Shown: in pieces, positions 1 to 64,000 of the stretch
How positions within the stretch are numbered: the first letter of the stretch is position 1
Layout: every line of letters begins with the position of its first letter
Origin: Candidatus Doudnabacteria bacterium
GTDB taxonomy: Bacteria > Patescibacteriota > Doudnabacteria > UBA920
Direction of reading: 5' to 3'
Assembly: GCA_963768175.1 (NCBI GenBank)
Contig: CAVYGQ010000001.1
Coordinates: 840,717-904,716 of the forward strand
Length of the DNA: 64,000 nucleotides
Program-made: the position numbers and the translations under genes
Notes under the pieces: generated by a model
What the model was told of the DNA's origin: nothing
Database searches by the model: none
What the model saw: the letters and a program-made list of their open reading frames with translations, nothing else

Positions 1-665
1 CTAGGTCTTTAGAGGATTTGTTAAAATAGGTTTCGCTGGCGGCTTCTACGCCATAGGCGTTTCTGCCATAGGGAATTTCATTTAAGTATAGCTGGAGGAT
101 TTGGCTTTTGGAAAAGTGCGCGTCTATGGCAATAGCTAAAATTACTTCGCGGATTTTTCTGTCTATAGATTTGTTGTCGGTTAAAATGGCATTTTTGACA
201 AACTGTTGGGTAATGGTGCTGCCGCCTTGGGCTTTGCGGCCGCTTAAGATATCGGTTAAAATGGCTCTGGCAGTGCCGGTTAAGGATACGCCACCTTCTT
301 TATAAAAACTTTTGTCTTCAATGGCAATGGTCGCTTCTTGGGCCAGGGGTGGAATTTGGTCCAAAGTAACGAGCGTGCGTTTGTATTCGCCGTGGATTTC
401 GTAAAGCAGGCTGCCGTCGCGTGCGTAAATTTTGGTGGACTGGGGAACGTTGCGGTCAAGCAGTTTATTCGGGTCGGGCAGATCTTTGGAATAATACAAA
501 AACATTACTGCAATCAGCACCACCCCCAGCGCCACCAGGCGGAAAGCCCAGGTGAAAAACCTTTTCCAGCCCGATTTAAAGCCGGAACTTTTTTTTATTT
601 TGCTTGGTTTCGGGAATTTCCCCGAAGTGCTGGGTTTGGGGGGTTGGTAGGAATATACACGCATG
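1..665 (-). CDS. Class A penicillin-binding protein, N-terminal transglycosylase (GT51) domain; runs off the window start (partial)
   Basis: Minus-strand translation from ATG at 663-665 gives MRVYSYQPP, then a TM segment, then EDKSFYKEGGVS and GGSTITQQF, which are GT51 motifs. The plus-strand ORFs 108-305 and 338-673 in the track are antisense artifacts. Confidence 0.75.
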
Positions 666-738
666 GTGTATAAATTATAGCTGTTTTTAAGGTTAAAGAA
701 AAATGCTATAATAAGAAGAAGAAATTAAGGTTACGCAA

Positions 739-1941
739 ATGGGCATCATTACGGATAGAAAAAGGATTGATGAAATATTAAACCGGGGCATAGTGGTTGA
801 GGTTTTGCCGTCCAAGGAAGAATTTGTAAAAAAATTACAGTCCGGTGAGCGCCTAAAAATTTATATCGGGGCCGACCCCACCTCAAACTCCTTGCATCTT
901 AGCCACGCGAAAAATTATATGCTCCTCGAGGAGCTGCGTCAGCTTGGGCACCAGGTGACAATTTTGTTTGGGGATTTTACCGCCCAAATAGGCGACCCCA
1001 CGGGTAAAAGCGCCGCGCGGCCCTTGCTTTCCGAAAAGGAAATAAAAAACAATGTTAAAGGCTGGCTGGCACAAATTAAATCGTTAATGGATTTTAAAAG
1101 TAAACAAAATCCTCCAAAAATTGCTTATAACGGCAAATGGCTTTCCAAATTAAGTTTAAAAGATGTAATCAAGCTGGCTGCGAATTTTACGGTTCAACAA
1201 ATGATAGAACGAGACATGTTTGAAAAGCGCTGGGACAGCAATGTTCCGATTTATTTGCACGAGTTTATTTATCCGTTAATGCAGGGTTATGACAGCGTCG
1301 CTTTGGATACGGATGTGGAGATGTGCGGTACGGATCAGACGTTTAATGCGCTCGCCGGGCGGCTGCTATTAAAAAGGTTGAAGGACAAAGAAAAGTTTGT
1401 GTTGATTGTTAATTTAATGGCTAACCCGAAAACCGGCCAGCTTATGTCCAAGAGCCAAGGTACCGGAGTATTTTTATCTTCTCCGCCGAATGAAATGTAT
1501 GGCGCCATTATGGCCCAACCGGATGAGATGATTGAAGTGTTATTTATTAATTGTACCAGAACCCCTTTGGCCGAAAAAAATATAGTTTTAGGGTTGGGGC
1601 CGAGGGACGCCAAGGCCAAAGTCGCGTTTGAGATTGTAAAAAAGTTTTATGGCGAGAAAAGGGCCGTTTTAGCCCAGGAGGCGTTCGTGTCCCAGTTTAG
1701 CAAAGGCGAGCTGCCCAAAGAAATTCCGACAAAAAAAATTAACCCAGGTTCTTATCAGATTTCGCAACTTATTGTTATGGTTGGTTTGGCAGCAAGCCGA
1801 TCTGAAGCCAGACGACTTATGGAGCAGGGAGGCGTTCAATTGTCCGGCCAAGTTGAAAAATTTGATGATACTTTACTGGTCAAAGGCGGTGACAATTTAC
1901 TGTTACAGGTAGGAAAAAGAAAATTTATCAGGATTATCTGA
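739..1941 (+). CDS. tyrS: Tyrosyl-tRNA synthetase
   Basis: HLSH (HIGH-like) and KMSKS-like (LMSKSQG) motifs, a C-terminal S4 domain and 400 aa length. Confidence 0.88.
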   Translation: MGIITDRKRIDEILNRGIVVEVLPSKEEFVKKLQSGERLKIYIGADPTSNSLHLSHAKNYMLLEELRQLGHQVTILFGDFTAQIGDPTGKSAARPLLSEKEIKNNVKGWLAQIKSLMDFKSKQNPPKIAYNGKWLSKLSLKDVIKLAANFTVQQMIERDMFEKRWDSNVPIYLHEFIYPLMQGYDSVALDTDVEMCGTDQTFNALAGRLLLKRLKDKEKFVLIVNLMANPKTGQLMSKSQGTGVFLSSPPNEMYGAIMAQPDEMIEVLFINCTRTPLAEKNIVLGLGPRDAKAKVAFEIVKKFYGEKRAVLAQEAFVSQFSKGELPKEIPTKKINPGSYQISQLIVMVGLAASRSEARRLMEQGGVQLSGQVEKFDDTLLVKGGDNLLLQVGKRKFIRII

Positions 1942-1942
1942 A

Positions 1943-1978
1943 GCAAAACCCCTCCAGTTTGGAGGGGTTTTGCTTTAC
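1943..1978. terminator. Rho-independent terminator hairpin after tyrS
   Basis: aaaacccctccagtttggaggggtttt: GC stem flanked by A and T runs. Confidence 0.7.
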
Positions 1979-2319
1979 GTGTTATATTCTGGCGTAGTCC
2001 GCAGTTTTACAGAGTATCGCCTGGAACTTCACCGTCTTTATCTTCATCCTTGTCGTCATCTAAAGGGGTGGCAACTACGCCGCCATCGGTTAAAGTGTCG
2101 TCTTCGTCGTCAAAAAACATATTATTTTACCCCGCGCCAATTAAGTAAAGTATTGAATTTAACCAATGCAATTTTTTTAATTGGTGATCACCATTTTCCC
2201 AAAAATTAGTAAGGGAATTGGTGCGGGGTGAACTTAATGCTTAAAGCCTTAACTTTTTTGGCTTGCCGCAATTATACCAAGGGGCTTATGGCATTGCAAA
2301 CCCAGTTGTGCACAGCCGC

Positions 2320-2817
2320 TTACAAGCTATTGCGCAGGCTTTTTATAAAATAATGCCCGGCACATAGGGCGATAGCCAGAGCGTCCGCCGCGTCGTCGGG
2401 CCTAGGGGCTGATTTTAATTTAAAAGTCTTTTGGATGATATATTGCACTTGTTTTTTTTCCGCTTTGCCGTAACCGCAAATAAAACTTTTTACTTGTAGC
2501 GGAGTAAATTCCAGAATCGGGAGATTTAGCGTCTGGCAAATTAGCAGCACTACTCCCCTGGCTTGCGAAACGGTCATTACGGTTTTTTGGTTGGTGGTAA
2601 AAAAAAGCTTTTCCACACCTACGGCGTCCGGTTTATATTTTTTTATCAGCTTTTTTAAATCATCAGCCAAAATTTTTAACCGCTTGGCATCGCCCAAAGT
2701 TTTTTTTGTTGTAATAACCCCAAAATCAACCAAAGTAAAATCATTGGATTTTTTTGAGGACTGGATTATTCCAAATCCGGTGGTGGCGGTTCCGGGGTCA
2801 ATTCCGAGTATGGTCAT
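2320..2817 (-). CDS. ruvC: Holliday junction resolvase RuvC
   Basis: MTILGIDPGTATTGFGII N-terminus and 165 aa, matching RuvC. Confidence 0.88.
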   Translation of the reverse strand: MTILGIDPGTATTGFGIIQSSKKSNDFTLVDFGVITTKKTLGDAKRLKILADDLKKLIKKYKPDAVGVEKLFFTTNQKTVMTVSQARGVVLLICQTLNLPILEFTPLQVKSFICGYGKAEKKQVQYIIQKTFKLKSAPRPDDAADALAIALCAGHYFIKSLRNSL

Positions 2818-2884
2818 GTTAACATATTATCATTTTAGCATTCTAACAATTGAAAAATGTTAGTATGTTAAAATGTTTAAATGA

Positions 2885-3601
2885 TCAGAGGTTTGCTGAC
2901 GTGTGCACCGCTATTACGTCTTCGTCATTTTCCAGCTCCTGAAACAGCGCGTCAACTTTCAGTTTTTGCTCTTCGGTTAGGTCCGTGCCTTGGGAGCTTT
3001 CTTTAATAATCTCCGCTTGGGCGATTTTGGCGCCGGCCTTTTCCAGGACTTGTTTGATTTTGTTCAAATCCGTGGGCTTGGTGTAAACTTCCAAACCTTC
3101 TTCTGACTCGCGTACATCATCGGCCCCCGCATCTATAGCCGCCAATTCAATATCAGATATTTCTGCATCGCGTTCTACCAAAATTTGTCCCTTGGTGGAA
3201 AATTGCCACGCCACGCTCCCTTGTGCCCCTAAGTTGCCGCTGTGTTTGGAGAACACATGTTTGATGTCATTGGTTGTCCTGTTGGGATTATCGGTTGCCG
3301 CTTCCACCAAAAATGCCGTGCCAAATGGCCCGTAGCCTTCATAAACCACTTCTTTTACTGCGCCGGCCCCTTCGCCAAGCGCGTTTTTGATTGCCCTGTC
3401 TATATTATCATTCGGCATGCCTTGTGCTTTGGCGGAATCCACGACGCTCTTTAATTTAAAATTCGCTTCTGGGTTTCCACCCCCGCCTTCCTTAACGGCA
3501 ATGGAAATTTTTTTGGAAAATTTGGAAAACAGCAGTCCTTTTTTTTGGTCAAGGGCTCCCTTAGTTCTTTTGATTTGCGACCATTTACTGTGACCGGACA
3601 T
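2885..3601 (-). CDS. yebC: YebC/PmpR family DNA-binding regulatory protein
   Basis: MSGHSKWSQIKRTKGALDQKKG... conserved N-terminus, 238 aa. Confidence 0.85.
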   Translation of the reverse strand: MSGHSKWSQIKRTKGALDQKKGLLFSKFSKKISIAVKEGGGGNPEANFKLKSVVDSAKAQGMPNDNIDRAIKNALGEGAGAVKEVVYEGYGPFGTAFLVEAATDNPNRTTNDIKHVFSKHSGNLGAQGSVAWQFSTKGQILVERDAEISDIELAAIDAGADDVRESEEGLEVYTKPTDLNKIKQVLEKAGAKIAQAEIIKESSQGTDLTEEQKLKVDALFQELENDEDVIAVHTSANL

Positions 3602-3612
3602 AAATAAGTAAT

Positions 3613-3666
3613 GTAGCGCGCCGATTTATCGGCAACTTGAGACAGCCCATAAATGGGCATGCTACG
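3613..3666. repeat. Compound palindromic intergenic repeat (copy 1 of 2; second copy at 55585-55637)
   Basis: GTAGCGCGCCGATTTATCGGCA...AGCCCATAAATGGGCA(T/C)GCTAC. Two inner palindromes, GCCGATTTATCGGC and GCCCATAAATGGGC, sit inside a GTAGCG/CGCTAC outer stem. Both copies carry identical 22-nt and 16-nt blocks. Confidence 0.8.
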
Positions 3667-3672
3667 CTGAGA

Positions 3673-4458
3673 TTATTTAAATGACACTAATACCGTAAAT
3701 TCTCCTTTAATGGAAGGTTTTTCTTTTAAAACATCAGAAACCTGCATCGGCGTACCGCGGATAAACTCTTCGTGCATTTTGGTGATTTCGCGGGCAATGA
3801 CGATTTGCGATGACGGAAAGGCATTGGTAATATAGTTTAAGGTTTTTAAAATCCGTTCCGGGGATTCATAAAAAATTGCTGTGGCTTCGGCATCGGCCGC
3901 GCTCTGCAGCGCCGAAACGGTTTTTGCCGCGGTTTTTTGTAAAAAACCCAAAAACATAAATTTATCGGTCGGCAAACCGGAGGCTGAAAGCGCGGCAATG
4001 GCGGCATTGGCTCCCGGGATCGGGACAACGGCCACATTTTCTTTTATGCACTCGCGCACCAAGCGAAAACCAGGATCGGAAATCCCGGGTGTGCCCGCAT
4101 CGGTAATTAAACAGCCGTCTTGTTTGGCCAGCCGGCGCGCCAGCTCTTTTACAATTTGTTGTTCGTTAAATTCCGCGAACTGAATAATTGGTTTCGCTGA
4201 AATTGCGAGGAGTGCATCCCGCCCCGACTCGCCGTCTTCGGCGAGGCGGGCCGACGAAGCAATCCCGTCTTTGTTTGAGATTGCCGCGCCCTCAGATGCA
4301 TTCGGGCTCGCAATTTCTAGACGTTCAATGTATTGCAGCAGCCTCCTGCTATATCCTGGATTTTCCGCAATAACAAAACTGCACGATTTTAAAGTTTCAA
4401 TCGCGCGCAGGGTTATGTCCCCCAGATTTCCTATTGGAGTCGCAACGATATACAACAT
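3673..4458 (-). CDS. rsmI: 16S rRNA (cytidine1402-2'-O)-methyltransferase RsmI, with an in-frame insertion of about 40 aa
   Basis: MLYIVATPIGNLGDITLRAIETL and ITDAGTPGISDPG motifs. An extra block, LEIASPNASEGAAISNKDGIASSARLAEDGESGRDALLAISAKP, is encoded by a GC-rich palindrome at 4205-4311. Confidence 0.8.
   Translation of the reverse strand: MLYIVATPIGNLGDITLRAIETLKSCSFVIAENPGYSRRLLQYIERLEIASPNASEGAAISNKDGIASSARLAEDGESGRDALLAISAKPIIQFAEFNEQQIVKELARRLAKQDGCLITDAGTPGISDPGFRLVRECIKENVAVVPIPGANAAIAALSASGLPTDKFMFLGFLQKTAAKTVSALQSAADAEATAIFYESPERILKTLNYITNAFPSSQIVIAREITKMHEEFIRGTPMQVSDVLKEKPSIKGEFTVLVSFK
4205..4311. repeat. GC-rich palindromic element inserted in frame in rsmI
   Basis: Arms gcgaggagtgcatc and gatgcattcgggctcgc are imperfect inverted repeats. 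The element contains nested hairpins ccgcc...ggcgg and ctcgccgtcttcggcgag and has higher GC than the flanking sequence. Confidence 0.65.
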
Positions 4459-4487
4459 TAGAATTTTAAATTTAAAATTTTATATCC

Positions 4488-4766
4488 CTACCAGTTTTTA
4501 TCCGGCGCTTCCAAACCAAAAGCCGCTTCTATAAAATCGTATTCCGCCTTAAGCTTGTCGCGGTATTCTTCCAGTTCGTTTTTTTGCTCGCCTTCGGCCT
4601 CGTACCATTCGTCATAGGAATTTTTTAATTCGTCATCAATCTCCTGCAGTCTCGCGTAGGCTTCGGCTTCTCCCTGCGGGCCCTGCTCCGCCCATTCCTC
4701 GTAGCTCATGCCGAGCGTCTTTTTGTATTTATCATCGTATAGGCTTTGTATGTCTTCTTGGTCCAT
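4488..4766 (-). CDS. Hypothetical acidic protein (92 aa)
   Basis: An ORF rich in E, D and Y with no recognisable domain. Confidence 0.4.
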   Translation of the reverse strand: MDQEDIQSLYDDKYKKTLGMSYEEWAEQGPQGEAEAYARLQEIDDELKNSYDEWYEAEGEQKNELEEYRDKLKAEYDFIEAAFGLEAPDKNW

Positions 4767-4924
4767 AGAAAGTTATATGATACGGATATACGGATTAAAT
4801 ACTGATGATACGGATAATACAGATATCCATCAAGACGTTGCCTGACAGAATCCGTATTATCAGTTTCATCCGCATGTATCAGTATATCAGTATCTCCAAT
4901 TAGTTATTATCTCTACCTATTTTA

Positions 4925-4992
4925 CTCTAAATCTCCAAAAAAGAAAAACCCTCTATGTATTGCCAAGGCCGTCGGGCCTGTTTGGCAATAGA
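4925..4992 (-). terminator. Rho-independent terminator for the dipeptidase operon
   Basis: The long inverted repeat ccctctatgtattgccaa...ttggcaatagaggg is followed on the minus strand by a T run. Confidence 0.6.
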
Positions 4993-5212
4993 GGGTCTTT
5001 CCGAAAAGTCAAAAGAAGCTTTTTGTAAGCCGAAAGATTTACCTTGCGGCCCATCGCCTTATAAATAAAGGCGATATACATCCTGACGAATCAGGATTGG
5101 TTAAAAAACTTTTAGTTGTTTTTTATTTTGGTTTCTTCTGATGAAGAACTAACTTTTCTATACTAAGTATAGCAAATTTTTAGGCAGTTGTCTAGGGCCC
5201 TGACCCGGCATT

Positions 5213-6199
5213 TTATAGCCTGCTAACTATTTTTGCCACGTTTCCATACATAATGCCGTAAATTTCATCATCCGTTAGTCCTGCTATTTCCGAGAGCTGT
5301 TCCGCAATAACCGACAGTTTTCCAATCTCATCAAACTCTTCAAAGAGATGTTGGGCGTCAAGCCCGCCGAAATCGGTCCCGATTGCCGAATATTCTGTTG
5401 AACCGGTTATATCACCGGCTTGTTTGTATGTTTCTATATAATTTTTGAAAGTTGGGAAAAAAGGATTTGCTGGCGTGAACCCGACCACTCCGCCGCGCTT
5501 GGCGATTTCTTTAAGTAATTCGGGAGTGATTAACCGCTGTTTTTCCGAACCCAGGCCGGTGTGGGTGGTGACAATTTTATTATAGTTTCGTACGCGCTCC
5601 AAAATATCGGCAGTAGTTTTGTGGTTGGCATGGGCGGTGTCTATTATCATTTTCAGCTCAACAAGCCGGTCAATTACTTTTTTTCCAAGGTCGGTCAAGC
5701 CCCTGTTTGGATCGCCTGACGAACCTCCGCCAAGCAGGTTGTCGTGGGAGTAGATTGGCCCAACTGACCTGACGCCGCGCGCATACAATTCGTCAGCTAT
5801 ATCGGGCGCAGTAACAATATCCCCGCCTTCTAAATGCAGGATGATTTGTTCTTGGCTGTAAGGCTGATTTTGCAAGCGTAAGTCTTGCGGTCGTGTAAGT
5901 ACTTTAAAGTCTTCGGTTGATTGGTAGTAATCGATCAACCTATTATATTCGTTGCGCACGCCTGCCAATACAACTTCATTTCCGGTTAAGGCGGCTTGTT
6001 TTATCTCCGTATTTGCCCGGCGGTAGATGGTGGCAAAATGCAAGTCTAGCAGTCTTAAGCCTTCGCGCGGCAATTGTTTGCCTCGTTCTTTGGCATGGGC
6101 AAGTTCGGGGTTGTTTAAAATTTGGCACAGCCAGGGATTGAGCCGGTCTTGGTGGAAATCCGCAGCGCGAAAATTTTTACCTTCCTTGGTGTTTAACAT
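5213..6199 (-). CDS. Membrane dipeptidase, peptidase M19 (renal dipeptidase) family
   Basis: An M19-like region (GLTDLGKKVIDRLVELKMIIDTAHA) and a 328 aa length. Confidence 0.6.
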   Translation of the reverse strand: MLNTKEGKNFRAADFHQDRLNPWLCQILNNPELAHAKERGKQLPREGLRLLDLHFATIYRRANTEIKQAALTGNEVVLAGVRNEYNRLIDYYQSTEDFKVLTRPQDLRLQNQPYSQEQIILHLEGGDIVTAPDIADELYARGVRSVGPIYSHDNLLGGGSSGDPNRGLTDLGKKVIDRLVELKMIIDTAHANHKTTADILERVRNYNKIVTTHTGLGSEKQRLITPELLKEIAKRGGVVGFTPANPFFPTFKNYIETYKQAGDITGSTEYSAIGTDFGGLDAQHLFEEFDEIGKLSVIAEQLSEIAGLTDDEIYGIMYGNVAKIVSRL

Positions 6200-6202
6200 A
6201 AG

Positions 6203-7141
6203 CTATTTGCGGTTAAGGGATCTATAGAAACCTAAAAATAGATTATTTAAATTTTGGCCTTGGAATTTGGCGCTGGCAGTCGCCACGCTTGCCGCGCTAA
6301 AACCCGGGTGTACATCTACTTCTATGAGAAAAAGCTTGTTGCCTTTAATTAGAATATTGGATTGGGAAAAAGTGCGGCAACCAAGCGCTTGGTGGGCGAT
6401 TTTGCTAATCTGTTTGACTTTTTTGATAATTTTGGGATTTAAGTGTGCCGGGAATTCTTTTAAAATCGCAGCCTTTCCATCTTTGATTTTTTTGGAAAGT
6501 AGGTCGCCGAGGACGCCGACCGGATCAAAAATTTTTGGTTCCCGGTTTCCAACAACAAGGCATGTTATTTCATAAGTCTTATTTATGTACTGTTCGGCAA
6601 TCATAGCCGAAACAGTGCCAATGTGCTTGTTGACTATTTTAATGCAGTTTTTTTGGCTTTTTGCAATAAACAATCCTCGGCTGTCAGTGCCGGCAACGTC
6701 TTTAATAATACATGGATAACCAATTCTGCTGACAGCTTTTAGTATAGTAGCCCTGGAATTTGTCCATAAGACTTTATCAATAAAAATGTCTTTTGCTACA
6801 GGTAAATGGCATTGCCGGAAAAAGGTTTTGGATAAAAATTTATTGGTTCCCAGAAAGGTTGCCAACGGCCCGGAGCCAAAGTACGGGATATTATAAAGTT
6901 CCAAAAAAGATTCTATGTCCGCTTCATTGCCCCGGCCATAAGCATTTTTTAAGACCACGCCGACTTGTTTGCGTTTAAAATCCTTTAATAATTCATCTGC
7001 CCCGGTGCGGCCGAAGTCATAAGCCTTAATCCGGAAATTTTTTAACTCGCGCTTCAAATCCAAAAGCTGTCTTTGATTTGCTTGAGCTTGCCCGGGATTG
7101 CCGTAAATAACGACGCCTAATTTTATAAGTTTGTTTTTCAT
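6203..7141 (-). CDS. ATP-grasp ligase, D-Ala-D-Ala ligase-like paralog
   Basis: An ATP-grasp fold with similarity to the Ddl C-terminal region. The ATGA overlap with the upstream 487-aa ORF indicates translational coupling. Confidence 0.6.
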   Translation of the reverse strand: MKNKLIKLGVVIYGNPGQAQANQRQLLDLKRELKNFRIKAYDFGRTGADELLKDFKRKQVGVVLKNAYGRGNEADIESFLELYNIPYFGSGPLATFLGTNKFLSKTFFRQCHLPVAKDIFIDKVLWTNSRATILKAVSRIGYPCIIKDVAGTDSRGLFIAKSQKNCIKIVNKHIGTVSAMIAEQYINKTYEITCLVVGNREPKIFDPVGVLGDLLSKKIKDGKAAILKEFPAHLNPKIIKKVKQISKIAHQALGCRTFSQSNILIKGNKLFLIEVDVHPGFSAASVATASAKFQGQNLNNLFLGFYRSLNRK

Positions 7142-8601
7142 AAATTGTTAAAGGTAATGCTGGCTAAATCGTTGAAATTTATGGTTTTCTCGAGTTTTTT
7201 TGCGGGCGGGATATATTTGGACGAGATATAGTCGTAAATATCGGCGGCGCCGGTTTTAAAGAAGTCGCCATATTTCATACTCACCGCCGCTTCAAGATAC
7301 TTTGGACTTAAAGGCCCGTCACAAAATATATCATGCGCGTATAAAGCCTTAAGCTGTCCGTCAAAGCGCCTGAAAAAAAGCGCCATACCGGCAACCAGCC
7401 CGGAGGTGTCAATGTTTTTAATAAGCGGGATTTCTTCCATAAAGGCGGAATGTTCAAGCGTTTTTAGCCATGCATTTTTAAACAGGCTTAAATAAATTGC
7501 GGACCCGTAGCCGGTTAGCGGACGCACGCCGGAGTAAAAATTTAACATTGAAAAAATCGAAAACAGGCTCGGGTAAATTTCTTTTTCCGCTAGCTTCTCC
7601 ATTATAGAACCCTTGTCCATATGGATTTTAAGATGTTCAAATCTGCTGTCGGCGGGAATCAGATATTCTCCTTGAAGGTACATGCGTAAAGAACGAGGCT
7701 GCCCGGGGTACTTTCTCCAGAAAAAGTGGGTGCCCTTTCCTTCTCTTTCCCGCCAGGTGATTATAATTCCTCGAAAGTTTTCCAGTATTTGATCCCGGAA
7801 AGGCTTATCAAAATAAGCGGCGGTTATAAAATTGTCTTCTTTTAACAGTTCAAGCAGACATTGGGTAGTAAGTTCTTCCTGGGTTATATAGAGCAAGTCC
7901 GGCAAAGTGGGGCGGGAGGCCTCGGGAAACAACAGTGGCCAGGTTTCTTTCACAATGACGGTAATTTGGTCGGCGTAGTCTTTGCATCTGTCAAAATTGA
8001 TTGATGAAATAAAGGTGTTAAAATCTTGTAAGAACTTTTGTTCTCCTTTAGTGAATTCATGCCATTGGTGGCTGATTTTAAGTCTGGCGACAAAATCAAA
8101 ATCTCTTTTTGTAATATAATAAGAGCAATGTTCCCGTTCGGCTACGCTAAAAAGGGGAACGTGCTTTCCATGCAGACAAAAGCCGCTTTTCCCGAAATAA
8201 TTATTGGGGGGCACATCGCCGCTGGAGACGACGATGGTGGCGTCCGCTTTTTCCTTTTGGAAAAATTTATTGACGCTGCTTATAACGTTGGCAGACAATA
8301 AAAACGGGTGGTTTAGTATCTGGTGATGGTCGGCAATATTGAAAGCAAGGGAATTTGCGAAGTTAATTTTTAATTTTTCTTTTGCATTGCCGCCGAACAA
8401 CCCTTCAAATTTACGGGTGATTTTATTTTTTAGCAGCTCCTGCCGTTTAAGGTGTAGAGCCGGAGTTTTAAAATTATATAGCCCGTCCGAAAACTCCCTG
8501 ATGCTTAATGGCATTTCAAAATATTCCCGGTAAAGCGGCGCATAACGGGTAATTTGGGAGATTATTTGGTCGCGCTCTTTTAAAATTTTAGCTATTTCCA
8601 T
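7138..8601 (-). CDS. Hypothetical protein of 487 aa with no recognised domain
   Basis: A long uninterrupted ORF, coupled to the ATP-grasp gene by a 4-nt overlap. Confidence 0.5.
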   Translation of the reverse strand: MEIAKILKERDQIISQITRYAPLYREYFEMPLSIREFSDGLYNFKTPALHLKRQELLKNKITRKFEGLFGGNAKEKLKINFANSLAFNIADHHQILNHPFLLSANVISSVNKFFQKEKADATIVVSSGDVPPNNYFGKSGFCLHGKHVPLFSVAEREHCSYYITKRDFDFVARLKISHQWHEFTKGEQKFLQDFNTFISSINFDRCKDYADQITVIVKETWPLLFPEASRPTLPDLLYITQEELTTQCLLELLKEDNFITAAYFDKPFRDQILENFRGIIITWREREGKGTHFFWRKYPGQPRSLRMYLQGEYLIPADSRFEHLKIHMDKGSIMEKLAEKEIYPSLFSIFSMLNFYSGVRPLTGYGSAIYLSLFKNAWLKTLEHSAFMEEIPLIKNIDTSGLVAGMALFFRRFDGQLKALYAHDIFCDGPLSPKYLEAAVSMKYGDFFKTGAADIYDYISSKYIPPAKKLEKTINFNDLASITFNNL

Positions 8602-8681
8602 AGGTATTTAAACTTTACTCCAATTCAAAAAATCCCGCCAGAATACGGTAAAATGCCAAAATTGTGTTTTAAAGTAATATT

Positions 8682-9434
8682 TTATTTTGTTTCCGCCTTA
8701 TCCCACATATACCAAAACCATTTACGATAGCTGTCGGCCAAATCCTTACTGTGCAAAATAAAGAATACAACATTATCAGAAAGCCTAAATAGTTCCAGGC
8801 CGGTGTAGGTAACTACATAGTCGCCAAAGACATGAAAAATGGAATTTGTGGAATATTCTTTTGGCAGAAAACGATATTTTAAAAGTCCCGGCCAGGTTTT
8901 GGCAAAATCTGGCGCCTGGGTTTTGATTTCATGATCAAATAATTGGTGAAATTTAATTTTTTTCCTGGCGGCTTCTTTAAAAAACGCCTGCCTGCTGGCT
9001 TCCAGTTTCGGTTCAAACCAGCCGCCTTTGGCCCCTACAACAAAATTTTCCTCACCAACGCGCAAAACATCCCGCCAAAGATTTTTTTGCCCTTCCAAGC
9101 CCCGATAAATATAGGCTTCTTCCGGGGCAATGCGACGGGTGAATTTCTTTTTTAAATCAGGAAGTATTTTTCCTAGGCTGGTTTGTTTTTCCGCCAGTAA
9201 TTCCGTCAGCTTGTCTGGGTCAACTGCATTGTAGAGATTTTCCGAAGATGAAAAAATCTCAAAGACTAAGCCTTTGTCTATAAGCCGGGCAATGGCATCA
9301 TAGGCATTGCGGCGGTGAATTTTGGCACTAACAGCTATCTTGCTAATACCCGCTTCCCCTGTTTCCACAAGGGATTCGTAAATTTTGGCTTCATTTGGCG
9401 AAAGCCCTAAGCTTAGGAATAAATCTTGGTTCAT
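8682..9434 (-). CDS. TrmB-family transcriptional regulator (paralog 1)
   Basis: N-terminal wHTH (LGLSPNEAKIYESLVETGEAGISKIAVSAKIHRRNAYDAIARLIDKGLV) with a TrmB-like C-terminal domain. Confidence 0.8.
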   Translation of the reverse strand: MNQDLFLSLGLSPNEAKIYESLVETGEAGISKIAVSAKIHRRNAYDAIARLIDKGLVFEIFSSSENLYNAVDPDKLTELLAEKQTSLGKILPDLKKKFTRRIAPEEAYIYRGLEGQKNLWRDVLRVGEENFVVGAKGGWFEPKLEASRQAFFKEAARKKIKFHQLFDHEIKTQAPDFAKTWPGLLKYRFLPKEYSTNSIFHVFGDYVVTYTGLELFRLSDNVVFFILHSKDLADSYRKWFWYMWDKAETK

Positions 9435-9569
9435 ATAATGTGGTGATGATTGCTACCATGTGGCGCTATTGGCCACTCAATATAGATAATATATGCTTAT
9501 CTGTCAACCGTCAACCCCGCCGCTCGCGAGCGGCGGGTCAAGAAACGGCTCTGATAGAAGGAGGAATAC

Positions 9570-9894
9570 AATGCTTGATCAAGAGTTGAAGAGTTCTGCG
9601 ATTGCCCAAAACCCTCTCTTGGAACCGATGCTCGGGCGGAGTTCGTATACCTGCACGATTTTCGTGATTGATCTCCTTGGGGGGAAATCGGATAACTTTA
9701 GGATTTCAGACGAAGTTCTGGAGCAAATTCGAAAGAGGGTGGAGGGGGCGGAGGATGCGACCTACTACATCATCCACTTCATCCCCAGAGACTTTGAAGT
9801 TAGTAGTCTTGAGGACTTGCCTGAGTCCGAGAAAAAGAAGGTTCGCGAAGCGCTTAACCAAGCACCCTTTCCTGTTTGTATCGTTTGGGTTTAG
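9570..9894 (+). CDS. Hypothetical protein of 108 aa in a GC-rich island
   Basis: An SD (gaaggagga) lies 6 nt upstream of the ATG. GC content is far above the flanking sequence. Confidence 0.5.
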
Positions 9895-9967
9895 GCTAAC
9901 TATCGTGTGAGGTCGCTAGTACGAGCGAAGCTTGGGCGAGCTAGTGGGAGATTAAGAAAGGGGTAAT

Positions 9968-10552
9968 ATGAAAGCGGTACTGTTTTTGGCCATTTGTCTC
10001 ACCATCCCCGCTTCGGCCCAGGACTGGCAGACGCGGGACAGCCTGCACGTGCAGGCGGACGTCAGCAAAAATTGGTTCGTCTCCGGCTGGTCGGTGACCA
10101 ACCTGCGGACCGAAACCCCCAACAACACCAACCTGTTCGCAGGCGCAGGCTACCGCGGCAAAAACTGGTGGCTGGAGGCCATAGTACAGCACCAGTGGAA
10201 CACTAAGGCTAACCAGTGGATGCTGGACTTCCGGTTCAACAAGCAGACCGAACGGTGGCGCTTGTATGCCGAGGTCTCGCCTTTTCTGATCAAGAAGGCC
10301 TTCTACGAGTACGTTATTGTAGAACGGCGGACTTGGAAAGGCTTCTCGTTCGGCGCGGAGACCGAGAACACGCACCAGATTGGGCCGGACATGATCGCAA
10401 TAGGCCCTAGGGTTAGTCGCAAGCTCGGCCGGTTTGCTGGCTTTGATGCATCGGCCGCTATTGCGGTTCGGCTTAGCCCTGTCGGTGGGCATACTGAACC
10501 GCGGTTGTCCCTGACGTTCAACCGCCGGCTTTATTTGAGAGACCGCAAGTAG
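9968..10552 (+). CDS. Secreted protein with a signal peptide, possibly beta-barrel-like; GC-rich
   Basis: N-terminus MKAVLFLAICLTIPASAQD, followed by alternating hydrophobic/polar beta-like segments rich in W, Y and R. An SD (aagggg) is present. GC is about 60% against about 42% for the host. Confidence 0.5.
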   Translation: MKAVLFLAICLTIPASAQDWQTRDSLHVQADVSKNWFVSGWSVTNLRTETPNNTNLFAGAGYRGKNWWLEAIVQHQWNTKANQWMLDFRFNKQTERWRLYAEVSPFLIKKAFYEYVIVERRTWKGFSFGAETENTHQIGPDMIAIGPRVSRKLGRFAGFDASAAIAVRLSPVGGHTEPRLSLTFNRRLYLRDRK

Positions 10553-10622
10553 CGCGCGGTCTCTCTTTTTTATTTGTTTTTATGCTATAATAAGCAGTAT
10601 ATTATTAAAACAAAAAATTACT

Positions 10623-11357
10623 ATGCAAGATAAGTTTGGCGGAAAAGAACCAAAGTATTACGATATTTTTACTGGTTTGTTTGTGGCAATATTGCTGATT
10701 TCAGAAATTACCTCTACAAAAATTGTGTCTTTGGGGTTTATCCAAACAGCAGGCGCCGCGGTGCTGTTCCCTATCTCTTACATTTTTAGCGATATTTTAA
10801 CCGAAGTTTACGGCTACGCCAGAGCCAGGCGCGTCATGTGGATCGGCTTTGCGTCTTTGGTATTGCTTTCAGCAATCTTAATTATTGTCCAGTATCTGCC
10901 GCCGGCGCCCTCCTGGCACAACCAGGCCGCTTACGACGTGATTTTGGGTGTTGTGCCCAGAATTTCCTTTGCCAGCGTGATAGCTTATTGGGCCGGCGGT
11001 TTTGCCAACGATTTAGTCTTGGCCAAAATGAAGCTTTTGACCAAGGGCAAATATTTGTGGACGCGCACCGTGGGCTCCACCGTGGTTGGCCAGGCCGTGG
11101 ACACTTTTTTGTTCCTTAGCATCGCGTTTTATGGTACCTTGCCCAACGCGGTTATTTTACAAATTATCTTCAGCTTTTATTTGTTTAAGTGCGGTTATGA
11201 AGTCGTAGCCACCCCGATTACTTATTTTGTGGTCAATAAATTAAAAAAGGCCGAAGGCCTGGATGTGTTTGATTACCATACCAATTTCAACCCTTTCAAG
11301 TTCAAGGTTGAAAATTCGGTAGACCAAGGGGCATCCTTGGACCCGGAACAATCTTAG
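10623..11357 (+). CDS. yhhQ: Queuosine precursor transporter (YhhQ/DUF165 family)
   Basis: A multi-TM protein carrying the SDILTEVYGYARARRV motif typical of DUF165/Vut transporters. Confidence 0.7.
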   Translation: MQDKFGGKEPKYYDIFTGLFVAILLISEITSTKIVSLGFIQTAGAAVLFPISYIFSDILTEVYGYARARRVMWIGFASLVLLSAILIIVQYLPPAPSWHNQAAYDVILGVVPRISFASVIAYWAGGFANDLVLAKMKLLTKGKYLWTRTVGSTVVGQAVDTFLFLSIAFYGTLPNAVILQIIFSFYLFKCGYEVVATPITYFVVNKLKKAEGLDVFDYHTNFNPFKFKVENSVDQGASLDPEQS

Positions 11358-11375
11358 ACCAAGGATGCCCCTTGG
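11324..11375. terminator. Perfect 17-bp inverted repeat (CCAAGGGGCATCCTTGG / CCAAGGATGCCCCTTGG) between convergent genes
   Basis: Seen directly in the sequence. A related copy lies at 57743-57781 after rnhB. Confidence 0.7.
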
Positions 11376-11377
11376 TA

Positions 11378-12154
11378 CTATTGGTGTTTCAAAAACGGTT
11401 TTAATATTGGCGCGTATAAATCTTTTTTCGGCGGAATAACCAATTTGTGATATAAATCCTTTTTGGTAAACTTAACAAATTTCGCCCCTCTTAGCACCAC
11501 CACCGGCGTTTGCTCGCCGCCTTCGCCCATTATCAGCGCTCCCAAGTCCGCCAGCGTGTCCACCAAATTGCGCTGGGTGTATTTTAATTTGCGTTTAAAA
11601 ATATCTTTTTGTCCGCGGTAATCAAACAGTGGCTTTAACCCCCAAAAGCCGATGCTTACCCCTTGCGTTCCCCATCTTAGCGGCGTGGTGCGGCTGTCCA
11701 CGGCCACGGCCGCCAGTTTTTTTGTGCCAAATTTTGTTTGGTATCTTTTGACAATTTGTTTAAGTAATAAATTAACATTCTTCGGCCAAAGAATAAAATA
11801 ACCATTGCCGTTGCTTTCATCTATGCCGGCCGAAGGTATAAGCGTGTAGTCTTTAATGGTCAAAATAATTTCCGAATCGCCAATCATGTAAGCCGGCAAG
11901 CTAAAATCGGCTTCTTTTTTTACAAGCTGGTGTTTTTGGTTGTAGCGTGCCGATTTATCCGCCGTCGCTGAAGCTTTGGCGGACAAGTCGGCCTTCTCGA
12001 TTTTCACGCATCTGCCCTGATGAATCGCCAAAATCTTGGAAGCAATCAACAAAACATCGCCTTCTTTAAGCTTAGGCAGGCGTTTGTCCAGCTCTTGCAA
12101 AATGTCGTCCTTTGGCGGCAGGAACTTGCGGGTTTTTATGGGAATGAATTGCAT
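11378..12154 (-). CDS. CofE-like (F420-0:gamma-glutamyl ligase family) protein
   Basis: IPSAGIDESN and LLIASKILAIHQG regions resemble the F420_ligase domain. The family assignment is tentative. Confidence 0.45.
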   Translation of the reverse strand: MQFIPIKTRKFLPPKDDILQELDKRLPKLKEGDVLLIASKILAIHQGRCVKIEKADLSAKASATADKSARYNQKHQLVKKEADFSLPAYMIGDSEIILTIKDYTLIPSAGIDESNGNGYFILWPKNVNLLLKQIVKRYQTKFGTKKLAAVAVDSRTTPLRWGTQGVSIGFWGLKPLFDYRGQKDIFKRKLKYTQRNLVDTLADLGALIMGEGGEQTPVVVLRGAKFVKFTKKDLYHKLVIPPKKDLYAPILKPFLKHQ

Positions 12155-12254
12155 AGAAGTAGTGTATCAAAAAAAATAACCCCTGGTAAGGAGGGTTTGA
12201 CAAGATAAAGAGAACCATATAAAATGTTAATACTTAGTATTAATTTAAGTTATT

Positions 12255-12518
12255 ATGAGAAATACTTCCTTAGTCACCATATCTTTGCCGCCGGCCATGG
12301 TCAGGGAATCCGATAGTAGGGCAAAAAGCAGGCAGATGACCCGGTCGGAACTTGTCCGTGCGGCCTTGCGCGAGTATTTGGAGCGCTACGGCGCCAAAAG
12401 AATCGCCTGGGAAGAACAGGACACCCTGAAAGCCATTCGGTCCTATGGGCGGGCAAAAAAACAGGGAAAACTAAAAATTTTAAGGTCCGGCGATTTAGCA
12501 AAATGGGCAAGAGAATAA
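12255..12518 (+). CDS. Ribbon-helix-helix (CopG-like) antitoxin
   Basis: An 87-aa protein with an RHH-like region (SRQMTRSELVRAALREYLERY) lying directly upstream of a RelE/ParE-like gene. Confidence 0.6.
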   Translation: MRNTSLVTISLPPAMVRESDSRAKSRQMTRSELVRAALREYLERYGAKRIAWEEQDTLKAIRSYGRAKKQGKLKILRSGDLAKWARE

Positions 12519-12522
12519 TCAA

Positions 12523-12789
12523 ATGAAAATCGCCAAAATCAATTATACCCCCTATTTCAAAAGGGCTTATAAAAGGTTGCCTTCGGAAATTAAAACGATT
12601 TTTTCGGAAAGAGAAAAAATGTTCCGTGAAAATTGTTTTGACCCGAAGCTCAAAACGCATAAGCTTTCAGGAAGGTTGGCGGGTTGTTGGTCGTTTTCCC
12701 TTGATTATTCTTACCGGGTCCTGTTTGTGTTTGTTAGTGGTGGCGGAGCGGACTTTTTAAACGTCGGCGATCATTCTATATATCAATAA
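12523..12789 (+). CDS. RelE/ParE-family type II toxin
   Basis: An 88-aa protein with the HKLSGRLAGCWSFSLDYSYRVLF signature, placed 4 nt after the antitoxin. Confidence 0.65.
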   Translation: MKIAKINYTPYFKRAYKRLPSEIKTIFSEREKMFRENCFDPKLKTHKLSGRLAGCWSFSLDYSYRVLFVFVSGGGADFLNVGDHSIYQ

Positions 12790-12795
12790 TTTTAT

Positions 12796-12872
12796 GGGCT
12801 AGTAGCTCAGCTGGTTAGAGCACGTCTCTTATAAGGACGGGGTCGATGGTCCGAATCCATCCTAGCCCACCA
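12796..12872 (+). tRNA. tRNA-Ile (anticodon TAT)
   Basis: Cloverleaf with acceptor GGGCTAG/CTAGCCC, anticodon loop CTTATAA, a GATGG/CCATC T-arm and an encoded CCA. Confidence 0.6.
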
Positions 12873-12901
12873 TTGGGACTATATTATTAAATTGTAGAAA
12901 A

Positions 12902-13132
12902 ATGGCAAATAAACCAAAGCCGCTCGCAAAATGCACTAGGTGTGGAAAAAGTACAACAGACGTGCGTTTGGTGAACCAGAGATGCCCAATTGTTTATAAA
13001 AAGGGTGGTAGATGTAAGGGTGTATATAGAAGTTTTATAATGCCTGGAGATTGGAAAAAATGCCCAGATTGTTTAGGAGAGAATAGTGAATGTGAGACTT
13101 GCCACGGGGCAGGTTGGCTTTCAACCAGATAA
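12902..13132 (+). CDS. Small zinc-ribbon protein (8 Cys, 76 aa)
   Basis: Paired CxxC motifs (CTRCG, CPDC, CETC). Confidence 0.5.
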   Translation: MANKPKPLAKCTRCGKSTTDVRLVNQRCPIVYKKGGRCKGVYRSFIMPGDWKKCPDCLGENSECETCHGAGWLSTR

Positions 13133-13159
13133 ATAGTAGAGCATCTTGGTACGTTTAAA

Positions 13160-13192
13160 AAAACTCCGGCAGTTGCCGGGGTTTTTTCTTTT
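13160..13192 (+). terminator. Rho-independent terminator
   Basis: Hairpin ccggcagttgccgg followed by ggttttttctttt. Confidence 0.7.
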
Positions 13193-13219
13193 CACTAAGC
13201 ACTTAGCACTAATCACTAA
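13193..13219. repeat. Heptamer tandem repeat (CACTAAG/CACTTAG)n, the reverse complement of (GTGCTTA)n at 61898-61936
   Basis: cactaagcacttagcactaatcactaa lies immediately 3' of gyrA. Confidence 0.7.
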
Positions 13220-13220
13220 T

Positions 13221-15686
13221 TTAAATTATCGTCGCACTCGCCACTTTATCTCCCTCATCCAGCCTCATTACCCTTACGCCTTGGGTGGCGCGGCCTAATG
13301 TGGAAACTTTGTTCAGTGGCGTGCGGATGGTTTGGCCGGATTTGGAAATTATGACCAAGTCGTGCTCTTCACTGTTGTTTAAAATATGCATGCTGACAAT
13401 TTTCCCGGTCTTGGGCGTAACTTTTACGGTTTTAATGCCGCTGCCGCCGCGCTTTTGCACTTTATAATACGACGCTTCGGTTTTTTTACCCAAACCGTTT
13501 TCCGTAACCACCAGAACTTCCAGAGTTTTTACATCCACGCTTTTGCGGATAATATCCATGCTGATAATCTTGTCGTCTTTTTTCAGGCGCATGCCGGTAA
13601 CGCCGCTGGCGTTTCGGCCCATGGCCCGGACGTCCTTCTCGCTAAAGCGGATGGCTTGGCCGTTTTCCGTGGACAGCATAATTTGGTCTTCGCCACTGGA
13701 GGTTTCCACCCACTTTAATTCATCGGCGCCTTTTAGGGAAATAGCTATCATGCCGCTGCGCCGTACTTTACTGAATTCGTCGCGGCTGGTTTTTTTAATC
13801 AGTCCGTTTTTGGTGGCCATAACCAGGAATTTGGCGTTGTCTTTTTTGGAAAAAGTAAGCACGGCTTGCGAAGTCTCGCCGCTTTGCAGCTGCAGGAAAT
13901 TCACCAAAGCCTGGCCTTTGGAAACGCGCGTGCCCTCGGGTAGCTCGTAAACTTTGGTCTGGAATACCCGTCCTTTGTTGGTGAAAAAGAGAATATCGTC
14001 GTGGGTATTGGAAGAAATAAGCTTTTCCACCACGTCTTCTTCTTTTAAGGTTTGGCCGATCACGCCTTTGCCGCCGCGGCTTTGGGTTTTGTAGGTGTCC
14101 GGCGCCAGGCGCTTGACATAGCCGGATTTGGTAATGGTAATAATTACGTTACTTTCCGGAATCAGATCTTCGGCAGAGAAGCTTCCAATGGCATTTTTTA
14201 TTACTTGCGTCCGGCGTTCGTCGCCAAAGCGAGACTTCATATCTTCCACCTCACTTCTAATAATTCCCAAAATTTTCTTCTTGGATTGCAAAATACCTTC
14301 CAATTCTTCTATTAAATTCTTTTTTTCTTTTAATTCGTCGTCAATTTTTTTACGCTCCAGGCCGGCCAAAGTTTGCAGGCGCATTTCCAAAATCGCGTCC
14401 GCCTGGATGTCCGTGAGCTTGAATTTTTTGATTAAATTGACTTTGGCTTCTTCCTTGGTGGGTGATTTTTTGATGGTGTTTATAACCTCATCAATACGGT
14501 CCAGGGCTTTTTTTAAGCCTTCCAGAATGTGGGCGCGTTCTTTGGCCTTTTTGAGTTCAAATTCCGTGCGTTTGCGCACCACAATTTCGCGGTGCTGCAA
14601 ATATTTTTCCAGGACAGTTTTTAAATTCAGGACATGGGGCTCAATGCCGTCTACCAAAGCCAGCATGTTCATGTGGAAAGATTCCTGGAGTTGGGTGTAG
14701 GAAAACAGCTGGTTTAAAATTTTGTTGGGCAACCCGTCTTTTTTTATGTCTATGACAATGCGCACGCCGTCTTTGTCGCTTTCGTCGCGTACGTCGCGGA
14801 TGCCTTCTATTTTTTTATCGCGGACCAGTTCGGCAATTTTTTCAAGTAAGGTGGCTTTGTTCACGCGGTAAGGAATCTCGTGGACCAAAATTTGGTAAGC
14901 GCCGGATTTGCTTTCTGTAATTTCCGTTTTGGCGCGCATCACAATACTGCCTTTGCCCGTGGCATAGGCGTTCTTAATGGCCGCGATGTCGTAAATTATG
15001 CCGCCGGTGGGGAAGTCCGGTCCCTTAACAAATTCCATTAGGTCTTCGGTAGTGGCTTCCGGGTCGTCAATTAGTTTAACAATGGCATCGCAAATTTCGC
15101 CTAAGTTGTGGGGCGGGATGTCTGTGGCCATGCCTACGGCAATGCCGAGCGTACCGTTAAGCAACAGATTAGGCAGTTTGCCCGGCAAGACCACTGGCTC
15201 TTTGCGTGTGGCGTCATAGTTGTCGCGCCAGTCCACGGTTTCTTTATCCAAGTCTACCAACAATTCTTCGGCCAAAGCGGACATGCGGGCTTCGGTGTAA
15301 CGCATGGCCGCGGCGCCGTCGCCGTCCATGGAGCCAAAGTTCCCCTGTCCGTCTATTAGCGGATAGCGCATGGCAAACAGCTGGGCCATATGGACCATGG
15401 AGTCGTAAACCGCAATATCGCCGTGGGGATGGTACTTGCCCAACACGTCTCCGACTACGGCCGCGGATTTGCGGAATTTGACGTTGTGGCGCAGTCCCAG
15501 TTCGTGCATCACGTATAAAATGCGCCTGTGCACGGGCTTTAAGCCGTCGCGGACATCCGGCAGGGCGCGGCTGACAATTACGCTCATGGCGTAATCCAAA
15601 TACGATTCCTGCATTTCCGTCTGGATGTCGCGCTGCTTGATTTCCCCGATGTCGGTGCTAAGTTCTGCTTTGGAATCTTTAGGCAT
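13221..15686 (-). CDS. gyrA: DNA gyrase subunit A
   Basis: [27 protein letters not shown] motif with C-terminal beta-pinwheel repeats. The start is refined to the ATG at 15684-15686; the track start at 15701 is a TTG. Confidence 0.93.
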
Positions 15687-15692
15687 AAAGGT

Positions 15693-15770
15693 AATGAACA
15701 AAAATTAAAAAAATGACACAAATGAGCAAAAATGAACTGTGGTAATTTCCGTCATTTTTATTATTTTTTA
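15693..15770. repeat. AT-rich repeat AATGA(A)CAAAAATTAAAAAAATGACA with an inverted TGTCATTTTTATT arm (copy 1 of 4)
   Basis: Other copies are at 19073-19165, 42272-42368 and 54402-54440. Confidence 0.75.
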
Positions 15771-15967
15771 TTGTAGCTCTCTTTTATATTATGAATCCCT
15801 TGGCCAATGGTTTGGAACAACGACATATTTTTGGCCACGTTCTTCTGGAACCTTGTGCTTACAACCCAAACCAAAATTAAAATTACCACAACAGTAACTG
15901 AAACAATCCACATTATCTTAATTTTCGTGTGTTGGGGCTGGTTTTGGATTTTTTGAATTATATTCAT
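15761..15967 (-). CDS. Small membrane protein (68 aa), hypothetical
   Basis: A single TM helix. The call is weak. Confidence 0.3.
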   Translation of the reverse strand: MNIIQKIQNQPQHTKIKIMWIVSVTVVVILILVWVVSTRFQKNVAKNMSLFQTIGQGIHNIKESYNKK

Positions 15968-16056
15968 AATTTTCTACTAAATACTAAAATGGGCTAAATA
16001 CGAAACTTTGGATATCCGTTGTTTAGTATTTTGCTCCTTTTCGTATTTAGTAGAGG

Positions 16057-16683
16057 TTATCTTAATGGTTCCAAAACAACCACTTTTGTCCCCTCTTCCG
16101 GCAAATCTTTTTTCTTGAGCGTCAGTTTGTCCATTTCTTCCTTTTTCCCGCCCATTTCTTTGATAAACTTGTCCAAAGACTCCAAATCCAAAATTAACTC
16201 TTTGGTTTTATAATGGCTGGGGATGACAATTTTCGGCTCAACTTCGTTAATGACTTTGCCGGCGGCTGATGCCGAAAGCACCGTGTTGCCGCCGACGGGC
16301 AGAATTAAAATATCTATATCGCCCAGCTCTTCCAGCTCGTTTTCCGTTAAATTAAATTCTTTAATGTGGGTAAGGTTCAGTATACGGATGTCCTCGCTCT
16401 CAATTAAAAAGATCGTAATGTATTTGTTTTCCTGCTTTAAGGGTATCCCGGTGACCGTTACGCCTTTTATGTCGTATTCGCCGGGATCGGTAATGTCAAA
16501 ATGCCCGCCGGAAATGCCGGAGACAGCCGAGTAAAGTTTGCTGTTTTTTTGGGCCAAAATTAAAATATCAGCCGCTCCCCTTGGCGGAGTCAGGCCGGAG
16601 TCTTTATTAAACGGGTCGGTTATAATGGTGGCTAATTTGGTGCTGATTTTAAACGAAGATAAACCAAAATACTGGATTTGCAT
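16057..16683 (-). CDS. Metallo-beta-lactamase-fold hydrolase (UPF0173-like)
   Basis: MQIQYFGLSSFKI start, an HxHxDH-like core and ILILPVGG / PSHY motifs. The start is taken at the internal Met (16683); the upstream extension is Cys-rich and junk-like. Confidence 0.6.
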   Translation of the reverse strand: MQIQYFGLSSFKISTKLATIITDPFNKDSGLTPPRGAADILILAQKNSKLYSAVSGISGGHFDITDPGEYDIKGVTVTGIPLKQENKYITIFLIESEDIRILNLTHIKEFNLTENELEELGDIDILILPVGGNTVLSASAAGKVINEVEPKIVIPSHYKTKELILDLESLDKFIKEMGGKKEEMDKLTLKKKDLPEEGTKVVVLEPLR

Positions 16684-16802
16684 ATAATGAATTGTATCAT
16701 TTTTTAGGCAAAAAGAAAAGGGCAAAATAAGGCAAAAACAGTCTTGACTTTTAAGAAAATTTGCCATATTCTTAACTGTTGGAGAATTGTTGAGGAGGCA
16801 CT

Positions 16803-17084
16803 ATGTACCTTGAAGTAGGGTTATTTGGCTTCGTTATCATAAAGGAGGGACCCTCTTCTTTTGCAGATATCGAAGTCGAGCTCGTGAGGCAAGAGCTGGT
16901 TGGTCGGGGGGTGATTTTTGACCTCACCGGCCAGCAGGCCGACCCGAGCGAGGTCAAGAAGATTGCCATGGCGCTGCGCGTGCCGTGGATTGTCGTCGGG
17001 AGTGGTGCCGACGGCCTGGAAGGCCACACTGCCCAGACCGTTGAGCAGGCGGAGGACCAGCTCATGAGAGGGTATGGGAGCTGA
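16803..17084 (+). CDS. Hypothetical 93-aa protein in a GC-rich islet
   Basis: A GGAGG SD lies 6 nt upstream. GC content is far above the flanks. No domain is recognised. Confidence 0.45.
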   Translation: MYLEVGLFGFVIIKEGPSSFADIEVELVRQELVGRGVIFDLTGQQADPSEVKKIAMALRVPWIVVGSGADGLEGHTAQTVEQAEDQLMRGYGS

Positions 17085-17131
17085 GACTTTCTCGACGGGG
17101 GTTGGTTGTGCTGTGCGCCGGCCAACCCCTT

Positions 17132-17159
17132 GATTTATATCTTAAAACTGCTATAATCT
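17132..17159 (+). promoter_or_regulatory. Sigma70-like promoter (TTGATT, 16 nt spacer, TGcTATAAT extended -10) upstream of rpsA
   Basis: Assigned by sequence pattern only. Confidence 0.4.
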
Positions 17160-17361
17160 TAATACTTATTTGGCGCAAAGCGCTACATTAAATAAAATCA
17201 TTGACCCCCAAATAAGTTTTATTTAAGCGCTTTTTAACAATTAACCAAATGCAATAAGGTTTGTAATTGGACAACGATTAGCCGTTGTTTTATTTTTGCT
17301 CCGACGGCAATTTTGTTTAATGTTACTTAATTTTATCTAATTTTGGTCAATTATAATTATT

Positions 17362-18588
17362 ATGTCAGAAGAAAAACAGCAAAATGTAATTCCGGCGGCC
17401 GCGGCTACGGCCCAAACCATGGGCGACTTGCTCGGTAGTGGGATTGAAATTAAAGTTTTAAAACAGGGTGATATGGTGGAAGGCACCCTGATTTCCGTAG
17501 GCAAGAACGAAGTCTACGTGGACTTGGAAGGCTATGGCGTAGGCGTAGTGCGCGGGCGCGAACTTTACGACGACGAAGCCACCCTTAGTGCGCTCAAACC
17601 CGGCGACAAAATTTTTGTTTCCGTGGTAGAGCCGGAAAATAAGGAAGGCATTTCGGAACTGTCTTTGCGTCAGGCCGGCCAAGAGCGGGTTTGGCAGACG
17701 CTTAAAGAAAAAATGGAAAACAAGGAAGTTTTGCGCACCAAAATTTTGGAAGCCAATAAGGGTGGGCTGATGGTGGAAATCAACAACGTTATGGGTTTTT
17801 TGCCGGTCTCCCAGCTGTCGCTTGAGCATTATCCGCGCGTGGAAGACGGCGATAAAAACCGGATTTTAGGCGTCCTGCAAAGTTACATTGGCCAGTTGTT
17901 TGACGTGCAGATTATTACTGCTGACTCCGCCGAGGAAAAATTAATCGTCAGCGAAAAAGCCGTATTTGAAAAAGAGATGGAAAATCGCCTGGGCCAGCTG
18001 AAAATCGGCATGGTGGTGGAAGGCGCGGTTACCGGCGTGGTGGATTTCGGCGCTTTTGTGAAGTTTGGCGAAATGGAAGGGCTGGTCCATATAAGTGAGC
18101 TTGCCTGGCAGAGAATCGAAAATCCTAAAGATATTGTAAAAGTCGGGCAAAAAGTAACGGCTAAAATTATTTCCATAGATAAGGGCCGCGTCTCTTTGTC
18201 CATTAAGCAGCTGCAGGAAGACCCGTGGCTGGAAGCGGTAAAGAAATATCAAATCGGCCAGACCGTAAAAGGCAAGGTTGCCAAAATTATGCCCTTTGGC
18301 GTGTTTGTGGAGCTGGATAAAGATATCCAAGGGTTAGCCCATGTTATGGAATTGTCCCACGAAGCCGTAAAAAATCCGGAAGATATTTTAAAGCCTGGCG
18401 AAGAAAAGGAATTTAAAATTATTTCCATTGAACCGGCCGAGCATCGTTTGGGACTTTCTTTAAAAGCTTTGCAGGAAGCGCCCAAGAAGATTGCAGAGCC
18501 GCTGGTTGAAACTCCGCCAGTCGCAGATTCAAAACAGCAAGAAGAACCGGAGAAAGAAAACGAAGTCGTCCCGGAAGAAGCTAAGTAA
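17362..18588 (+). CDS. rpsA: 30S ribosomal protein S1 (four S1 domains)
   Basis: Repeated S1 domains (GDMVEGTLISVGKNEVYVDLEGYGVGVV and similar), 408 aa. Confidence 0.88.
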   Translation: MSEEKQQNVIPAAAATAQTMGDLLGSGIEIKVLKQGDMVEGTLISVGKNEVYVDLEGYGVGVVRGRELYDDEATLSALKPGDKIFVSVVEPENKEGISELSLRQAGQERVWQTLKEKMENKEVLRTKILEANKGGLMVEINNVMGFLPVSQLSLEHYPRVEDGDKNRILGVLQSYIGQLFDVQIITADSAEEKLIVSEKAVFEKEMENRLGQLKIGMVVEGAVTGVVDFGAFVKFGEMEGLVHISELAWQRIENPKDIVKVGQKVTAKIISIDKGRVSLSIKQLQEDPWLEAVKKYQIGQTVKGKVAKIMPFGVFVELDKDIQGLAHVMELSHEAVKNPEDILKPGEEKEFKIISIEPAEHRLGLSLKALQEAPKKIAEPLVETPPVADSKQQEEPEKENEVVPEEAK

Positions 18589-18600
18589 GTCTGTGAATTT

Positions 18601-18636
18601 AAAAACCCCGCTTCTCGCGAGAAGCGGGGTTTTCCA
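18601..18636. terminator. Rho-independent terminator after rpsA
   Basis: aaaaaccccgcttctcgcgagaagcggggtttt. Confidence 0.75.
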
Positions 18637-18648
18637 TATCAGGATAAA

Positions 18649-18891
18649 TTACATTCCGGCCGGTTTGTTCGGCATCATAGGAGACGATGACGAACACGAT
18701 TTACAGTTGGCTTTGTGGGTGAATAACTCGTAAAGAGCGCCGAGGCCTACGAGCACATAAACAATTCTGGCAAGCGTTTCGCCAAGGTAAGTTACGACAT
18801 TAACACCAAACAATCCGACTATCAGCCAGACCAGCCCTCCAATTATAACCAGTATCCAGGCAATCATGTGTAGAGCTTTCATGTTGTTCAC
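18649..18891 (-). CDS. DUF378 family membrane protein
   Basis: MKALHMIAWILVIIGGLVWLIVGLFG...ARIVYVLVGLGALY, which is the DUF378 signature. Confidence 0.7.
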   Translation of the reverse strand: MNNMKALHMIAWILVIIGGLVWLIVGLFGVNVVTYLGETLARIVYVLVGLGALYELFTHKANCKSCSSSSPMMPNKPAGM

Positions 18892-19072
18892 CCCCTTTTT
18901 ATCCGTCTTTGGAGATTTGGTTCAAAGGACGGAGCTTTTGTTTCTTTAAGTTTTAATTTCCGCAAAGACCTGCGCGGATAACCCTTTAATGCCCCGATAC
19001 AGCCAAGGCTAAGAGTCACCTCTAGTATACTGTTTAAGCCAGAAATTGCAAATCGGTTATCCCCCAGAGAGG

Positions 19073-19165
19073 AAATGACAAAAATGAACAAAAATTAAAA
19101 AATGACAAAAGTTATTGCAGTAGTATTTTTGTCATTTTTATTATTTATTTAATTTTTGTCATTAT
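19073..19165. repeat. AT-rich TGACAAAAAT repeat element (copy 2)
   Basis: aaatgacaaaaatgaacaaaaattaaaaaatgacaaaag...tttttgtcatttttatt. Confidence 0.75.
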
Positions 19166-19169
19166 CCCC

Positions 19170-20558
19170 TTACCATCCGAACATTTTTCCGACCTCTTCC
19201 GACGTTTCACGGCGCCGGGCGATTTTAATTTCCCCGTTTTGGGCAATTAGCTTGGCCGGGGAAGACAGCAGGCAGTGGTGCGAGGCCAGGGAGTCTTGGT
19301 AGGCTCCGGTATCTAAAAATGCGATAAACAGTTCGTCTACATCTCCAAGGCGCGGAAGCAGTATATAGCCGCCGCCGGAGGTGTATTTGTCGTCGCTGTC
19401 GCAGGAACTGCCGGCCAGCCAGACCTTCTCGAGTTTTTTGGTTGTCATATTGTTGACCGGAATTACGTGCCATTTTTGGTGGATGGCCCAAGTATCAATT
19501 AAGTCATTCATAAAGCTGCCATCTATAACGTACCATTTGTTGTTGCCTTTATTGGTCACGGTTTTTTCGGCCAAGATTTTGTAAATGGTAATTTGCGCCG
19601 GCGCCGCAACATACCTGCCCCATTCGGCAATTAGATTGGGATGTCGTATGCCCAGTTTTTCGCTGTGGTTTTTTGCCGTTTTTACTAAGGCATGAATTAA
19701 ACTTTTGGCCGAGTAAAAATGTTTTTTCTTTTCGTAAGGCACGCCCGCCCCGCCGCCAATATCCAAAGTATCCAGTCCCGGATTTTTTTCCTTCAGCTTG
19801 GCGTAAAGTTCCAGCGCGCGCTTAAGCGGTTTGGCCATGCCGTCAATTTTTTCTATCTGGCTGGAAATGTGGTAGTGCAAAACCGAGAGGTTGCGGACTT
19901 TCCCCAAATCCAAAAGTTCTTTTTCCGTAAAGCCGTAACGGTTAAATTTTTTATCCCAATGGCTGTTGACTTTAAGGTCTAAATTTACGCGCACGCCCAT
20001 CTCGCCTTTGAATTTGGACATGTGTTCCAGTTCCACATAATCTTCTATAATCGGGATAACAATTAACCCTTTGGCTTTTAGCTCGTCAATTAATTCAATA
20101 TATTTGGGGGTCTTGGGGCCGTTACAAATAACGCGGATTTTGGAATTAAATTTATCCTGCTCTATCATCCTTTTAACTAAAAACAGCTCATTAGCGCTTG
20201 CTACGTCCAGGTTGGCGCCTTCGGCTACCGCCGGCAAAACAATTTCCTTGTTTTGGTTGACCTTCATGGCGTAGTGGTAGTAAAATTTGCCGCGGTAGCC
20301 CAATACTTTAATGTAGGCGTTAAAGGTTTCAATAAGGTCGCGCACGCGGCTTTCAATAACGGTGGGAAAAACAATTTCCGTTGCCGTGCCGTATTTTTTT
20401 ACAATATCAAAAATATTGTATTGGAAGTTCCCCTCCCTTACAATCAACTCGCCGTCCGGAGAAATGTCGAACATCTGGGTGTTGTATTCTTCAATGCCCA
20501 AACGCCAGAATTTTTTAGAGTCATTCTTTTTTTTCTTTGCTCGAGCTGTTGGGGTCAT
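19170..20558 (-). CDS. speA: Biosynthetic arginine decarboxylase-like PLP (fold III) enzyme
   Basis: SpeA-like N-terminus (YNTQMFDISPDGELIVREG) and an alanine-racemase-fold decarboxylase core. The start is taken at the ATG at 20556-20558; the track start is a GTG at 20597. Confidence 0.7.
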   Translation of the reverse strand: MTPTARAKKKKNDSKKFWRLGIEEYNTQMFDISPDGELIVREGNFQYNIFDIVKKYGTATEIVFPTVIESRVRDLIETFNAYIKVLGYRGKFYYHYAMKVNQNKEIVLPAVAEGANLDVASANELFLVKRMIEQDKFNSKIRVICNGPKTPKYIELIDELKAKGLIVIPIIEDYVELEHMSKFKGEMGVRVNLDLKVNSHWDKKFNRYGFTEKELLDLGKVRNLSVLHYHISSQIEKIDGMAKPLKRALELYAKLKEKNPGLDTLDIGGGAGVPYEKKKHFYSAKSLIHALVKTAKNHSEKLGIRHPNLIAEWGRYVAAPAQITIYKILAEKTVTNKGNNKWYVIDGSFMNDLIDTWAIHQKWHVIPVNNMTTKKLEKVWLAGSSCDSDDKYTSGGGYILLPRLGDVDELFIAFLDTGAYQDSLASHHCLLSSPAKLIAQNGEIKIARRRETSEEVGKMFGW

Positions 20559-20577
20559 ACGTGCGATTAGGTTGGAA

Positions 20578-20680
20578 GAGGACTGTCCTCTGGCCACAAT
20601 TAATATCGTTTAATAAATAATAGCTTGGTATTTATAGATCATTTTCTAAAATTATCAGTCTCTGCCAGAGGACAGTCCTC
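20578..20680. promoter_or_regulatory. Pair of near-identical 13-bp palindromes (GAGGACTGTCCTC and GAGGACAGTCCTC) about 90 bp apart, upstream of speA
   Basis: Seen directly at 20578-20590 and 20668-20680. Confidence 0.5.
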
Positions 20681-20688
20681 GTCATCAA

Positions 20689-21867
20689 TTATTGGTTAAT
20701 GTGTACTACCTTGGCCACCGGGAAGCCATTAAAGTCGGTGGCCGAGGCTAAAGTATAGGCGCCAATGTTTTCCGCGTAAAGCAAATCGTCAATCTGTAAA
20801 TCCTCCGGCAGTTCGTCTGCCAAGGAAATCGTATCAAACGCATCGCAGGTCGGACCGAAAGTTGCGCAAACTTTCAAATCGCCGTCCTTAAAAGAATGAA
20901 GCGGGTAATGCTGGTGGTCGTAAACCTGGCCGGAGAAAGTATGGTACACGCCGTCATCTAGATAATAACAGGTCTTGCCATCACGGATAGATTTGCCGAT
21001 AATTTTGGTAATCAAAGTGCAGGCCGTGGCAACCATAAATCGTCCGGGTTCGGCAATAACTTGAATATTGTCTTTTCCAAACAAGCGCTTTATTTCCGAA
21101 TTCAGTTTTTTGGCAAGTATGGTAAAAGATTTGGCGTCAGAGTCGTATTTTACCGGAAAGCCGCCGCCGATGTCCAAAACCTTTTTTCTCTTTTTCTCTT
21201 TGTCTAGAAAACCGATTTCAAACCCGCGCAGTTGCGCTTCTTTAAAAATTGAAGAGCAGATTTGCAAGGCTTGAATGTAATTGTCAAAATTATTGCATTG
21301 GCTGCCGACGTGGAAACTGATGCCTTCCACGCCTAGACCTAAATTAATGGCTTCCGCAATCAAATCCACCGCTTCGCCCGGATGCGCGCCGAATTTGGAA
21401 GACAGCTCTACCATGCTTCCGGTATTGGGGACGCGTATTCTTAATATTAAACCGACATCGGGGGCATGCTGTTTGATTTTTTTCAGCTCCTCTATGTTGT
21501 CAAAGGTTACCAAAATTTTATAAGGGTTAAGTTTGGTCAAAACTTTAGCCGGCTTAATGGTATTGGCATAGATTATTTTGTCCCAAATAAAATCCTGTCG
21601 CTCTTTTTCCGGCCAGTCTTCAATGTGCTTATAAACCAATTTGAATTCAAAAATGGAGGCCACGTCAAAGCTTGAGCCCATATTGAACATGGTCTTGATA
21701 ATCTCCGGATTGGAGTTGGCTTTAACTGCGAAATATAGTTGCACGTCCGGCAGTTTTTCTCTAAATTCTTTAAAATTTTGCTTTAAGATTTCGTGGTCAA
21801 CCACGAACAACGGGGTACCATTTTTAGCTGCCAATTCTAGCAAAAGTTTTTTGCGTTCTTGGGTCAT
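20689..21867 (-). CDS. Fold-III PLP decarboxylase (ornithine/lysine/carboxy(nor)spermidine decarboxylase family)
   Basis: A lysine in YFAVKAN for the PLP Schiff base, a GGGFPV motif and 392 aa. Confidence 0.7.
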   Translation of the reverse strand: MTQERKKLLLELAAKNGTPLFVVDHEILKQNFKEFREKLPDVQLYFAVKANSNPEIIKTMFNMGSSFDVASIFEFKLVYKHIEDWPEKERQDFIWDKIIYANTIKPAKVLTKLNPYKILVTFDNIEELKKIKQHAPDVGLILRIRVPNTGSMVELSSKFGAHPGEAVDLIAEAINLGLGVEGISFHVGSQCNNFDNYIQALQICSSIFKEAQLRGFEIGFLDKEKKRKKVLDIGGGFPVKYDSDAKSFTILAKKLNSEIKRLFGKDNIQVIAEPGRFMVATACTLITKIIGKSIRDGKTCYYLDDGVYHTFSGQVYDHQHYPLHSFKDGDLKVCATFGPTCDAFDTISLADELPEDLQIDDLLYAENIGAYTLASATDFNGFPVAKVVHINQ

Positions 21868-21904
21868 TAGAAAGTTAATAACACTTTTAATTATTCACGC
21901 TTTC

Positions 21905-22459
21905 TTAGAGTATCTGATGATTTTTTGACAAACTTAAACCATGCGATAACAACCAGGCCTCAACCTCTTTAGCTATTTTTTCGCTCATCCAATAACCCCT
22001 GGAAAGAGCAGCAATATCGGTTTTGGTAAGATCTTCAATAGTTTGAATGTTTGATCGTTTTGCCGTGGTATAAAAAGAGTTCGTGGCTCTAGTTCTTGAA
22101 AGCTTAATTATTGTCACTGGTTGTTTTAACAATTCTTGCTTAATATGTATCTCATTTTCTGCTATACGTTCTGCTTCCTTGTCTAATAAAGGTTTAAGTT
22201 TCCTAATCTCCGGATTAGTTTTTTCGTTTCGAGAAAGATCGCGAATAGGTTTTTCAATTTCAGCCATGGTTTCAGCTGTAATTGGATCTTCCACTTGGTT
22301 TATTCTTCTCTCTATTTCTTCGGAGCGGCGTTGAGTATTTTCAGGATTCACGAAATACCCTTTCTTATTATCATTCCCGCGAAAGCGGAAATTAGATTCC
22401 CGATCAGCTTTGGAATGACATAATGATAATAAATTATGGAATAAACCTAAAATTCTCAA
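21905..22459 (-). CDS. Hypothetical protein whose C-terminus resembles an RNA polymerase alpha-CTD-like HhH domain
   Basis: The C-terminal segment NIQTIEDLTKTDIAALSRGYWMSEKIAKEVEAWLLSHGLSL resembles an alpha-CTD. Confidence 0.4.
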   Translation of the reverse strand: MRILGLFHNLLSLCHSKADRESNFRFRGNDNKKGYFVNPENTQRRSEEIERRINQVEDPITAETMAEIEKPIRDLSRNEKTNPEIRKLKPLLDKEAERIAENEIHIKQELLKQPVTIIKLSRTRATNSFYTTAKRSNIQTIEDLTKTDIAALSRGYWMSEKIAKEVEAWLLSHGLSLSKNHQIL

Positions 22460-23924
22460 ACTGCCAAACGTCCGCGGCCGGTTTGCTGGCCGGGTTTTCT
22501 TTGAAGTAGATTTTACGATTCTTTAGGGGCGTCCAGTCAGACGGCGTGGAAATAAAGTCGCCGAGATAAGGTTTTGCAATATCCAGCACAAAATCGTGCG
22601 GCAAGTCGTCAGGCAGGCAAATACCTTTTTTCGGATTTTCAAACATCCATAGTACGGCGGCAATTACGCCTAGCGCGACCTGTAAAGTGGTGGCATTTTG
22701 GCCAGGTGCCAGCCTCCGGGCTTCCTGTATGCTTAAATCGCTCCCTGTCCACCAAGAATTATACCGATGCCCCATCAGTAGCGCGCCTAAAATGTCCGCC
22801 CCGGAAGTAATCTCATCTTCCAAAATTCTTATCTTGGACTGCATTTCGTAATTCCTGCCGCGAAGTTCGCATAAAGAAGATAGTGTTTCGTGGCACGGCA
22901 TATACGCGTAATGCACTGTCGGGCGGTAAACTGCCCTATCTCCATCCCAAACTGTTAACCTGTCGGATAACCCAAATGCTTCGCCGTGGCGAATGACCAT
23001 GCCCACAATTTCTTCGTTGGGAATCCATGACCTTACCCAGGTATTAATTCCCATTTGGGAGAGCATAATCTGATTTTTTGGCCCGTAAGGCGGAATATTA
23101 GCCAAGTCCGGTAGCCTTTGTTCGTGTGTGCCCCAACCCATCTCGGCCGGCGCGGTTCCTTCTTCCCGCAAGCCTTCCACGCTCCAGGTTCCTACAAATT
23201 CATCAACTTCTTTTGGGCGATTGGTAATTTGCGTGTCGCGCTCGCTGCAGTGGATTACTTTGATTCCCAATTTTTGTCCGAGCAAATTGAATTTGAGGTT
23301 TTTAATATAATTTTCCAGTTCTTCCCTGTCTTTGCCAGCCACTTTTTTATCTGCGATTGTTTTATTGCCGATATCAATCAATCCTTGTTTGACAAAATGG
23401 GAGATCAAACCGGGGTTTGCGCCATGGTCCACGACTGCCGTAGTGGCGTCTTTCCAGTCTTTGGACATGTCGTGCAGTTTCATTTGGCGCCAGTAAAGCG
23501 ATTTTTCAAATGGGCTGTCAGTAAATAATCCCTTAATGGAATCCCAGATTTCAACCGAAGTATTTACATACAAAACATTATGGTCGTGGCACCAGCCGAT
23601 AATATCATTAGCACCAATATTCCATGCCAAATCTATAATCAGGCCGCCCTTGTCTGTGTATTTGGCCAACTCCGGGCCTAGGTTTTCCGGCGTAATCCTG
23701 TTGCGTACAAATTTGATGCCCTTGTCCGTGAATTTTTTTAAAGCCGCTGCTTTGTCTTCAAAATCCATTACCGTGACGTTTTTTGGGTCAACCTCAATTT
23801 TTTCCAGCAGAATCGGCAGGGTGCACTGCGACACCGCGCCATAACCGATAATCAAAATTTTGCGGTCAAACTTTTTTTTTCCGCCGGAGGCGGATCCGCC
23901 TTTAGCGGACATACGTTTTTCCAT
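22434..23924 (-). CDS. hss: Homospermidine synthase / saccharopine-dehydrogenase-family enzyme
   Basis: NAD-binding N-terminus (ILIIGYGAVSQCTLPILLEK) and 496 aa. An in-frame AKGGSASGG cassette sits near the N-terminus. Confidence 0.55.
   Translation of the reverse strand: MEKRMSAKGGSASGGKKKFDRKILIIGYGAVSQCTLPILLEKIEVDPKNVTVMDFEDKAAALKKFTDKGIKFVRNRITPENLGPELAKYTDKGGLIIDLAWNIGANDIIGWCHDHNVLYVNTSVEIWDSIKGLFTDSPFEKSLYWRQMKLHDMSKDWKDATTAVVDHGANPGLISHFVKQGLIDIGNKTIADKKVAGKDREELENYIKNLKFNLLGQKLGIKVIHCSERDTQITNRPKEVDEFVGTWSVEGLREEGTAPAEMGWGTHEQRLPDLANIPPYGPKNQIMLSQMGINTWVRSWIPNEEIVGMVIRHGEAFGLSDRLTVWDGDRAVYRPTVHYAYMPCHETLSSLCELRGRNYEMQSKIRILEDEITSGADILGALLMGHRYNSWWTGSDLSIQEARRLAPGQNATTLQVALGVIAAVLWMFENPKKGICLPDDLPHDFVLDIAKPYLGDFISTPSDWTPLKNRKIYFKENPASKPAADVWQFENFRFIP
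23880..23903. repeat. 24-nt palindromic cassette AAAGGCGGATCCGCCTCCGGCGGA (in minus orientation) in frame in hss
   Basis: Identical 24-mers occur at 44773-44796 (murA) and 53990-54013 (murF). Each encodes KGGSASGG. Confidence 0.85.
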
Positions 23925-24167
23925 ATTAAACTTAGATTTAGGGGTAAAAAATAAAAAGACAAACCCTTTTTGAGAATTTGCCTATAATGAACTAAGCCAT
24001 TGGATTGACTTGCAGGTTTCAGATGCGTTAGCCGTGCGAATGTCTTTTCTGTTCACCTCTCTATAAAATATTAAATATTACACCTAATTTAACATCTGCA
24101 GCCGGGTTTGTCAAATCTTGATTTAAAAGCCGATTTCAAGTAAAATAAAAAAGCTATTTACTGATTT

Positions 24168-24244
24168 GGCGCAGTGGTGAAGTAGTCCAACACGGCGGTC
24201 TGCAAAACCGCTATCCATGGGTGCAAATCCCATCTGCGCCTCCA
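24168..24244 (+). tRNA. tRNA-Cys (anticodon GCA)
   Basis: Acceptor GGCGCAG/CTGCGCC, anticodon arm GCGGT-CTGCAAA-ACCGC, CCA encoded. Confidence 0.7.
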
Positions 24245-24247
24245 CTT

Positions 24248-24359
24248 CTTCGCTAAAGCTACGAAGTGCGAGCAACTTAGTTGGTATGCTCATTTTAATA
24301 GTTAACTGTAAATTTTAGAAGCGAAGAAGTGCCCTACGTAGCCTTGGCGAAGTAGGGCA
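24248..24359. repeat. Inverted repeat CTTCTTCGC/GCGAAGAAG plus hairpin GCCCTAC-GTAGCCTTGGCGAAG-TAGGGC (conserved-loop REP-like motif)
   Basis: Loop motif CGTAGC(C/T)TT(G/A)GCGAAG occurs 5 times in the window: at 24248, 24338, 35448, 51493 and 61948. Confidence 0.7.
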
Positions 24360-24388
24360 GAAAACGGCTATATTCGGTGTCCTTATGT

Positions 24389-24473
24389 GCCCGGGTGGCG
24401 TAATTGGCAGCCGCGCTTGACTTAAGATCAAGTGCCGAAAGGCGTGCGGGTTCGAGTCCCGCCCTGGGCACCA
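24389..24473 (+). tRNA. tRNA-Leu (anticodon TAA)
   Basis: Anticodon arm CTTGA-CTTAAGA-TCAAG, a long variable arm, CCA encoded. Confidence 0.8.
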
Positions 24474-24518
24474 CGAACAAATTAAAACCCTCCCTGTGCA
24501 GGGAGGGTTTTATGGTTA

Positions 24519-25205
24519 TTATTGCGCGATTGTCGCCAATTCCCGGTCAGATTGTTGGGTAATGGCGCTGGCCCTGGCTATTTCTGTCCTTTCCATGTTG
24601 GAGAAGTTTTCAAGCTCTTGGAGCTGGGCAAACATTTTTTTGGAGCCGACTTTCCAGTTATAGCTATAAGGCTGGACATAAACGCCATCCATTTTATCCA
24701 AGGTCCAACCATTATAACGGGTTGCCAACACGCTGCTCATATCATCAATCCACTCGCTATAGTTATTATATTTTTTTAGGTATTCCTGACCTCCGATGCC
24801 GCTGCAGTTATAGTAATAACTGTGAGCACACATGTTGCTTTCCACAAAACTTATAGCTACAACGGTTTTCCAGTTATCGTGACTGAGTAGTTGGCTGGCA
24901 AAACCTTGGAGAGGCGAATTATTATCTTGCAGGAAAGCCTGCAAGTTAACCGTTAAAGGGTCTGTAGTCTGGATATCGTTTAAAGTTATGGAATTTTGGC
25001 TGATATTTTGTTTTGGAGCGGAACCAAGCAAACTTGGGTCCGAGATGTTGATTTCAAAAACTTGAGCTGTTGATTGCCCTGAAGCCTGTAGCGCGGCGGC
25101 TGATGCTAACTGCGGTTGTAACAACGGGGTTAGCAAGACCAAAGCAATAATGCCGACAAAAGAGCTTTGATCTATGGCAGACTTGAGAGTTAAAAGAGCT
25201 TTCAT
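24519..25205 (-). CDS. Secreted hypothetical protein with a signal peptide (228 aa)
   Basis: N-terminal hydrophobic signal, then a Gln/Ser-rich linker, then a Cys-containing globular domain. Confidence 0.5.
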   Translation of the reverse strand: MKALLTLKSAIDQSSFVGIIALVLLTPLLQPQLASAAALQASGQSTAQVFEINISDPSLLGSAPKQNISQNSITLNDIQTTDPLTVNLQAFLQDNNSPLQGFASQLLSHDNWKTVVAISFVESNMCAHSYYYNCSGIGGQEYLKKYNNYSEWIDDMSSVLATRYNGWTLDKMDGVYVQPYSYNWKVGSKKMFAQLQELENFSNMERTEIARASAITQQSDRELATIAQ

Positions 25206-25616
25206 TCTTTAAATCAAACTCCTTTCTCCCCTGTCCCGATTCGCCATCTGGCGGACTATCGAGAAAGTACATTATGTTAAAGTGCGACTGTTGGACCCGT
25301 TCCTGTCCGCCAGTTGGCGGATTAAGGAACGTCAGCCGTCCCGCCAAAGCCTAGAAGGCCTTTTTGGGATACACGCTTACTTTTACCCTGTTAAATGCCG
25401 TTTTACGGCTTCTGCCTAAAAGGAAGAAATTTAACTGGGTAAACAAAAAAGTGCTAAAAAGCACCTTTACTATTTAATTATACTCTTTAAGGAGACCTTT
25501 TTCAAGGTCTTTTAGCCATTTTATCGCTCAAATAAGACAAAAAACATTATATTACTGGCAAAATAGGCAATAAAAAACCCCTTGTTTAAAAGAGATTTTT
25601 TATAAAAATTTTAGTT

Positions 25617-26510
25617 TTAAGGCCTGGTCGCCTTGCAATATTTATAAACCTGATAGCCGTAAACGGTAACTAAAGGGGTCCAAACAAGCGAAAAAATATT
25701 GCCTATCCACGAAAGATTATTATATTTTATGCCTGTTAGTGAGCCAAAAATTGCTAAAATAATCATCAAACCAATATAAATGCCAAAAGTTATAATACCA
25801 ACATAAAACAGCTTGCCAAAAATTTGGCTGATTCTTCCTTTTACGTAATATTTGCTTCTTTTTAGCGCGGCGGTGTTGTTTAGGCCTTCTTCTATGACTA
25901 TATATGGCGACTGGCTGAACCATAAAGCAAAAATTATGCCCGGTATTATAAATAAAATCATCCCTCCTAATACCGCCAAGCCGTTAAGCAGGCCGGTAAA
26001 AAAGAATGGGTTTATTTTAGGGCGAGACCTTTTAAAAGACTCTTTCCAGCCAATACCTTCCGTTTGGTCTTTTATGGCGTATAGCTGTGCCACGGTCGCC
26101 CAAACATAAAGATAAATAAAGAAGATAACGGCGATCGCGGCTAAAATTATTCCAACAATGGCCAAGACCTGGATACTGCCGGGGCTTTGTTTAAGAAGTC
26201 CTCCCGTGATGGCGGCTATTAGGGCTCCCAAAAGTATAAATAGCAAGTAACATGTTGCGGGTATTAATATAATAGTGATTAAGGTTTTAAAACGGTTTTT
26301 GTAAATTGCCCAAGACTCCTTTAGGATTTGTTTGGATTTGGGGAGTTCGGCGGCAACCGGCAAGGGTGCGCCGGAAGTCATACCGGCAAAAGCCTGTTCC
26401 ACATCTTGCGCTCGCCAGCCCTTAGCAAGCAAGGCCGTGGTAATTTCTTCTTTATTTTTGCCGGTTTGCGTTTGTTGTTTTATATAATCCAAGAGTTGTT
26501 GGGTAACCAT
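25617..26510 (-). CDS. Polytopic membrane protein, hypothetical
   Basis: A soluble N-terminal domain of about 60 aa followed by about 6 TM helices. Confidence 0.5.
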   Translation of the reverse strand: MVTQQLLDYIKQQTQTGKNKEEITTALLAKGWRAQDVEQAFAGMTSGAPLPVAAELPKSKQILKESWAIYKNRFKTLITIILIPATCYLLFILLGALIAAITGGLLKQSPGSIQVLAIVGIILAAIAVIFFIYLYVWATVAQLYAIKDQTEGIGWKESFKRSRPKINPFFFTGLLNGLAVLGGMILFIIPGIIFALWFSQSPYIVIEEGLNNTAALKRSKYYVKGRISQIFGKLFYVGIITFGIYIGLMIILAIFGSLTGIKYNNLSWIGNIFSLVWTPLVTVYGYQVYKYCKATRP

Positions 26511-26621
26511 AGGTTTTTGTTTGATTATTTATTCTACTTATAGTTTAACCTAGAATCTAATAAACGCAAATTTAAAAGTCTGATGCTAACAAAAAACACC
26601 ATCTTACAATGATGTCTTTTG

Positions 26622-26695
26622 TGGAGCGGCTAACGGGAATCGGACCCGTCCCCCAACCTTGGCAAGGTCGCGTACTACCACTATACTATAGCCGC
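26622..26695 (-). tRNA. tRNA-Gly (anticodon GCC)
   Basis: The reverse complement folds as GCGGCTA..CGACC-TTGCCAA-GGTTG..TAGCCGC-T-CCA. Confidence 0.8.
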
Positions 26696-26720
26696 GTAAA
26701 ATTATTATATCAGATTTTTT

Positions 26721-26796
26721 TGGTGCCGGGCCCCAGAGTTCGAACTGGGCACGCCTGCCTCTTCAGGGCAGCGCTCTACCGATGAGCTAGCCCGGC
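26721..26796 (-). tRNA. tRNA-Phe (anticodon GAA)
   Basis: The reverse complement is GCCGGGCTAGCTCA...CTGCC-CTGAAGA-GGCAG...CCGGCACCA. Confidence 0.85.
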
Positions 26797-26938
26797 GTAA
26801 TAAATTTGTACTGTTTCTTAACTCGTCGTCTAACTCCTCGCTCGAGACACTCGCCTCGCTTTAACGTTCGTGGTTGCTTGAGGCCGTTCTACGGCCGAAA
26901 CCACGAGCGAGCTTTGACGTTAGTCAAAACGAGTTGAG

Positions 26939-27014
26939 TGGTGGGCAATGTAGGGATTGAACCTACGACCCCTTCCGTGTAAAGGAAGTGCTCTACCACT
27001 GAGCTAATTGCCCC
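26939..27014 (-). tRNA. tRNA-Val (anticodon TAC)
   Basis: The reverse complement is GGGGCAATTAGCTCAGTGGTAGAGC..CTTCC-TTTACAC-GGAAG..CCCACCA. Confidence 0.85.
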
Positions 27015-27061
27015 TTAAGTTTGAATATTGTATCAAGATTCGGCCGTTTTGGCAAGAGAAC

Positions 27062-27364
27062 TTAAATAAATTTTGGCCCCAACCTTAAGATATTTTCAAA
27101 ATTGTCTTCCGGAGCTATTTTGTTTTTCTTTTTTTGGCCGCACTTTTGGCATTGGTGGACTAAAATGTAATCGCCGGATTTTATTTCTACAGCTACGGGC
27201 TTCATCATCCCCCCACAGGCTTCGGCGCGATCCCCCGGATTAACATCTATATGTTTGCTCCACAGGCAATTCGGGCAGTGGTTGGTATAACCCGTGCCTT
27301 TTATCTTTGCGCCGCAATGCTCGCAGACAAAATCTTCAATTGTCCTGGTGAATTTTTTGGACAT
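27062..27364 (-). CDS. RNHCP domain zinc-binding protein
   Basis: CEHCG...TNHCPNCL...CQKCG motifs. Confidence 0.65.
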   Translation of the reverse strand: MSKKFTRTIEDFVCEHCGAKIKGTGYTNHCPNCLWSKHIDVNPGDRAEACGGMMKPVAVEIKSGDYILVHQCQKCGQKKKNKIAPEDNFENILRLGPKFI

Positions 27365-27496
27365 AATAGGCTAATTATAGCTTAAAATAAATCAAGGGGC
27401 ACGTCATCAATCCTTTCGGACGAATCAGTGTCCCCTTGGGTTGTTTTGGCCTTTTAGCGGTTCCTCCTCGTGCCGCTTTTAAGCCGGTGGTGTTGT

Positions 27497-28132
27497 TCAG
27501 GCCGTTGGGAACAAGTAGGCCAAGATCTCATCGTGGGTAGCTTGGCCAATCTTCCCTGCCGACAGGTATAGTCCTAGCAGTTCTGATATCCGCCAAGCTA
27601 CGTAGCCTTTATAGTTCGCATTGGCGAGCTCGGCCATGCCGCCCTGCTCCCGGTCCACGAGCATGAAGATACCCGCGACATGGAGACGTTCGGCTTCTAA
27701 CACCTTAATGGACGCCAGTTTGGAATCCGCTTTGGTGATCAGGTCATCGAAGAGAGCCACGCGCTGGCCAGGCTGGTAAGCGCCGTCAATGTTGGCGCCA
27801 GAGCCGTGTGTCTTCATCTCTCGTGGAGTGATCATTGGTATCGTGGTAAAACTGGAGATTAGCGTAACCAGCGGAGTGGCGGCGGTCGGTACGTCGGCAA
27901 CCAAGTCACAGGTCACGCCTTCCATCATTTCTGTTAGGAGCCATGCGGTGTCCACCAGCAGCGTTGGAAACGAGCGGAGCAGGCGGAAGTTCAGGTAGAA
28001 TGGTGAGAGCGGGGCGTCGGGGTTTTTTTCGTGTAACTTGAGACGAAACCCTTTGCCTTGAGGCGACCTGGACTTGTCCAGGAAGATGCCGGCGTCAAAC
28101 CACGCCAGCGCGAGAGTTTCTTTGTCGATCAT
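27497..28132 (-). CDS. pyrE: Orotate phosphoribosyltransferase, second copy, GC-rich (xenolog)
   Basis: PRTase motif VALFDDLITKADS and FRLKLHEKNPDAPLSPFYLNFR. The start is taken at the internal MIDKE, because the upstream part overlaps pyrF. Confidence 0.7.
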   Translation of the reverse strand: MIDKETLALAWFDAGIFLDKSRSPQGKGFRLKLHEKNPDAPLSPFYLNFRLLRSFPTLLVDTAWLLTEMMEGVTCDLVADVPTAATPLVTLISSFTTIPMITPREMKTHGSGANIDGAYQPGQRVALFDDLITKADSKLASIKVLEAERLHVAGIFMLVDREQGGMAELANANYKGYVAWRISELLGLYLSAGKIGQATHDEILAYLFPTA

Positions 28133-28136
28133 GGTG

Positions 28137-28937
28137 TTAGTCCTGGCAGGCCTCGATGATGTTGTCGATGATGAGCTCCACCGCCGCCAGAGGATCCTGG
28201 GCGGCAGTAATGTCGCGGCCAACTACAATGCCGTTAGCGCCGCCGCTGATGGAGTTTCCTGGCGTTGCCACTGCCTTCTGCTCTTGCTTTGCGGAGCCAG
28301 GCAGTCGGACGCCAGGGGTGTAAATCAGGAAGTCCGGCCCGCAGGCTTCGCGGATAGCGGCGACTTCCAAAGGTGAGGCGATGACACCGTCGCAGCCGCA
28401 TTCCTGGGCCAGCTTGGCGTATCGAACAACGAGCTTGAGCCGATATGGCTCCTCGACCCCTTCTGGTTTCAGGCCAAGATCCACCAGGTCTTCCTCGCCG
28501 AGGGTGGTCAAGAGAGTTACGGCCAGCAGGAGAGGCTTGCGTTGCAGGTCGAGCTTAGCGGCGGTGGTGTCGATGGCTTCGCGGGCGGCTTTCATAGCCG
28601 CCTTGCCGGCAAAGGCGTGCATGTTGAACATAAGCGGTCGGAGACGGGTCAGGGCTGTTGCCGCGCCCTTGACCGTATTGCCTATATCGGCGAGTTTGCA
28701 GTCCATGAAGTCGGTGCCGACAAGCTCGCCAAACAGGTCCCGCAGGTCCTCGAGCGCCGTAAGCGCATCATCGTAGTCGGCGGTCACCAGAGTGGTAAAC
28801 ACCGAAAGTATGAACTCAAAGCCGATCTTGAACCCGCGCACCTTGCCTTTCAGCATGGTGACGAGCCCTGTGGCTTTGATCACATTGTCTACATCCAAGG
28901 CCACGATAATCCGTGACCCCGCGTCTTTTCGAGTCAT
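28137..28937 (-). CDS. pyrF: Orotidine 5'-phosphate decarboxylase, second copy, GC-rich (xenolog)
   Basis: IIVALDV start and the DxKxxDIxNT motif (MDCKLADIGNTV). Confidence 0.75.
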   Translation of the reverse strand: MTRKDAGSRIIVALDVDNVIKATGLVTMLKGKVRGFKIGFEFILSVFTTLVTADYDDALTALEDLRDLFGELVGTDFMDCKLADIGNTVKGAATALTRLRPLMFNMHAFAGKAAMKAAREAIDTTAAKLDLQRKPLLLAVTLLTTLGEEDLVDLGLKPEGVEEPYRLKLVVRYAKLAQECGCDGVIASPLEVAAIREACGPDFLIYTPGVRLPGSAKQEQKAVATPGNSISGGANGIVVGRDITAAQDPLAAVELIIDNIIEACQD

Positions 28938-29113
28938 TGTCTAGTCCTTTCACGTGAAATGAAAAGAAGACCCCACTATACAGCTAATTGGGCCTCCTTT
29001 TGCTTGTGGACGGAGTATACCAAAAGGAAAGCTTAAAATCAAGGCTTTTTTAATGGTGAATTTTCCAAAAATTTGATATGATAAAAGCAGCCCAAAATTA
29101 AAAATTATCAAAA

Positions 29114-30004
29114 ATGAGCTCCGCATCCAAGGTAACCTTAGTGTCCCCGAATTTTTCCGATATCTTTACCCCAAATATTGAAATTGGCCAGTTTCCGGAC
29201 GGTGACAGCCACGTGCGCATCCCATTGATTGCGGAGTGCAAAGATGCCGATGTAGTGGTTTTTCACAGGCTTTACCCCAACCAGAACAGCTTACTGGTGA
29301 GCCTGCTTTTTATTTTGGACTCATTAAAAGAAGTTGGAGCAAAACATATAAGCGTGGTAGCGCCGTATTTGCCGTATTCCCGCCAGGATAAAAAAAAGCT
29401 CAACGGCGAAGTGGCAAGCGCGTACGTGGTTTGCAACATGCTTGCCCGGGCCGGCTGCGGCAAGCTGGTGGCGTTTGACTGCCATTTTTTAAATAATGAA
29501 GGTCCGGCGGAGTTTAACGGTTTGAAAATTCAAAACATATCCATGGGCAAGGCTTTGGTGGAGTACGCCAAGACAGCCGCGTTTTTGGGCGAGGACTGCG
29601 AGGTGATTTCGCCGGATATGGGCGCAAACTATTTGGTTAAAGACCTTGGGGGCAAGTCTTATAAAAAATCCAGGAAAGAATATGACGGTGAAAAAATTAA
29701 TTATCGCGACGTGGAAACCATGGACGGCGACTTTGACGTTAAGGGGAAAAACGTCTTGCTTTTGGACGATATGATAAGCACTGGCGCCACCATGCTCCGG
29801 GCTTTGGAAAAATTAACGGCTAGTGGAGCAAAGAAAATCTGCTGCGCCGCCACCCATGGGTTGTTCTTATACAATTGCGTGGATAAAATCAAAAAGTTTA
29901 CGGATTGTGTTTATTCCACGGATACGATTATTAACGACAACGCCAAAGTTTCCATCAAAGAAAAGTTGGCGGACATTGGTAGCAACCAGCCGACGTTATT
30001 TTAA
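29114..30004 (+). CDS. prs: Ribose-phosphate pyrophosphokinase (PRPP synthetase)
   Basis: FPDGDSHVRI and VLLLDDMISTGATM motifs. Confidence 0.88.
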   Translation: MSSASKVTLVSPNFSDIFTPNIEIGQFPDGDSHVRIPLIAECKDADVVVFHRLYPNQNSLLVSLLFILDSLKEVGAKHISVVAPYLPYSRQDKKKLNGEVASAYVVCNMLARAGCGKLVAFDCHFLNNEGPAEFNGLKIQNISMGKALVEYAKTAAFLGEDCEVISPDMGANYLVKDLGGKSYKKSRKEYDGEKINYRDVETMDGDFDVKGKNVLLLDDMISTGATMLRALEKLTASGAKKICCAATHGLFLYNCVDKIKKFTDCVYSTDTIINDNAKVSIKEKLADIGSNQPTLF

Positions 30005-30020
30005 ACCTATCGGCCAAATT

Positions 30021-30647
30021 ATGGAAAATATTCTGGATATCTTAAAAAAATCCGGGGCGATACTAGACGGCCATTTTGTTTTGACGTCCGGCAAGCACGC
30101 CAACGCTTATTTGAATAAAGACGCGCTTTATCCGCACATTCAAGATACCTCGGATGTCTGCAGGATGTTTGCCGAAAAAGTAAAAAATTTGGATATTGAT
30201 ACGGTTGTCGGCCCGGCTTTGGGGGGAATTATCCTTTCCACTTGGACGGCGCATCACCTTTCTAAATTTAAGGGCAAAGAGGTATTTGGCGTTTATACGC
30301 AAAAAGCCGCTGACGGCAGCATGCAATTTGCCAGGGGCTACGATAAATTTGTTGCCGGTAAAAAGGTTTTGGTGGTTGAGGACTTAACTTCTACCGGCGG
30401 GAGCGCGAAAAAAGTCGTGGATGCCGTAAAGGCCATTGGCGGCATGGTGGTTGGGGTTTGCGTTATGGTTAACCGCAATCCCAAAGAGGTGACCGCGGAT
30501 TATTTTGGCGTGCCGTTTTTTCCGCTCGGTACTTTTGAAGTTGAGGCTCATGAGCAAGTCGATTGTCCCATGTGCAAAGCCGGTGTACCGATAAATACAG
30601 AAGTCGGGCATGGGAAAGAGTATTTGGAAGCTAAAGGGTTGTTATAA
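30021..30647 (+). CDS. pyrE: Orotate phosphoribosyltransferase (native-composition copy)
   Basis: PRTase motif VLVVEDLTSTGGS. The start at 30021 (MENILDIL) is the first ATG in frame after the prs stop. Confidence 0.75.
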   Translation: MENILDILKKSGAILDGHFVLTSGKHANAYLNKDALYPHIQDTSDVCRMFAEKVKNLDIDTVVGPALGGIILSTWTAHHLSKFKGKEVFGVYTQKAADGSMQFARGYDKFVAGKKVLVVEDLTSTGGSAKKVVDAVKAIGGMVVGVCVMVNRNPKEVTADYFGVPFFPLGTFEVEAHEQVDCPMCKAGVPINTEVGHGKEYLEAKGLL

Positions 30648-30659
30648 TTTTGCAACTTT

Positions 30660-31358
30660 ATGCTGACGGAAACAAAAGTTATCTTATCGGCCGATGGTTA
30701 CGATAAAGAGGGATTGCTTGGACTTGTGGAAAAAATCGGCAAGAAAGTTTATTGTGTGAAAATCCATAATTTGTATGACCGGTATGGGCCGCAAATTGTA
30801 AATGATTTGCGCAGAGCAGGGGCGCGAAAAGTTTGGGTGGACGTAAAATTACACGATATCCCCAATACGGTTAAATTGAGGGCGCGAGCCTTAGCCGAAT
30901 CCGGCTGTGAGATTATTACGGTGCACGCTTCGGGCGGTATGGAGATGATGCGGGCGGCCAAAGAAGGTTTTAATAAAGGCAAGGTTTTTGCCGTAACAGC
31001 GCTGACCTCCCTGAACAACGAGGCTATTAAGATTATTTATGGCGCCCAAGATGCCAAAGAATTGGTCATGCGTTTGGCGCTTTTGGTTAAAATGTCGGGG
31101 GTGGACGGTTTGGTATGTTCTCCGCAAGAAGTCCCGGCATTGCGCGCAGTTCCCGATTATAATGATTTAGAGCTGGTTGTACCGGGCATCCGCTCGGCAG
31201 GGGTCGGTGTGGATGACCAAAAGCGTTTTGATACCCCTTCAAATGCCTTAAGAGCCGGAGCGAATTTTTTAGTAATCGGCAGGCAAATAACTAAAGCCCC
31301 CAATCCGGTGGAGGCCGTAGATGCGTTGGAGTCTGAAATTGCGCAAGCCGTAAAATAA
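30660..31358 (+). CDS. pyrF: Orotidine 5'-phosphate decarboxylase (native copy)
   Basis: DVKLHDIPNTV (DxKxxDIPNT) and LVCSP motifs. Confidence 0.8.
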   Translation: MLTETKVILSADGYDKEGLLGLVEKIGKKVYCVKIHNLYDRYGPQIVNDLRRAGARKVWVDVKLHDIPNTVKLRARALAESGCEIITVHASGGMEMMRAAKEGFNKGKVFAVTALTSLNNEAIKIIYGAQDAKELVMRLALLVKMSGVDGLVCSPQEVPALRAVPDYNDLELVVPGIRSAGVGVDDQKRFDTPSNALRAGANFLVIGRQITKAPNPVEAVDALESEIAQAVK

Positions 31359-31364
31359 TGGTAA

Positions 31365-32435
31365 ATGTATAAATTATTTAGGCCGTTAATCTTTAAAGCT
31401 TCGTCCGATCCCGAAGACATACACAGGGTGGTGATGGGGCTTTTGCATATGGTTGGCAGCATTAGTCCACTTGGCTGGGCGGAGCGGCGGGTTTTTGATT
31501 TTGCCGACAAAAGGCTGGCACAAAACCTTTTTGGTTTGAATTTTAAAAATCCGGTCGGTCTGGCTGGAGGTTTTGATAAGCATGGGGAAGCCATTTTAGG
31601 CTTGGCCAATGTAGGTTTTGGGTTTTTGGAAATCGGCACGGTCACACGTTTTGGTCAGCCGGGCAACCCCAGGCCGCGCATTTTTAGATTACAAAAAGAT
31701 GAAGCCTTAATTAACCGTATGGGTTTTAACAACGAAGGCGCGGATTTTTTGGCAAGCAAATTGTCAAAAACAAAAAAATTAACAATTCCGCTGGGCATTA
31801 ATTTGGGTAAGTCTAAAGTTACCGAACTGGCCAATGCGGCGGAAGATTATTTGTATTCCTTTTCCAAACTTTACGATTATGGCGATTATTTTGTGGTTAA
31901 TATTAGCTCGCCCAATACCTCGGGGCTGCGGCAGTTGCACGAAAAAAGTTTTTTGGTTGATATTTTGTCGGGTTTGAACGGTTACAGATTAAGGCAGCCG
32001 GTAATAAAACCGGTCTTGGTAAAAACCGTTGTGGACTTGTCTTTGGAGGCAATTGACGAGGCATTGGAAGTTTGCAAAAACCAAAATGTTGACGGTATAA
32101 TTATTAGCAACACTTCAATTGGTAGGGATGGCTTCAAAATTAAAACCGATGAAACAGGAGGTTTAAGCGGCAAGCCGATAAGACAGAAATCTACTGATTA
32201 TATAAAATATATTCATCGGCAGGCTCCAGGCCTTCCAATTGTAGGTGTTGGTGGAATTTTTAGTGCGGAAGATGCTTACGAAAAAATTAAAGCGGGAGCA
32301 TCGCTTGCCCAAATTTATACCGGATTGATTTACGAAGGCCCGGGAGTGGTAAAAAAAATAAACCAGGGTTTGGTAAAATTGCTTGAGCGCGACGGGTTTA
32401 AAAATATTGGTGAAGCGGTTGGGAAAGGAAACTAA
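31365..32435 (+). CDS. pyrD: Dihydroorotate dehydrogenase (quinone), class 2
   Basis: N-terminal extension, GLAGGFDKHGEA, NRMGFNNEG and GVGGI motifs. Confidence 0.88.
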   Translation: MYKLFRPLIFKASSDPEDIHRVVMGLLHMVGSISPLGWAERRVFDFADKRLAQNLFGLNFKNPVGLAGGFDKHGEAILGLANVGFGFLEIGTVTRFGQPGNPRPRIFRLQKDEALINRMGFNNEGADFLASKLSKTKKLTIPLGINLGKSKVTELANAAEDYLYSFSKLYDYGDYFVVNISSPNTSGLRQLHEKSFLVDILSGLNGYRLRQPVIKPVLVKTVVDLSLEAIDEALEVCKNQNVDGIIISNTSIGRDGFKIKTDETGGLSGKPIRQKSTDYIKYIHRQAPGLPIVGVGGIFSAEDAYEKIKAGASLAQIYTGLIYEGPGVVKKINQGLVKLLERDGFKNIGEAVGKGN

Positions 32436-32440
32436 AGGAC

Positions 32441-32548
32441 GACGTCATTCCGAGCGCCTGCAATATCGCGCGAGGAATCTCTTATTGGCAGTTCGTTATT
32501 TAAGAGATCCTTCACCCTTCGGATGCACTCGGGGTTCAGGATGACGCC
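32441..32548. repeat. Palindromic element of the GGCGTCATYCTGA...TCAGGATGACGCC family (copy A, intergenic, degenerate left end)
   Basis: It shares the GAGATCCTTCACCCTTCGGATGCACTCGGGGTTCAGGATGACGCC right half with copies at 43990, 54177 and 57344. Confidence 0.8.
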
Positions 32549-32618
32549 GCTAATTTGGATGTTTGAGCCTTGAAAAATGTCAGTACTTGGGGTATAATCT
32601 ATAGGCAAATTTGATAAT

Positions 32619-32705
32619 GCCCAGGTGGTGGAACTGGTATACACGTAGGCTTGAGGTGCTTATGGGAGCAATCCCGTGCGGGTTCGAGTCCCGCCCTGGG
32701 CACCA
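32619..32705 (+). tRNA. tRNA-Leu (anticodon GAG)
   Basis: Anticodon arm TAGGC-TTGAGGT-GCTTA and a long variable arm. The 3' half is identical to that of tRNA-Leu(TAA). Confidence 0.75.
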
Positions 32706-32852
32706 GACAGGAAAAGTCAAAGAGTTTCGGTTCGCCTCGCTTCGCTCGGCGACTAATTTGTATTCAATTTTGGGGGTAAAAACGAATTCGCGATTTCGCA
32801 TTTTGGGAGAAGAAAATTTTTTAATCATCTGGAAAAAGGAAAAAACTTGAAT

Positions 32853-33239
32853 ATGAATTTTCCAAGCAGAATATTCCATAGGGTCGTTGCAATGCTGTAT
32901 GTGTTCGGCGTTGTTCTCCTTACATCCAGAGTACTTATCGGGTTTGAGCCGAGCTTGATACCGAGAATAGTTGATGTGATTATTTTAATTGGCGCTCTTT
33001 ATGGAGGAATTGGTTATCTAAAGTTCTGGAAAAATATTGATTTTCCAAGAACAATCACAAAGGTACTCTACGCCATTATCACTTTTCATCTTCTTGGATC
33101 TGTTATTATACATGCTTTTGTTATCGCCATTCCCAACAATAAAATCTTAGATATATTTCCTGTCTGGTATAGTTATATTATGGCTCCGATAATGGCTTTA
33201 TTTGCTTACTATAGCTGGAATGTGAGATTTAAAAAATGA
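32853..33239 (+). CDS. Hypothetical membrane protein (4 TM)
   Basis: The hydrophobic profile only. Confidence 0.4.
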   Translation: MNFPSRIFHRVVAMLYVFGVVLLTSRVLIGFEPSLIPRIVDVIILIGALYGGIGYLKFWKNIDFPRTITKVLYAIITFHLLGSVIIHAFVIAIPNNKILDIFPVWYSYIMAPIMALFAYYSWNVRFKK

Positions 33240-33360
33240 TCATAATTTGCCGCCAAAGAAAAACTTGAAATTGTTATCGGCGCGGCTCCGCCGCCTTTCC
33301 GGATTTTCGCGGGGGGGGATTTTCCGGGAAAATGCGTTCGGACTAATTCAAGAATACTGC

Positions 33361-33476
33361 ACCAATTTAAAATTTCAAATATCAAATTACAAATTTCAAA
33401 CGAATGTCCAATGACAGAATTTTGGAATTTAATAATTAGGATTTTATTTGACATTTGAAATTGGAAATTTGGAATT
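33361..33476. repeat. AT-rich direct repeats AAATTTCAAA / GAAATTGGAAATTTGGAATT upstream of the FMN reductase gene
   Basis: Seen directly. Similar AT repeat tracts lie at 35090-35205 and 42858-43000. Confidence 0.5.
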
Positions 33477-34058
33477 ATGCTCAATATCCCCGTAATTTTA
33501 GGTTCGGTGCGCGAGGGCCGCAAGAGCGAGGCGCCAGCTAAATATATAGTGGAAAAAATCAAAACCGCCGGATACCAAACCCAGCTGGTTGATTTTAAAG
33601 AGCTGCCTTTGCCGTTTTATGACGCTAAGGCTGTGCCGGTGGTATATTTTAAATCGCAATATCCCAATGCCAATGCCCAAAAGTGGAGCCAGATTGCCCG
33701 GGCGGCGGACGCTTTTGTTATTGTTTCTCCGGAATACAATCACGGTTACTCGGCGGTTTTAAAAAATGCGCTGGATTGGGGCTATTTGGAGTTTGAGAAA
33801 AAACCGTTTGGTTTGGTCGGGGTTTCTAATGGAACGGTCGGAGGGGCGCGGATGATTGAAAGCCTGCGTCTGGTGGTTGCGAATTTTGGTGCGGTGACTA
33901 CGCAGGAAACCATTATGATCGGCCCGGTACAAAGCTACTTTGCCGATGACGGGGAAATGATAAATCCCGAACTGGACAAAAGAATCGACGGCCTGCTAAA
34001 AAGTTTAACCTGGTGGGCCGAGGCTTTGAAAGATCACAGATACGCAGATAAAAAATAA
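33477..34058 (+). CDS. NAD(P)H-dependent FMN reductase family protein
   Basis: The FVIVSPEYNHGYSAVLKNALDW motif. Confidence 0.75.
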   Translation: MLNIPVILGSVREGRKSEAPAKYIVEKIKTAGYQTQLVDFKELPLPFYDAKAVPVVYFKSQYPNANAQKWSQIARAADAFVIVSPEYNHGYSAVLKNALDWGYLEFEKKPFGLVGVSNGTVGGARMIESLRLVVANFGAVTTQETIMIGPVQSYFADDGEMINPELDKRIDGLLKSLTWWAEALKDHRYADKK

Positions 34059-34068
34059 TAACACAGAT

Positions 34069-34100
34069 TTAAAAACACCTGGCAATCCAGGTGTTTTATT
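34069..34100. terminator. Rho-independent terminator
   Basis: aaaaacacctggcaatccaggtgttttatt. Confidence 0.75.
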
Positions 34101-34134
34101 AGTCTAATTTGCCCCCTATCTGTGTATTTGTGAT

Positions 34135-35085
34135 CTAAACCACTTTCCACTTCCCTTGCTCATCTTTCATCAGCTTTCCGGCTACGGAAAATCCGGCCGC
34201 TAGTTTATGCCCGCCGCCGCCAAAAATATGGGCGATTTTGGAAACATCTATATTTTTAAAAGTATCCGAGCGCAGGCTTCCCTTTATTACCCCGCCGTCC
34301 TGGCGCAAAAACATGGCGAACTTGGCTTCGGGCATGGTATTTAAGGTCTCGGTAAACCCTTCAAAGGCGGCCTGCGGCAAACTTGTGAATTCCGCCAAAT
34401 CTTTTTCCGTCATTACGGAATAAATGATCTTATTTTTTTTGTCGTAGTAGGAATTTTCCATAGCTTTGCCCCAGGCTTTTAAAATTTGAGGCGATTTGTT
34501 TTTGTAGGTTTCCCGGATAATTTTATGGCTCTGCGCGCCTTTGCGCAAAAGCAGTCCGGCGGTTTTTAGTGTGGAGCTTTGGGTGTTTGAGTGCATAAAA
34601 CCACCCGTGTCGGTAATAATTCCTGTGAGCAGACAAGTGGCAATGTCTTTGGTAATTGGCCAGTTATTAAAGTTAAAAAAGTCATAAACCAGTTCCGCCA
34701 CCGAAGATTTTTTTGCATCCACCACATTGACATGGCCAAAGCCCGTATTGTCGGGATGGTGGTCTATATTTAATATTGGGATATCCAATTCCATAATTTT
34801 TGGGCTGCCACAGCGGGTTTTTTCCGAGCAGCCAAAAGTAATCACAAGATCAAAGTTATTATTTTCAATATCATCGACAATTTTTTCCGCACCGGGCAAG
34901 AAGCTTAAATTCGGCGGCACTCCTTTTTTAACGGCGTAAGTTACCTGCTTGCCCATTTTTTCCAGTTGTTGCCCCATAGCCAAAAGCGCGCCCCCGTCAT
35001 CGCCGTCCATGCGCTCGTGCATGGTTAGGATAATACGCTTTGATTGATCAATTAAGTTTTTTGCTTTTGTAAATTCTTGCTCCAT
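34135..35085 (-). CDS. nrnA: DHH-family phosphoesterase (NrnA-like oligoribonuclease/pAp phosphatase)
   Basis: DHH (NIDHHPDN) and GGGH motifs; DHHA1 C-terminus. Confidence 0.8.
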   Translation of the reverse strand: MEQEFTKAKNLIDQSKRIILTMHERMDGDDGGALLAMGQQLEKMGKQVTYAVKKGVPPNLSFLPGAEKIVDDIENNNFDLVITFGCSEKTRCGSPKIMELDIPILNIDHHPDNTGFGHVNVVDAKKSSVAELVYDFFNFNNWPITKDIATCLLTGIITDTGGFMHSNTQSSTLKTAGLLLRKGAQSHKIIRETYKNKSPQILKAWGKAMENSYYDKKNKIIYSVMTEKDLAEFTSLPQAAFEGFTETLNTMPEAKFAMFLRQDGGVIKGSLRSDTFKNIDVSKIAHIFGGGGHKLAAGFSVAGKLMKDEQGKWKVV

Positions 35086-35205
35086 AATACCGTTAATGCA
35101 AAATTTTCAATTTTTAATTTTCAGTTTTCAAACAATTTTTAATTATCCAATTTTAAAATTAAGTTATTGAAAATTGTTTAGAAATTAGAAATTGAGAATT
35201 ATAAA

Positions 35206-35691
35206 TTATTTTTCCTCGTGTATTTTACGTATAACTTCGTCTATATGCTGCACATATCTCGGGCTAGTGTCTAGATGGAAGCTTATTCGGGGAATGACTT
35301 TGGTGGCAAAGTGCTTGTTAACTTCGCCCTGGAGGTCGTAAATGTTTTTTCCCAAAAATGTTAAGATTTTATAGTCCAAAGATAGAGCAGTCTGAGATTT
35401 TTTATCAGCCTGCGACAAACTTTTTTTCCCTCTCCCTTCTTGCCCGCCGTAGCCTTGGCGAAGGCGGGTGGGAGAGGGTGCCCCAAGCCCGTCTTGGGGC
35501 GGGTGAGGGTCTGGGTTAAAAATAGAAATCCAAATTTTGGCGTACTTCATATCTTTGCTGGTTTCCACTTTGGTTATGGTCACCAGGCCTTTTTGCCAAT
35601 CCAAAAATTTATGCAAAACCGGCCCCAATTCGTGCTGGATTAAGGAGTTTACCTTAGCTATGCGGTTGGTGTCTTTTTTTACCGGCTTCAT
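35206..35691 (-). CDS. rbfA: Ribosome-binding factor A with an in-frame insertion of about 40 aa
   Basis: RIAKVNSLIQHELGPVL and the C-terminal KH-like part match RbfA. The middle segment NPDPHPPQDGLGAPSPTRLRQGYGGQEGRGKK is encoded by a GC-rich hairpin element. Confidence 0.75.
   Translation of the reverse strand: MKPVKKDTNRIAKVNSLIQHELGPVLHKFLDWQKGLVTITKVETSKDMKYAKIWISIFNPDPHPPQDGLGAPSPTRLRQGYGGQEGRGKKSLSQADKKSQTALSLDYKILTFLGKNIYDLQGEVNKHFATKVIPRISFHLDTSPRYVQHIDEVIRKIHEEK
35427..35516. repeat. REP-like hairpin element in frame in rbfA (conserved loop GTAGCCTTGGCGAAG)
   Basis: cccgcc-GTAGCCTTGGCGAAG-gcggg, the flanking cctctccc/gggagagg stem and a second hairpin gccccaag...cttggggc. Confidence 0.7.
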
Positions 35692-35750
35692 AAATTTAAG
35701 TTAGCTGAGTATTGTATATCTTTTATTGCCTTTTAGCAAGAGTGTAAAGT

Positions 35751-36482
35751 TTATATGGTATTCCAAAAATGGTTGAGAATTATGCTTACGGTTTCATATA
35801 TATCGGCGCTTTCAACCACCAGCCCCAGCGAGCTGTCCCCTTCCTGGGTAATAAAAGCCACTTTTCCGTTATAGGCAAACATTTCATTTTTAAACGGAAA
35901 ATTTTGGGCTGGTATTAACTTGGTTTGCCTTAAAGCGAATTTGTCTTTTGATTGTAAATCTTGATAAAAGGGAATATCAGGGGCGATTATTTTTACAAAA
36001 TTTCCTTTTTTTACCCTTCTTTCCACGTATTCTTCGCCCCAATAGTCTCGGATTTTTTCATCAGGCAGTTTTGTGGAAAGTACCTCTATATAGTTGGCAT
36101 GCTTGGATAAAATATCTTCATAAATTTCCTTAATGCCCTCAAGCCCTTGATATATCCTGACTGATGGTTTTTTGCCGGCATGGCTCTGGATAGCCAAAAG
36201 CTGTCCCATGATGTTATCTAAGGCATTCTCTTTTTGTTTAATCAATGGAAAAATATTCTGTGGGTCTTCCACGATGTATATTTTGCGTTTGCCTTTCAAA
36301 ATAGTTTTAATCAATCCTTTTTCTTTTAAGCTGTCTACGAGTTCATAAACCGTGGCGCGTTTTAATTTGGCATTATTAACCAGTTCCTGCATAGTCGCGG
36401 GACCGGTTTGCAGGCCGGCCAAGTAAAGAGCGGACTCTTTTTCGCTTAGTCCGATTTTTTGCAGGTTTTGTTCTAAATTCAT
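35751..36482 (-). CDS. TrmB-family transcriptional regulator (paralog 2)
   Basis: wHTH LGLSEKESALYLAGLQTGPATMQELVNNAKLKRATVYELVDSLKEKGLI. Confidence 0.8.
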   Translation of the reverse strand: MNLEQNLQKIGLSEKESALYLAGLQTGPATMQELVNNAKLKRATVYELVDSLKEKGLIKTILKGKRKIYIVEDPQNIFPLIKQKENALDNIMGQLLAIQSHAGKKPSVRIYQGLEGIKEIYEDILSKHANYIEVLSTKLPDEKIRDYWGEEYVERRVKKGNFVKIIAPDIPFYQDLQSKDKFALRQTKLIPAQNFPFKNEMFAYNGKVAFITQEGDSSLGLVVESADIYETVSIILNHFWNTI

Positions 36483-36631
36483 AAAGTATCGGTAAAACCG
36501 ACGATATTTTAATTACAATATAACCTTATTTTAAAGGATATTTTTAATATTGTCAATAATATATATCAAGATTATTGATATATTTAACAAATTAGTGTAT
36601 AGTGTTTGGTCAACCTTAAGGAGGGTTGGGT

Positions 36632-37277
36632 TATGAGAATATTAGTCGTTGACGACGAGCCCATCAATTTGCTCGCCGCGCAGCAGACTTTGGTTGGGCA
36701 CGAGTTAGTGCTCGTTGACGGTTACGATAAGGCAACGGTACTTTTGGAGCCGGCCGCATACGAAGAAGAGATCACAAAACTCCAGGGAGGGGAAGGCCAC
36801 CGCATTAGCTACCGGCAAGTGCAAGAGATGTTACGCAAGTCTACCAAAGTGTTTGATGCCGTCTTAACTGACCTGCTCATGCCCCCAGGCAAGAGGGGGC
36901 AATCACCGCGGTCTCGCGAAACGTTCCAGAACCTCCCATTTCCTTCGGGGGTGATGCTCGCCCTGCACGCGATCCGGCAAGGCGCAAAGTATGTCGCTGT
37001 GTTCACAAGCGGGATCAACCATCACCACAATCCCGCGGTCTGGATGATGGAGCCGCTCAGGTGGGGCTGGAACGCTACGCCGCAGAAGTTCTTGGTCAAC
37101 GGAGCCATTTTGGGATTCTTTGATGAGTGCGATGGCGGTCGCGTCCCTGTAGATGGCACTGTGTGTCAGGAATGCAATGGCAAAGGTTGCCTAACATATT
37201 GTCATGAAACTGGCAAGCTTTTTGCCAAGAACTGGGGAAGGGTTCTTGAGGAGCTCATCAAGCACCACAACAGCTAG
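36632..37277 (+). CDS. Orphan REC (receiver)-domain protein with a Cys-rich C-terminus; GC-rich
   Basis: MRILVVDDEP..DAVLTDLLMP..VAVFTS gives REC beta1, beta3 and beta4 signatures, and CQECNGKGCLTYCH follows at the C-terminus. A strong SD (aaggaggg) is present. GC is about 58%. Confidence 0.65.
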
Positions 37278-37396
37278 GGAGTTTCGTACCGGACGCGAAT
37301 GCACTTTTTGCGCCCGGTTTTCTTTTGGCCAAAAATAAACCCCCTTATGGGGGTTCGGCGTTATCTCAGCGTCGCTATCAGCGATTGATCAGCGGT

Positions 37397-39331
37397 TTAT
37401 AACGTCTTCTGTTTTATCTTTTCCTCAAAACTCTCCAAGACATCCCCGACTAAAATTTTAATCGGGGTTTTTATTTTCATGCCGAATTCTTCGCCGGAGT
37501 TTACCGACTTAGATATAACTTTGCTTTGCTGGAGCTCCTCAATTTCTCCGCGGCCTAGCTCGGTATCGGCTCGCCAAACGTTAATGTGGCTGGTCTTTTT
37601 TAACAAGCCTTCTTCCACGCGGCCGCCAACAATCATTTGGCCTTTTTCCGTCATAAAAATTGCTAGAACTTTAGCCTTGCCTAAAACGTGTTTTTCCAGC
37701 TCAGGCGTAAACATCTTTATAACCGCCGAAGTAATATCTTCCAAAAGTTCGTAAATGACGTCGTAGGTATCTATAATAACCTTTTTTTGCTTGGCTAAAT
37801 TAATGGCTTTGGGGTTTACTTTGGTGCGAAAGCCGACAATTACGGCTTTGGAGCTGCCGGCGAGCAAAACATCGGACTCGTTAATTTCCCCCACGCCTTC
37901 GCTTAAGATGTTAATTTTAACCTCATCATTTTTTAATTTGGCCACGCTCTGTTTAATGGCTTCCAGCGAGCCGGCTACGTCGGTTTTTAAAATCAAATTT
38001 AAAGTTTTATTTTCCAAATTCCCCACAATGGCTTGTTTGCTGGAAAGTTTGTGGCTGTGGTTTTTGCGCTGGACCAAAACGGCAATAGCCTTGGCTTCGT
38101 CCAAAGTCGCGGTGGTCTGCAAAATGTCGCCGGCCTGCGGAACTTCCGAAAGCCCGGAAATTTGCGCGGCCGTGGAAGGCGTGGCTTCTTTAAGCTTGCG
38201 GCCGGTCTCGTCTTCCAGGCTCCTGACCCTGCCAAACGCGGCGCCCGCGGCAAAAATATCGCCAACCCTTAGCGTGCCGTTTTGCACCATAACCGTGGCC
38301 GTGGCCCCTTTGCCCTGGGTGATTTTGCTTTCTATAATTGTGCCCACCATTTTGCCGTGCGGGTTGGCGCGCAAATTTTCCATTTCCGCCGTCAGTAAAA
38401 TCATTTCTAAAAGCTGGTCTATGCCCTTGTTTTGTTTGGCGGAAATTTCGCAGGCAATGACCTTGCCTCCCCATTCTTCGGTAAGCACCCCTTGACCGGC
38501 CAGCTCTTGCTTAACCCTGGTAACGTTGGCTTCGGGCTTATCTATTTTGTTTATGGCCACAATCATGGGCGTGTTGGTGAATTTGGCGCGATTGATGACT
38601 TCCAAAGTCTGCGGCCTGACGCCGTCGTCCGCTGCCACAACCAACACGATAATGTCCGTTACGTTGGCACCGCGCGAACGCATCTCAGAAAAAGCTTCGT
38701 GGCCAGGAGTGTCCAAAAAAGTTATCCATTTGTCGTTTTTCTTTACTTTGTAGGCGCCAATATGCTGGGTAATGCCGCCGCTTTCGCCTTCGGCCACTTT
38801 GGTTTTACGGATGGTATCCAAGAGTGTGGTTTTGCCGTGGTCAACGTGTCCCATAATGGCAACTATGGGCGGGCGCGGTTTTAGGTTTTCTTCTTTTTCA
38901 GCTTTTAAGACTTCGTTTAAAAACCCTAAGCCGTATTCCGCTACGCTCTGGTCAGCTTCTGTCTCTACCTCAAAACCTAAATCCTGGGCCACAATGCTGG
39001 CGGTATCAAAATCTATTTCCTCGTTAATGGAAGCCATGACCCCGTTGTTTATCAGCACGGTAATAACTTTGGTTACCGGCAATTTTAACAGTAAGGCAAA
39101 ATCGCGGACTTTAATGAACGAAGGCAATTTAACTTTTATTGGCGTAATAGGAAGGCTGGTCGAAGATCCTGAGCGATTAGTCGAGGGACCAAAAGCTTCC
39201 AGCAGTTTTCGCGCTACGTAATTGTCTACCTTGTTGGCTTTGGGCGAAATGAAATAGCCTTTCTCCTTGGCCTTAAGGCGAACGTCTTGTATGGACATAT
39301 TCAGTTGTGAGGAGAGAGATGAGAGGTTCAT
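37397..39331 (-). CDS. infB: Translation initiation factor IF-2
   Basis: G-domain [15 protein letters not shown] and DTPGHEAF motifs, 644 aa. Confidence 0.93.
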
Positions 39332-39417
39332 GTTTTATTCCTCTCCTTTTTAAGGAGAGGCTAGGTGAGGTTATTTTGCGTTTAACTTATTGATTATACT
39401 CATAAATCTTAATAAAA

Positions 39418-40174
39418 TCAAGACATTTTAGCGCTTGGACTTGCGTCCCAAATTGTCTCAAACAACTTAATTTCTCCAGCCACGATATCCGGGCTTTCAA
39501 TAATTACCGTTACCAATTCTTTTTTGGAACTGAAGATTGCCACTTTATTTCCGTAAATTAGTTTTGAACTGTTATATAAATGGTTTTCCGGCAAATATTT
39601 TACTTCCCTTAGAAGTTCGGCGTGATTGGCTGTTAAAAAAGATTCCGGCATCTGGGATTTAAAATATAAAGCTTTAAAGTTTATACGTTTTTTCAATCTG
39701 GTTGGGATATAGTAGTTTAAATCCCAGATCCTCGCCGATGACTTTATGGATTTCGCTAATTGAGCCAATGTGCCTGACGGTGGAATTGAAAGTTTTGAGG
39801 GAATCCTCCGAGGCAATAAAGTATCCTTCTTTGCCTTCGTAGTAAGTAATCTGCGGTTTCAGATCTGGTTTTTGCGCCAGACTGTTTAATTGCGGCAAGA
39901 TACTTTTTAAGTCGTCTAATTCTTTTTCTGTTTTAGATGCCAAAATATGCGGCGGTGTGGCCACAAATTTTAACCCGCTCCGCATTTTAAAACTGCCCAT
40001 TAAACCCTTTTTCTCCAAAGCCTGGAAAATTACATAAGCCGAAGTTCGTTTTAGTTGCGCTTCCAGCGCCAATTCCGACATCCCCGCCTCACCAAGTTTA
40101 AGCGATGCCAAATACAAAGCCACTTCGCCGTCTTCCAGCCCTAATTCTTTAAGAGTTTGTTTAATGTCTTGCAT
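39418..40174 (-). pseudogene. TrmB-family regulator (paralog 3), frameshifted into two overlapping ORFs
   Basis: ORF 39674-40174 carries the N-terminal wHTH (LGLEDGEVALYLASLKLGEAGMSELA). ORF 39418-39816, in another frame, carries the TrmB C-terminal region (KVAIFSS..VTVIIESPDIVAGEIKLFETIW), which is homologous to paralog 2. Confidence 0.6.
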
Positions 40175-40432
40175 ATTAAATACAAATAAATTGATGCCTG
40201 AGCTTGTCGAAGGCTCAATTTATTTGTCCCTTCGACTTTGCTCAGGGGACAAATAAATTTAAATTTGACGTTTTTTACGTCAACAGTATATCAAATCTAA
40301 TAAAAATAAGCAAATAAAGGCAAAATATATAATAAATTATGCCACAATTATTGACGTTATGTCAATTTTGATGTATTGTTATCGGTCAAAACAAAAACAC
40401 CTGACGAGGTTAACAACGCAAAGGAGGTAGTT

Positions 40433-40876
40433 ATGAATATTTTGGTTGTAGAAGACGATCCGAAGCATATGAAGGAGGCTGTTGAGGTCATTCAAGCCGC
40501 CGGACACGAAGTGATACAGGCAACTGATATGTATAGAGCCAGGGAGTATCTCTACGATGACCGCCCCGACGGAGTAATTACTGACCTTTTTATTCCGGAT
40601 GGTGCGGGAGGAGTAAATGAAGATGCGGATCAGCCGCGAGGCCTAGGAATTGTCTTAATGGCGCAGCAGGAAGGCATTCCTTGCATCATCTGCACCGCAG
40701 GATATCACCACGGATCCAAGTACAACTGGATCTGCGGACTCGGGCGGAGGTTGCACTGGCCACCGATGGTAGATCAGCTTCAGGATCGGCACAACTACGA
40801 GGTGGAAAGCCAGTCGAAAGACTGGCAAGAAGCGCTCGACACCCTGGTCAAGATCATAGTGGCCAAGGGATATTAA
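40433..40876 (+). CDS. Orphan REC-domain protein, paralog of 36632-37277; GC-rich
   Basis: MNILVVEDDP..DGVITDLFIP..CIICTAGYHHG. A strong SD (aaaggaggt) is present. It is divergent from TrmB paralog 3. Confidence 0.65.
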   Translation: MNILVVEDDPKHMKEAVEVIQAAGHEVIQATDMYRAREYLYDDRPDGVITDLFIPDGAGGVNEDADQPRGLGIVLMAQQEGIPCIICTAGYHHGSKYNWICGLGRRLHWPPMVDQLQDRHNYEVESQSKDWQEALDTLVKIIVAKGY

Positions 40877-40962
40877 CAGCCAATGTGTTCAAAAACCGGC
40901 GGTTGTTCGGCGTTAGGAGGCGCGCGAACTACTGACCGGTTTTGTTTTGGCAGAATTGTTTA

Positions 40963-40994
40963 CTTGCTAAACTCACGGCCGTGAGTTTAGCAAG
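40963..40994. terminator. Perfect palindrome CTTGCTAAACTCACGGCCGTGAGTTTAGCAAG (a family member is at 60009-60040)
   Basis: A 14-bp stem lying between convergent genes. Confidence 0.65.
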
Positions 40995-40995
40995 T

Positions 40996-41322
40996 TTAGG
41001 TATTTGCTCTGGCCAAAGTCGCAAATTGCAAAAAGTATTTATTTAAACCTTCCGGGTTTTGCGGTTTATCGGATAGCTCCAGGCAGGCGTTTTCCCGCAG
41101 GCGGCATAGCTCTTTTAGTCTTGGCCCGCGCCAACGGGGATCGTTTATGGTTAAATCCGTCAATTCAAGCATTCTATCAAAGGCTTTTTGGAAATAAGCG
41201 GGCTGGTTTTTTTGTTTCCATCTTAAAGCCCGTCCGAACTCACTGCCTATGTTGCCAAGCTGTTCTTCAAGCGACATTTTTTGCCATTTTTGTTTTATCT
41301 CAGGACCATGGATGTATCCCAT
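40996..41322 (-). CDS. Hypothetical protein (108 aa)
   Basis: An ORF with no recognised domain. Confidence 0.4.
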   Translation of the reverse strand: MGYIHGPEIKQKWQKMSLEEQLGNIGSEFGRALRWKQKNQPAYFQKAFDRMLELTDLTINDPRWRGPRLKELCRLRENACLELSDKPQNPEGLNKYFLQFATLARANT

Positions 41323-41423
41323 AAATTTATTTTAGGTTATCTGCGTTCTAGATCCCGGATATTTTTTGTGGCTTGTGATAATCATCAGCACAAAAAATTC
41401 CGGGATGGAACACTAAGGGGTAT

Positions 41424-42266
41424 TTAGAATGTACGGTTTTTTCCCACAATCATCTTCAGCCTCTGAGGGATTATTTCCACGGTGCTGGGGAATTTGGCAA
41501 CAACGCGGCCGAGCATGGTCAAATTGGTGCCGCGCGGCTCCAAAAATTCAATTTTTTTGCATTTAATGACTGTGGTATTGGGCACCTTTTCCAGACAGCC
41601 TTCTGAAATAATGTTGCGGTATTTTAAAACCTGCATTTTATTAAGGTGCTCCATTATGAGCAGATCTAAATTGCCGTCCGTGGGGTTGGCGATTTTTTCG
41701 CTTTGGCAGGAAGTGGAACGGATGTTGGCCACCAGTCCGCCGAGCCCGTTTATGGTCACGTTGTAAGAATCATCCACCCGGATGGTAAAGCCTTTTGCCT
41801 CCGAAGAAAGCAGCTTCAGGCTTTGCCACAAAGAGGCGGTTTTGATGTTGTGGGACATTACGCCAAATTCCAGAAAGCTGATAAAATAATTGCCGGAAAT
41901 TTTGGCCAGGTCAATTTTTTCTATGCGCCTGGCGGCAATGGTTTTTACGCCCAAAAAGACGTTTTCAATGCCTAAAATTTTTGCCAAATTTGAATTTTCA
42001 TCAAACGGGATAAAACCCAAAGTAAAATCCCGCCCCTTAAGCGCCGCCAGCATTAAGTTAAAGGTATCGTCACTGCCGCAGGCCACCAAAGTATTGGTGC
42101 CTCTTTGGCTGGCCGTATCCACCAAATCCTGCACGCTGCGCAAGGGAGTTACCCTTGAAGCCTCGCCGGAAACTTTAAATTCGGCCAAAAGCCCGGAAAG
42201 CTCGGTCTGGAGCTTCTCAAATTTTTCCATGGGCAAATTGTGCTGGTCGAGGATATAGTAGTGCAC
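41424..42266 (-). CDS. Diacylglycerol-kinase catalytic-domain lipid kinase (YegS-like)
   Basis: The VACGSDDTFNLMLAAL region resembles the GGDGT motif. The start is a GTG. Confidence 0.6.
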   Translation of the reverse strand: MHYYILDQHNLPMEKFEKLQTELSGLLAEFKVSGEASRVTPLRSVQDLVDTASQRGTNTLVACGSDDTFNLMLAALKGRDFTLGFIPFDENSNLAKILGIENVFLGVKTIAARRIEKIDLAKISGNYFISFLEFGVMSHNIKTASLWQSLKLLSSEAKGFTIRVDDSYNVTINGLGGLVANIRSTSCQSEKIANPTDGNLDLLIMEHLNKMQVLKYRNIISEGCLEKVPNTTVIKCKKIEFLEPRGTNLTMLGRVVAKFPSTVEIIPQRLKMIVGKNRTF

Positions 42267-42271
42267 AAAAG

Positions 42272-42368
42272 AAATGACAAAAATTAAAAAAATAATAAAA
42301 ATGACAAAAATAAATGGGCCTATAATTTTTGCTCATTTATGCCAATTTTGTCATTTTTGCTCATTACC
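42272..42368. repeat. AT-rich TGACAAAAAT repeat element (copy 3)
   Basis: aaatgacaaaaattaaaaaaataataaaaatgacaaaaat...ttttgtcatttttgctcatt. Confidence 0.75.
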
Positions 42369-42369
42369 T

Positions 42370-42788
42370 TTACTCTTCTGGTTCAATAAGGGGTTCGGCT
42401 TTTTCCACGGGAGTTTTCTTGCCGCTGCCCCCGCTTACTCCGTTGCCGCCCATAACGCACTTGCCGGAAAATTGGGCACCGTCTTCCACCCTAAAAACCG
42501 TGCAGACAATATCCCCTAAAACTTTTGCCGTACTCTGTAATATCAAATGCCCGGATATTTTTAAGTTACCCTGTATTTCCCCGCCGACCACGGCATTGCC
42601 CGCCAAAATGTCTGCCGCAATTTTGGCCCCGGGACAACAAATACGCTCTGGCTAGTTTTGACTTTGCCGCTTACCTGGCCTTCTATTTTTATGTTGCCTT
42701 CGCTGTTTAAATCTCCTTGAATTTTAACGCTGGGGCCGACTACGGTTTCGGCCGGGCTGTTTAGGTTCTCGTCTAAGGTTTTGTCCAT
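42370..42788 (-). pseudogene. Bactofilin (DUF583), split by a 1-nt frameshift in a ggccccggg run
   Basis: The N-terminal ORF (42561-42788) ends ...KVKTSQSVFVVPGPKL. The C-terminal ORF (42370-42606) continues in another frame with ...PGAKIAADILAGNAVVGGEIQGNLKISG. Joined, they give a canonical bactofilin. Confidence 0.6.
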
Positions 42789-42857
42789 AAATGTCTTTTT
42801 CCGCCGGGTTTCCCGGCTTAATTAATGGTTGGGTCCGGTATTTGTTTAGGTTTTAAT

Positions 42858-43000
42858 ATAAATTTGAAGCATTAAATCCGAAATTCGAAACAAATTCTAA
42901 TATCTAAATTGTAAATTCAAAATCCTGGATGTGCCCGTTTAAATATTAAGTATTTGAATTTGTGAATTGTTTCGGATTTCGATATTAGGATTTCAAATTT
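42858..43000. repeat. Large imperfect AT-rich palindrome (AAATCCGAAATTCGAAACAAATTC ... GAATTGTTTCGGATTTCGA)
   Basis: Seen directly. It is intergenic and overlaps the 3' end of the DUF4446 gene. Confidence 0.5.
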
Positions 43001-43455
43001 GCCTTTTCTACTGCCTGTTGCTCTTCATCGGTCAGTTTAATCTCACATTTCCCCTGGTCTATTTTTTTGGTGTAAATCCTGTTTTGCTCGCGTCCATACA
43101 TGGAGGTAATAATTATTCCGGTATTGTGTTCATCCAATAAAGCCAAAGAAAAACTAAAATTCCCGCCGCCATCGTTAAACGGATTAAAACGTACAAGCCC
43201 CACTTTCTGAACGGCAAAAGTAACCTTAGTTTTTAGTTCATTTAATTCCTGCATCAAAGCCGTTTCCTGCTCCCGGCTGTTCTGTAATTCTTGCTTTAAG
43301 GAGTAAATCACACTTTCTAAACTTAGAGCTTTTCCACCCGCGAAAAAAGCCTTTTTTAGCTTATTAATAGAAATTATTTGCCAGGTGCAGTATCCGGCTA
43401 AAATCAGGGCCAAGCCGGCCAAAATTAAGGTGATTGTAGGTAGCTGTGTTATCAT
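42985..43455 (-). CDS. DUF4446 family protein
   Basis: N-terminal TM helix and GLVRFNPFNDGGGNFSFSLALLDEHNTGIIITSMYGRE. Confidence 0.7.
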   Translation of the reverse strand: MITQLPTITLILAGLALILAGYCTWQIISINKLKKAFFAGGKALSLESVIYSLKQELQNSREQETALMQELNELKTKVTFAVQKVGLVRFNPFNDGGGNFSFSLALLDEHNTGIIITSMYGREQNRIYTKKIDQGKCEIKLTDEEQQAVEKANLKS

Positions 43456-43989
43456 ATCTAAGCTATTGTAGCACTAGTTATGGCTTGCGTTCAAATGATA
43501 AATTGTATCATTATCCTTTATCTTTTATCCTTGACAACCTTCGCTTGGTAAAGGATAATGGATAAAAGATTAAAGATAAATTTATTATGTCCAAAAAGCA
43601 CAAAAGAAGCGATTACCAAATACCCCAGCAAGCCGGTATTTCCCATGCCGCGGAATACCGCATTATTAAGTTTGATTTGGTAAAAGTGGTAATTTTAAAC
43701 CTTGTTTATTTAGCGGTTATTTTGTCGTTGTATTTTGGCAACCAGCATACGCATTTTTTGGATAACTGGTTTGCGAAACTTCTCCATTTCTAGTTTATCT
43801 TTGAACAACGGGCATCATTGGTCTTAGAAATATTTCAATCCAATGGTGCCCGTTGTTACCTTTTGTTATAGACGCCCCATAATGGGCGGGTTTTGTCATA
43901 TATGATATAAAGTGGATAATTTTGGTTGACCAAAGGGCAAAAATTTGCTAAAATTGTAATACATATATCACATACGATAGTTTCCCTTT

Positions 43990-44075
43990 GGCGTCATCCT
44001 GAGCGTAGCGAAGGATCTCATTAAAGAAAGAGATTCTTCACCCTTCGGATGCTACTTCAGGTTCAGAATGACGCC
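43990..44075. repeat. Palindromic element GGCGTCATCCTGAGC...TTCAGAATGACGCC (copy B, intergenic, upstream of murA)
   Basis: Terminal inverted repeats plus an internal palindrome, GAAGGATCTC..GAGATTCTTC. Confidence 0.8.
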
Positions 44076-44094
44076 TTAGGAAAGAAAATATTAT

Positions 44095-45648
44095 ATGCAA
44101 AACCTTATAAAGGATCAGCAGAAAATCGGCCAGTTTATAGCCGAAGTCCGTGAGCTTAAAGGCTTTACCCAAAGCCAGTTTGCCAAAAGCTTAAAAACCA
44201 GCCAGTCAGCCGTAGCCAGGATGGAAAGCGGCCAGCAAAACTTAACTACAGAGATGCTGGCTAAGATTAGCGCAGTTTTGAACCATGAAATTATTACGTT
44301 GGCCGACAAGTCGGTAAATTTTAAAATAGAAGGCGGGCGGAAACTTTCGGGAAGGGTCGCGGTTAATACTTCCAAGAATGCCGCGGTGGCGCTGTTGTGC
44401 GCTTCTTTGCTTAATGAAGGTAAAACTATTTTTAAGAATGTGCCTAAAATAGAGGAAGTCTACCGGGTAATTGAAGTTTTGGTCAGTCTTGGCGTCTCGG
44501 TAAAATGGCAGGGCGCGGATGTGGAAATTTTGCCGGGCAAAAAAATTACCATAAATAAAATAGACAAAGAAGCCGCGGTTAAAACCAGAAGCGTTCTTAT
44601 GCTGCTTGGGCCTTTGGCTCATATTCTTCCCGCTTTTAACCTGCCTTTGGCCGGCGGCTGCAAACTGGGCGAACGGACCGTGAGGCCGCATTTGTTTGCT
44701 TTGGAAAAGCTTGGAGTTAAAATTCAGACCCATCATGACCATTACGCCGTAAGCTCGGCTAAAGCTCCCGCCAAAGGCGGATCCGCCTCCGGCGGAAAAA
44801 CCGCGGAGGTAGTGCTTTACGAAATGGGTGACACAGTGACGGAAAACACGCTTATGGCCGCGGCAAAAATAAACGGCGTGACCACCATCAAGCTGGCCTC
44901 TTCCAATTACATGGTGCAGGATTTATGTCATTTTTTGCAAAGTTTGGGCGTAAAAATTGAAGGCGTGGGTACCTCCACCTTAAAAGTGCATGGCAAACCG
45001 CACATTAACCAGCGTGTGGTCTTTTATTTAAGCGAAGACCCCATAGAAGCCATGCTGTTTTTGTCTTTGGCTGTCACCACAAATTCTTCCATAACCGTTG
45101 AGCGCTGCCCCATAGACTTTTTGGAGCTGGAACTGTTGAAATTGGAAAAGATGGGGTTTAAGTACCGGATTATTAAGCGTTATAAAAGCCATAACGGTAT
45201 TACCAATTTGGCAGATATTAAGACTTTCCCGTCTAAATTAATCGCGCTGGAAGAAAAAATCCACCCGTTGACGTCCTCGGCCGGAATTAATATAGATAAC
45301 CTGCCGTTTTTTGTGCCCATTGCCACCCAGGCCAAAGGCACCACGCTGATTCACGACTGGGTTTACGAAAATCGCGCTATTTACTATTTGGAATTAAATA
45401 AGCTGCGGGCCAATATAATTTTGGCCGACGCCCACCGCGTTTACATAGACGGCCCGACCGAACTTAAAGCAGGCGAAGTCATTTGTCCCCCTGCCCTGCG
45501 CCCGGCCGCGATAATTCTAATTGCGATGTTAGCCGCCAAAGGCACCTCTATTCTCCGCAACGTTTATTCCATAAACCGCGGCTATGAGAATTTGGTGCAG
45601 CGATTACAGAAGCTCGGAGCCAAGATCGAAATGATACATGGCATGTAA
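44095..45648 (+). CDS. murA: UDP-N-acetylglucosamine 1-carboxyvinyltransferase fused to an N-terminal XRE-type HTH domain
   Basis: Residues 1-65 form an HTH_3 domain (IGQFIAEVRELKGFTQSQFAKSLKTSQSAVARMESGQQNL). The MurA core follows (KLSGRVAVNTSKNAA...). An in-frame AKGGSASGG cassette is also present. Confidence 0.85.
   Translation: MQNLIKDQQKIGQFIAEVRELKGFTQSQFAKSLKTSQSAVARMESGQQNLTTEMLAKISAVLNHEIITLADKSVNFKIEGGRKLSGRVAVNTSKNAAVALLCASLLNEGKTIFKNVPKIEEVYRVIEVLVSLGVSVKWQGADVEILPGKKITINKIDKEAAVKTRSVLMLLGPLAHILPAFNLPLAGGCKLGERTVRPHLFALEKLGVKIQTHHDHYAVSSAKAPAKGGSASGGKTAEVVLYEMGDTVTENTLMAAAKINGVTTIKLASSNYMVQDLCHFLQSLGVKIEGVGTSTLKVHGKPHINQRVVFYLSEDPIEAMLFLSLAVTTNSSITVERCPIDFLELELLKLEKMGFKYRIIKRYKSHNGITNLADIKTFPSKLIALEEKIHPLTSSAGINIDNLPFFVPIATQAKGTTLIHDWVYENRAIYYLELNKLRANIILADAHRVYIDGPTELKAGEVICPPALRPAAIILIAMLAAKGTSILRNVYSINRGYENLVQRLQKLGAKIEMIHGM
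44773..44796. repeat. 24-nt palindromic cassette AAAGGCGGATCCGCCTCCGGCGGA in frame in murA
   Basis: Identical to the copies in hss and murF. Confidence 0.85.
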
Positions 45649-45713
45649 ATTTAAGCCCAGGCAAATTGGCAGGGCTTTTTTGTTTTGTGCTAAAATAAAG
45701 ATATAAAAGCGCC

Positions 45714-48209
45714 ATGGCGGAAACAAACAACAATTTGGGTTTATCATCAGCCGAAGCCGCTAGCAGATTAAGGCAGTACGGCTATAACGAAATTGCGGAA
45801 AGCAAAAGGCTATCCGGGCTTTTGGCTTTTTTGTTAAGGTTCCGCAATCCGCTGGTGCTGATTTTGGTCTTTGCGGCTACGATATCAGCTGTAACCGGGG
45901 ATCCCGTCAGTGCGCTGATTATCATCAGTATTGTACTGCTGTCCGTTATCTTAGATTTTTTTAATACCTACAAATCCCAAAAAGCCGCGGAAGAGCTGAT
46001 AGAAAAAGTGGAAATTACAGCCGAGGTATTGAGAGGCGGCATAGTGACTCCCCTGCCGCTGCGCTTGATTGTGCCCGGAGACGTGGTGGAACTTGAGGCC
46101 GGAGACGTAATTCCCGCAGACGGCAAAATTTTAAGCGCCAAAGATTTATTTTTGAACGAATCTTCGCTAACCGGCGAATCTTTTCCCGCGGAAAAGCAGG
46201 AAGGCTTGCCTATTTTTTTGGGAACCAACGTGGTTACCGGCACTGGCCGGATGCTGGTGGAAGTTACGGGTAAAAAAACCAAGTTCAGCAAAATCGCGGA
46301 AAGTCTGGAAGCGCCGGAAAGGCCTACGGATTTTGACCGCAGCATAAAAGATTTTAGCTACTTAATTATGAAGATAACTTTTGTCTTGGTTATCTTTATT
46401 TTTTTGGTTAACGCCATACTCAAAGGCAGCACTTATATTTTGGAGTTGTTTTTGTTTGCCGCGGCCTTGGCCGTGGGCTTGACGCCGGAGCTTTTGCCCA
46501 TGATTATTACGCTTAATTTATCCAAGGGCTCTTTGGCCATGTCCAAGCACGGCGTAATTGTAAAAAAACTATCGGCCATCCAAAACTTTGGCGCTATGGA
46601 TGTATTGTGCACCGATAAAACCGGCACGTTGACGGAAGACAGGATTGAACTGGTCAAGTACGTGGACGCCGAGGGCAAGCCGGATGAAAACATTTTTAAG
46701 TACGCTTACCTTTCCAGCAGTTTCCGCAGCGGCTTTAAGAATCCGCTGGATGTGGCTGTAAAAAATTTCAAGATGTTTGATATTGGCGGCAAATCCGCCT
46801 TCGCTGAAGCTTCGGCGGATGACTCGCTATCAAATATATTAATGGGAGTCAAAAAAATAGACGAAATCCCCTTTGATTACCGGCGCAAGCGCGATTCCAT
46901 TATCGTGAAAACTTCTCAAGGCTATGAGCTTATTTCCAAAGGCGCGCCTGAAGAAATGTTTGAGACCTGCAGTTTTTATAGCCAGATGGGTAAAAAACTC
47001 ACCCCTACTATAGCCAAAAAATTGGAAAAAGAATATCAGGCTTTAAGTGCCGACGGCTTTAGGGTTTTGGCTGTGGCCTGCAAGACGCTTCCGGAAAAAA
47101 CGGCATACGAAAAAGAAGACGAAAGGGATTTGGTTATATTGGGCTTTATTGCTTTTTTGGATCCGCCCAAAAAGAGCGTGACCGAAACCCTGCGGACTTT
47201 GGAAAATTATGGCATCGCCATAAAAGTTATTACCGGCGATAACGAAATTATTACCAAAAAAATCGCTCAGGAAATTAATTTGCCCGTTTTGGGCAGTTTG
47301 ACCGGGGCAGAGATAGAAAAATTGACCGATCGGCAGCTAGCAATAGATGCGGAGAAAACTACAGTTTTTGCGCGCGTTACGCCGGAACAAAAAAAGCGCA
47401 TTATTTTGGCTTTGCAAAAAAATAAACACGTAGTCGGGTTTATGGGCGATGGTATAAATGACGCGCCGTCGCTTAAGACCGCGGACGTGGGCATTTCGGT
47501 TAACAACGCGGTGGACGTGGCCAAGGAATCGGCCGATTTAATTTTATTGCACAAGAGTTTAAAGGAGCTGGCTTTAGGCGTTATCCAGGGCCGCAAAACT
47601 TTTGCCAATACTTTAAAGTATTTAATGATGGGTTTGAGCTCAAATTTCGGCAATATGTTTTCCATGGCCGGAGCATCCATGTTTTTTCCGTTTTTGCCCA
47701 TGCTGCCGGCCCAGATTTTGCTAAATAATCTGCTGTATGACGGCTCGCAGTTTGTCATTCCGCTGGACAATGTGGATGAGCAGGACATTGCCAGGCCACG
47801 GCAAATGAAGATCCATTTTTTGCGCAGATTTATGGTGGTTTTTGGCATTTTAAGTTCGGTGTTTGATTTTGTGACGTTTTTAGTGTTAACTTTTGTCTTC
47901 CATTATACCAACCACTACTTCCAGACCGGCTGGTTTATTACCTCTTTTGCCACGCAAATTTTAGTGGTATTTGTTATCCGCACCAAGCAGGTGCCGTTTT
48001 TCAAAAGCAAGCCGGCTAAGTCCTTAGTTATTTCCGTGTTTAGTTTTTTGGCTTTAGCCCTGCTTTTGGCCTTAGGCCCGATAAAAAATATCTTCGGCTT
48101 TGCCCCGCTTTCGCTGGCCATGGTTTTAAGCGCTTTCCTTATTACCCTGCTCTATTTAATCTGTATTGAGTTCGCCAAAAGCAAATTTTACCAATATGTT
48201 TCGGAATAA
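45714..48209 (+). CDS. Cation-transporting P-type ATPase (MgtA-like)
   Basis: DKTGTLT, TGDN and GDGINDAPSL motifs, 831 aa. Confidence 0.8.
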   Translation: MAETNNNLGLSSAEAASRLRQYGYNEIAESKRLSGLLAFLLRFRNPLVLILVFAATISAVTGDPVSALIIISIVLLSVILDFFNTYKSQKAAEELIEKVEITAEVLRGGIVTPLPLRLIVPGDVVELEAGDVIPADGKILSAKDLFLNESSLTGESFPAEKQEGLPIFLGTNVVTGTGRMLVEVTGKKTKFSKIAESLEAPERPTDFDRSIKDFSYLIMKITFVLVIFIFLVNAILKGSTYILELFLFAAALAVGLTPELLPMIITLNLSKGSLAMSKHGVIVKKLSAIQNFGAMDVLCTDKTGTLTEDRIELVKYVDAEGKPDENIFKYAYLSSSFRSGFKNPLDVAVKNFKMFDIGGKSAFAEASADDSLSNILMGVKKIDEIPFDYRRKRDSIIVKTSQGYELISKGAPEEMFETCSFYSQMGKKLTPTIAKKLEKEYQALSADGFRVLAVACKTLPEKTAYEKEDERDLVILGFIAFLDPPKKSVTETLRTLENYGIAIKVITGDNEIITKKIAQEINLPVLGSLTGAEIEKLTDRQLAIDAEKTTVFARVTPEQKKRIILALQKNKHVVGFMGDGINDAPSLKTADVGISVNNAVDVAKESADLILLHKSLKELALGVIQGRKTFANTLKYLMMGLSSNFGNMFSMAGASMFFPFLPMLPAQILLNNLLYDGSQFVIPLDNVDEQDIARPRQMKIHFLRRFMVVFGILSSVFDFVTFLVLTFVFHYTNHYFQTGWFITSFATQILVVFVIRTKQVPFFKSKPAKSLVISVFSFLALALLLALGPIKNIFGFAPLSLAMVLSAFLITLLYLICIEFAKSKFYQYVSE

Positions 48210-48284
48210 ACTTTAACTCATTCTCTAGTGCTTATTCGTGCGAATTAGCACTCGCTCGATAAAAAACAAGCCCTGCGATGAGGC

Positions 48285-48524
48285 TTATTTTTTTATCAGT
48301 TTTAACTTTTTTATCCGTGGCCACTTTTTTATTTCCGCCTCGCGCTTAAGCGCCTTGCCCCAGCTCTTGAATTTTTCATGGTAAACAATTTTTCCGCCGC
48401 CGTGGGCGATTACATATTTGGAACCTTTACCGGAATTGTGTTTTTGCTCCCGCTTTTTTAAATCCTTGGCGCTGCCGGAATATAGCGTGCCGTCTTTGCA
48501 TTTTAGGATGTAGAAATAGAACAT
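48285..48524 (-). CDS. GIY-YIG nuclease-family small protein (UPF0213-like)
   Basis: FYFYILKCKDGTLYSGSAKDLKKREQKH. Confidence 0.65.
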   Translation of the reverse strand: MFYFYILKCKDGTLYSGSAKDLKKREQKHNSGKGSKYVIAHGGGKIVYHEKFKSWGKALKREAEIKKWPRIKKLKLIKK

Positions 48525-48570
48525 GTCTTTACTTAAGTTCGGATTATAGCTAAAATTATAGAGATTTACT

Positions 48571-48602
48571 GGGCCTATAGTAAAGTGGTATTACGCGGCA
48601 TT
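48571..48602 (+). other. tRNA-like 5'-half fragment (a diverged duplicate of the tRNA-Ala 5' half)
   Basis: gggcctatagtaaagtggtattacgcggcatt compared with the intact gggcctatggtccagtggtaagacacggcatt. Confidence 0.5.
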
Positions 48603-48639
48603 TTCACCCCGTCACTAAATTGCATACAATACAAATGCT

Positions 48640-48713
48640 GGGCCTATGGTCCAGTGGTAAGACACGGCATTCGCATTGCCGGGACGCGAGTTCGATTCTC
48701 GCTAGGTCCACCA
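48640..48713 (+). tRNA. tRNA-Ala (anticodon CGC)
   Basis: G3:U70 pair, anticodon arm CGGCA-TTCGCAT-TGCCG, CCA encoded. Confidence 0.75.
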
Positions 48714-48743
48714 GCGTTTAGTGACGGGGCGAGTTGCTGAGGC

Positions 48744-48771
48744 GGGAGTTCGATTCTCCCTGGGTCCACCA
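48744..48771 (+). other. tRNA-like 3'-half fragment (T-arm, acceptor and CCA)
   Basis: gggagttcgattctccctgggtccacca. The inverted repeat ccccgtcactaaa/tttagtgacgggg brackets the intact tRNA. Confidence 0.5.
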
Positions 48772-48944
48772 TTTGACTTCGTTTCAGCAAGTTGAAACTT
48801 CGCTTATGGTTTTCGACCATATTACCGACGAATGTTTATACTTAGATAAAGTCGAATGTCTTGAGCGAGCGAAGCGAGTCGAAAGGCACTCACTCTCGTG
48901 GCCTTCGGCCAAATAATTCCCCCGATAAGGGGTTTTATCGTCTT

Positions 48945-49415
48945 ATGTTAAAAATTGAAATAATCGCTTTAGGAAAATTCAAGGAAAAGGCTTACAGGGA
49001 TCTGGAAGCCGAGTTTTTAAAGCGCTTGTCCCCCTTTGCCAAAATTAAAGTTATTGAACTGCCGGAAATCGGTTACGGCAAGAACCAGGATTTGGGAAAA
49101 ATTAAACAGCAGGAAGCGGAAAAAATAGTTAAACAATTGCCGGACGGCGGGGTAATAATTTTGCTGGAAGAAAAGGGAACATTGCGCAATTCCAAGGATT
49201 TTGCCGGTTTTTTAGAGCGGGTTGGCGGCTTGGGCAAAAAATTGGTTTTTGTCATCGGCAGCGGTATTGGTCTGCACGAATCAATCCGCCAATACAGCAA
49301 CTACACCATTTCCCTGTCCCCTCTTACTTTCCCGCACAATATGGCCAGGATCATTCTTGAGGAGCAGATATACAGAGCGTGTACCATTTTGTCCGGGAAA
49401 GACTATCATAAGTAG
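48945..49415 (+). CDS. rlmH: 23S rRNA (pseudouridine1915-N3)-methyltransferase RlmH
   Basis: The SPOUT fold (MLKIEIIALGKFKEKAY...VFVIGSGIGL). Confidence 0.75.
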   Translation: MLKIEIIALGKFKEKAYRDLEAEFLKRLSPFAKIKVIELPEIGYGKNQDLGKIKQQEAEKIVKQLPDGGVIILLEEKGTLRNSKDFAGFLERVGGLGKKLVFVIGSGIGLHESIRQYSNYTISLSPLTFPHNMARIILEEQIYRACTILSGKDYHK

Positions 49416-49509
49416 ATTTAAGATTAAAGATTTAGGTTTTAAGACTTCCCTCACCCGAGGGATTTTTTGAATCCGCGGCGATCAATGCCAAAAATATCCA
49501 AAGTAAAAG

Positions 49510-50772
49510 TTAAGTCTGGTCAAGAGTGTAAAAGTAGTGGTCAAATTGCATCAAAATTAGAAAAGTTACAAAAATAGTAACAAGAAGTAAGCTATAAGTA
49601 GTAAGTTTTTGTTTTAAAAGTTTATAAAGGTGTGAGAAAAATATCCAAACCAAAATTAACATTGCCGGGATGCCCATTTCCGCGGCGGCGATAATAAAAT
49701 AGTTGTGCGGCGGTTGTTTGTCCCACGGGGCTAGTGTTTTACCAGAGATGGTGTCCATCTCAAGCAGGCTCTCCCCTAGCCCAACTCCAAAAATTGGATT
49801 TTTTACTGCCATTTTTATGCCGGTAACATCGTAAAATTTTCTTGCTATAGTGGATTGGTCGAAAAAGGTCGCTCGGGTAATGAGAAAAGGCTTAAAAAGA
49901 ATAAACGAGGCTATAAGCGAAGCAACAAGAATAATTATGGCTGACGCTATCCTTCGAATGCCGGTCTCGGTATGATGCCAAAGAAGAAAACCAAAGAAAA
50001 TAACCAATCCGGCGGCTAGAGCAAGGAATGCTCCACGTGAAAAGGTAACTGTAAGCCCAAGAATATCAATGAATAGCAGAATTGAGTATAAAACCCTAGA
50101 TTTTTTAGTAATTAGGTTGGTTAATAAGTAAATAGTAATTAGAATCCCCGCCACCAGGAAGGCAGAAAATGGGTTTGGGTGAGGAAAGGTGCCATATCCG
50201 CGTATATAGGCTGTTCCACCTGAAACAATTTTTGCCACCCCAAGGATGCTTGGAGCCAAATGCGACTCCCCTAGTTTGTAAAGTCCGATTGAAGATTGCT
50301 TGGCAAATTGAATTAGAGCAAGGATGGATTCCAAGCCACAGAGCCAGGCAAAAAGCTTTAAAAACAAGTTTTTTATGGCATTTTGCTCAAATAGTAAGCT
50401 AAATGTTCCATATGCAACAATTAATTCTAGCCATTTTATCAATAAATAAGCATTAAGCCTTATATTTAAGCTAAAATGTATAAAAAATATAACAAAAATG
50501 GCTAAAATAAGCCATTTTAACGATTTTGCCACGTGGTAGAAATTTACACCACGTGGTGGAAAAACGGTCAAAGCAGTAAAAAATATCAATATGTCGCTTA
50601 AATATAAGGAAAAAGAAGTAAAATCCGAATAATCGCCGATTAAATAAGCTTCTTTTGTCAGAAAAACATGGCGGACAGGGAAAAAGATGCTAAAAATCGC
50701 TAAAATAAACAGCAAAACGAGGATTTTGTAATAATTTTGACTATTTTTAAGATTTATGATATAATTATGCAT
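49510..50772 (-). CDS. O-antigen ligase/polymerase-like polytopic membrane protein
   Basis: More than 10 TM helices and a Wzy_C-like loop region (TFSRGAFLALAAGLVIF). The start is uncertain. Confidence 0.5.
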   Translation of the reverse strand: MHNYIINLKNSQNYYKILVLLFILAIFSIFFPVRHVFLTKEAYLIGDYSDFTSFSLYLSDILIFFTALTVFPPRGVNFYHVAKSLKWLILAIFVIFFIHFSLNIRLNAYLLIKWLELIVAYGTFSLLFEQNAIKNLFLKLFAWLCGLESILALIQFAKQSSIGLYKLGESHLAPSILGVAKIVSGGTAYIRGYGTFPHPNPFSAFLVAGILITIYLLTNLITKKSRVLYSILLFIDILGLTVTFSRGAFLALAAGLVIFFGFLLWHHTETGIRRIASAIIILVASLIASFILFKPFLITRATFFDQSTIARKFYDVTGIKMAVKNPIFGVGLGESLLEMDTISGKTLAPWDKQPPHNYFIIAAAEMGIPAMLILVWIFFSHLYKLLKQKLTTYSLLLVTIFVTFLILMQFDHYFYTLDQT

Positions 50773-50888
50773 AATAAATAATTTTGCCAGGACAATGGTG
50801 CCCATTGTAAAATACGCTTATCTCTTTAACCATTCTAGCACAGCGGGTTTTTGTGTTATAATTTTTGAGTCCTGATGCTAAATTTTAT

Positions 50889-50963
50889 CTCCTCGTAGCT
50901 CAACGGATAGAGCAGCGGCGTCCTAAGCCGTTGATGTTGGTTCAATTCCAGCCGAGGAGACCA
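50889..50963 (+). tRNA. tRNA-Arg (anticodon CCT)
   Basis: Acceptor CTCCTCG/CGAGGAG, anticodon arm GCGGC-GTCCTAA-GCCGT, CCA encoded. Confidence 0.7.
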
Positions 50964-50988
50964 AAATAATCTATGTTATAATAAAACC

Positions 50989-51357
50989 ATGATTGACCCG
51001 GATTTAAAAAGCCAATTAGATCAAGTTAACGCAAATCTGATTGTTATCAAAAATCGAAAGAGTGGGGGAGTCTGGCGTGCTTTTTTTAACGGCGTGTTTG
51101 GGGCCCTTGGTTATGTGGTCGGTTTGGCAATCGTTGTACTCATTTTGGGCTGGTTTTTGCAAAAAAACGGCTTGCTGGGTGCATTTGAGACGCAGCTAAA
51201 GAATTTTACAGACTTAATTGACTCCGCTAAAAATTTAATTCCCAGCAATCAAAGCACCTCAACCTCAAAGACCATCCAACAGAACGGGGGAACGCCAACT
51301 ATGGTAACCTTGCCGAACGGCCAGCAAATAAAGGTAAATTTGCCTCAGGGGTACTGA
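50989..51357 (+). CDS. Hypothetical small membrane protein
   Basis: One TM helix and a Ser/Thr-rich tail. Confidence 0.4.
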   Translation: MIDPDLKSQLDQVNANLIVIKNRKSGGVWRAFFNGVFGALGYVVGLAIVVLILGWFLQKNGLLGAFETQLKNFTDLIDSAKNLIPSNQSTSTSKTIQQNGGTPTMVTLPNGQQIKVNLPQGY

Positions 51358-51424
51358 CCCCGTTAGAAGTCCAGCATATATCTTTTTAGCGGGTACTTTT
51401 AAGGTGTCCGACTTCTAACGGGGT
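51356..51424. repeat. Inverted repeat GACCCCGTTAGAAGTC ... GACTTCTAACGGGGT (paired family member at 51868-51969)
   Basis: Seen directly. Confidence 0.7.
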
Positions 51425-51485
51425 TGATAAAATAAGCTAAATCTAATAAAATATCTAAGCAACATTTTGTTGATCGTTTAAGGTT

Positions 51486-51515
51486 TGCCCTACGTAGCCT
51501 TGGCGAAGTAAGGGC
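51486..51515. repeat. REP-like hairpin GCCCTAC-GTAGCCTTGGCGAAGTA-AGGGC abutting the tRNA-Ala(GGC) 5' end
   Basis: The same loop motif as at 24338 and 35448. Confidence 0.7.
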
Positions 51516-51585
51516 CTGTAGTATAATGGTAATACGGATCCATGGCATGGATTAGTCGGGGGTCCGATTCCCCCCAGGTCCACCA
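51512..51585 (+). tRNA. tRNA-Ala (anticodon GGC)
   Basis: G3:U70 pair, anticodon arm GATCC-ATGGCAT-GGATT, CCA encoded. Confidence 0.75.
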
Positions 51586-51727
51586 CTCGACTCGCTTTGA
51601 CTAAAAGTCAAAGCTCGCTCGTGGCCTTCGGCCAAATCGAAGCGAGTTGACTGTCCCGAACGAAGTTGAGGGGCAAAAGTAACTCTCGTTGCGAGGGTTA
51701 TTTTTGTAAGGTATAATTAACCAGATT

Positions 51728-51801
51728 CGGGATGTAGTATACCGGTAGTACACACGCTTCGGGTGCGTGGAGACTGGGTTCGATTCCCAGCATCCCGACC
51801 A
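51728..51801 (+). tRNA. tRNA-Pro (anticodon CGG)
   Basis: Acceptor CGGGATG/CATCCCG, anticodon arm CACGC-TTCGGGT-GCGTG, CCA encoded. Confidence 0.8.
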
Positions 51802-51949
51802 GAGATAAAGCCCCAGTAAAATCTGGGGTTTTATCTTAGGTAAAGCAATGGTATGATATAGGTATGAACCCCGTTAGAAATTTATTCTTTCGGGAAACTT
51901 AGAGTAAATTGTTGAACATATCAAATATCTATTGTTTTATTGTTATTCC

Positions 51950-52783
51950 ATGGCTATTTCTAACGGGGTGAATAAGCAGGTTGTTATAAACAATCTTTTG
52001 ATTAGTTACAGCGAGGTACAAAGCGGCGGCGCTCAAACGCTGTTGTTTTTGCATGGCTGGCGGAGCCAAAAGGAAGTTTGGCTGCCGGTAATCCAAAAGT
52101 TGTCGGTCATAAACAGTCAGTTATCAATTTACGCAATAGATTTGCCTGGATTTGGCGGGTCGCAAGCTCCAACCACCCCGCCCCGTCAGACGGGCCACCC
52201 CTCCTTAAATAAGGAGGGGAATACTGCAGGATGGACGGTGGGGGATTATGTGAATATTGTTGCGGAATTTATTGGGAAATTAGAATTAAAAAATGTCATC
52301 GTTGTTGGCCATTCTTTTGGCGGCAGGGTGGCTATAAAATTAGCTTCGGTAAATCCGAAATTGGTAAATAAAGTGGTGTTGGTGGATAGCGCTGGATTTG
52401 CTATGGAAGCATCAAAGAAAAAATTGGCGGCCTTAGCCGCAAAAATTGTTAAACCGGTTTTTAAGCCCAAAGTCATGCAGGGACTACGCAAAAAAATTTA
52501 TCAGACAATCGGCGCGGAAGATTACGTAGCCATCCCGGAACTGCAAAAAACTTTTGTGAACGTTACGAACGAGGATTTGTCGGATGACATGAAAAAAATA
52601 CAGGCACCTACTCTTATAATTTTCGGGGAAAACGATAAAGAAACGCCGGCAACTTACGGCGAGTTAATGAAGTTTTTAATCCCAAAATCCAAATGCTTAA
52701 TTTTGAAAGGCACTGGGCACTTTAGTTTTTTGGAAAGGCCGGAGGAATTTGTAAAAATATTAAGTGATTTTATTCTATCTTAA
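51950..52783 (+). CDS. Alpha/beta-hydrolase-fold protein with an in-frame hairpin insertion
   Basis: LLFLHGW and GHSFGG nucleophile-elbow motifs. The start is taken at the ATG at 51950. The extra segment APTTPPRQTGHPSLNKEGNTAGW is encoded by hairpins at 52180-52219. Confidence 0.7.
   Translation: MAISNGVNKQVVINNLLISYSEVQSGGAQTLLFLHGWRSQKEVWLPVIQKLSVINSQLSIYAIDLPGFGGSQAPTTPPRQTGHPSLNKEGNTAGWTVGDYVNIVAEFIGKLELKNVIVVGHSFGGRVAIKLASVNPKLVNKVVLVDSAGFAMEASKKKLAALAAKIVKPVFKPKVMQGLRKKIYQTIGAEDYVAIPELQKTFVNVTNEDLSDDMKKIQAPTLIIFGENDKETPATYGELMKFLIPKSKCLILKGTGHFSFLERPEEFVKILSDFILS
52198..52219. repeat. Hairpin CCCCTCCTTAAATAAGGAGGGG inside the alpha/beta hydrolase gene (family members at 59294-59320 and 59361-59385)
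   Basis: A perfect 9-bp stem with a 4-nt loop. The similar hairpins are CCTCCCCTTAGAATAAGGGGAGG and ACCCCCTCTTATGAATAAGAGGGGGT. Confidence 0.65.
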
Positions 52784-52819
52784 CTATCTCTAATTCGCGC
52801 GAATAGGAGAACACTTAAA

Positions 52820-54403
52820 ATGGACTTGTTTGTTCCAAAATTTATCCAATACCAATTATACCTGCTCCAGCTGGAAAATTATGAGCTGGGAAGGTATTGG
52901 AAATTGCTTATAAAAAAGGGAGTTTTCCCTAAAAAAAGCCAACCTTTGCGCAAAGAGCTGGTCTGGACCGCTAAAGCTCGGGCGTTAATGCTTATGGCTG
53001 TGGCCCTGCATGGTTTGGTGGTCGTTTTGGTTGGGCTTATGGTTTTAACTTTAAAGCCGGGCATAGATAACTTTTTTACCACAATAATTTTGGCGGTATT
53101 AATTTTGTTGCCGTTTTATTTTGTTTTTTTCAGTCTGGCTTTGTTAATCCTTAAGCCTTTGGACACTCTGGTAAAACAAAGCCTTGTGGCTAAAGCCAAA
53201 ACCAAGCTGGCTGGATTGCCTGATGTCAAGATAATCGGCGTTGCCGGCAGTTACGGCAAAACTACAATGAAGGAAGTGTTGAGGGCAGTGCTAAGTGCTA
53301 AGTTCAAAGTGCTAAGTACGCCGGAGAGCATAAACACGCCGGTGGGGATTGCCAGATGGATTATAAATAAAATAACGGACGAAACCCAAATTCTGATTGT
53401 AGAAATGGGGGAGCATTATGAGAAAGACGTTAAAGAAATTTGCGATATAGCAAAACCCGACATCGCGGTGGTTACCGGCATTAACGAATCCCACTTGGAG
53501 CGGATGAAAAAAATGGATACGGTTATTGCCACAATTTTTGAAATCGTGAGTAACGCCCAGCCCGGCGCGGCTATTGTGCTAAACGGCGATGATCGCAGGG
53601 TTATGGAGAATTATAAAAAATTTGTCTGGCCAGACCATCGGCTGGAATTTTTTACAAAAAATCCCGGCAGTGAAAAGTGTAAAGTGAAAAGTGCAAAGTT
53701 TAACACAGACAAGCTGTGTTGGAATTTAGAGATTGATGATCTTGGCTCGGTAGAACTGGATTTACTTGGGGAATACGCGTTGGGCGACGTTGACGCGGCC
53801 GTGAAAATTGCCAAAAGTTTGGGTATGAGCAATGAGCAAATTATCGCGGGGATCAAAAATATCAAGCCCGTGGAGCACAGGCTCCAGCCGATAAAGTCTG
53901 CCACGAATGTTTTGGTAATAGACGACAGTTACAACGGCAATTCCGACGGAGTAGTGGAAGCCATAAAAGTTTTGTCGCGCTTTTCCGCCAAAGGCGGATC
54001 CGCCTCCGGCGGAGAAGGCCGCCGGAAGATTTATATCACTCCCGGGCTGGTGGAAATAGGCAAAAGTTCCGCCGATATTCATCGCAGTATTGGCAAACAG
54101 CTGGCGGACGTTGCGGATGTGGTTATTTTGATAAAAAATAGCGCGACGGGGTTTATTGAAGAGGGAATCCTCTTAGGGCGTCATTCTGACCCTGAGCGGA
54201 GCGAAGGGGAAGAATCTCAAACTAAGGATAAAGAGATCCTTCGTCCCTCGGATGCACTCGGGGCTCAGGATGACGCCGCTGGTAAGAGACCAAGAATTAT
54301 CTGGTTTAATTCCGCCTTGGAAGCGTACGCGGGGCTAAAAGACATTTTAAAACCCGGGGATGTAATTTTGTTTCAGAACGATTGGGGAGACCAGTATTTG
54401 TAA
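52820..54403 (+). CDS. murF: UDP-N-acetylmuramoyl-tripeptide--D-alanyl-D-alanine ligase with an N-terminal TM extension and two in-frame repeat insertions
   Basis: Mur ligase ATP-binding motif GVAGSYGKTTMKE. Two in-frame inserts are present: the KGGSASGG cassette at 53990 and a palindromic element of about 100 nt at 54177-54277. Confidence 0.85.
   Translation: MDLFVPKFIQYQLYLLQLENYELGRYWKLLIKKGVFPKKSQPLRKELVWTAKARALMLMAVALHGLVVVLVGLMVLTLKPGIDNFFTTIILAVLILLPFYFVFFSLALLILKPLDTLVKQSLVAKAKTKLAGLPDVKIIGVAGSYGKTTMKEVLRAVLSAKFKVLSTPESINTPVGIARWIINKITDETQILIVEMGEHYEKDVKEICDIAKPDIAVVTGINESHLERMKKMDTVIATIFEIVSNAQPGAAIVLNGDDRRVMENYKKFVWPDHRLEFFTKNPGSEKCKVKSAKFNTDKLCWNLEIDDLGSVELDLLGEYALGDVDAAVKIAKSLGMSNEQIIAGIKNIKPVEHRLQPIKSATNVLVIDDSYNGNSDGVVEAIKVLSRFSAKGGSASGGEGRRKIYITPGLVEIGKSSADIHRSIGKQLADVADVVILIKNSATGFIEEGILLGRHSDPERSEGEESQTKDKEILRPSDALGAQDDAAGKRPRIIWFNSALEAYAGLKDILKPGDVILFQNDWGDQYL
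53990..54013. repeat. 24-nt palindromic cassette AAAGGCGGATCCGCCTCCGGCGGA in frame in murF
   Basis: Identical to the copies in hss and murA. Confidence 0.85.
54177..54277. repeat. Palindromic element GGCGTCATTCTGA...CTCAGGATGACGCC (copy C), inserted in frame near the murF C-terminus
   Basis: It encodes GRHSDPERSEGEESQTKDKEILRPSDALGAQDDAA and keeps the reading frame. Confidence 0.85.
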
Positions 54404-54440
54404 TGACAAAAATTAAAAAAATGACATAATTGACAAAAAT
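54402..54440. repeat. AT-rich TGACAAAAAT repeat (copy 4, short) between murF and alr
   Basis: taatgacaaaaattaaaaaaatgacataattgacaaaaatt. Confidence 0.7.
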
Positions 54441-54442
54441 TC

Positions 54443-55588
54443 ATGGGGACAATCGGAAAAATTTTTAATAAGATAGTATCACCAAAAATTAACTATCAAC
54501 CGCTTATAGAAGTGAGGATTTTTAAAGATGCCTTGCTGCATAATTTACACGTTTTCCAAGAAAAATATCCGAGCCTTGAGTTTGCCCCAGTGATAAAAAG
54601 CAACGCTTACGGACACGGTATGGTACAGGTGGCAAAAATTTTTGACAGCAAACCCAAAGCTTTTTTTATGGTGGACTCATTTTATGAGGCTTTGGTGTTA
54701 AGGCGCGCCGGAATTAAATCTAAAATTTTAATGCTGGGTTTTAACCGGATTGAGCAATTGATTAACCCCAAATTAAAAAATTGTTCCTCGGCGATTATTG
54801 ATTTCTCCACTTTGCAGGAAGTGGTGGCAAAATTAAAAAAGCCGGCGATCTTTCATCTCAAGATTGATACGGGTATGCACCGGCAGGGACTGTGGGGGGA
54901 AGAAGTAAATAAGGCAATTGCGTTAATCAAGTCTAACCCAAACTTTAATTTGGAGGGCTTATGCAGCCATTTGGCGGATGCCGACGGGGCTGGGCAGGAT
55001 TTTACCAAACAGCAGATTAGACTGTGGAATCAAGTCGTGGAAAAATTCAAACAAAACTTTCCCTCCATTAAATATTTCCATTTAGCCAATACCGCCGGGA
55101 CTTTTTATACCAACGAAATTACGGCCAACGTGGCGCGCATCGGCATCGGGCTGTATGGGTTAAATAATTCACAGTTTGAAAAGTTGGACTTAAAACCGGC
55201 TTTGGAAATGGCCTCTATTGTCACTTCCGTAAAAACTATTCCGGCTGGGGAGAAAATCGGTTACAATATAACTTATGAGGCGCCGAAAGAAACAAAAATC
55301 GCCACCGTACCGGCGGGATTCAACGAAGGCGTGGACCGCAGGCTTTCAAATAAAGGATTTTACCAAATTAAGGGGCAAAACTGTCCTTTGCGGGGCAAGG
55401 TGAGCATGAACATAAGCAGCGTGGAAGTAACCAGTGTCCCTGGAGTTAAAGTGGGGGATGAGGTGGTAATTATAAGCCGAAATCCGAGCGATAAAAATTC
55501 GGTGGAAAATATTGCCAAAATGTGCGACACGGTACATTACGAAATTCTGGTTCATATACCTTCTATATTAAGAAGAATAATAGTGTAG
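54443..55588 (+). CDS. alr: Alanine racemase
   Basis: PLP-lysine motif VIKSNAYGHG, 381 aa. Confidence 0.88.
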   Translation: MGTIGKIFNKIVSPKINYQPLIEVRIFKDALLHNLHVFQEKYPSLEFAPVIKSNAYGHGMVQVAKIFDSKPKAFFMVDSFYEALVLRRAGIKSKILMLGFNRIEQLINPKLKNCSSAIIDFSTLQEVVAKLKKPAIFHLKIDTGMHRQGLWGEEVNKAIALIKSNPNFNLEGLCSHLADADGAGQDFTKQQIRLWNQVVEKFKQNFPSIKYFHLANTAGTFYTNEITANVARIGIGLYGLNNSQFEKLDLKPALEMASIVTSVKTIPAGEKIGYNITYEAPKETKIATVPAGFNEGVDRRLSNKGFYQIKGQNCPLRGKVSMNISSVEVTSVPGVKVGDEVVIISRNPSDKNSVENIAKMCDTVHYEILVHIPSILRRIIV

Positions 55589-55637
55589 CGCGCCGATTTA
55601 TCGGCATCCTAAGATAGCCCATAAATGGGCACGCTAC
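55585..55637. repeat. Compound palindromic intergenic repeat (copy 2 of 2)
   Basis: GTAGCGCGCCGATTTATCGGCA...AGCCCATAAATGGGCACGCTAC. Confidence 0.8.
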
Positions 55638-55653
55638 AGATGGAAAAAATTTT

Positions 55654-56853
55654 ATGAAAAAAAACATTGGCGTATTTTTTGGCTCGGGCTCTACAGAACA
55701 CGATATTTCGATAATTACGGCCCAGCTGATTATTGCCGGGCTAAAAGGTTTGGAATACCCGGTAACCCCCGTCTATATTACCAAGCAGGGCAAATGGATG
55801 CTCGGGGAAGAGCTGGGGAACTTGAAATTTTTTATTGACCCGAGTAAAAAAGTTGAAGACGAAAAAAAATATTACGAATATTATTTGGATATGCAAGAGT
55901 TGGTGGGGAAGATGGTGTTTAAGCGTAAGGGATTTTTGGGCAAATCTATTGTCATCGATGTGGCTTTTCCGGCCTTACACGGCGCTTTCGGCGAAGACGG
56001 AACCATTCAGGGGGTGTTCGAGATGCTCGGTGTGCCTTACGTGGGCTGCGGCGTGCCGGCCTCGGCCATTGCCATGGACAAGGCTCTGACCAAGATAATT
56101 ATGAAGGACGCGGGCGTGCCGACCACTAAATTTGCTTTTTTCTATAAACAGGATTGGGAAAATAGCAAGCCGCAAATTATAAATCAAATTAATCAGCTCA
56201 AGTGGCCGGTGTTTGTAAAACCGGTACATTTGGGCTCTTCCATCGGCATCGGCAAAGTAAAGGCGGGGGATATTAAAGATTTGGAAAATAAGATTGAAGT
56301 TGCGCTACATTATGACGAAAAAGTTTTGGTGGAAGAAAGCGTGGAAAATTTAATGGATGTGACATGCTGTATAATCGGCAACAACCAGCTGCGCGCCTCG
56401 TTGCTTCAGGAGTCGGTGTTTAGCAGCGAACTGTTTGATTTTGAAAACAAGTATATTTCCGGCGGCGGCAGCCAGACCGGCAAAGCCGTCAATAATTTGA
56501 TTATTCCCGCCAGACTGGACGAGGCCACCACCAAAGCAATTCAGGATTGCGCCATAAAAGTTTATAAAGCTTTGGGCTGTTTTGGCATCGCCAGGGTGGA
56601 TTTTTTATACAACAAGCAAACCAAAGAATTTTTTGCCAATGAAGTTAATCCTTTACCGGGTACGCTTTATCACCATTTGTGGAAAGCCAGCGGTTTGGAA
56701 TTAGGCCAACTTTTGCAGCAGCTGATAAAATTTGCGGAAGAAAAATACGAACAAAAACGCGAAATTACTTTTACCTTTGAATCTAGCGTGTTAAAACAGT
56801 TAAGTAGCGTTAAGTTAAAATCAAAAAAGTTAGATAGTGGTGTTTCATCATAA
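55654..56853 (+). CDS. ddl: D-alanine--D-alanine ligase (canonical copy, with a C-terminal extension)
   Basis: N-terminal Dala_Dala_lig_N (IGVFFGSGSTEHDISIITA) plus an ATP-grasp C-terminal domain. Confidence 0.88.
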   Translation: MKKNIGVFFGSGSTEHDISIITAQLIIAGLKGLEYPVTPVYITKQGKWMLGEELGNLKFFIDPSKKVEDEKKYYEYYLDMQELVGKMVFKRKGFLGKSIVIDVAFPALHGAFGEDGTIQGVFEMLGVPYVGCGVPASAIAMDKALTKIIMKDAGVPTTKFAFFYKQDWENSKPQIINQINQLKWPVFVKPVHLGSSIGIGKVKAGDIKDLENKIEVALHYDEKVLVEESVENLMDVTCCIIGNNQLRASLLQESVFSSELFDFENKYISGGGSQTGKAVNNLIIPARLDEATTKAIQDCAIKVYKALGCFGIARVDFLYNKQTKEFFANEVNPLPGTLYHHLWKASGLELGQLLQQLIKFAEEKYEQKREITFTFESSVLKQLSSVKLKSKKLDSGVSS

Positions 56854-57010
56854 TAATGACGATTTTATGAGGAAATATGATTTGCCCCGCCAGACAAGGG
56901 TATTTTGTCTTGTTTCATTTAAGCTAGTTGGCAATAAACTTAGTAATAAGCCGGTAATTTTGTCTGACGGGGTGAAACCCTCCCACTACGTGGTGGGTTT
57001 GATATAAAAC

Positions 57011-57739
57011 ATGACTTTTAGATACGAAAACCAAAAGTACAAACAAGGCTATAGCCATGTTATCGGCTGTGATGAAGTGGGTAAGGGCAGTTTGGCCGGG
57101 CCGGTGGTCGCGGTGGCAATAATATTGGATTTAAGATGTAAGATTAAAGATTTAAGCGAAGTCAGGGATAGTAAAATGTTGTCTCAAGAACAGAGGGAAA
57201 AACTTCAACCATTGATAAAGCAACATTGCCTGGCTTGGGGGATAGGCGTAGTCGATGAAAAAACTATAGACAAAATAAATATTCACCGCGCAACCTTGGC
57301 CGCGATGAAACTGGCTGTGGGAAATTTGTTGGCCTCTTTCTCCGGCGTCATTCTGAGGCCAAAGTGCTACTCCGAGGCTGAAGAATCTCAAACCGGGAAG
57401 AGATCCTTCGCCCGCACTGATAACTCCAGGGAACGGGCCCAGGATGACGCCGCTAAAGGAGTTTTGGTAGCCATAGACGGCAAGTTTATTATCCCCGATT
57501 TGAATTTGGAACAGGAAGCCGTAGTAGGAGGCGACAATAAAATTCTTTCCGTTGCTGCTGCCTCCATTGTTGCCAAAGTTTACCGCGATGATTTGATGCG
57601 CAAGCTTCATCGTCAATATCCGGTTTACAATTTTGCCCGGCACAAAGGCTACGGCACTTTGTTTCATCGAACAATGATTAAACAAAATGGTCTGTCGCCA
57701 ATACATCGCAGAAGTTTTTGCAAAAACCTATCAATTTAA
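57011..57739 (+). CDS. rnhB: Ribonuclease HII with an in-frame palindromic element insertion
   Basis: DEVGKGSLAGPVVAVA (DEVGRG motif). It is 242 aa against about 200 typical. The insert at 57344-57452 encodes VILRPKCYSEAEESQTGKRSFARTDNSRERAQDDAA. Confidence 0.85.
   Translation: MTFRYENQKYKQGYSHVIGCDEVGKGSLAGPVVAVAIILDLRCKIKDLSEVRDSKMLSQEQREKLQPLIKQHCLAWGIGVVDEKTIDKINIHRATLAAMKLAVGNLLASFSGVILRPKCYSEAEESQTGKRSFARTDNSRERAQDDAAKGVLVAIDGKFIIPDLNLEQEAVVGGDNKILSVAAASIVAKVYRDDLMRKLHRQYPVYNFARHKGYGTLFHRTMIKQNGLSPIHRRSFCKNLSI
57344..57452. repeat. Palindromic element GGCGTCATTCTGA...CCCAGGATGACGCC (copy D), in frame in rnhB
   Basis: Terminal inverted repeats shared with copies A, B and C. Confidence 0.85.
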
Positions 57740-57742
57740 TCC

Positions 57743-57781
57743 ACAAGGGGCATCCTTGTGCTGCACAAGGATGCCCCTTGT
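57743..57781. terminator. Inverted repeat CACAAGGGGCATCCTTGTG / CACAAGGATGCCCCTTGTA 3' of rnhB (related to 11324-11375)
   Basis: Seen directly. Confidence 0.7.
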
Positions 57782-57844
57782 ATTGATTGGAAGCCGCTGA
57801 CAAACAGCGGTTTTTGTTTTATAATAAGCTAAGTAGCCACTTAT

Positions 57845-57936
<92 letters not shown>

Positions 57937-57963
57937 AATTAGAAAAATTAGATTAAAATTTTT

Positions 57964-59286
57964 ATGAAAAAATATTACGGTGAGCAAACGCAAAAAGCCA
58001 TCAGAAATTTTCCTTTCCACGTTTACCGCGTGCACAGCGAATTTATTATGGCTCTGGCCATGATAAAGCGCTCTGCCGCTATTGCCAATTGCGAAGCGGG
58101 TAATTTTAGCCAGAGCATTAAAGGCGCGATTGTAAAAGCTTGTGATGAAATTTTAGCCGGCAAAATGCTCGACCAGTTCCCGTTAAGGGCCCTGCAGGGC
58201 GGAGCAGGCACTTCCATTAATATGAACGTGAATGAGGTAGTAGCTGCCCGGGCCACGGAAATATTGGAAAAGCAGGGCAAGAAAATCGTGGTTCATCCGA
58301 ACGATCATGTAAATTGCAGTATGTCTACAAATGACGCTAACCCCTCGGCCATTAAAATCGCCTCCATTTTTTTAGCCCGTGACTTGCAAAAGACCACGGC
58401 AATTTTGGCTAACGCCTTGGAAGCCAAAGCCAGGGCGTATAAAAACATTATTAAGCTTGGGCGCACTCATTTGCAGGACGCAGTGCCAACAACTCTGGGC
58501 GCGGTCTTTGCTTCTTATGCTGGCATTGTCCGTTGGCATCAGGAAAAAATAAACCGGGTTATCTCCTATATGCAGGAGCTAAATTTAGGAGGCACGGTTT
58601 TGGGTAATAGCATTAATGCCAGTCCAAAATATATTAAAGTAGTATATCGTGAGCTAAATAAACTTACTAAACAGAATTTTCACCCGGCAAAAAATTTAAT
58701 GTCCCAGACTTCCAGCCAGACCGACTTTTTGGCCATTTCTCAGGCAGTTACGGCCCTGTGCGTGGATTTATCCAAAATAGCCAATGATTTAAGGCTACTC
58801 TCCAGTGGGCCGCGCGGCGGCATCGGCGAAATTACCTTGTTGGAACTGCAAAAAGGCTCTTCTATTATGCCCGGAAAAGTGAACCCGGTATTGCCGGAAA
58901 CCGTAAACCAACTTTATTTTTTAATTTCTGGTAACAATTTAACCATTGAACATGCCGCCGCCGCCGCGCAATTTGAACTGGGCGTGATGTTTCCGATTAT
59001 CGCCGACCGCTTGCTTCAAAGCTTAAAATTGACTTCAGAAGTGATTGAACAGTTTGTGAAGGTATGCATTAATAAGATTAAAGCCAATCCTAAGCGTTGC
59101 AAGGAGCTTTTAGAAAAATCCACGGCTTACGCCACGCTATTTAGCCCCAAACTTGGTTACGACGCCACGGCAGAGCTTGTCAAAGAATCGGTTAAAAGCG
59201 GCAAAACTATCCGCGAACTGGTTTTGGGGAAAAAGCTAATGGCTAACAAAGAGTTTGAGGCGGTGGTGAAATCTTTTAGACCGTAA
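57964..59286 (+). CDS. Aspartate ammonia-lyase / class II fumarase family enzyme
   Basis: GSSIMPGKVNP signature, 440 aa. Confidence 0.75.
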   Translation: MKKYYGEQTQKAIRNFPFHVYRVHSEFIMALAMIKRSAAIANCEAGNFSQSIKGAIVKACDEILAGKMLDQFPLRALQGGAGTSINMNVNEVVAARATEILEKQGKKIVVHPNDHVNCSMSTNDANPSAIKIASIFLARDLQKTTAILANALEAKARAYKNIIKLGRTHLQDAVPTTLGAVFASYAGIVRWHQEKINRVISYMQELNLGGTVLGNSINASPKYIKVVYRELNKLTKQNFHPAKNLMSQTSSQTDFLAISQAVTALCVDLSKIANDLRLLSSGPRGGIGEITLLELQKGSSIMPGKVNPVLPETVNQLYFLISGNNLTIEHAAAAAQFELGVMFPIIADRLLQSLKLTSEVIEQFVKVCINKIKANPKRCKELLEKSTAYATLFSPKLGYDATAELVKESVKSGKTIRELVLGKKLMANKEFEAVVKSFRP

Positions 59287-59399
59287 TTTCAGGCCCCTCC
59301 CCTTAGAATAAGGGGAGGCAGGGAGGGGATATTATTCGAGGATAAATATCATCCTCTAACCCCCTCTTATGAATAAGAGGGGGTAACTCGTATCTATTT

Positions 59400-60044
59400 A
59401 TGTACATAGACCTCTCCCACATTTTTAATAACAACATGCCAGTTTACCCCGGCGATCCAGAGCCGGAGCTGGTTAAAATTGCCTCTGTGGGAAAAGACGG
59501 TTTTGCAAACCACCAGCTTAAAACCACCATGCATGTGGGCACGCATATGGATGCGCCGGCGCATATGATTCAAGATGGAAAATATTTGTCCGATTATCCG
59601 GCGGGGAAATTTTTTGGTCGTGGTGTTATAATCGACGCCCGTGGAAAGCCGTTGGCCGATGCCAATTTGTTGGCAAGTCACGAAATCCAGGCCGGCGATA
59701 TAGTAATAGTTAATTTTGGATGGGCACAAAATTTTGGCAGGGATGAATATTATAAAAAATATCCCGAACTGACCGAAGCTTTTGCAAAAAAATTAATTGA
59801 TCTTGGCGTTTCCATCGTGGGCACGGATACCCCAAGTCCGGATCGCCCGCCTTACAATGCCCATAAAATTTTACTTTCACATGATATCTTAATTATCGAA
59901 AACCTTACAAACCTGGAAGCCCTTATCGGCAAAACAAACTTTGAAATTATTGCTCTCCCAGCTAAATTTGCAGCCGAGGCCGCGCCTTGCAGAGTTGTGG
60001 TAAAGCTACTTGCTAAAACCGCGGCCGCGGTTTTAGCAAGTTAA
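59400..60044 (+). CDS. Cyclase-family protein (kynurenine formamidase-like)
   Basis: HVGTHMDAPAH motif. The C-terminal 12 aa are encoded by a palindromic repeat. Confidence 0.7.
   Translation: MYIDLSHIFNNNMPVYPGDPEPELVKIASVGKDGFANHQLKTTMHVGTHMDAPAHMIQDGKYLSDYPAGKFFGRGVIIDARGKPLADANLLASHEIQAGDIVIVNFGWAQNFGRDEYYKKYPELTEAFAKKLIDLGVSIVGTDTPSPDRPPYNAHKILLSHDILIIENLTNLEALIGKTNFEIIALPAKFAAEAAPCRVVVKLLAKTAAAVLAS
60009..60040. repeat. Perfect palindrome CTTGCTAAAACCGCGGCCGCGGTTTTAGCAAG overlapping the cyclase gene 3' end
   Basis: A family member of the palindrome at 40963-40994. Confidence 0.7.
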
Positions 60045-60072
60045 TCTAATCTTTGCAACTTTTTAATTCCAA

Positions 60073-61164
60073 ATGAATAAGAAGATCCTCATTTTTTATA
60101 CTTCTGTAGGTCTGGGGCATAAAAGCATTGCCGAGAATATCGGTTTTTATTTGGAACAGGCCGGTTACGAGGTTAAACTCACCGATATTGGCAAAGTGCA
60201 AAAGGGGAAGTTTGAACATATTGTGGTCGGTGTCCACCAATTTATCAACCGCAATCTCCCATTTGTCTGGGGCTGGCTATATCGGTGGGGGTATTATCCG
60301 ACTTTGCCATTTCGAACCTTTATTGCCGGGTTTAATTATAAATCGGCCAAAAATTATATAGATGAGTTTAAGCCCGATCTGATTATTAGCACTCAAACCA
60401 CCGCCTCGGCCGTGGTTGCTTACTTAAAAAAGCAAAAATTATACAATGGCAAGTTTGGCATAGCGTTTTCGGATTTCCATTTGCACAAGTATTGGCTATA
60501 CCATCAAGCCGATTTTTATTTGGCCAACACCGAGGAGCAAAAAAAGCAAATGGTAGAGCTTGGCACATCAGAAAATATAATTTATGTCTGCGGCATTACC
60601 CTAAAACCGCAAATAAAGATTGCTCTATTATCAGTAAAACAAAAACTTGGCATCCAGCCTACAGAAAAGGTGGTTTTGGTCGGCACCGGATCTTTGGGCT
60701 TGGGTTTTAAGGAAAAAGATTTGGAAGAACTGTCAAAATTGCAGAGCACAAAAATAATTTTTGTCTGTGGGAAGAACGCGGAGCTTTATCAAAAAATTAA
60801 AAAATTAAATTATCCAAATATTTTACCCTTAGGTTTTTATCAGCCCATGGACGAGCTTTACGCCATTGCCGATATTTTTGTGGGCAAGCCCGGGGGCTTG
60901 AGCACGGCGGAATCTTTAAGGTGGGATTTGCCTTTGGCGGTTTGTTACACTTTGCCCGGACAGGAAGAAGAAAACCTTAAATATTTAAATAAACGCAAGT
61001 TGGTTATTGCAAAACCAAAGCATCTTATTTCGGCGGTCAGCGGGGAACTTGAGACCGGAGAGTTTAGAGAATCGTTAAAACACAATCCCGAGAAACTTAA
61101 AATGTTTCAGGAAGGCGAGGCGCCGGTTTTGGCTGTAAAAACAGTTTTAGAGGGTTCTATTTGA
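60073..61164 (+). CDS. Diacylglycerol glycosyltransferase (MGDG synthase/UgtP-like, GT28)
   Basis: ILIFYTSVGLGHKSIAENI N-terminal MGDG_synth signature. Confidence 0.65.
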   Translation: MNKKILIFYTSVGLGHKSIAENIGFYLEQAGYEVKLTDIGKVQKGKFEHIVVGVHQFINRNLPFVWGWLYRWGYYPTLPFRTFIAGFNYKSAKNYIDEFKPDLIISTQTTASAVVAYLKKQKLYNGKFGIAFSDFHLHKYWLYHQADFYLANTEEQKKQMVELGTSENIIYVCGITLKPQIKIALLSVKQKLGIQPTEKVVLVGTGSLGLGFKEKDLEELSKLQSTKIIFVCGKNAELYQKIKKLNYPNILPLGFYQPMDELYAIADIFVGKPGGLSTAESLRWDLPLAVCYTLPGQEEENLKYLNKRKLVIAKPKHLISAVSGELETGEFRESLKHNPEKLKMFQEGEAPVLAVKTVLEGSI

Positions 61165-61303
61165 AGAGTGTTGCACGGGGGTTTGGCATACATCTTAAAG
61201 TTTGATTGGCCGGGTTTGACGTAATTTTAGTGATAGTTTATTATGAAGGTAATCAGAGGGAAAAGTTTGACAAGATTTTGAAAATTATATTAAGCAAAAA
61301 TTT

Positions 61304-61900
61304 ATGGCAAAGAAAGAAAAAACATCGTTTTTTGGCAAGATAATGGGGGGAAACGTTACAGAGGACACGGTTGTGACGCAGCCTGTTTCACAAACGCAGG
61401 AAGAAGATCTGGCTGAAGAACTCGCGCCGGATGATGACAATATAGTGGAGGAACGGGAAATGGTCATAGAGGAAGACTTGGTAGAGCCAGCTGTGCCGGC
61501 AGAGAAGGCCGCGGGGCAACAGGAGGCAGGTCAAGCCAAAGAAGGCAACGAGGAATGGCTTAACGACTTTGAGGGCCAGCTGAACATAGATATGTATCAG
61601 ACCAAGGACAATGTTATTATTAAGTCCACCATTGCCGGAGTCCGCCCCGAAGACATAGATATTACCGTGGCTAACGATATGGTAACCATAAGGGGCGCGC
61701 GCAAAAAAGACGAGAATATCCCGCAGGACGATTATTTTTACCAGGAATGCTACTGGGGCAATTTTTCCCGCTCGGTCATTATTCCCGTGGACATTGAAAG
61801 CGAAAGCATTGAAGCCGACCTAAAAGATGGTATTCTGACAGTGATTATACCAAAGGCGGCTAAGGCGAAGACAAAGAAAGTAAAAGTAAAAGGTTTATAG
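61304..61900 (+). CDS. Hsp20/alpha-crystallin family small heat shock protein
   Basis: ACD with GILTVIIPK. The N-terminus is acidic. Confidence 0.75.
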   Translation: MAKKEKTSFFGKIMGGNVTEDTVVTQPVSQTQEEDLAEELAPDDDNIVEEREMVIEEDLVEPAVPAEKAAGQQEAGQAKEGNEEWLNDFEGQLNIDMYQTKDNVIIKSTIAGVRPEDIDITVANDMVTIRGARKKDENIPQDDYFYQECYWGNFSRSVIIPVDIESESIEADLKDGILTVIIPKAAKAKTKKVKVKGL

Positions 61901-61936
61901 TGCTTAGTGCTTAGTGCTTAGTGCTTAGTGCTTAGA
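61898..61936. repeat. Tandem heptamer (GTGCTTA)x5 immediately after the hsp20 stop
   Basis: tagtgcttagtgcttagtgcttagtgcttagtgcttag. It carries TAG stops in all three frames. Confidence 0.85.
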
Positions 61937-61947
61937 GAGTAGTGAAT

Positions 61948-61971
61948 CCGCCTTCGCTAAAGCTACGGCGG
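61948..61971. repeat. REP-like hairpin CCGCC-TTCGCTAAAGCTAC-GGCGG (loop motif in reverse orientation)
   Basis: The loop is the reverse complement of CGTAGCYTTRGCGAA. Confidence 0.65.
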
Positions 61972-61989
61972 ACAAGTAGGATAAAACAC

Positions 61990-62235
61990 ATGAAAATTGT
62001 CAGAAATATTTATCAATACACCGCGGTATTTGAACCTGACAAAAAACGGGGCGGATTTACCGTGACCATTCCTTTTTTGCCAGGGTGTATTTCCGAAGGC
62101 GATACTTTTGAACAAGCTACCTTAAACATTCAGGAAGCCGCTGAGCTTTATCTTGAAGTAATGAAAAAGAAGAGAACAAAAATCTTGCGGGAAGAAAAAG
62201 GCGTGGTTGTGGCGCCCATTCAAGTTAGAGCTTAA
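61990..62235 (+). CDS. hicB: HicB-family antitoxin
   Basis: YTAVFEPDKKRGGFTVTIPFLPGCISEGDTFEQATLNIQEAAELYLE. Confidence 0.75.
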   Translation: MKIVRNIYQYTAVFEPDKKRGGFTVTIPFLPGCISEGDTFEQATLNIQEAAELYLEVMKKKRTKILREEKGVVVAPIQVRA

Positions 62236-62236
62236 T

Positions 62237-62455
62237 ATGCCAAAATTACCCGTTCTTACACCCAGAGTGGTTTGCAAGGCTTTGGAAAGAGCGGGTTTTG
62301 TTTTGGTTCGGCAAAAAGGCAGCCATAAAATGTATTTAAAAGATAGTTTAGGAGTAACCGTCCCGTATCACAACAAGGATTTAAAACCAAAAACTCTAAA
62401 ACACATTATTCAGGCATCCGGAATGGACTTGGTTGAGTTTATGGATTTGCTGTAA
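62237..62455 (+). CDS. hicA: HicA-family toxin
   Basis: MPKLPVLTPRVVCKALERAGFVLVRQKGSHKMY. Confidence 0.75.
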   Translation: MPKLPVLTPRVVCKALERAGFVLVRQKGSHKMYLKDSLGVTVPYHNKDLKPKTLKHIIQASGMDLVEFMDLL

Positions 62456-62619
62456 AAGTTATTTAACAATTCCGCTCCCAAAAGGCGCGGGATTTTGAAT
62501 ACAAAAAGAAAAGGCAAGTCGCGACGGCCTGCCTTCAATACTGGAGAGATGTCGCTCTTCCGGGCGCTTTGCGTTGGTACCCCGCAAAGCGGGTTTGTGA
62601 TGTGACGCCCAATTTCCAT

Positions 62620-62922
62620 TCAGATGGACGGCAAGTCTTTCCTTTTTTGGAACTCTTGATAAGAGATTTTTTCGCCGTTGGGCAAAAGGACGTGGGTTAT
62701 TGGTTGATTCCAAACAAGCTTCCGCCGATGGTCAAAAACAAGATACTCACAACTCAATTTACCAGAGCCTTTGCAAAAGCCGCACGCTTTTGCTACCGTG
62801 TCGCCTGGGTCAACTGGCCCCCAAAGTCCTGTCATACAGCAGTGGTGGCATCCGGTTATTATGAGTTTAGTTTTTATTTTCATTCTACTTATCCCCGAGT
62901 TTTTCAAGAAGGTCAAGGACAC
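62620..62922 (-). CDS. Hypothetical Cys-rich protein (100 aa), GC about 50%
   Basis: CHHCC and CGFCKGSGKLSC motifs. Only an ORF-level call. Confidence 0.35.
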   Translation of the reverse strand: MSLTFLKNSGISRMKIKTKLIITGCHHCCMTGLWGPVDPGDTVAKACGFCKGSGKLSCEYLVFDHRRKLVWNQPITHVLLPNGEKISYQEFQKRKDLPSI

Positions 62923-63130
62923 CCCCGTAAAGCAGGTACCAAACGGAGAAAACCTTCAGCCCAATTGCTCCAAGCATAGCCGCACTGACTAACAACACTT
63001 TGCCGATAGTTCCTCCGAACACTAAGGCAAGAACAACGAGAAACAGAGCGGCGATGAAAAGGGATAGCGAGATTTTTCCGCAAACCCGTTTTTCCCTCTC
63101 AAAACTCAGTTCTTTGTCCGTATCCATCAT
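62885..63130 (-). CDS. Hypothetical small membrane protein (2 TM)
   Basis: The hydrophobic profile only. It is divergent from TrmB paralog 4. Confidence 0.4.
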   Translation of the reverse strand: MMDTDKELSFEREKRVCGKISLSLFIAALFLVVLALVFGGTIGKVLLVSAAMLGAIGLKVFSVWYLLYGGVLDLLEKLGDK

Positions 63131-63285
63131 AGTTTCCTCCTTGGGGATTGAGCTTTATAATCGTCAAAAAATGAAAAATAGTCAATAAAAATCGACTATT
63201 TATTTAGTGGATATAAATTTTATTAGTAAACATTGATTAAATATGTTATATTTTTGTTGTCAGAAAGCAATGACAAATATTGTTT

Positions 63286-64000
63286 ATGGAAGAAGAATTG
63301 CAAAAATTAGGCTTAAGTGAGCACGAAGCCAAAATATATTTGGCGGCTTTGAGTTTGGGTCCTTCATCGGCGGCCCAAATATCGACGCAGACTAGTATAA
63401 AGCGGCCCACTGTTTATTTGGCTTTGGACAGTTTAATTAAGCAAGGATTAGTTTTAGAAAATTTTGCCGGGAAAAAGAGGTTGTTTGAGGCTGAGAAGCC
63501 TCAAAAGTTAGAAAAGCTGACCAAACGAATGAGGCGGCAAGTTATTGATGCGGAAATTTTGTTAGAAAGCGTATTGCCGGGACTAATTAAACTTCCTAAA
63601 CAATACTCACAAGAGCCGAAAGTAAGTTTTTATTCAGGAGAAGAAGGTTTAAAAAATATTGCGCTTGAAATTTCAGCTTGCTCATCTTCCTGGTATGCTT
63701 TTGGCTCCGGCGCAAAAATATTGGAAAAACTTGCAAAATTCAAAAGGATGGACATACTTTACGATTCTTGGGATATACGCAGTAGCCCGAGCAGGCCGAA
63801 AATTTATATAATTACAGACGCAGGAGTTTTTTCTTTGGGAAAAGAATGGGAAAAAAACAAAACTCCCTGGCGGGAAGTAAAGATTTTACCCGGGATCATT
63901 GGTGTCGGCTCCGGACTTATTATTTATGAAGATAAAGTGGCAGTATTGAGTCTTGAAAATAAACCTTTTGTTGCGGTAATTAAGAGCAAAGAGGTTGTGG
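63286..64000 (+). CDS. TrmB-family transcriptional regulator (paralog 4), running off the window end
   Basis: MEEELQKLGLSEHEAKIYLAALSLGPSSAAQISTQTSIKRPTVYLALDSLIKQGLV. It is not in the ORF track because no stop falls within the window. Confidence 0.75.
   Translation, partial: MEEELQKLGLSEHEAKIYLAALSLGPSSAAQISTQTSIKRPTVYLALDSLIKQGLVLENFAGKKRLFEAEKPQKLEKLTKRMRRQVIDAEILLESVLPGLIKLPKQYSQEPKVSFYSGEEGLKNIALEISACSSSWYAFGSGAKILEKLAKFKRMDILYDSWDIRSSPSRPKIYIITDAGVFSLGKEWEKNKTPWREVKILPGIIGVGSGLIIYEDKVAVLSLENKPFVAVIKSKEVV

Follow-up and report, generated by a model that had tools for sequence, protein, structure and literature searches.

A GC-rich islet between an MBL-fold hydrolase gene and rpsA, probably a lineage-specific orphan gene at a gene-turnover hotspot

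A small GC-rich islet in the 64-kb stretch of DNA analysed here (the window) is probably a lineage-specific accessory orphan gene, which would encode a soluble acidic protein of 93 residues and would lie at a gene-turnover hotspot. The gene, ORF93, covers 282 nt of the + strand (16803..17084). In the proposed arrangement ORF93 would be a self-contained cassette, with a promoter (16744-16772) and the Shine-Dalgarno (SD) sequence GAGGAGG before the ORF and a hairpin (17097-17129) acting as terminator, set in a hypervariable slot between the conserved divergent promoters of the MBL gene and rpsA. Its expression would depend on a promoter and SD platform older than the gene itself. Recombination would have brought in or replaced the gene body, above all codons 32-93 (GC3 ~0.8), from an unsampled, GC-richer source.

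The islet and its open reading frame

GC content was 0.55-0.64 over 16800-17099 in 200-nt windows, 0.33-0.39 in the upstream flank and 0.31-0.35 downstream by 17100-17399. An earlier reading of this DNA, made from the sequence alone (the sequence-only reading), had described a spike confined to one small ORF. The ORF and its quoted translation were recovered exactly and the spike is sharp, but it also takes in a GC-rich hairpin at 17097-17129, and no other element. It is not unique, since four other regions of the window have comparable GC, namely the 5' part of gyrA (0.59), pyrE/pyrF (0.57-0.62), 9901-10500 and 38101-38400.

The left boundary of the islet is formed by a gene on the minus strand (16060..16683) for the MBL-fold hydrolase that had been named as a neighbour, and Pfam agrees (Lactamase_B_3, E=1.5e-24). 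This gene is divergent from ORF93, and 119 nt separate their start codons. The right boundary is the promoter and structured leader of rpsA (17130..17300, + strand), which is conserved in 13 relatives. The promoter consists of TTGATT, a 16-nt spacer and TGCTATAAT, scores 10/12 in a consensus scan and has an extended -10. The rpsA gene itself follows at 17362-18588 (+ strand). Around the islet lie gyrA, a small ORF that looks membrane-like (hydrophobic, by eye), the MBL gene, rpsA and a DUF378 gene.

Upstream of ORF93 a putative sigma-70-like promoter was found at 16744..16772 (+ strand; -35 TTGACT, 17-nt spacer, -10 TATTCT), scoring 9/12 in the consensus scan. A Shine-Dalgarno-like GAGGAGG was read from the sequence at 16792..16798 (+ strand). 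The SD had been called strong and perfect. It is indeed unusual for this genome: upstream regions are A/T-rich, and within the 25 nt before the start an SD-like match of 5 nt or more was seen in only about 5/37 core genes. Its spacer to the ATG is only 4 nt. The organism seems to start translation mostly without an SD, so arguments from the SD are weak here, and a 4-nt spacer in a genome that rarely uses SDs was counted against the coding-gene reading. Downstream, the hairpin (17097..17129, + strand) starts 12 nt after the ORF93 stop and ends directly against the -35 element of the rpsA promoter. The MFE structure has a strong stem of ~12 bp followed by UUGAUUUAU, a moderately U-rich tail. A simple terminator scan did not flag it, and it was taken as a candidate cassette terminator.

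Neither direct or inverted repeats bracketing 16780-17130 nor mobile-element scars were found, and no second copy of the islet was present within the 64-kb window. No integrase, tRNA, repeats or target-site duplication marked the slot. A mobile element or cassette (IS, MITE, integron cassette) was rejected for lack of terminal repeats, a target-site duplication and a second copy.

The openness of ORF93 alone is no better than chance, since about 35% of Markov-1 random sequences of islet composition had, per strand, an open frame of 90 codons or more. On the opposite strand a 117-aa ORF is open as well. Codon-position periodicity gave a different result. The nucleotide by codon-position table of ORF93 yielded chi2 = 34.0, which exceeds all 3,000 random open frames used as a null (mean 6.1, 99th percentile 16.6, maximum 27.4) and lies within the range of 93-codon windows from real genes in the stretch (median 22.6, 5-95% range 7.5-41.1). 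The periodic signal was seen in all three thirds of the ORF. GC at the three codon positions was 0.67/0.38/0.70, the same order as in real genes (0.49/0.35/0.50), and G at 47% of first positions is within the real-gene range. A frame-specific codon model trained on core genes selected the ORF93 frame. The antisense ORF was rejected as a true gene, its values (GC1/2/3 0.42/0.64/0.68, G at 16% of first positions) being a mirror image and non-gene-like, and there was no Pfam match in any other frame or on the other strand. Because of its significant periodicity ORF93 is read as protein-coding: 16803-17084 is probably a real gene for a protein, or was so in the very recent past. We infer that it is both transcribed and translated.

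The GC3 of ORF93 is 0.70, compared with 0.50 +/- 0.07 in core genes. Its composition is chimeric. Codons 1-31 are host-like (GC 0.45), while codons 32-93 have a GC of 0.65-0.66 and a GC3 of 0.74-0.84. In synonymous codon usage ORF93 groups with the GC3-rich ORFs pyrE, pyrF, 9968 and 36606 and not with core genes (log-odds +0.11 per codon vs -0.15 +/- 0.03 for core genes). This grouping restates GC3 and is no proof of a common donor; it is compatible with a foreign origin, which the GC3 of 0.70-0.84 makes plausible. The sequence-only reading had seen one signature shared by ORF93 and ORFs at 9570, 36632 and 40433, and had offered codon usage as a test for a common donor. The part that stands is that ORF93 groups with GC3-rich ORFs. 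ORFs 36632 and 40433 are of only modest GC, and the comparison does not point to a common donor, with ORF 40376 (the 40433 of that reading) barely distinguishable from core genes. The claim that ORF93 is foreign fits its atypical GC3, its periodicity and its absence from syntenic relatives. No donor was found in any resource searched, and no homolog either, so "foreign" stays a reading of composition, on which horizontal acquisition may be presumed.

Several of the ORFs used in this comparison were also looked at individually. The pyrE-like gene and pyrF form a GC-rich pair on the minus strand (27497-28937; GC 0.57-0.62, pyrF GC3 0.72) that is unlike core genes in composition and was possibly acquired. 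The ORF at 9968-10552 (+ strand, 194 aa) has the highest GC3 of the window (0.75) and no Pfam or NCBIfam match. Its N-terminus (MKAVLFLAICLTIPASAQD) is signal-peptide-like by eye, and a 183-aa antisense ORF overlaps it. The ORF at 40376-40876 (+ strand) has a receiver domain (Pfam Response_reg), and the one at 36606-37277 (+ strand), the 36632 of the sequence-only reading, has a receiver-like N-terminus by eye (MRILVVDDEP...) and no Pfam match; both have a modest GC elevation, with GC3 of 0.57-0.65. Elsewhere in the window ARAGORN identified a tRNA-Ile with anticodon UAU (12796-12872, + strand), an uncommon bacterial way of reading AUA.

The predicted protein

The 93-aa protein (predicted 10.05 kDa, pI 4.45) contains 14 acidic and 7 basic residues and lacks both Cys and TM-like segments. 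Its predicted tryptic peptides include GVIFDLTGQQADPSEVK, VPWIVVGSGADGLEGHTAQTVEQAEDQLMR and QELVGR.

A homolog search and structure prediction had been suggested for it, and neither placed it in a family. Among 5.8 billion protein clusters the query itself was the only match, recorded on one 949-kb contig and on a 2-kb Logan contig of identical sequence. A full HMMER pass over 1.84 billion representatives gave no true homolog and one extra match, P0002, which was rejected because this 752-aa tandem-repeat protein owes its score to five repeats matching one 38-residue stretch, a chance result. Pfam gave 0 families at E<=10, and NCBIfam and PADLOC each gave 0 matches. The best PHROGs match had E=0.31, with no family membership, and the best match among PDB sequences had E=0.32. 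The latter was to a Glu/Leu/Phe/Val dehydrogenase NAD-binding domain, which was rejected as it came from one chain (5xvi_A, 14.7 bits), with no other GDH and no Pfam support. Homologs were absent from back-translated scans of viral and metagenome contigs, and relatives were absent from phage and plasmid records searched with tblastn.

The AF2 single-sequence model has the order beta-beta-alpha-alpha-beta-alpha-beta-alpha and is of low confidence (pLDDT 57). Foldseek against the PDB returned nothing below E=0.1 (best E=0.12, TM below 0.5). No fold was assigned, since only generic alpha/beta pieces were matched and none significantly. The motif ...DPxE...VPxIxVxS...LG bears some resemblance to small RNA-binding proteins of the L7Ae/YlxQ type. 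ORF93 is of similar size and similar predicted alpha/beta order, and its segment ADPSEVKKIAMALRVPWIVVGSGADGL is superficially alike. However, its motif spacing is ~4 residues shorter, and there was no match in Pfam (E<=10), NCBIfam or PDB sequences. Membership was dismissed for want of profile support. Since the protein is small, acidic, soluble and without catalytic signatures, one tentative guess, itself unlikely to be right, is that it is a non-enzymatic accessory protein of the binding or inhibitor type, e.g. in phage or host conflict.

The slot between the MBL gene and rpsA in relatives

A search with S1 found matches in Patescibacteria/Saccharibacteria-like MAGs. The order gyrA, small ORF, MBL, slot, rpsA, DUF378 is kept in relatives whose S1 is 70-93% identical, counted where loci reach the genes (L002-L004, L006, L082-L088, L162 and L163). 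Neither ORF93 nor islet-like DNA was found in any of these syntenic relatives. Spurious coding had been expected to show as a lack of homologs together with disruption of the ORF in related genomes; homologs are indeed lacking, and in the relatives the ORF is missing altogether, not broken.

The window's slot is 678 bp long. Those of the relatives range from 295 to 1,673 bp and are either empty or filled with unrelated ORFs. The shortest slots (L084 and L083, 295-306 bp) contain only the MBL upstream region and the rpsA promoter and leader, and no ORF was called in those of L004 and L087 (361-422 bp). Longer slots hold a 101-aa ORF with a weak coding signal (L085, 553 bp), a 74-aa ORF (L002, 785 bp), overlapping ORFs of 90 and 98 aa (L003, about 810 bp), or a 163-aa ORF with a consensus promoter and SD (L006, 951 bp). 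Among relatives with an S1 identity of 93%, L162/L163 have an 864-bp slot with a 99-aa + strand ORF (GC 0.52-0.56), and L082 has a 1,673-bp slot with two minus-strand ORFs (GC 0.55-0.59), one of them weakly like nucleoside 2-deoxyribosyltransferase. Several of the relatives' slot ORFs show coding periodicity. The 99-aa ORF of L162/L163, the one relative slot ORF that was searched, is an orphan too. In L002, L085 and L162, which have + strand slot ORFs, different hairpins with T-runs occupy the position of the candidate terminator.

Slot ORFs of the relatives have no significant similarity to ORF93, and among themselves there were two marginal local matches only. Positional orthology with the 74-aa ORF of L002, which has a SEVKK..A....VP stretch in common with ORF93, was rejected: Smith-Waterman p was 0.03-0.06 before correction, and other pairs were non-significant.

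The DNA upstream of ORF93 behaved differently from the ORF. Window positions 16684-16802, comprising the MBL-proximal motif, -35, -10 and SD, align with L162 2197-2302 (local z=8.3). The -35 and -10 are retained, and in L162 the conserved SD reads AAGGAGG. Past this SD, homology between the two was rejected as non-significant (z 1.2 and 1.5). Since only the promoter and SD module is common to the window and its nearest relatives, the body of ORF93 was most likely imported or replaced. L163 has an identical 99-aa ORF and the same gene layout; the module alignment covered L162, not the L163 upstream DNA.

In L162 the region 2245-2420 contains the shared module, an ATG-TAA start-stop, a 5-codon mini-ORF, a leader of ~110 nt, a second SD and then the 99-aa ORF, an arrangement that may be of the leader-peptide type. 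The window counterpart of its ATG-TAA is ATG-TAC, which opens ORF93. ORF93 also has an internal AAGGAGG (16843..16849, + strand), which may, as a lead only, be a vestige of a second SD like the one that precedes the 99-aa ORF in L162. The local match at this point (TTGGC-TTCGTTATCATAAAGGAG / TTGGCGTTCCTT---AGAAAGGAG) is non-significant at z=1.2.

The MBL gene is present in all relatives, at 34-58% identity, whatever occupies the slot, and a functional link between it and ORF93 is unsupported. Its protein is only 47-58% identical where S1 is 91-93%, the N-terminal part of gyrA 91-98% and arginine/ornithine decarboxylase ~82% identical. Judged by these identities, the MBL gene beside the variable slot is evolving much faster than its neighbours. 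A motif by the MBL start, TGTATCATTTTTTAGGCAAAAAGAAAAGGG (window 16684-16730), is conserved in nearly all relatives, although its distance from the MBL ATG varies. Read on the minus strand, the motif gives an extended -10 (TGATACAAT), and its position only ~7 nt ahead of the MBL ATG suggests a leaderless MBL mRNA.

On the other side of the slot, the rpsA leader (17164-17296) has two interleaved helices, P1 (17164-17173 / 17208-17217) and P2 (17177-17184 / 17226-17233), which together form a pseudoknot. Both are maintained by compensatory changes among 13 relatives, for example ACTTATTTGG/CCAAATAAGT to ACTTGTCTGG/CCAGGCAGGT, and AAAGCGCT/AGCGCTTT to AACGCCGCT/AGCGGCGTT, AACGCTCTT/AAGAGCGTT and GCACGTTT/AAACGTGC. 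An invariant TTAAnnATTAA at 17234 lies 3' of the helices and is followed by a terminator-like hairpin (17269-17290) with a T-run to 17296. No Rfam match to the leader was found (16650-17360, E<=10). The leader is a candidate new regulatory element of ribosomal protein S1 in this Patescibacteria clade, acting by autoregulation or as an attenuator. Four to five phased 10-nt repeats (AATTTTnnnn; 17309-17359, + strand) were also noticed immediately 5' of the rpsA start codon. The rpsA gene has no SD, and similar TTGGTCAATT repeats occur in L088.

Alternative readings and significance

The islet might instead be a dead foreign coding fragment that inherited its periodicity, is open only through its GC-richness and has no functional product. 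Such a remnant would explain why it occurs in a single lineage without homologs, why GC changes from 0.45 in codons 1-31 to 0.65-0.66 in codons 32-93, and why the openness is non-significant and the AF2 confidence poor. We nevertheless consider it unlikely. The periodic frame is exactly the one whose ATG stands behind the conserved promoter/SD module, it spans the whole islet with its stop 12 nt before the hairpin, and relatives of a larger parent gene would be expected among 15 billion proteins, where none were found.

Another alternative is a structured non-coding RNA of ~340 nt, running from the 16744 promoter to the 17097 hairpin, with an ORF that is incidental to GC-richness. GC-rich islets within AT-rich intergenic DNA are a classic signature in bacterial ncRNA discovery, and the large structured RNAs of the raiA, OLE and ROOL classes were found as such islets in AT-rich genomes. 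Like them, the islet is GC-rich in an AT-rich spacer, folds well below shuffles and has a putative promoter and a candidate terminator. The + strand at 16770-17135 folds to -162.8 kcal/mol (z=-4.1), and the ORF part alone gave z=-3.55 or -4.45 in two runs, with a mean of -0.86 (sd 1.35) for other coding windows. This strongly structured RNA (z -3.6 to -4.5), compatible also with a non-coding RNA, was counted against the coding-gene reading, and the chance of an open frame (~35% of such sequences) and a protein without homolog would suit an ncRNA as well. However, the first 282 nt of pyrF, which are undoubtedly coding, fold at z=-5.2, so a low z is undiagnostic here. Unlike raiA, OLE and ROOL, the islet has codon periodicity, and periodicity in the ORF93 frame above every null frame is unexpected for an ncRNA. 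Searches of 160 related loci, the remainder of the window, phage DNA and viral and metagenome contigs gave no related sequence, hence no covariation. Rfam reported only tRNAs over the window at gathering thresholds and only chance matches over 16650-17360 at E<=10 (best ctRNA_p42d, 20.3 vs 50 bits gathering), and known ncRNAs (RNase P, tmRNA, 6S, SRP, others) were rejected since neither Rfam nor ARAGORN placed any at the islet. We therefore regard an ncRNA as improbable.

An assembly chimera or contaminant, which a sharp compositional break in one genome only could indicate, is extremely unlikely, as a 2,029-bp stretch (islet plus rpsA) is 100% identical in a separate Logan assembly (run ERR10755942), the 5' flank and SD are continuous with L162-homologous sequence, and the conserved rpsA promoter continues directly from the hairpin's 3' foot.

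The lineage-specific orphan gene is thus the reading that we prefer, although the missing homologs, the poor AF2 model and the lack of scars from an insertion also count against it. Orphan small genes restricted to one taxon and lying between core genes, at hotspots of integration or turnover, are a known concept, and orphan small genes are abundant in candidate-phyla-radiation genomes. ORF93 has no homolog outside its lineage and sits in a variable slot with syntenic core flanks, and it has atypical composition and a putative promoter and candidate terminator of its own. It differs from the usual hotspot in that the slot has no integrase, tRNA, repeats or target-site duplication, and in that one promoter/SD module is common to different fillings. 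This sharing makes replacement downstream of a fixed platform look likelier than mobile insertion. A bolder version, which we think has only a small chance of being correct, is that the slot is a dedicated platform, with a fixed promoter/SD and a terminator abutting the rpsA promoter, for swapping unrelated and often GC-richer small orphans. ORF93 would then be one allele, e.g. an episymbiont phage or host conflict factor, and its mRNA might have a second function at the RNA level.

By itself ORF93 is of small importance, being ordinary for this type of genome. It is a clean case in which codon periodicity tells a real gene apart from an ncRNA or a GC-rich ORF that arose by chance. The rpsA pseudoknot leader is probably a better lead than ORF93. 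The fixed slot beside rpsA, in which small orphans turn over, would be usable for the study of gene birth and exchange in reduced episymbiont genomes.

Follow-up and report, generated by a model that had tools for sequence, protein, structure and literature searches.

The intervening sequences (IVSs) of rRNA genes provide the nearest described parallel to the repeat analyzed here. The 23S IVS of Coxiella is excised by RNase III; its terminal inverted repeats pair into a 28-bp stem, its loop carries an S23p ORF, and its 5' arm contains tandem GACAGAT heptamers, that is, TGACA boxes (PMC4990558). CPR rRNA genes likewise contain 23S_rRNA_IVP ORFs together with short ORF-less insertions at IVS sites (PMC11270868). 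The element that we describe, found in a 64,000-nucleotide stretch of a Candidatus Doudnabacteria genome (the window), resembles the 23S IVSs of Coxiella, Leptospira and Salmonella (PMC4990558) in length (~90–450 nt), in inverted repeats that pair into a long stem, in the short tandem GACA-core units of the 5' arm (GACAGAT in Coxiella, TGACAAAAA here), in the optional loop ORF of the PF05635 family, and in sporadic presence and absence; the inverted-repeat stem is predicted for full copies, window copy 1 excepted. It differs in lying in spacers between protein-coding genes instead of a 23S or 16S rRNA helix, and because they are located outside rRNA the elements are not IVSs in the strict sense. 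The TGACA element is moreover extremely AT-rich, its arms are modular, variable in unit order and not co-adapted, and it keeps stereotyped distances to stop and start codons; RNase III excision is known for the IVSs, whereas RNase III cutting of the TGACA element is a prediction.

Correia elements (CREE/NEMIS) and other bacterial MITEs (PMC2649163, PMC10969869, PMC2229807) are similar in being ~100-bp intergenic palindromes with many copies in either orientation, with promoter-like hexamers in their ends and presence/absence polymorphism between relatives, and probably also in co-transcription with neighboring genes and in stems that would serve as RNase III substrates. Like a MITE, the TGACA element is small and non-coding, has terminal inverted repeats, occurs in many copies and is variably present at orthologous sites; it differs in having no TA or other target duplication (no 2–5-nt direct repeat beyond permutation noise at the boundaries of 43 full copies) and no transposase-encoding autonomous partner with the same ends, since no transposase lies between element ends and PF05635, a family without known transposase activity, is the sole ORF found there. 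Its arms of 9-nt tandem units, near-identical across many genomes, and its 8–9-nt start distance set it further apart.

ERIC (IRU) elements are imperfect palindromes in transcribed intergenic regions; like the TGACA element, they show strong interspecies conservation for which no reason is known. We know of no mobilizing enzyme for ERIC or BOX elements and, to our knowledge, neither has an associated ORF-bearing form or a reported codon-distance rule; both are unrelated to the TGACA element in sequence and belong to other host phyla. REP elements are short, GC-rich sequences with GTAG-like heads that are paired with a Y1 HUH transposase and affect mRNA when close to stop codons, and as here their sequence is family-specific and associated with the gene of a partner protein that lies between repeats. 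The short GC-rich build, the GTAG-like heads and the Y1 HUH partner are all absent from the TGACA element, which shares with REP/BIME and their RAYT transposases (PMC3184786) the placement of extragenic palindromes between operon genes, and with pneumococcal BOX (PMC3049150) a modular construction from repeated sub-units. Separate GC-rich REP-like families are also present in the window, at 3609–3665 and 55581–55637. The range of the TGACA family across Patescibacteria, its stop/start geometry and its PF05635 cargo lay beyond the view of the initial annotation of this DNA; in the literature searched we found no earlier description of the motif and none that places PF05635 cassettes in the spacers of mRNAs.

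The four sites in the window

The initial annotation had listed repeat copies at 15693–15770, 19073–19165, 42272–42368 and 54402–54440, and all four are present there. The window has no further sites; the first three are full palindromic copies and site 4 is a solo arm. The 24-mer ATGACAAAAATTAAAAAAATGACA at ≤3 mismatches matches the window at exactly these sites, and none of 100 dinucleotide-preserving shuffles yields a match; the 13-mer AAATGACAAAAAT at ≤2 mismatches gives 34 matches against 9.8 ± 3.4 expected, a count reached by no shuffle. An arm profile trained on 47 arms from other genomes and then run against the window with nhmmer returned the four sites only (E = 2.7e-9 at 54402–54439, 1.9e-6 at 42273–42310, 2.5e-5 at 19126–19163 on the minus strand, and 1.8e-4 at 15698–15729). 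Chance likeness among low-complexity AT-rich spacers had been named in the initial annotation as the outcome that would undo its claim, and some observations lean that way: the genome has 44% GC and its spacers are rich in AT, and beyond CPR genomes the 21-mer finds further matches in unrelated sequences that code for protein N termini (MTKIKK...) and in simple tandem repeats of AATGACAAA. Against this stand the empty shuffles, profile E-values as low as 2.7e-9, a 39-nt arm identical between different genomes, and the stereotyped codon geometry of the element. Together with the 13-mer counts these refute the chance reading, to which we assign practically no probability; the enrichment over the shuffled background is real, and the proposal of a dispersed repeat element in place of a low-complexity artefact is upheld. 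Among Rfam families, tRNAs alone passed the gathering threshold in the window, and permissive scans of sites 2 and 3 returned noise only, far under gathering scores. The parts of the four copies are as follows.

15694–15732, plus strand: copy 1, A-rich arm ATGAACAAAAATTAAAAAAATGACACAAATGAGCAAAAA (nhmmer E = 1.8e-4)
15695–15700: copy 1, outer box TGAACA, 8 nt from the gyrA start codon (CAT at 15684–15686, minus strand)
15745–15770, plus strand: copy 1, degenerate T-rich arm ATTTCCGTCATTTTTATTATTTTTTA, overlapping the stop codon (15761–15763) of a 68-aa membrane ORF on the minus strand
19074–19112, plus strand: copy 2, arm that is A-rich on this strand, AATGACAAAAATGAACAAAAATTAAAAAATGACAAAAGT; read on the minus strand, that of the genes, it forms the T-rich distal arm
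19113–19124: copy 2, center TATTGCAGTAGT; the minus strand reads ACTACTGCAATA, a variant of the family center ACTGCAGT
19125–19163, minus strand: copy 2, canonical A-arm AATGACAAAAATTAAATAAATAATAAAAATGACAAAAAT, 4 mismatches to consensus (E = 2.5e-5), beginning 6 nt past the stop codon (19170–19172) of a PLP-dependent decarboxylase gene
42273–42311, plus strand: copy 3, canonical A-arm AATGACAAAAATTAAAAAAATAATAAAAATGACAAAAAT (E = 1.9e-6), its outer box 8 nt from the GTG start (42264–42266, minus strand) of a DAGK/YegS-like kinase gene
42312–42325: copy 3, center AAATGGGCCTATAA
42326–42365, plus strand: copy 3, T-rich arm TTTTTGCTCATTTATGCCAATTTTGTCATTTTTGCTCATT, ending 4 nt before the bactofilin stop codon (42370–42372, minus strand)
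54402–54440, plus strand: copy 4, solo A-arm AATGACAAAAATTAAAAAAATGACATAATTGACAAAAAT, 1 mismatch to consensus (E = 2.7e-9)

The arms are arrays of 9–10-nt TGACA-box units (TGACAAAAA, TTAAAAAAA, TGACAAAAT, TGARCAAAAA and CGACGGAAA). This strict 9-nt unit structure is absent from the initial description, which had also given every copy an inverted arm; the full copies do have one, and the solo arm at site 4 has no inverted TGTCA arm. Copy 1 is degenerate, with its T-rich arm reduced to ATTTCCGTCATTTTTATTATTTTTT and a predicted hairpin no better than shuffles (z = −1.2 and +0.1). Copy 2 has 37-nt arms that are 81% complementary and folds at −32.6 and −31.0 kcal/mol (z = −5.5 and −7.9). The A-arm of copy 3 is 98% complementary to the copy 2 arm, and copy 3 folds at −24.5 and −21.2 kcal/mol; its central core AAATGGGCC is kept in the orthologous copies of three other genomes, and the bases after this core differ among site-3 orthologues (TATAA, CTCAA, CACAA, CTTAA). 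Copy 4 fills the murF/alr spacer, where the murF stop TAA (54401–54403) overlaps the first two arm bases and the alr ATG (54443) lies 2 nt downstream of the arm. The canonical arm is on the plus strand at sites 1, 3 and 4 and on the minus strand at site 2, with neighboring genes on the minus strand at sites 1–3 and on the plus strand at site 4, which bears out the inconstant orientation relative to genes noted at the outset.

The family and its placement between genes

All four sites belong to a family of modular, AT-rich palindromic elements that extends across Patescibacteria. Outside the window we found 85 further distinct copies at 80 loci (denoted by L numbers), from MAGs labelled Doudnabacteria, Patescibacteria group and Saccharibacteria and from metagenomes. 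Full copies span ~70–100 nt, solo arms such as site 4 make up about a third of the family, and the family has a near-invariant 39-nt A-arm, AATGACAAAAATTAAAAAAATGACAAAATTGACAAAAAT, with 0–4 mismatches across genomes. The closest relatives of the window genome have ~80% nucleotide identity to it, and site-3 orthologues are 90–93% identical compared with 78–84% for the adjoining coding sequence. Presence, absence or orientation varies at orthologous junctions: the element is present in L083 and L177 and absent from the same junctions in the window, and it is shifted within the gyrA region in L068. A 25-mer search of viral_contigs returned no copy and thus no sign of phage origin.

All four window copies and all inspected copies elsewhere sit between protein-coding genes, in the layout stop codon, 0–6 nt, arm to arm, 8–9 nt, start codon. 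Where an outward T-rich arm ends with the start of a long ORF within 5–13 nt (n = 47), the distance from the last TCA to the start codon is 8 nt in 23 cases and 9 nt in 13 (together 36/47), in what are by chance only two of nine distance bins. The opposite arm ends adjoin stop codons, with TAA often overlapping T/AATGACA. The 8–9-nt distance also holds for solo arms and so cannot depend on the stem alone. Junctions are co-directional, divergent and, in one case, convergent, and at co-directional junctions the element lies either way round (24 versus 10 cases). Copies occur inside conserved operons, namely rplD/rplW of the S10 operon, where the rplD reading frame runs 15 nt into the arm, pilB/pilC, pilC/pilM, hisS/HIT and, in the window, murF/alr. 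By contrast, 0 of 32 tRNA genes in element-bearing loci lie within 250 nt of a copy, and no rRNA signature or rRNA gene was found in any fetched CPR locus.

The proteins encoded downstream (n = 47) make up 41 unrelated groups, among them Fpg, a DAGK-like kinase, HIT, L19, L23, L31, S18, NusB, RadA, SecD and RsmI. Because these are unrelated housekeeping functions we rejected a transcription-factor regulon operator; the symmetric protein-binding site of the initial annotation, taken in that sense, also fails on the modular arms, whose unit order varies between copies. Its companion statement, that the repeat is not a simple promoter, agrees with the use of either orientation, the varied junction types and the same unrelated neighbors. 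Shared by many patescibacterial genomes, a near-invariant 39-nt non-coding sequence set with single-nucleotide regularity between stop and start codons, ribosomal-protein operons included, makes a strong candidate for an RNA-level signal of general use in Patescibacteria, whose genomes are tiny and gene-dense and whose organization of gene expression is little understood.

One way to read the start-codon geometry is as a translation device, in which the U-rich arm 8–9 nt before the start would be a Shine-Dalgarno-independent ribosome (S1) landing site and, in full copies, the A-rich arm would mask it until a ribosome from the upstream gene melted the stem, giving coupling or reinitiation. The spacing is the typical SD-to-AUG distance, the 5' base of the stem is only 0–6 nt from the stop codon, Shine-Dalgarno sequences are almost absent from this genome, the association is limited to protein-coding genes, many neighbors are highly expressed (L19, L23, L31, S18, NusB, GyrA), and the reading fits either orientation as well as solo T-rich arms (L012, L096, L097). 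It gives no account, however, of solo arms that are A-rich (site 4, L068, L178), of divergent and convergent junctions (L076, L177) or of the cargo genes, nor of why specific TGACA units are conserved where any U-rich tract would do; the codon geometry could equally be the footprint of insertions tolerated in very short spacers under deletion bias. We regard a translation device as quite improbable. Pairing of the anti-Shine-Dalgarno sequence with UGUCA was dropped since the motif occurs in a minority of genes only.

Predicted stem folding and possible recognition of the arms

Folding of full copies gave a stem of ~30 bp in 42/42 cases (medians of −21.8 kcal/mol, 31.5 arm-arm pairs and z = −4.6, with z < −2 in all); no stem is possible in solo arms, site 4 among them. 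A copy's own T-arm and A-arm pair no better than swapped T-arms do (−21.3 versus −22.8 kcal/mol, permutation p = 1.0), and CGACGG and CCGTCG units mostly lack a partner in the stem, which argues that the stem is not maintained by compensatory change and weakens a pure-hairpin reading. Unit sequence is conserved, while unit order and pairing vary between copies. RNase III does not require such strong unit conservation, which points to recognition of the units by a protein.

Avd is a nucleic-acid-binding accessory protein of DGRs, and a further reading makes the arms a putative DNA or RNA site array for a protein that reads TGACA boxes at 9-nt spacing, so that binding and not the stem would be the selected function. 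Candidate readers are the PF05635 four-helix-bundle pentamer of the full cassette or a nucleoid-associated protein, with a proposed role in mobility, maintenance or local regulation. Such an array is consistent with the conservation of units whose order and pairing vary, with TGACA boxes in variant subfamilies that have other spacers (GATTGACA, AATTGACA), with the GACAGAT heptamers of the Coxiella IVS (PMC4990558), with a flanking unit type specific to each PF05635 clade, with the homology of PF05635 to Avd (PMC10053308), and with an orthologous site-3 copy more conserved than neighboring coding DNA. The clade-unit match is no proof, though, as a gene and its arms in one cassette co-diverge by descent alone; moreover, Coxiella S23p is reported as probably not expressed (PMC4990558), the 9-bp spacing is out of step with the DNA helical repeat, the window holds no PF05635 gene, and the fixed start-codon distance is left unexplained. 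We consider binding as the selected function distinctly unlikely. Consensus sequences for the DnaA box, CtsR, MraZ, IHF, the ComK box, sigma-54 and ECF sigma factors do not fit; a DNA-uptake sequence was set aside because copies are too rare and strictly intergenic, and an integron attC site because the neighbors are core genes and there is neither a GTTRRRY core nor an array.

The TTGACA-like words in the repeat had been proposed to mimic −35 elements. Sigma-70-like matches do exist, but they reach only 9–10/12: the arms at sites 2 and 3 score 9/12, and the best of the four sites is site 4, with ATGACA, 16 nt and TG-n-CATAAT (10/12 plus TG). A portable promoter/terminator cassette of the Correia kind would place the −35 (ATGACA/TTGACA) in unit 1, an extended −10 (TGnCAAAAT/CATAAT) in unit 3 and the transcription start in unit 4 of the A-rich arm; inward firing would make the U-rich partner arm the leader of the next gene, and the hairpin would attenuate read-through from upstream. 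The genome otherwise uses canonical TTGACA/TATAAT boxes and short leaders, and the putative −10 at site 4 lies at −18 to −13 from the alr ATG, as in other genes. The element also fills the divergent fpg/relA-like spacer (L076, L044, L185, L029), within which the fpg promoter must lie; it stands upstream of rsmI and gyrA where relatives have ordinary promoter-like spacers; and at the convergent junction in L177 it takes the place of the window's canonical terminator CACCTGG-attg-CCAGGTG. Correia elements themselves supply promoters and RNase III sites (PMC2649163).

Against the promoter/terminator cassette, the register is not kept, being lost in arms of the CGACGG variant, which lacks the −7 T, and in most T-arms, which vary in unit order; copies lie within the S10 and pilus operons where neither function is expected, tRNA genes, which need both, have no copy near them (0/32), and antisense solo arms lie directly upstream of start codons (L012, L096, L097). 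A terminator consensus scan called nothing at any of the four sites, and the element stems are long and A-U-rich, unlike the GC-rich 5–20-bp stem and U tract of an intrinsic terminator. The 39-nt conservation and the PF05635 cargo would also go unexplained. We judge a portable promoter/terminator cassette unlikely and keep the sigma-70-like hexamers, judged by their match to consensus and best at murF/alr, as a secondary possibility. Outward-reading promoters were discarded on inspection by eye, with poor −10 boxes and wrong spacings (TTGTCA-15-TAATTT in the reversed A-arm, TTGYTC-17-CATTTT in T-arms).

PF05635 cargo and a proposed IVS-like cassette

In several genomes the center of the element holds a cargo gene of the PF05635/TIGR02436 family, the 23S rRNA IVS protein S23p, an Avd-like four-helix bundle. 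The arms bracket such a gene in L132/L157, L138, L140, L222/L154, L231, L232/L028 and L243; its product is ~125 aa long, and bracketed genes match PF05635 at E = 5e-13 and 1e-13 and TIGR02436 at E = 2e-20. The L243 cassette has a canonical A-arm at its 5' side and a T-arm, 8 nt and ATG at its 3' side. The orthologous hisS/HIT junction carries an ORF-less element in L059 and L211 and a PF05635 cassette in L231 and L232, and single MAGs contain ORF-less copies together with a cassette (CAZHIA01, with L017, L042 and L242; CAWINB01, with L051 and L232).

That the same arms bracket PF05635 genes elsewhere points to an IVS- or MITE-like element acting at the RNA level. We tentatively favor the reading that the window elements are miniature, ORF-less IVS-like cassettes in intercistronic spacers, with a stem predicted to be cut by RNase III, and not simple promoters; we rate its likelihood as approaching, without reaching, an even chance. 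In the transcript of an operon that contains a full copy, the A-rich and U-rich arms would pair into an imperfect stem of ~30 bp, which RNase III may cut as it does the terminal inverted repeats of rRNA IVSs. Cleavage would separate the cistrons and leave the downstream gene a short U-rich leader lacking a Shine-Dalgarno sequence, a leader type already usual in this genome. The conserved TGACA units may be recognition sites required for the spread or maintenance of the element, possibly bound by the PF05635 protein, and a solo arm would be the relic, or one half, of a cargo-bearing copy. The 64-kb window showed no rnc gene, which is uninformative at that coverage, and the fetched CPR loci contain no RNase III gene.

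A bolder extension of this miniature-cassette reading, which we hold to be rather doubtful, would unite PF05635/S23p genes and inverted unit arrays in one self-propagating cassette class that occupies both rRNA helices and the gaps of a few nucleotides between stop and start codons in essential operons of Patescibacteria, with the TGACA arrays bound by the pentamer for mobility or control of RNase III processing and the window copies as its MITE-like satellites. If true, it would offer the first functional handle on PF05635, which has been without a function since IVSs were described in 1990. The PF05635 link joins rRNA IVSs, Avd-like four-helix-bundle proteins and small intergenic repeats, which are usually treated apart, and hundreds of natural insertion sites whose neighbors are known make the role and spread of IVSs and their ORF open to test.

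Divergent PF05635 genes are flanked by inverted arrays of other short units, and the types found around other PF05635 clades include AGATAGAAA and GGAAATT. The repeats also bear on sequence processing: short-read CPR assemblies are expected to break at them, and gene callers to be misled, as the arms hold ATG, TTG and stop codons and ORFs run into them.

The repeat family and its arms

The repeat proposed in the initial annotation was present at all four of the places claimed for it, which in refined coordinates are:

15694-15770, copy 1, at the gyrA start
19074-19163, copy 2, with its A-rich arm on the minus strand
42273-42365, copy 3
54402-54440, copy 4, in the murF-alr spacer

When the 24-mer in the title of that annotation was searched in the window allowing up to three mismatches, exactly these four sites were matched and none of 100 dinucleotide-preserving shuffles contained a match, while its 13-mer core was matched 34 times against 9.8 +/- 3.4 expected. 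Trained on 47 arms, all from other genomes, a profile HMM found only the four sites in the window (E = 2.7e-9 to 1.8e-4). These searches dispose of the suggestion that the motif merely follows from low-complexity AT-rich spacers with no enrichment, and leave chance a negligible probability. The repeat family is real and non-random; no earlier description of it was found in the literature searched, and no Rfam family matched the element.

The repeat is composed of 9-10 nt units. Its best-conserved arm, the A-rich A-arm (canonically 39 nt), reads AA[TGACAAAAA][TTAAAAAAA][TGACAAAAT][TGACAAAAA]T, one unit being swapped in variants for TAATAAAAA or CGACGGAAA, and over 40 nt the A-arm of copy 3 shows 98% agreement with that of copy 2, which lies on the minus strand. 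The T-rich inverted partner, or T-arm, begins ATTTTTG(Y)TCA and continues with TTTTTGTCA, ATTTTGTCA, TTTATGTCA, TTTCCGTCG or TTTTTGYTCA in varying order, and the centre is often a short palindrome, ACTGCAGT. The expectation that each copy has an inverted arm holds except at site 4, a solo arm without its partner. Every one of the 42 full copies folds, the medians being -21.8 kcal/mol, 31.5 arm-arm pairs and z = -4.6; sites 2 (-32.6 and -31.0 kcal/mol) and 3 (-24.5 and -21.2 kcal/mol) fold well, and the degenerate site 1 folds no better than shuffles. As a partner for the A-arm, the T-arm of the same copy was no better than the T-arms of other copies (permutation p = 1.0), which argues that arm pairing stems from a shared unit repertoire and not from compensatory evolution. 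The conserved feature of the arms is the unit sequence. A rival account, in which protein binding by the array is itself the selected function, is quite unlikely.

Gene junctions and codon geometry

Copies fill the spacers between protein-coding genes; Pfam confirmed what the genes flanking the four sites encode. The genes downstream of copies are housekeeping and mutually unrelated, and of 32 tRNA genes present in element-bearing loci, 0 had a copy within 250 nt. Among 47 T-rich arm ends that read outward with a long ORF 5-13 nt downstream, the last TCA lies 8 nt from the start codon in 23 and 9 nt in 13, window examples being gyrA (ATG 15684-15686) and a DAGK/YegS-like gene (GTG 42264-42266). 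At the opposite arm ends a stop codon lies 0-6 nt away, and its TAA often overlaps T|AATGACA, as in murF. In L186 (L-numbers denote fetched loci of other genomes or MAGs), rplD extends 15 nt into the arm and ends at the arm's TAA, and rplW starts 9 nt past the T-arm, a layout that places this copy inside the S10 operon. We consider it very unlikely that copies serve translational coupling or as a landing site.

Junctions are mostly co-directional, with the element in either orientation (24 vs 10), which bears out the earlier remark that orientation relative to the downstream gene is not constant; L076 offers a clean divergent junction, and L177, in which a copy takes the place of the window's canonical terminator, a convergent one. 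Shine-Dalgarno sequences are mostly absent from window genes. T predominates in the 3-4 nt ahead of the ATG, and in many genes a TATAAT-like box lies only 5-13 nt upstream of it, a proximity that suggests widespread leaderless or very short-leader mRNAs. GGAGG is present at a few genes (e.g. 36603, 37397, 40355). The proposal that the repeat is a promoter or terminator cassette has its best case at site 4, where ATGACA-16-TGaCATAAT is positioned as at other genes; we judge the proposal unlikely.

Beside copy 3, the bactofilin gene (42370-42788) is split into overlapping frames, 42370..42606 and 42561..42788, which suggests a frameshift, a sequencing error or programmed slippage. Copy 2 is separated from the DUF378 gene by a 180-nt spacer (18892-19072) that gave no Rfam match; it contains the inverted repeat GGGGGATAACC...GGGTTATCC and, on the minus strand, TTGCAA-16-TATACT, which resembles a promoter. 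Two adjacent paralogous genes for PLP-dependent Orn/Arg/DAP decarboxylases occupy 19170-20597 and 20689-21867 (minus strand).

Distribution, turnover and gene-bearing cassettes

Scanning for the pattern in a single genome of each species gave 111 loci. The genomes matched more than once were all Patescibacteria (CPR) MAGs, namely several Doudnabacteria, the 'Patescibacteria group' MAGs AMAZON01 and FK_Sedi_B_Bin.235, FK3.bin112 and Saccharibacteria (depositors' label); lone matches outside them were due to chance or to AATGACAAA tandem repeats. Searching metagenomes with the 21-nt core contributed 120 more loci, though many of the non-CPR matches there are just genes that begin MTKIKK. The viral contigs scanned had no copy. 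Beyond the window the family totals 85 distinct copies at 80 loci; the 39-nt A-arms of different genomes are either identical or 1-4 bases apart. The window itself is Doudnabacteria-like, and its closest fetched relatives have ~80% nucleotide identity to it.

Three other genomes share both copy 3 and its junction, with 90-93% identity compared with 78-84% for adjacent coding DNA, and the arm at the murF end is found again in L178. At other junctions presence of the element varies. In L083 a full copy lies upstream of rsmI, at a place taken in the window by a 29-nt spacer, and L068 has a solo arm behind an MBL-fold gene and no copy before gyrA. The divergent fpg-relA-like spacer holds the element in four genomes, in differing orientations, and other AT-rich palindromes of different 7-nt units in two. 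Sub-type and centre are common to the copies of one genome (L176; AMAZON01 loci L018, L034 and L050), which indicates that copies were amplified or underwent gene conversion. Element boundaries showed no target-site duplication.

In some copies GC-rich hairpin modules separate the A-arm from the T-arm, both of them intact, with 8-9 nt (L026, L050, L211), 7 nt (L080) or 13 nt (L097) from T-arm to next start codon. Others hold a gene of ~125 aa matching PF05635 (23S rRNA intervening-sequence protein) and TIGR02436 (four-helix-bundle protein), whose product has 947 homologues at E <= 1e-10. These cassettes occupy the same kind of junction as ORF-less copies:

hisS-HIT junction, on an 868-kb Doudnabacteria contig
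pilB-pilC junction
pilC-pilM junction, with a canonical A-arm 5' and T-arm + 8 nt + ATG 3'
beside a glycosyltransferase gene, in a MAG also holding ORF-less copies

At the orthologous hisS-HIT junction the two forms exchange, the ORF-less element standing in L059 and L211 and the PF05635 cassette in L231 and L232. Around more distant PF05635 genes the inverted arrays consist of different short units, each gene having an AT-rich unit of its own, and the ATG of the next gene often lies directly behind these arrays:

L017, 3096-3419, unit GGAAATT
L045, 865-1176, unit AATTAGG
L226, 1190-1519, unit CAAGATT
L242, 879-1325, unit AGATAGAAA
L083, 5686-6057, unit ATTTAAATGA+TGACA

The copies are very probably ORF-less relatives of PF05635 cassettes. 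In L234, L235, L238 and L240 (population variants from one study), pilB or pilC beside the cassette was annotated in two pieces, possibly because of a frameshift or misassembly close to the repeat.

Possible origin and mode of action, and other repeats of the window

[quoted passage not shown] In CPR, rRNA genes contain 23S_rRNA_IVP ORFs, and their IVS sites have many short insertions that lack an ORF (PMC11270868); PF05635 is homologous to Avd, the DGR accessory protein (PMC10053308). These likenesses suggest that the window repeats work like IVS-type cassettes, from which they probably derive, although they lie outside the rRNA location that defines an IVS. A further resemblance is to MITEs, for instance Correia elements, a source of promoters and RNase III sites (PMC2649163), but the repeats have neither target duplication nor transposase partner. 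They are best filed with palindromic elements of the IVS/MITE-like kind, in this case located in the intercistronic spacers of Patescibacteria.

The sequences show the family, the modular build of its inverted arms, the spacing to codons, the location within operons, the capacity to fold and the exchange with PF05635 cassettes; the mode of action is inferred from them. A full copy, once transcribed, would form an A-U-rich stem of ~30 bp, and RNase III could cleave this stem, separating the cistrons and leaving a short U-rich leader on the downstream gene; the need for recognition by a protein, perhaps the PF05635 product, would be what maintains the TGACA units. This combination of stem, cut and protein-recognized units falls just short of probable. 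The RNase III step, taken singly, is possible but somewhat doubtful, and kinship to the PF05635 cassettes stands on much firmer ground.

Other repeats also occur in the window. A 32-nt GC-rich palindrome, CCGCCAAAGGCGGATCCGCCTCCGGCGG (23876-23908, 44768-44800, 53984-54016), lies in frame within three unrelated ORFs (22434..23924, 44095..45648 and murF), encodes AKGGSASGG each time and is similar to Rickettsia RPE, which are in-frame palindromic insertions. The 50-nt GC-rich repeat AAGAGATCCTTC...GGATGACGCCGCT has two copies in spacers (32502-32551, 44028-44077) and one in frame in the C-terminal part of murF (54231-54280), the window murF being 527 aa, ~70-80 aa above the usual length; related modules occur in TGACA element centres of other genomes. 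A REP-like 57-nt GC-rich double-hairpin module with a GTAG head, TGTAGCGCGCCGATTTATCGGC...GCCCATAAATGGGCAYGCTAC, is found at 3609-3665 and 55581-55637 (89% identity), the latter copy overlapping the alr stop codon (55586-55588) upstream of ddl. AT-rich palindromes of other short units (AATTTTCA-type; CTAAATA-type) at 35102-35207 and 15973-16054 each lie on the minus strand between a stop codon and the start of the following gene, in the layout of the TGACA element, and further unit types stand at orthologous sites of other genomes (GGAATTA in L001, GAAATT in L209). Heptamer TTAGTGC/GCACTAA arrays lie in inverted orientation, 48 kb apart, at 13193-13219, directly past the gyrA stop codon, and at 61898-61930.

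Follow-up and report, generated by a model that had tools for sequence, protein, structure and literature searches.

Probable acquisition of a homospermidine module in front of a resident arginine decarboxylase gene in a Candidatus Doudnabacteria genome

Organization and insertion history of the locus

The window analysed here is a stretch of 64,000 nucleotides from a Candidatus Doudnabacteria genome (GCA_963768175.1, CAVYGQ010000001.1:840717-904716). It contains a block of four ORFs, all on the minus strand and at the positions given in an earlier note, which described a polyamine gene block with two fold-III PLP decarboxylases and a saccharopine-dehydrogenase-family protein. All three enzymes are present and their family assignments bear out the description. 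In the direction of transcription the genes encode a homospermidine synthase (HSS), a small protein called p148, an ornithine decarboxylase (ODC) and an arginine-decarboxylase-like enzyme (ADC), as listed in Table 1. The locus is mostly ordinary, HSS and ornithine decarboxylase being a well-known two-gene module.

Table 1. Features of the locus, with positions counted from the first letter of the window
Feature	Position	Strand	Remarks
DUF378 small membrane protein gene	18649..18891	-	Conserved downstream partner of the ADC gene
Short SpeA-type ("ancestral AR-fold") arginine-decarboxylase-like enzyme (ADC), 462 aa	19170..20558	-	Resident, conserved across Patescibacteria
Inverted repeat ("operator pair" of the earlier note)	20575..20683		Arms 20664-20683 and 20575-20594, each with GAGGACNGTCCTC
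AR-fold ornithine (or lysine/ornithine) decarboxylase (ODC), 392 aa	20689..21867	-	Assigned from PDB matches and HSS adjacency
p148, small alpha-CTD-like protein	21905..22351	-	N-terminal helical region and C-terminal RNAP alpha-CTD-like helix-hairpin-helix domain
GC-rich palindromic stretch GTCATTCC...GGGAATC...TTTCCGCTTTCGCGGGAATGA	22371..22419	-	HSS-p148 spacer
HSS, bacterial family, 496 aa	22434..23924	-	Assigned from PDB matches, catalytic residues and Pfam domains
GC-rich palindromic element, core GGCGGATCCGCC	23880..23909		In-frame insert, encodes SAKGGSASGG at the HSS N-terminus
Conserved sRNA/leader-like unit	23945..24085	-	Variable 5' part, invariant hairpin, intrinsic terminator
Strongest sigma-70-type promoter of the region	24086..24114	-	TTGACA-17-TAAATT with TG extension; 10/12 match, extended -10

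The window is collinear on both sides with four sister genomes (L087, L089, L091 and L092), in which the ADC is 82-95% identical, and the segment 23974-20534 has no counterpart in any of them. Because the sister genomes are without it and the flanks are collinear, the HSS-ODC pair is a horizontal insertion. The nearest relative with the same HSS-ODC-ADC order, L130, shares the gene order HSS-ODC-ADC-DUF378-S1-gyrA with the window and is without both p148 and the palindromes. The synteny of the ADC and DUF378 genes is kept in the four sister genomes, in L130 and in a further relative (L133).

Assignment of the three enzymes

The 496-aa protein matches the HSS structures of L. pneumophila (2PH5, 8e-101) and B. 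viridis (4PLP, 3e-92) over its full length (residues 18-493) and contains the Pfam domains Sacchrp_dh_NADP and Sacchrp_dh_C. The substrate-binding and catalytic residues reported for HSS (Asn162, Glu210, Trp229, Glu237, His296, Glu298, Tyr323 and Asp361; PMC4725965) are all kept when mapped through an alignment with 4XQC (8/8), while Asp94, the outer ionic-slide residue, is replaced by Asn. The N-terminus carries a 16-aa lineage-specific extension. Judged by its sequence the enzyme is a bacterial HSS, which by family would make sym-homospermidine from two putrescines. This agrees with the HSS-like character that the earlier note had seen. The CANSDH/CANSDC route, which it had raised as an alternative, finds no support: no CANSDH structure appears among the PDB matches of the 496-aa protein at E<=1e-3, and the NCBIfam model nspC gives only 26 bits to the 392-aa protein (cutoff 409) and does not match the 462-aa protein.

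The PDB matches of the 392-aa protein include 5GJM (2.5e-64), 2PLJ (1.3e-63) and human ODC (about 5e-48), and the best DapDC in this search (6e-29) lies far below the L/ODC matches. These scores identify it as a predicted alanine-racemase-fold ODC, the usual partner of HSS, in agreement with the earlier reading of one decarboxylase as ODC-like. The two genes are adjacent, HSS first, in most of the 80 loci collected from many bacterial phyla and archaea, an arrangement that has already been published (PMC13625781). According to the same paper, a speB gene upstream of an hss-adjacent ODC raises the suspicion of an ODC-to-ADC switch; arginase-family genes were found neither in the block nor among 20 ORFs of the window that were tested.

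For the 462-aa protein sequence scores alone are ambiguous. The NCBIfam models speA (193 bits, cutoff 369) and lysA (169 bits, cutoff 298) both stay below their cutoffs, and the PDB search gives SpeA at 4e-29 versus DapDC at 1e-27. The architecture and the gene cluster of one relative tip the prediction to ADC. The translation start is the ATG at 20558 and not the GTG at 20597, since orthologues are uniformly about 461 aa long. Residues 61-328 of the ADC profile align to SpeA 90-377 and residues 336-431 to SpeA 480-580, whereas SpeA 378-479, the four-helix bundle of about 100 aa, has no counterpart. The active-site motif columns align to SpeA; the SpeA-type motifs (KVNQ lysine, HxHxxSQ, GGG loop, CDSD, GAYQ) are present and their columns are invariant in 11 orthologues. 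The DapDC motif CESGD is not among them. One relative (L134) has an orthologue with 82% identity that shares a cluster with two further genes, one of the arginase family and one of the deoxyhypusine-synthase family (SpeY-type); in the window, neither a ureohydrolase nor SpeY turned up in the 20 ORFs tested. The earlier description of this decarboxylase as SpeA-like is upheld.

p148 and the small palindromic elements

The ORF previously given as 184 aa encodes 148 aa from a GTG at 22351, as in public records. Its extra N-terminus was spurious and came from reading through the GC-rich palindromic stretch at 22371-22419. The p148 family profile matches about 50 RNAP alpha subunits (best E 1.8e-7), Pfam PF03118 matches 5 of 10 family members with the window protein below the cutoff (16.4 vs 23.8 bits), and a Foldseek comparison of the AF2 model with 1Z3E_B gives a target-normalised TM of 0.87 and an rmsd of 1.5 A. 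The C-terminus, as modelled, has the RNAP alpha-CTD fold, so that the alpha-CTD-like ending noticed earlier stands. The family is tiny, with about 10 relatives (12 hits) among 1.8 billion cluster representatives. The protein is missing from L130 and from all 80 HSS loci, the GC content dips to 0.37-0.39 over its segment, and p148 is a lineage-specific insertion between HSS and ODC. The only homologue with retrievable contigs (P0002) adjoins RadC/DUF932 genes, not polyamine genes, and co-occurrence of p148 with polyamine genes elsewhere was not found in the 80 HSS loci or in the context of this homologue. Its absence from L130, the small size of its family and the RadC/DUF932 setting of the homologue speak against the earlier proposal that this ORF encodes the cognate regulator of the block.

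Small GC-rich palindromes are found at several places. Three copies of GGCGGATCCGCC occur in the window where 0.13 are expected; all three are in frame within genes and encode the same peptide, and the resulting SAKGGSASGG extension is absent from the HSS of L130, L001 and L002. The stretch in the HSS-p148 spacer is likewise absent from the 88-nt HSS-ODC spacer of L130. Nested repeats of CCAAGGGGCATCCTTGG are present at 3 sites, and hairpins of GTCATTGCGAG in 6 loci, including the L130 spacer equivalent to the ODC-ADC spacer of the window. This L130 hairpin is not homologous to the inverted repeat of the window and folds with a dG of -42.7. Its membership of a dispersed repeat family makes an insertion hotspot possible, rather than selection for structure.

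Promoters and the upstream sRNA-like unit

The promoter scan of the region detects a single strong minus-strand promoter, at 24114-24086, with -35 and -10 boxes that are invariant in five aligned genomes. It belongs to a conserved sRNA-like unit and is likely the driver of read-through into HSS. The unit contains an invariant hairpin (AAGUCA-N6-UGGCUU, 24011-23994) and an intrinsic terminator (23983-23957 with T-run) supported by four covarying pairs, and it ends 22 nt before the HSS ATG. This terminator looks efficient and would limit transcription into HSS. In the sister genomes the unit lies directly upstream of the ADC gene, and it is found in L133 too. A conserved ORF was not found in it. 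In Rfam only tRNAs reach the gathering threshold in the window, and the region 20500-24200 gives noise only (E 0.4-7).

In the sister genomes the ADC promoter, TTGACA-N17-TAtTAT, stands immediately upstream of the gene, where the window has a repeat arm. Between the two arms no minus-strand promoter passes the scan criteria; by eye, a weak promoter-like CTGATA-16-TATAAA can be recognized in the loop, which fails these criteria and, if used, would lead to transcription of only the 3' arm. Because a good internal promoter is missing, a single transcript that starts from the promoter at 24114-24086 and reads through the sRNA terminator most likely covers all four genes.

The inverted repeat between ODC and ADC

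The two palindromes that the earlier note reported 90 bp apart are exact. The motif GAGGACNGTCCTC occurs precisely twice, at 20578-20590 and 20668-20680, with 90 bp from centre to centre and an expectation of 0.00 in shuffled sequences, and with the ADC start at 20558 both copies fall inside the 130-nt ODC-ADC spacer. Each is a perfect 6-1-6 palindrome that can be extended to 7-1-7. The second copy is the reverse complement of the first, down to the asymmetric centre base (T/A) and the TGGC/GCCA flank, and the arms of 20 nt are 95% complementary and enclose a 69-nt AT-rich loop, the whole measuring 109 bp. The palindromes are the cores of the arms of one inverted repeat, not independent copies. 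On the transcribed minus strand the repeat begins 5 nt past the ODC stop, and 16 nt separate its end from the ADC ATG. Its RNA folds with a dG of -42.6 kcal/mol (z -4.87), and 0 of 200 shuffles are as stable. Each arm is also self-complementary, a nested palindrome that a simple stem does not need, which is a point against the hairpin reading.

The repeat is identical in an independent contig (L129). Within the window, which covers 64 kb of the genome of about 949 kb, no further GAGGACNGTCCTC site was found even at three mismatches, and there are 0 sites in 93 related loci (about 1.5 Mb scanned). The repeat is missing from the ODC-ADC spacer of L130 and from the upstream regions of the other orthologous ADC genes examined in relatives. 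A metagenome scan for the palindrome returned only unrelated tandem arrays, and a viral scan revealed no copies of the repeat. The palindrome thus does not recur at other promoters in the window and the related loci, an outcome that the earlier note had itself named as counting against its operators.

Could the palindromes nevertheless be operators at which a dimeric regulator, perhaps p148, controls ADC by looping the DNA around a weak spacer promoter in the manner of gal OE/OI? Two perfect palindromes where none is expected, bracketing an AT-rich segment just upstream of the ADC start at the promoter site of the sister genomes, would suit such a role, as would the CTGATA-16-TATAAA near-match between them and a DNA-binding-type fold encoded 1.2 kb away. 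We nevertheless consider this improbable. Because the complementarity of the arms reaches past the palindrome and takes in the asymmetric centre base, a hairpin origin fits better than two independent operators. The motif has no recurrence, is absent at the orthologous ADC genes including that of L130 with its same gene order, and with a spacing of 90 bp, or about 8.6 helical turns, its two copies are out of phase; no promoter between the arms passes the scan, and p148 has the distribution described above. To our knowledge the alpha-CTD fold does not act as a dimeric reader of GC-rich palindromes. It binds AT-rich minor grooves and activators (e.g. 9ZUM and 1LB2 among the structure matches of p148). 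Should the palindromes be true operators all the same, bound in a gal-like repression loop by a dimeric regulator that might be the mobile p148, which we regard as highly improbable, the resident arginine decarboxylase gene would have come under a control that the acquired module carried with it or recruited, and p148, as the binder, would be the first free-standing alpha-CTD-fold protein that acts sequence-specifically on operators. The paired operators proposed earlier are accordingly better described as the arms of one hairpin.

A role as terminator or insulator, by which the acquired HSS-ODC transcript would end and the ADC gene be expressed separately, would agree with the high stability of the repeat and its start directly past the ODC stop. 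Moreover, reading the L130 sequence reveals a promoter-like TTGGAA-17-TATAAC between the hairpin at this site and the ADC gene. However, the U-tract is missing after the stem (UCUUCCAACC), the intrinsic terminator scan does not call the repeat, and the 16 nt from stem to ADC ATG leave no space for a downstream promoter, which makes this role quite improbable.

The repeat might also be a REPIN/MITE-like palindromic element, neutral or selfish, or else a replication or repair artefact in a permissive spacer, functionless at the DNA or RNA level. It is strain-specific, small palindromic elements abound in this genome and its relatives (GGCGGATCCGCC, CCAAGGGGCATCCTTGG, GTCATTGCGAG), and two inverted self-palindromic arms about 70 nt apart reportedly are the layout of REP doublets (Bertels & Rainey 2011). 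Yet REPINs and MITEs are multi-copy, whereas the 64 kb searched here hold one copy, and neither the 1.5 Mb of relatives nor the viral scan yielded another; a target-site duplication is not visible at the repeat ends when read from the sequence, and a RAYT/IS200-like gene was not noticed in an unsystematic look. We regard such an origin as possible, though unlikely, and the repeat would fold in a read-through transcript even if its insertion were neutral.

Proposed history of the locus

In view of the above, the explanation that we consider reasonably probable as a whole is that a homospermidine module, acquired horizontally, was placed in front of an ADC gene already resident, with a single hairpin and not operators between the two. 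The resident gene is that of the short SpeA-type arginine decarboxylase. HSS and the AR-fold ODC entered between the upstream sRNA-like transcription unit and this gene, and the mobile-element-type p148 gene and several small GC-rich palindromic elements are later arrivals. By family membership, ODC would convert ornithine to putrescine, HSS would join two putrescines to sym-homospermidine with the use of NAD+, and the resident enzyme would convert arginine to agmatine. The palindromes are the two arms of the one inverted repeat that fills the ODC-ADC spacer. If active at all, this repeat may work at the RNA level, where a stem-loop would separate the resident cistron from the acquired ones, as a 3' stabiliser or an RNase III-type processing or insulating hairpin, and not as protein-binding DNA.

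Comparison with known systems

With its N-terminal helical part and C-terminal alpha-CTD fold, p148 resembles the free-standing phage RNAP alpha-CTD-like proteins (BFVD "RNA polymerase, alpha subunit, C-terminal", 111-135 aa), and the context of its homologue is likewise of mobile-element type; sequence homology to phage records and PHROGs was not detectable. The palindromes recall the paired GalR operators OE and OI in that two palindromic sites about 90-115 bp apart flank an AT-rich promoter-type region upstream of a gene. They differ in the lack of a regulon, of conservation and of an identified cognate repressor, in the out-of-phase spacing, and in that each site, together with its flanks, is the exact reverse complement of the other. 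REP doublets, REPINs and MITE-like repeats share with the window repeat the two inverted palindromic copies of about 20 nt some 70 nt apart, the intergenic position and the long hairpin, but the window repeat is single-copy in the sequence searched and without a visible target-site duplication.

The ADC is similar to the ancestral-form AR-fold arginine decarboxylase (Burrell et al. 2010, as far as summarised in PMC13625781) in that the four-helix bundle is missing and CDSD and GAYQ are kept. The L134 orthologue, beside arginase-family and SpeY-type genes, fits the ADC-SpeB-SpeY agmatine route, whereas the predicted ADC of the window adjoins a putrescine/HSS route. A further close parallel is the hss and AR-fold ODC module (Shaw et al. 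2010; Li et al. 2026, PMC13625781), with which the locus shares HSS immediately upstream on the same strand, the catalytic residues, and a patchy, horizontally transferred spread across phyla and archaea. In contrast to the known module, the pair is here split by an inserted 148-aa gene, HSS has an in-frame palindromic N-terminal extension, and the module has become joined, on its downstream side, to an ADC gene that was resident in this Patescibacteria genome.

Enzymes of the cluster

The four ORFs of the earlier note were confirmed on the minus strand. They encode, in order, a 496-aa protein, the small protein p148, a 392-aa decarboxylase and a 462-aa decarboxylase ('speA'), followed by DUF378. 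The 496-aa protein matches crystallised bacterial homospermidine synthases (HSS) over its full length (2PH5, 8e-101; 4PLP, 3e-92) and has no CANSDH among its structure matches, which bears out the HSS option of the earlier note. The CANSDH/CANSDC route offered there as the alternative was rejected on profile scores and on the missing CANSDH match. All eight HSS residues listed for substrate binding and catalysis in PMC4725965 are kept, and only Asp94 of the outer ionic slide differs, being Asn.

The 392-aa protein is nearest to bacterial lysine/ornithine decarboxylases (5GJM, 2.5e-64) and eukaryote-type ornithine decarboxylase (ODC). These matches lie far above DapDC, and a DapDC/LysA identity was rejected. 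For the 462-aa protein, raw scores do not clearly separate SpeA from DapDC. Against E. coli SpeA its family profile gives two aligned blocks; the SpeA residues between them, 378-479, which form the four-helix bundle, have no counterpart, and the family retains the CDSD and GAYQ motifs. From its sequence, the protein would be the 'ancestral AR-fold ADC' form (alanine-racemase-fold arginine decarboxylase) summarised in PMC13625781. A DapDC/LysA identity is disfavoured by the architecture, the motifs and the gene cluster of a related contig, L134, though raw scores are close. Neither P0001 nor the ADC protein of the window gave a record in exact database look-ups. No recognisable Shine-Dalgarno sequence precedes HSS (23924), ODC (21867) or ADC (20558); a short motif in the ADC 5' region (AACCT / AATC.CA) is conserved among relatives.

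Insertion of the HSS-ODC module

Of 80 loci, drawn from Omnitrophota, Verrucomicrobiota, Planctomycetota, Patescibacteria and several groups of archaea, most have HSS with ODC directly after it, an adjacency described in PMC13625781. ADC proteins from many Patescibacteria classes show 74-95% identity among the best 120 matches listed. In sister genomes (L087, L089/L090, L091, L092, L133) the order is a hypothetical gene with tRNAs, a small sRNA-like unit, ADC and DUF378, then S1 on the opposite strand, lactamase_B and gyrA; HSS, ODC and p148 were not found in these loci. The window is collinear with the sister genomes (blastn) save for 23974-20534. The related locus L130, with an ODC 90% identical, carries the insertion too, in the order HSS-ODC-ADC-DUF378-S1-gyrA, and its HSS-ODC spacer is 88 nt long and lacks p148. 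The pathway module itself is known and its genomic setting is new: the HSS-ODC homospermidine genes entered a Patescibacteria genome by a clean, datable horizontal insertion directly 5' of ADC. In L130, moreover, two tRNA genes just 5' of HSS flank a LAGLIDADG-like ORF, and gyrA contains an intein. This suggests that homing-type elements are active around that locus.

The L134 cluster, from another member of the Patescibacteria (CPR), holds an ADC orthologue (82% identical) beside an arginase-family ureohydrolase gene, together with a deoxyhypusine-synthase-family (SpeY-type) gene. It is predicted to encode the published agmatine-dependent route to homospermidine. According to a 2026 study (PMC13625781), the putrescine/HSS route and the agmatine/SpeY route exclude each other; from the L134 cluster and the window locus it follows that one ADC family adjoins either route, depending on lineage. 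No agmatinase, AIH, NCPAH or SpeY was found among the 20 window ORFs tested. The window genome and L130 would be a natural place to ask whether ADC was kept for another purpose after acquisition of HSS-ODC.

Coordinates of features in the window and in loci of related or comparison genomes (L-numbers)
Feature	Location	Strand	Remark
GAGGAC palindrome	window 20578-20590, 20668-20680		two copies
Inverted-repeat arms	window 20575-20594, 20664-20683		palindromes as cores
Small transcription unit	window 24114-23945	minus	conserved promoter, hairpin, terminator
Same unit in relatives	L087 ~7700-7880; L089 ~7793-7965; L091 ~7762-7935; L092 ~7800-7972; L133 ~4760-4900		
GC-rich palindrome, ~30 nt	window 23880-23909, 44765-44800, 53980-54015		core GGCGGATCCGCC; all in coding regions
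Nested inverted repeats	window 11323-11376, 43804-43857, 57743-57781		arms are hairpins (CCAAGG-GGCAT-CCTTGG, variants)
34-bp perfect palindromes	window 40962-40995, 60008-60041		two; shared half-site
GC-rich perfect hairpins	L087 ~7900-7937; L003 ~8115; L006 ~3882; window 22371-22419		intergenic spacers near these genes
tRNA-Ile, anticodon UAU	window 12796-12872		ARAGORN
ADC/SpeY-type cluster	L134 5001-8455		related CPR contig
LAGLIDADG-like ORF	L130 4617-5288		
Intein in gyrA	L130 13051-15179		

Inverted repeat between ODC and ADC

The earlier note described the GAGGAC palindrome (AGAGGACNGTCCTCT, GAGGACNGTCCTC) as paired operators upstream of speA. The palindrome does occur exactly twice, where shuffled sequences are expected to contain none. 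Both copies are the cores of a single inverted repeat (repeat finder), with arms that are 95% complementary and 69 nt apart; read on the opposite strand, copy 2 is identical to copy 1, down to the asymmetric centre base and the TGGC/GCCA flank. Since ADC orthologues are uniformly ~461 aa, the speA ORF starts at ATG 20558, and the entire repeat therefore lies inside the spacer of 130 nt that separates the ODC stop (20689) from the start of ADC. On the transcribed strand the RNA forms a long stem (dG -42.6 kcal/mol, z -4.87) that none of 200 shuffles equalled in stability, beginning 5 nt past the ODC stop and finishing 16 nt ahead of the ADC ATG. The stem could thus be read as a terminator, but this is less likely: it has no trailing U-tract and was not picked up by the terminator scan.

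Operators are also less likely. No further copy was found in the 64-kb window with up to three mismatches, and the palindrome is absent from 93 related loci and from the 5' regions of the ADC orthologues examined in relatives; no minus-strand promoter meeting the scan criteria lies between the arms. Recurrence at other promoters, which the earlier note had proposed as a test, was thus not seen in these sequences, and the regulatory claim of that note finds no support. Immediately 5' of ADC, sister genomes have a TTGACA-N17-TAtTAT promoter, and in the window the promoter-proximal repeat arm occupies that position. In 14 donor-like cassettes, the sequence 3' of ODC held neither the palindrome nor anything related to it. 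Scanning metagenomes for the paired arrangement gave 34 contigs, but each of these is an unrelated tandem array whose flanks and period differ, and a viral scan with the 17-nt arm gave one isolated match. miRNA-like Rfam matches on the repeat were dismissed as noise; Rfam otherwise returned tRNAs only. Among the window's tRNAs is a tRNA-Ile with anticodon UAU, which is uncommon in bacteria, where AUA is usually read by a lysidine-modified CAU tRNA.

An independent assembly of the same organism (L129, 99.95% identity) carries an identical repeat. L130 has at the same position an unrelated hairpin of equal stability (dG -42.7 kcal/mol, z -3.3), whose ends, GTCATTGCGAG, are found again in six loci. 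The main rival to a function in RNA is that the repeat is a neutral palindromic insertion; no flanking target-site duplication was seen. The most economical reading is that HSS-p148-ODC-ADC would be transcribed by read-through from a strong promoter at 24114-24086, the only strong minus-strand promoter found in the promoter scan, and that the repeat, if active at all, would act as an intercistronic RNA hairpin.

The small protein p148

The putative regulator, a '184-aa' ORF in the earlier note, is annotated in public data with 148 aa and a start at GTG 22351, the extra N-terminus being translated through a GC-rich palindromic stretch. Various GC-rich hairpins in spacers of different CPR genomes (TCCGCCGTAGTCCCGCCGCAGGCGGGACTACGGCGGA; GTCATGCCSGA...TCSGGCATCC; GTCATTCC...GGGAATGA) give spurious low-complexity ORF extensions when translated. 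Relatives of p148 are few: a search of 5.8 billion proteins gave two, and one of 1.8 billion cluster representatives gave 12. The family profile matches ~50 RNA polymerase alpha subunits over the C-terminal domain (best E 1.8e-7), 5 of 10 family members have a Pfam RNA_pol_A_CTD match, and the AF2 model, whose C-terminal half has a pLDDT of ~90, can be superposed on 1Z3E_B with a target-normalised TM of 0.87 and an rmsd of 1.5 A. The alpha-CTD-like end noticed earlier is thus upheld by profile and model. Its role as cognate factor of the palindromes is not: the homologue P0002 has RadC, DUF932 and a Trans_reg_C gene as neighbours, on short contigs in which no polyamine genes were found, so co-evolution of p148 with the cluster or the palindromes is not supported, although the fold is right. 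The p148 segment has a lower GC content. Similar small 'alpha-CTD' proteins occur in uncultured tailed phages; PHROGs and phage records (tblastn) gave no match to p148. We conclude that p148 is an unrelated insertion and that a false regulatory lead is removed, the 'operators' being a single strain-specific hairpin.

Upstream unit and other palindromic elements

The small transcription unit is present in six genomes (window, L087, L089, L091, L092, L133) and absent from L130. Its promoter, TTGACA/TGnTAnATT, is invariant and in the window is the strong one at 24114-24086. A variable part of ~75 nt is followed by an invariant hairpin, AAGUCA-N6-UGGCUU (core CAATGGCTTAGTT), and by a terminator with four covarying pairs. 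HSS starts 22 nt past this terminator; in sister genomes the unit lies directly 5' of ADC, often just after a tRNA. A small peptide was rejected on the unconserved start codon and reading frame, and a riboswitch-like leader because only a 6-bp hairpin and the terminator accompany the variable 5' part. Rfam gave no match, and the unit may represent a CPR sRNA or leader that has so far escaped recognition.

Other repeats were noted in the window. The nested CCAAGG repeats stand in inverted pairs 1-18 nt apart, at gene ends or between genes; they share the nested architecture of the GAGGAC repeat, but the sequences are unrelated. The 34-bp palindromes share the half-site ACTTGCTAAA-N4-CGG / CCG-N4-TTTAGCAAGT and, because they recur, are more plausible than the GAGGAC pair as a real operator or shared element.

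The GGCGGATCCGCC palindrome has three copies against 0.13 expected, all in frame and all encoding the same peptide, (S)AKGGSASGG. The copy in HSS forms an N-terminal extension that relatives lack. Together with the sRNA-like unit 5' of CPR ADC, these in-frame insertions may outlast the original finding in interest, and they recall the Rickettsia palindromic elements, which insert in frame into genes.
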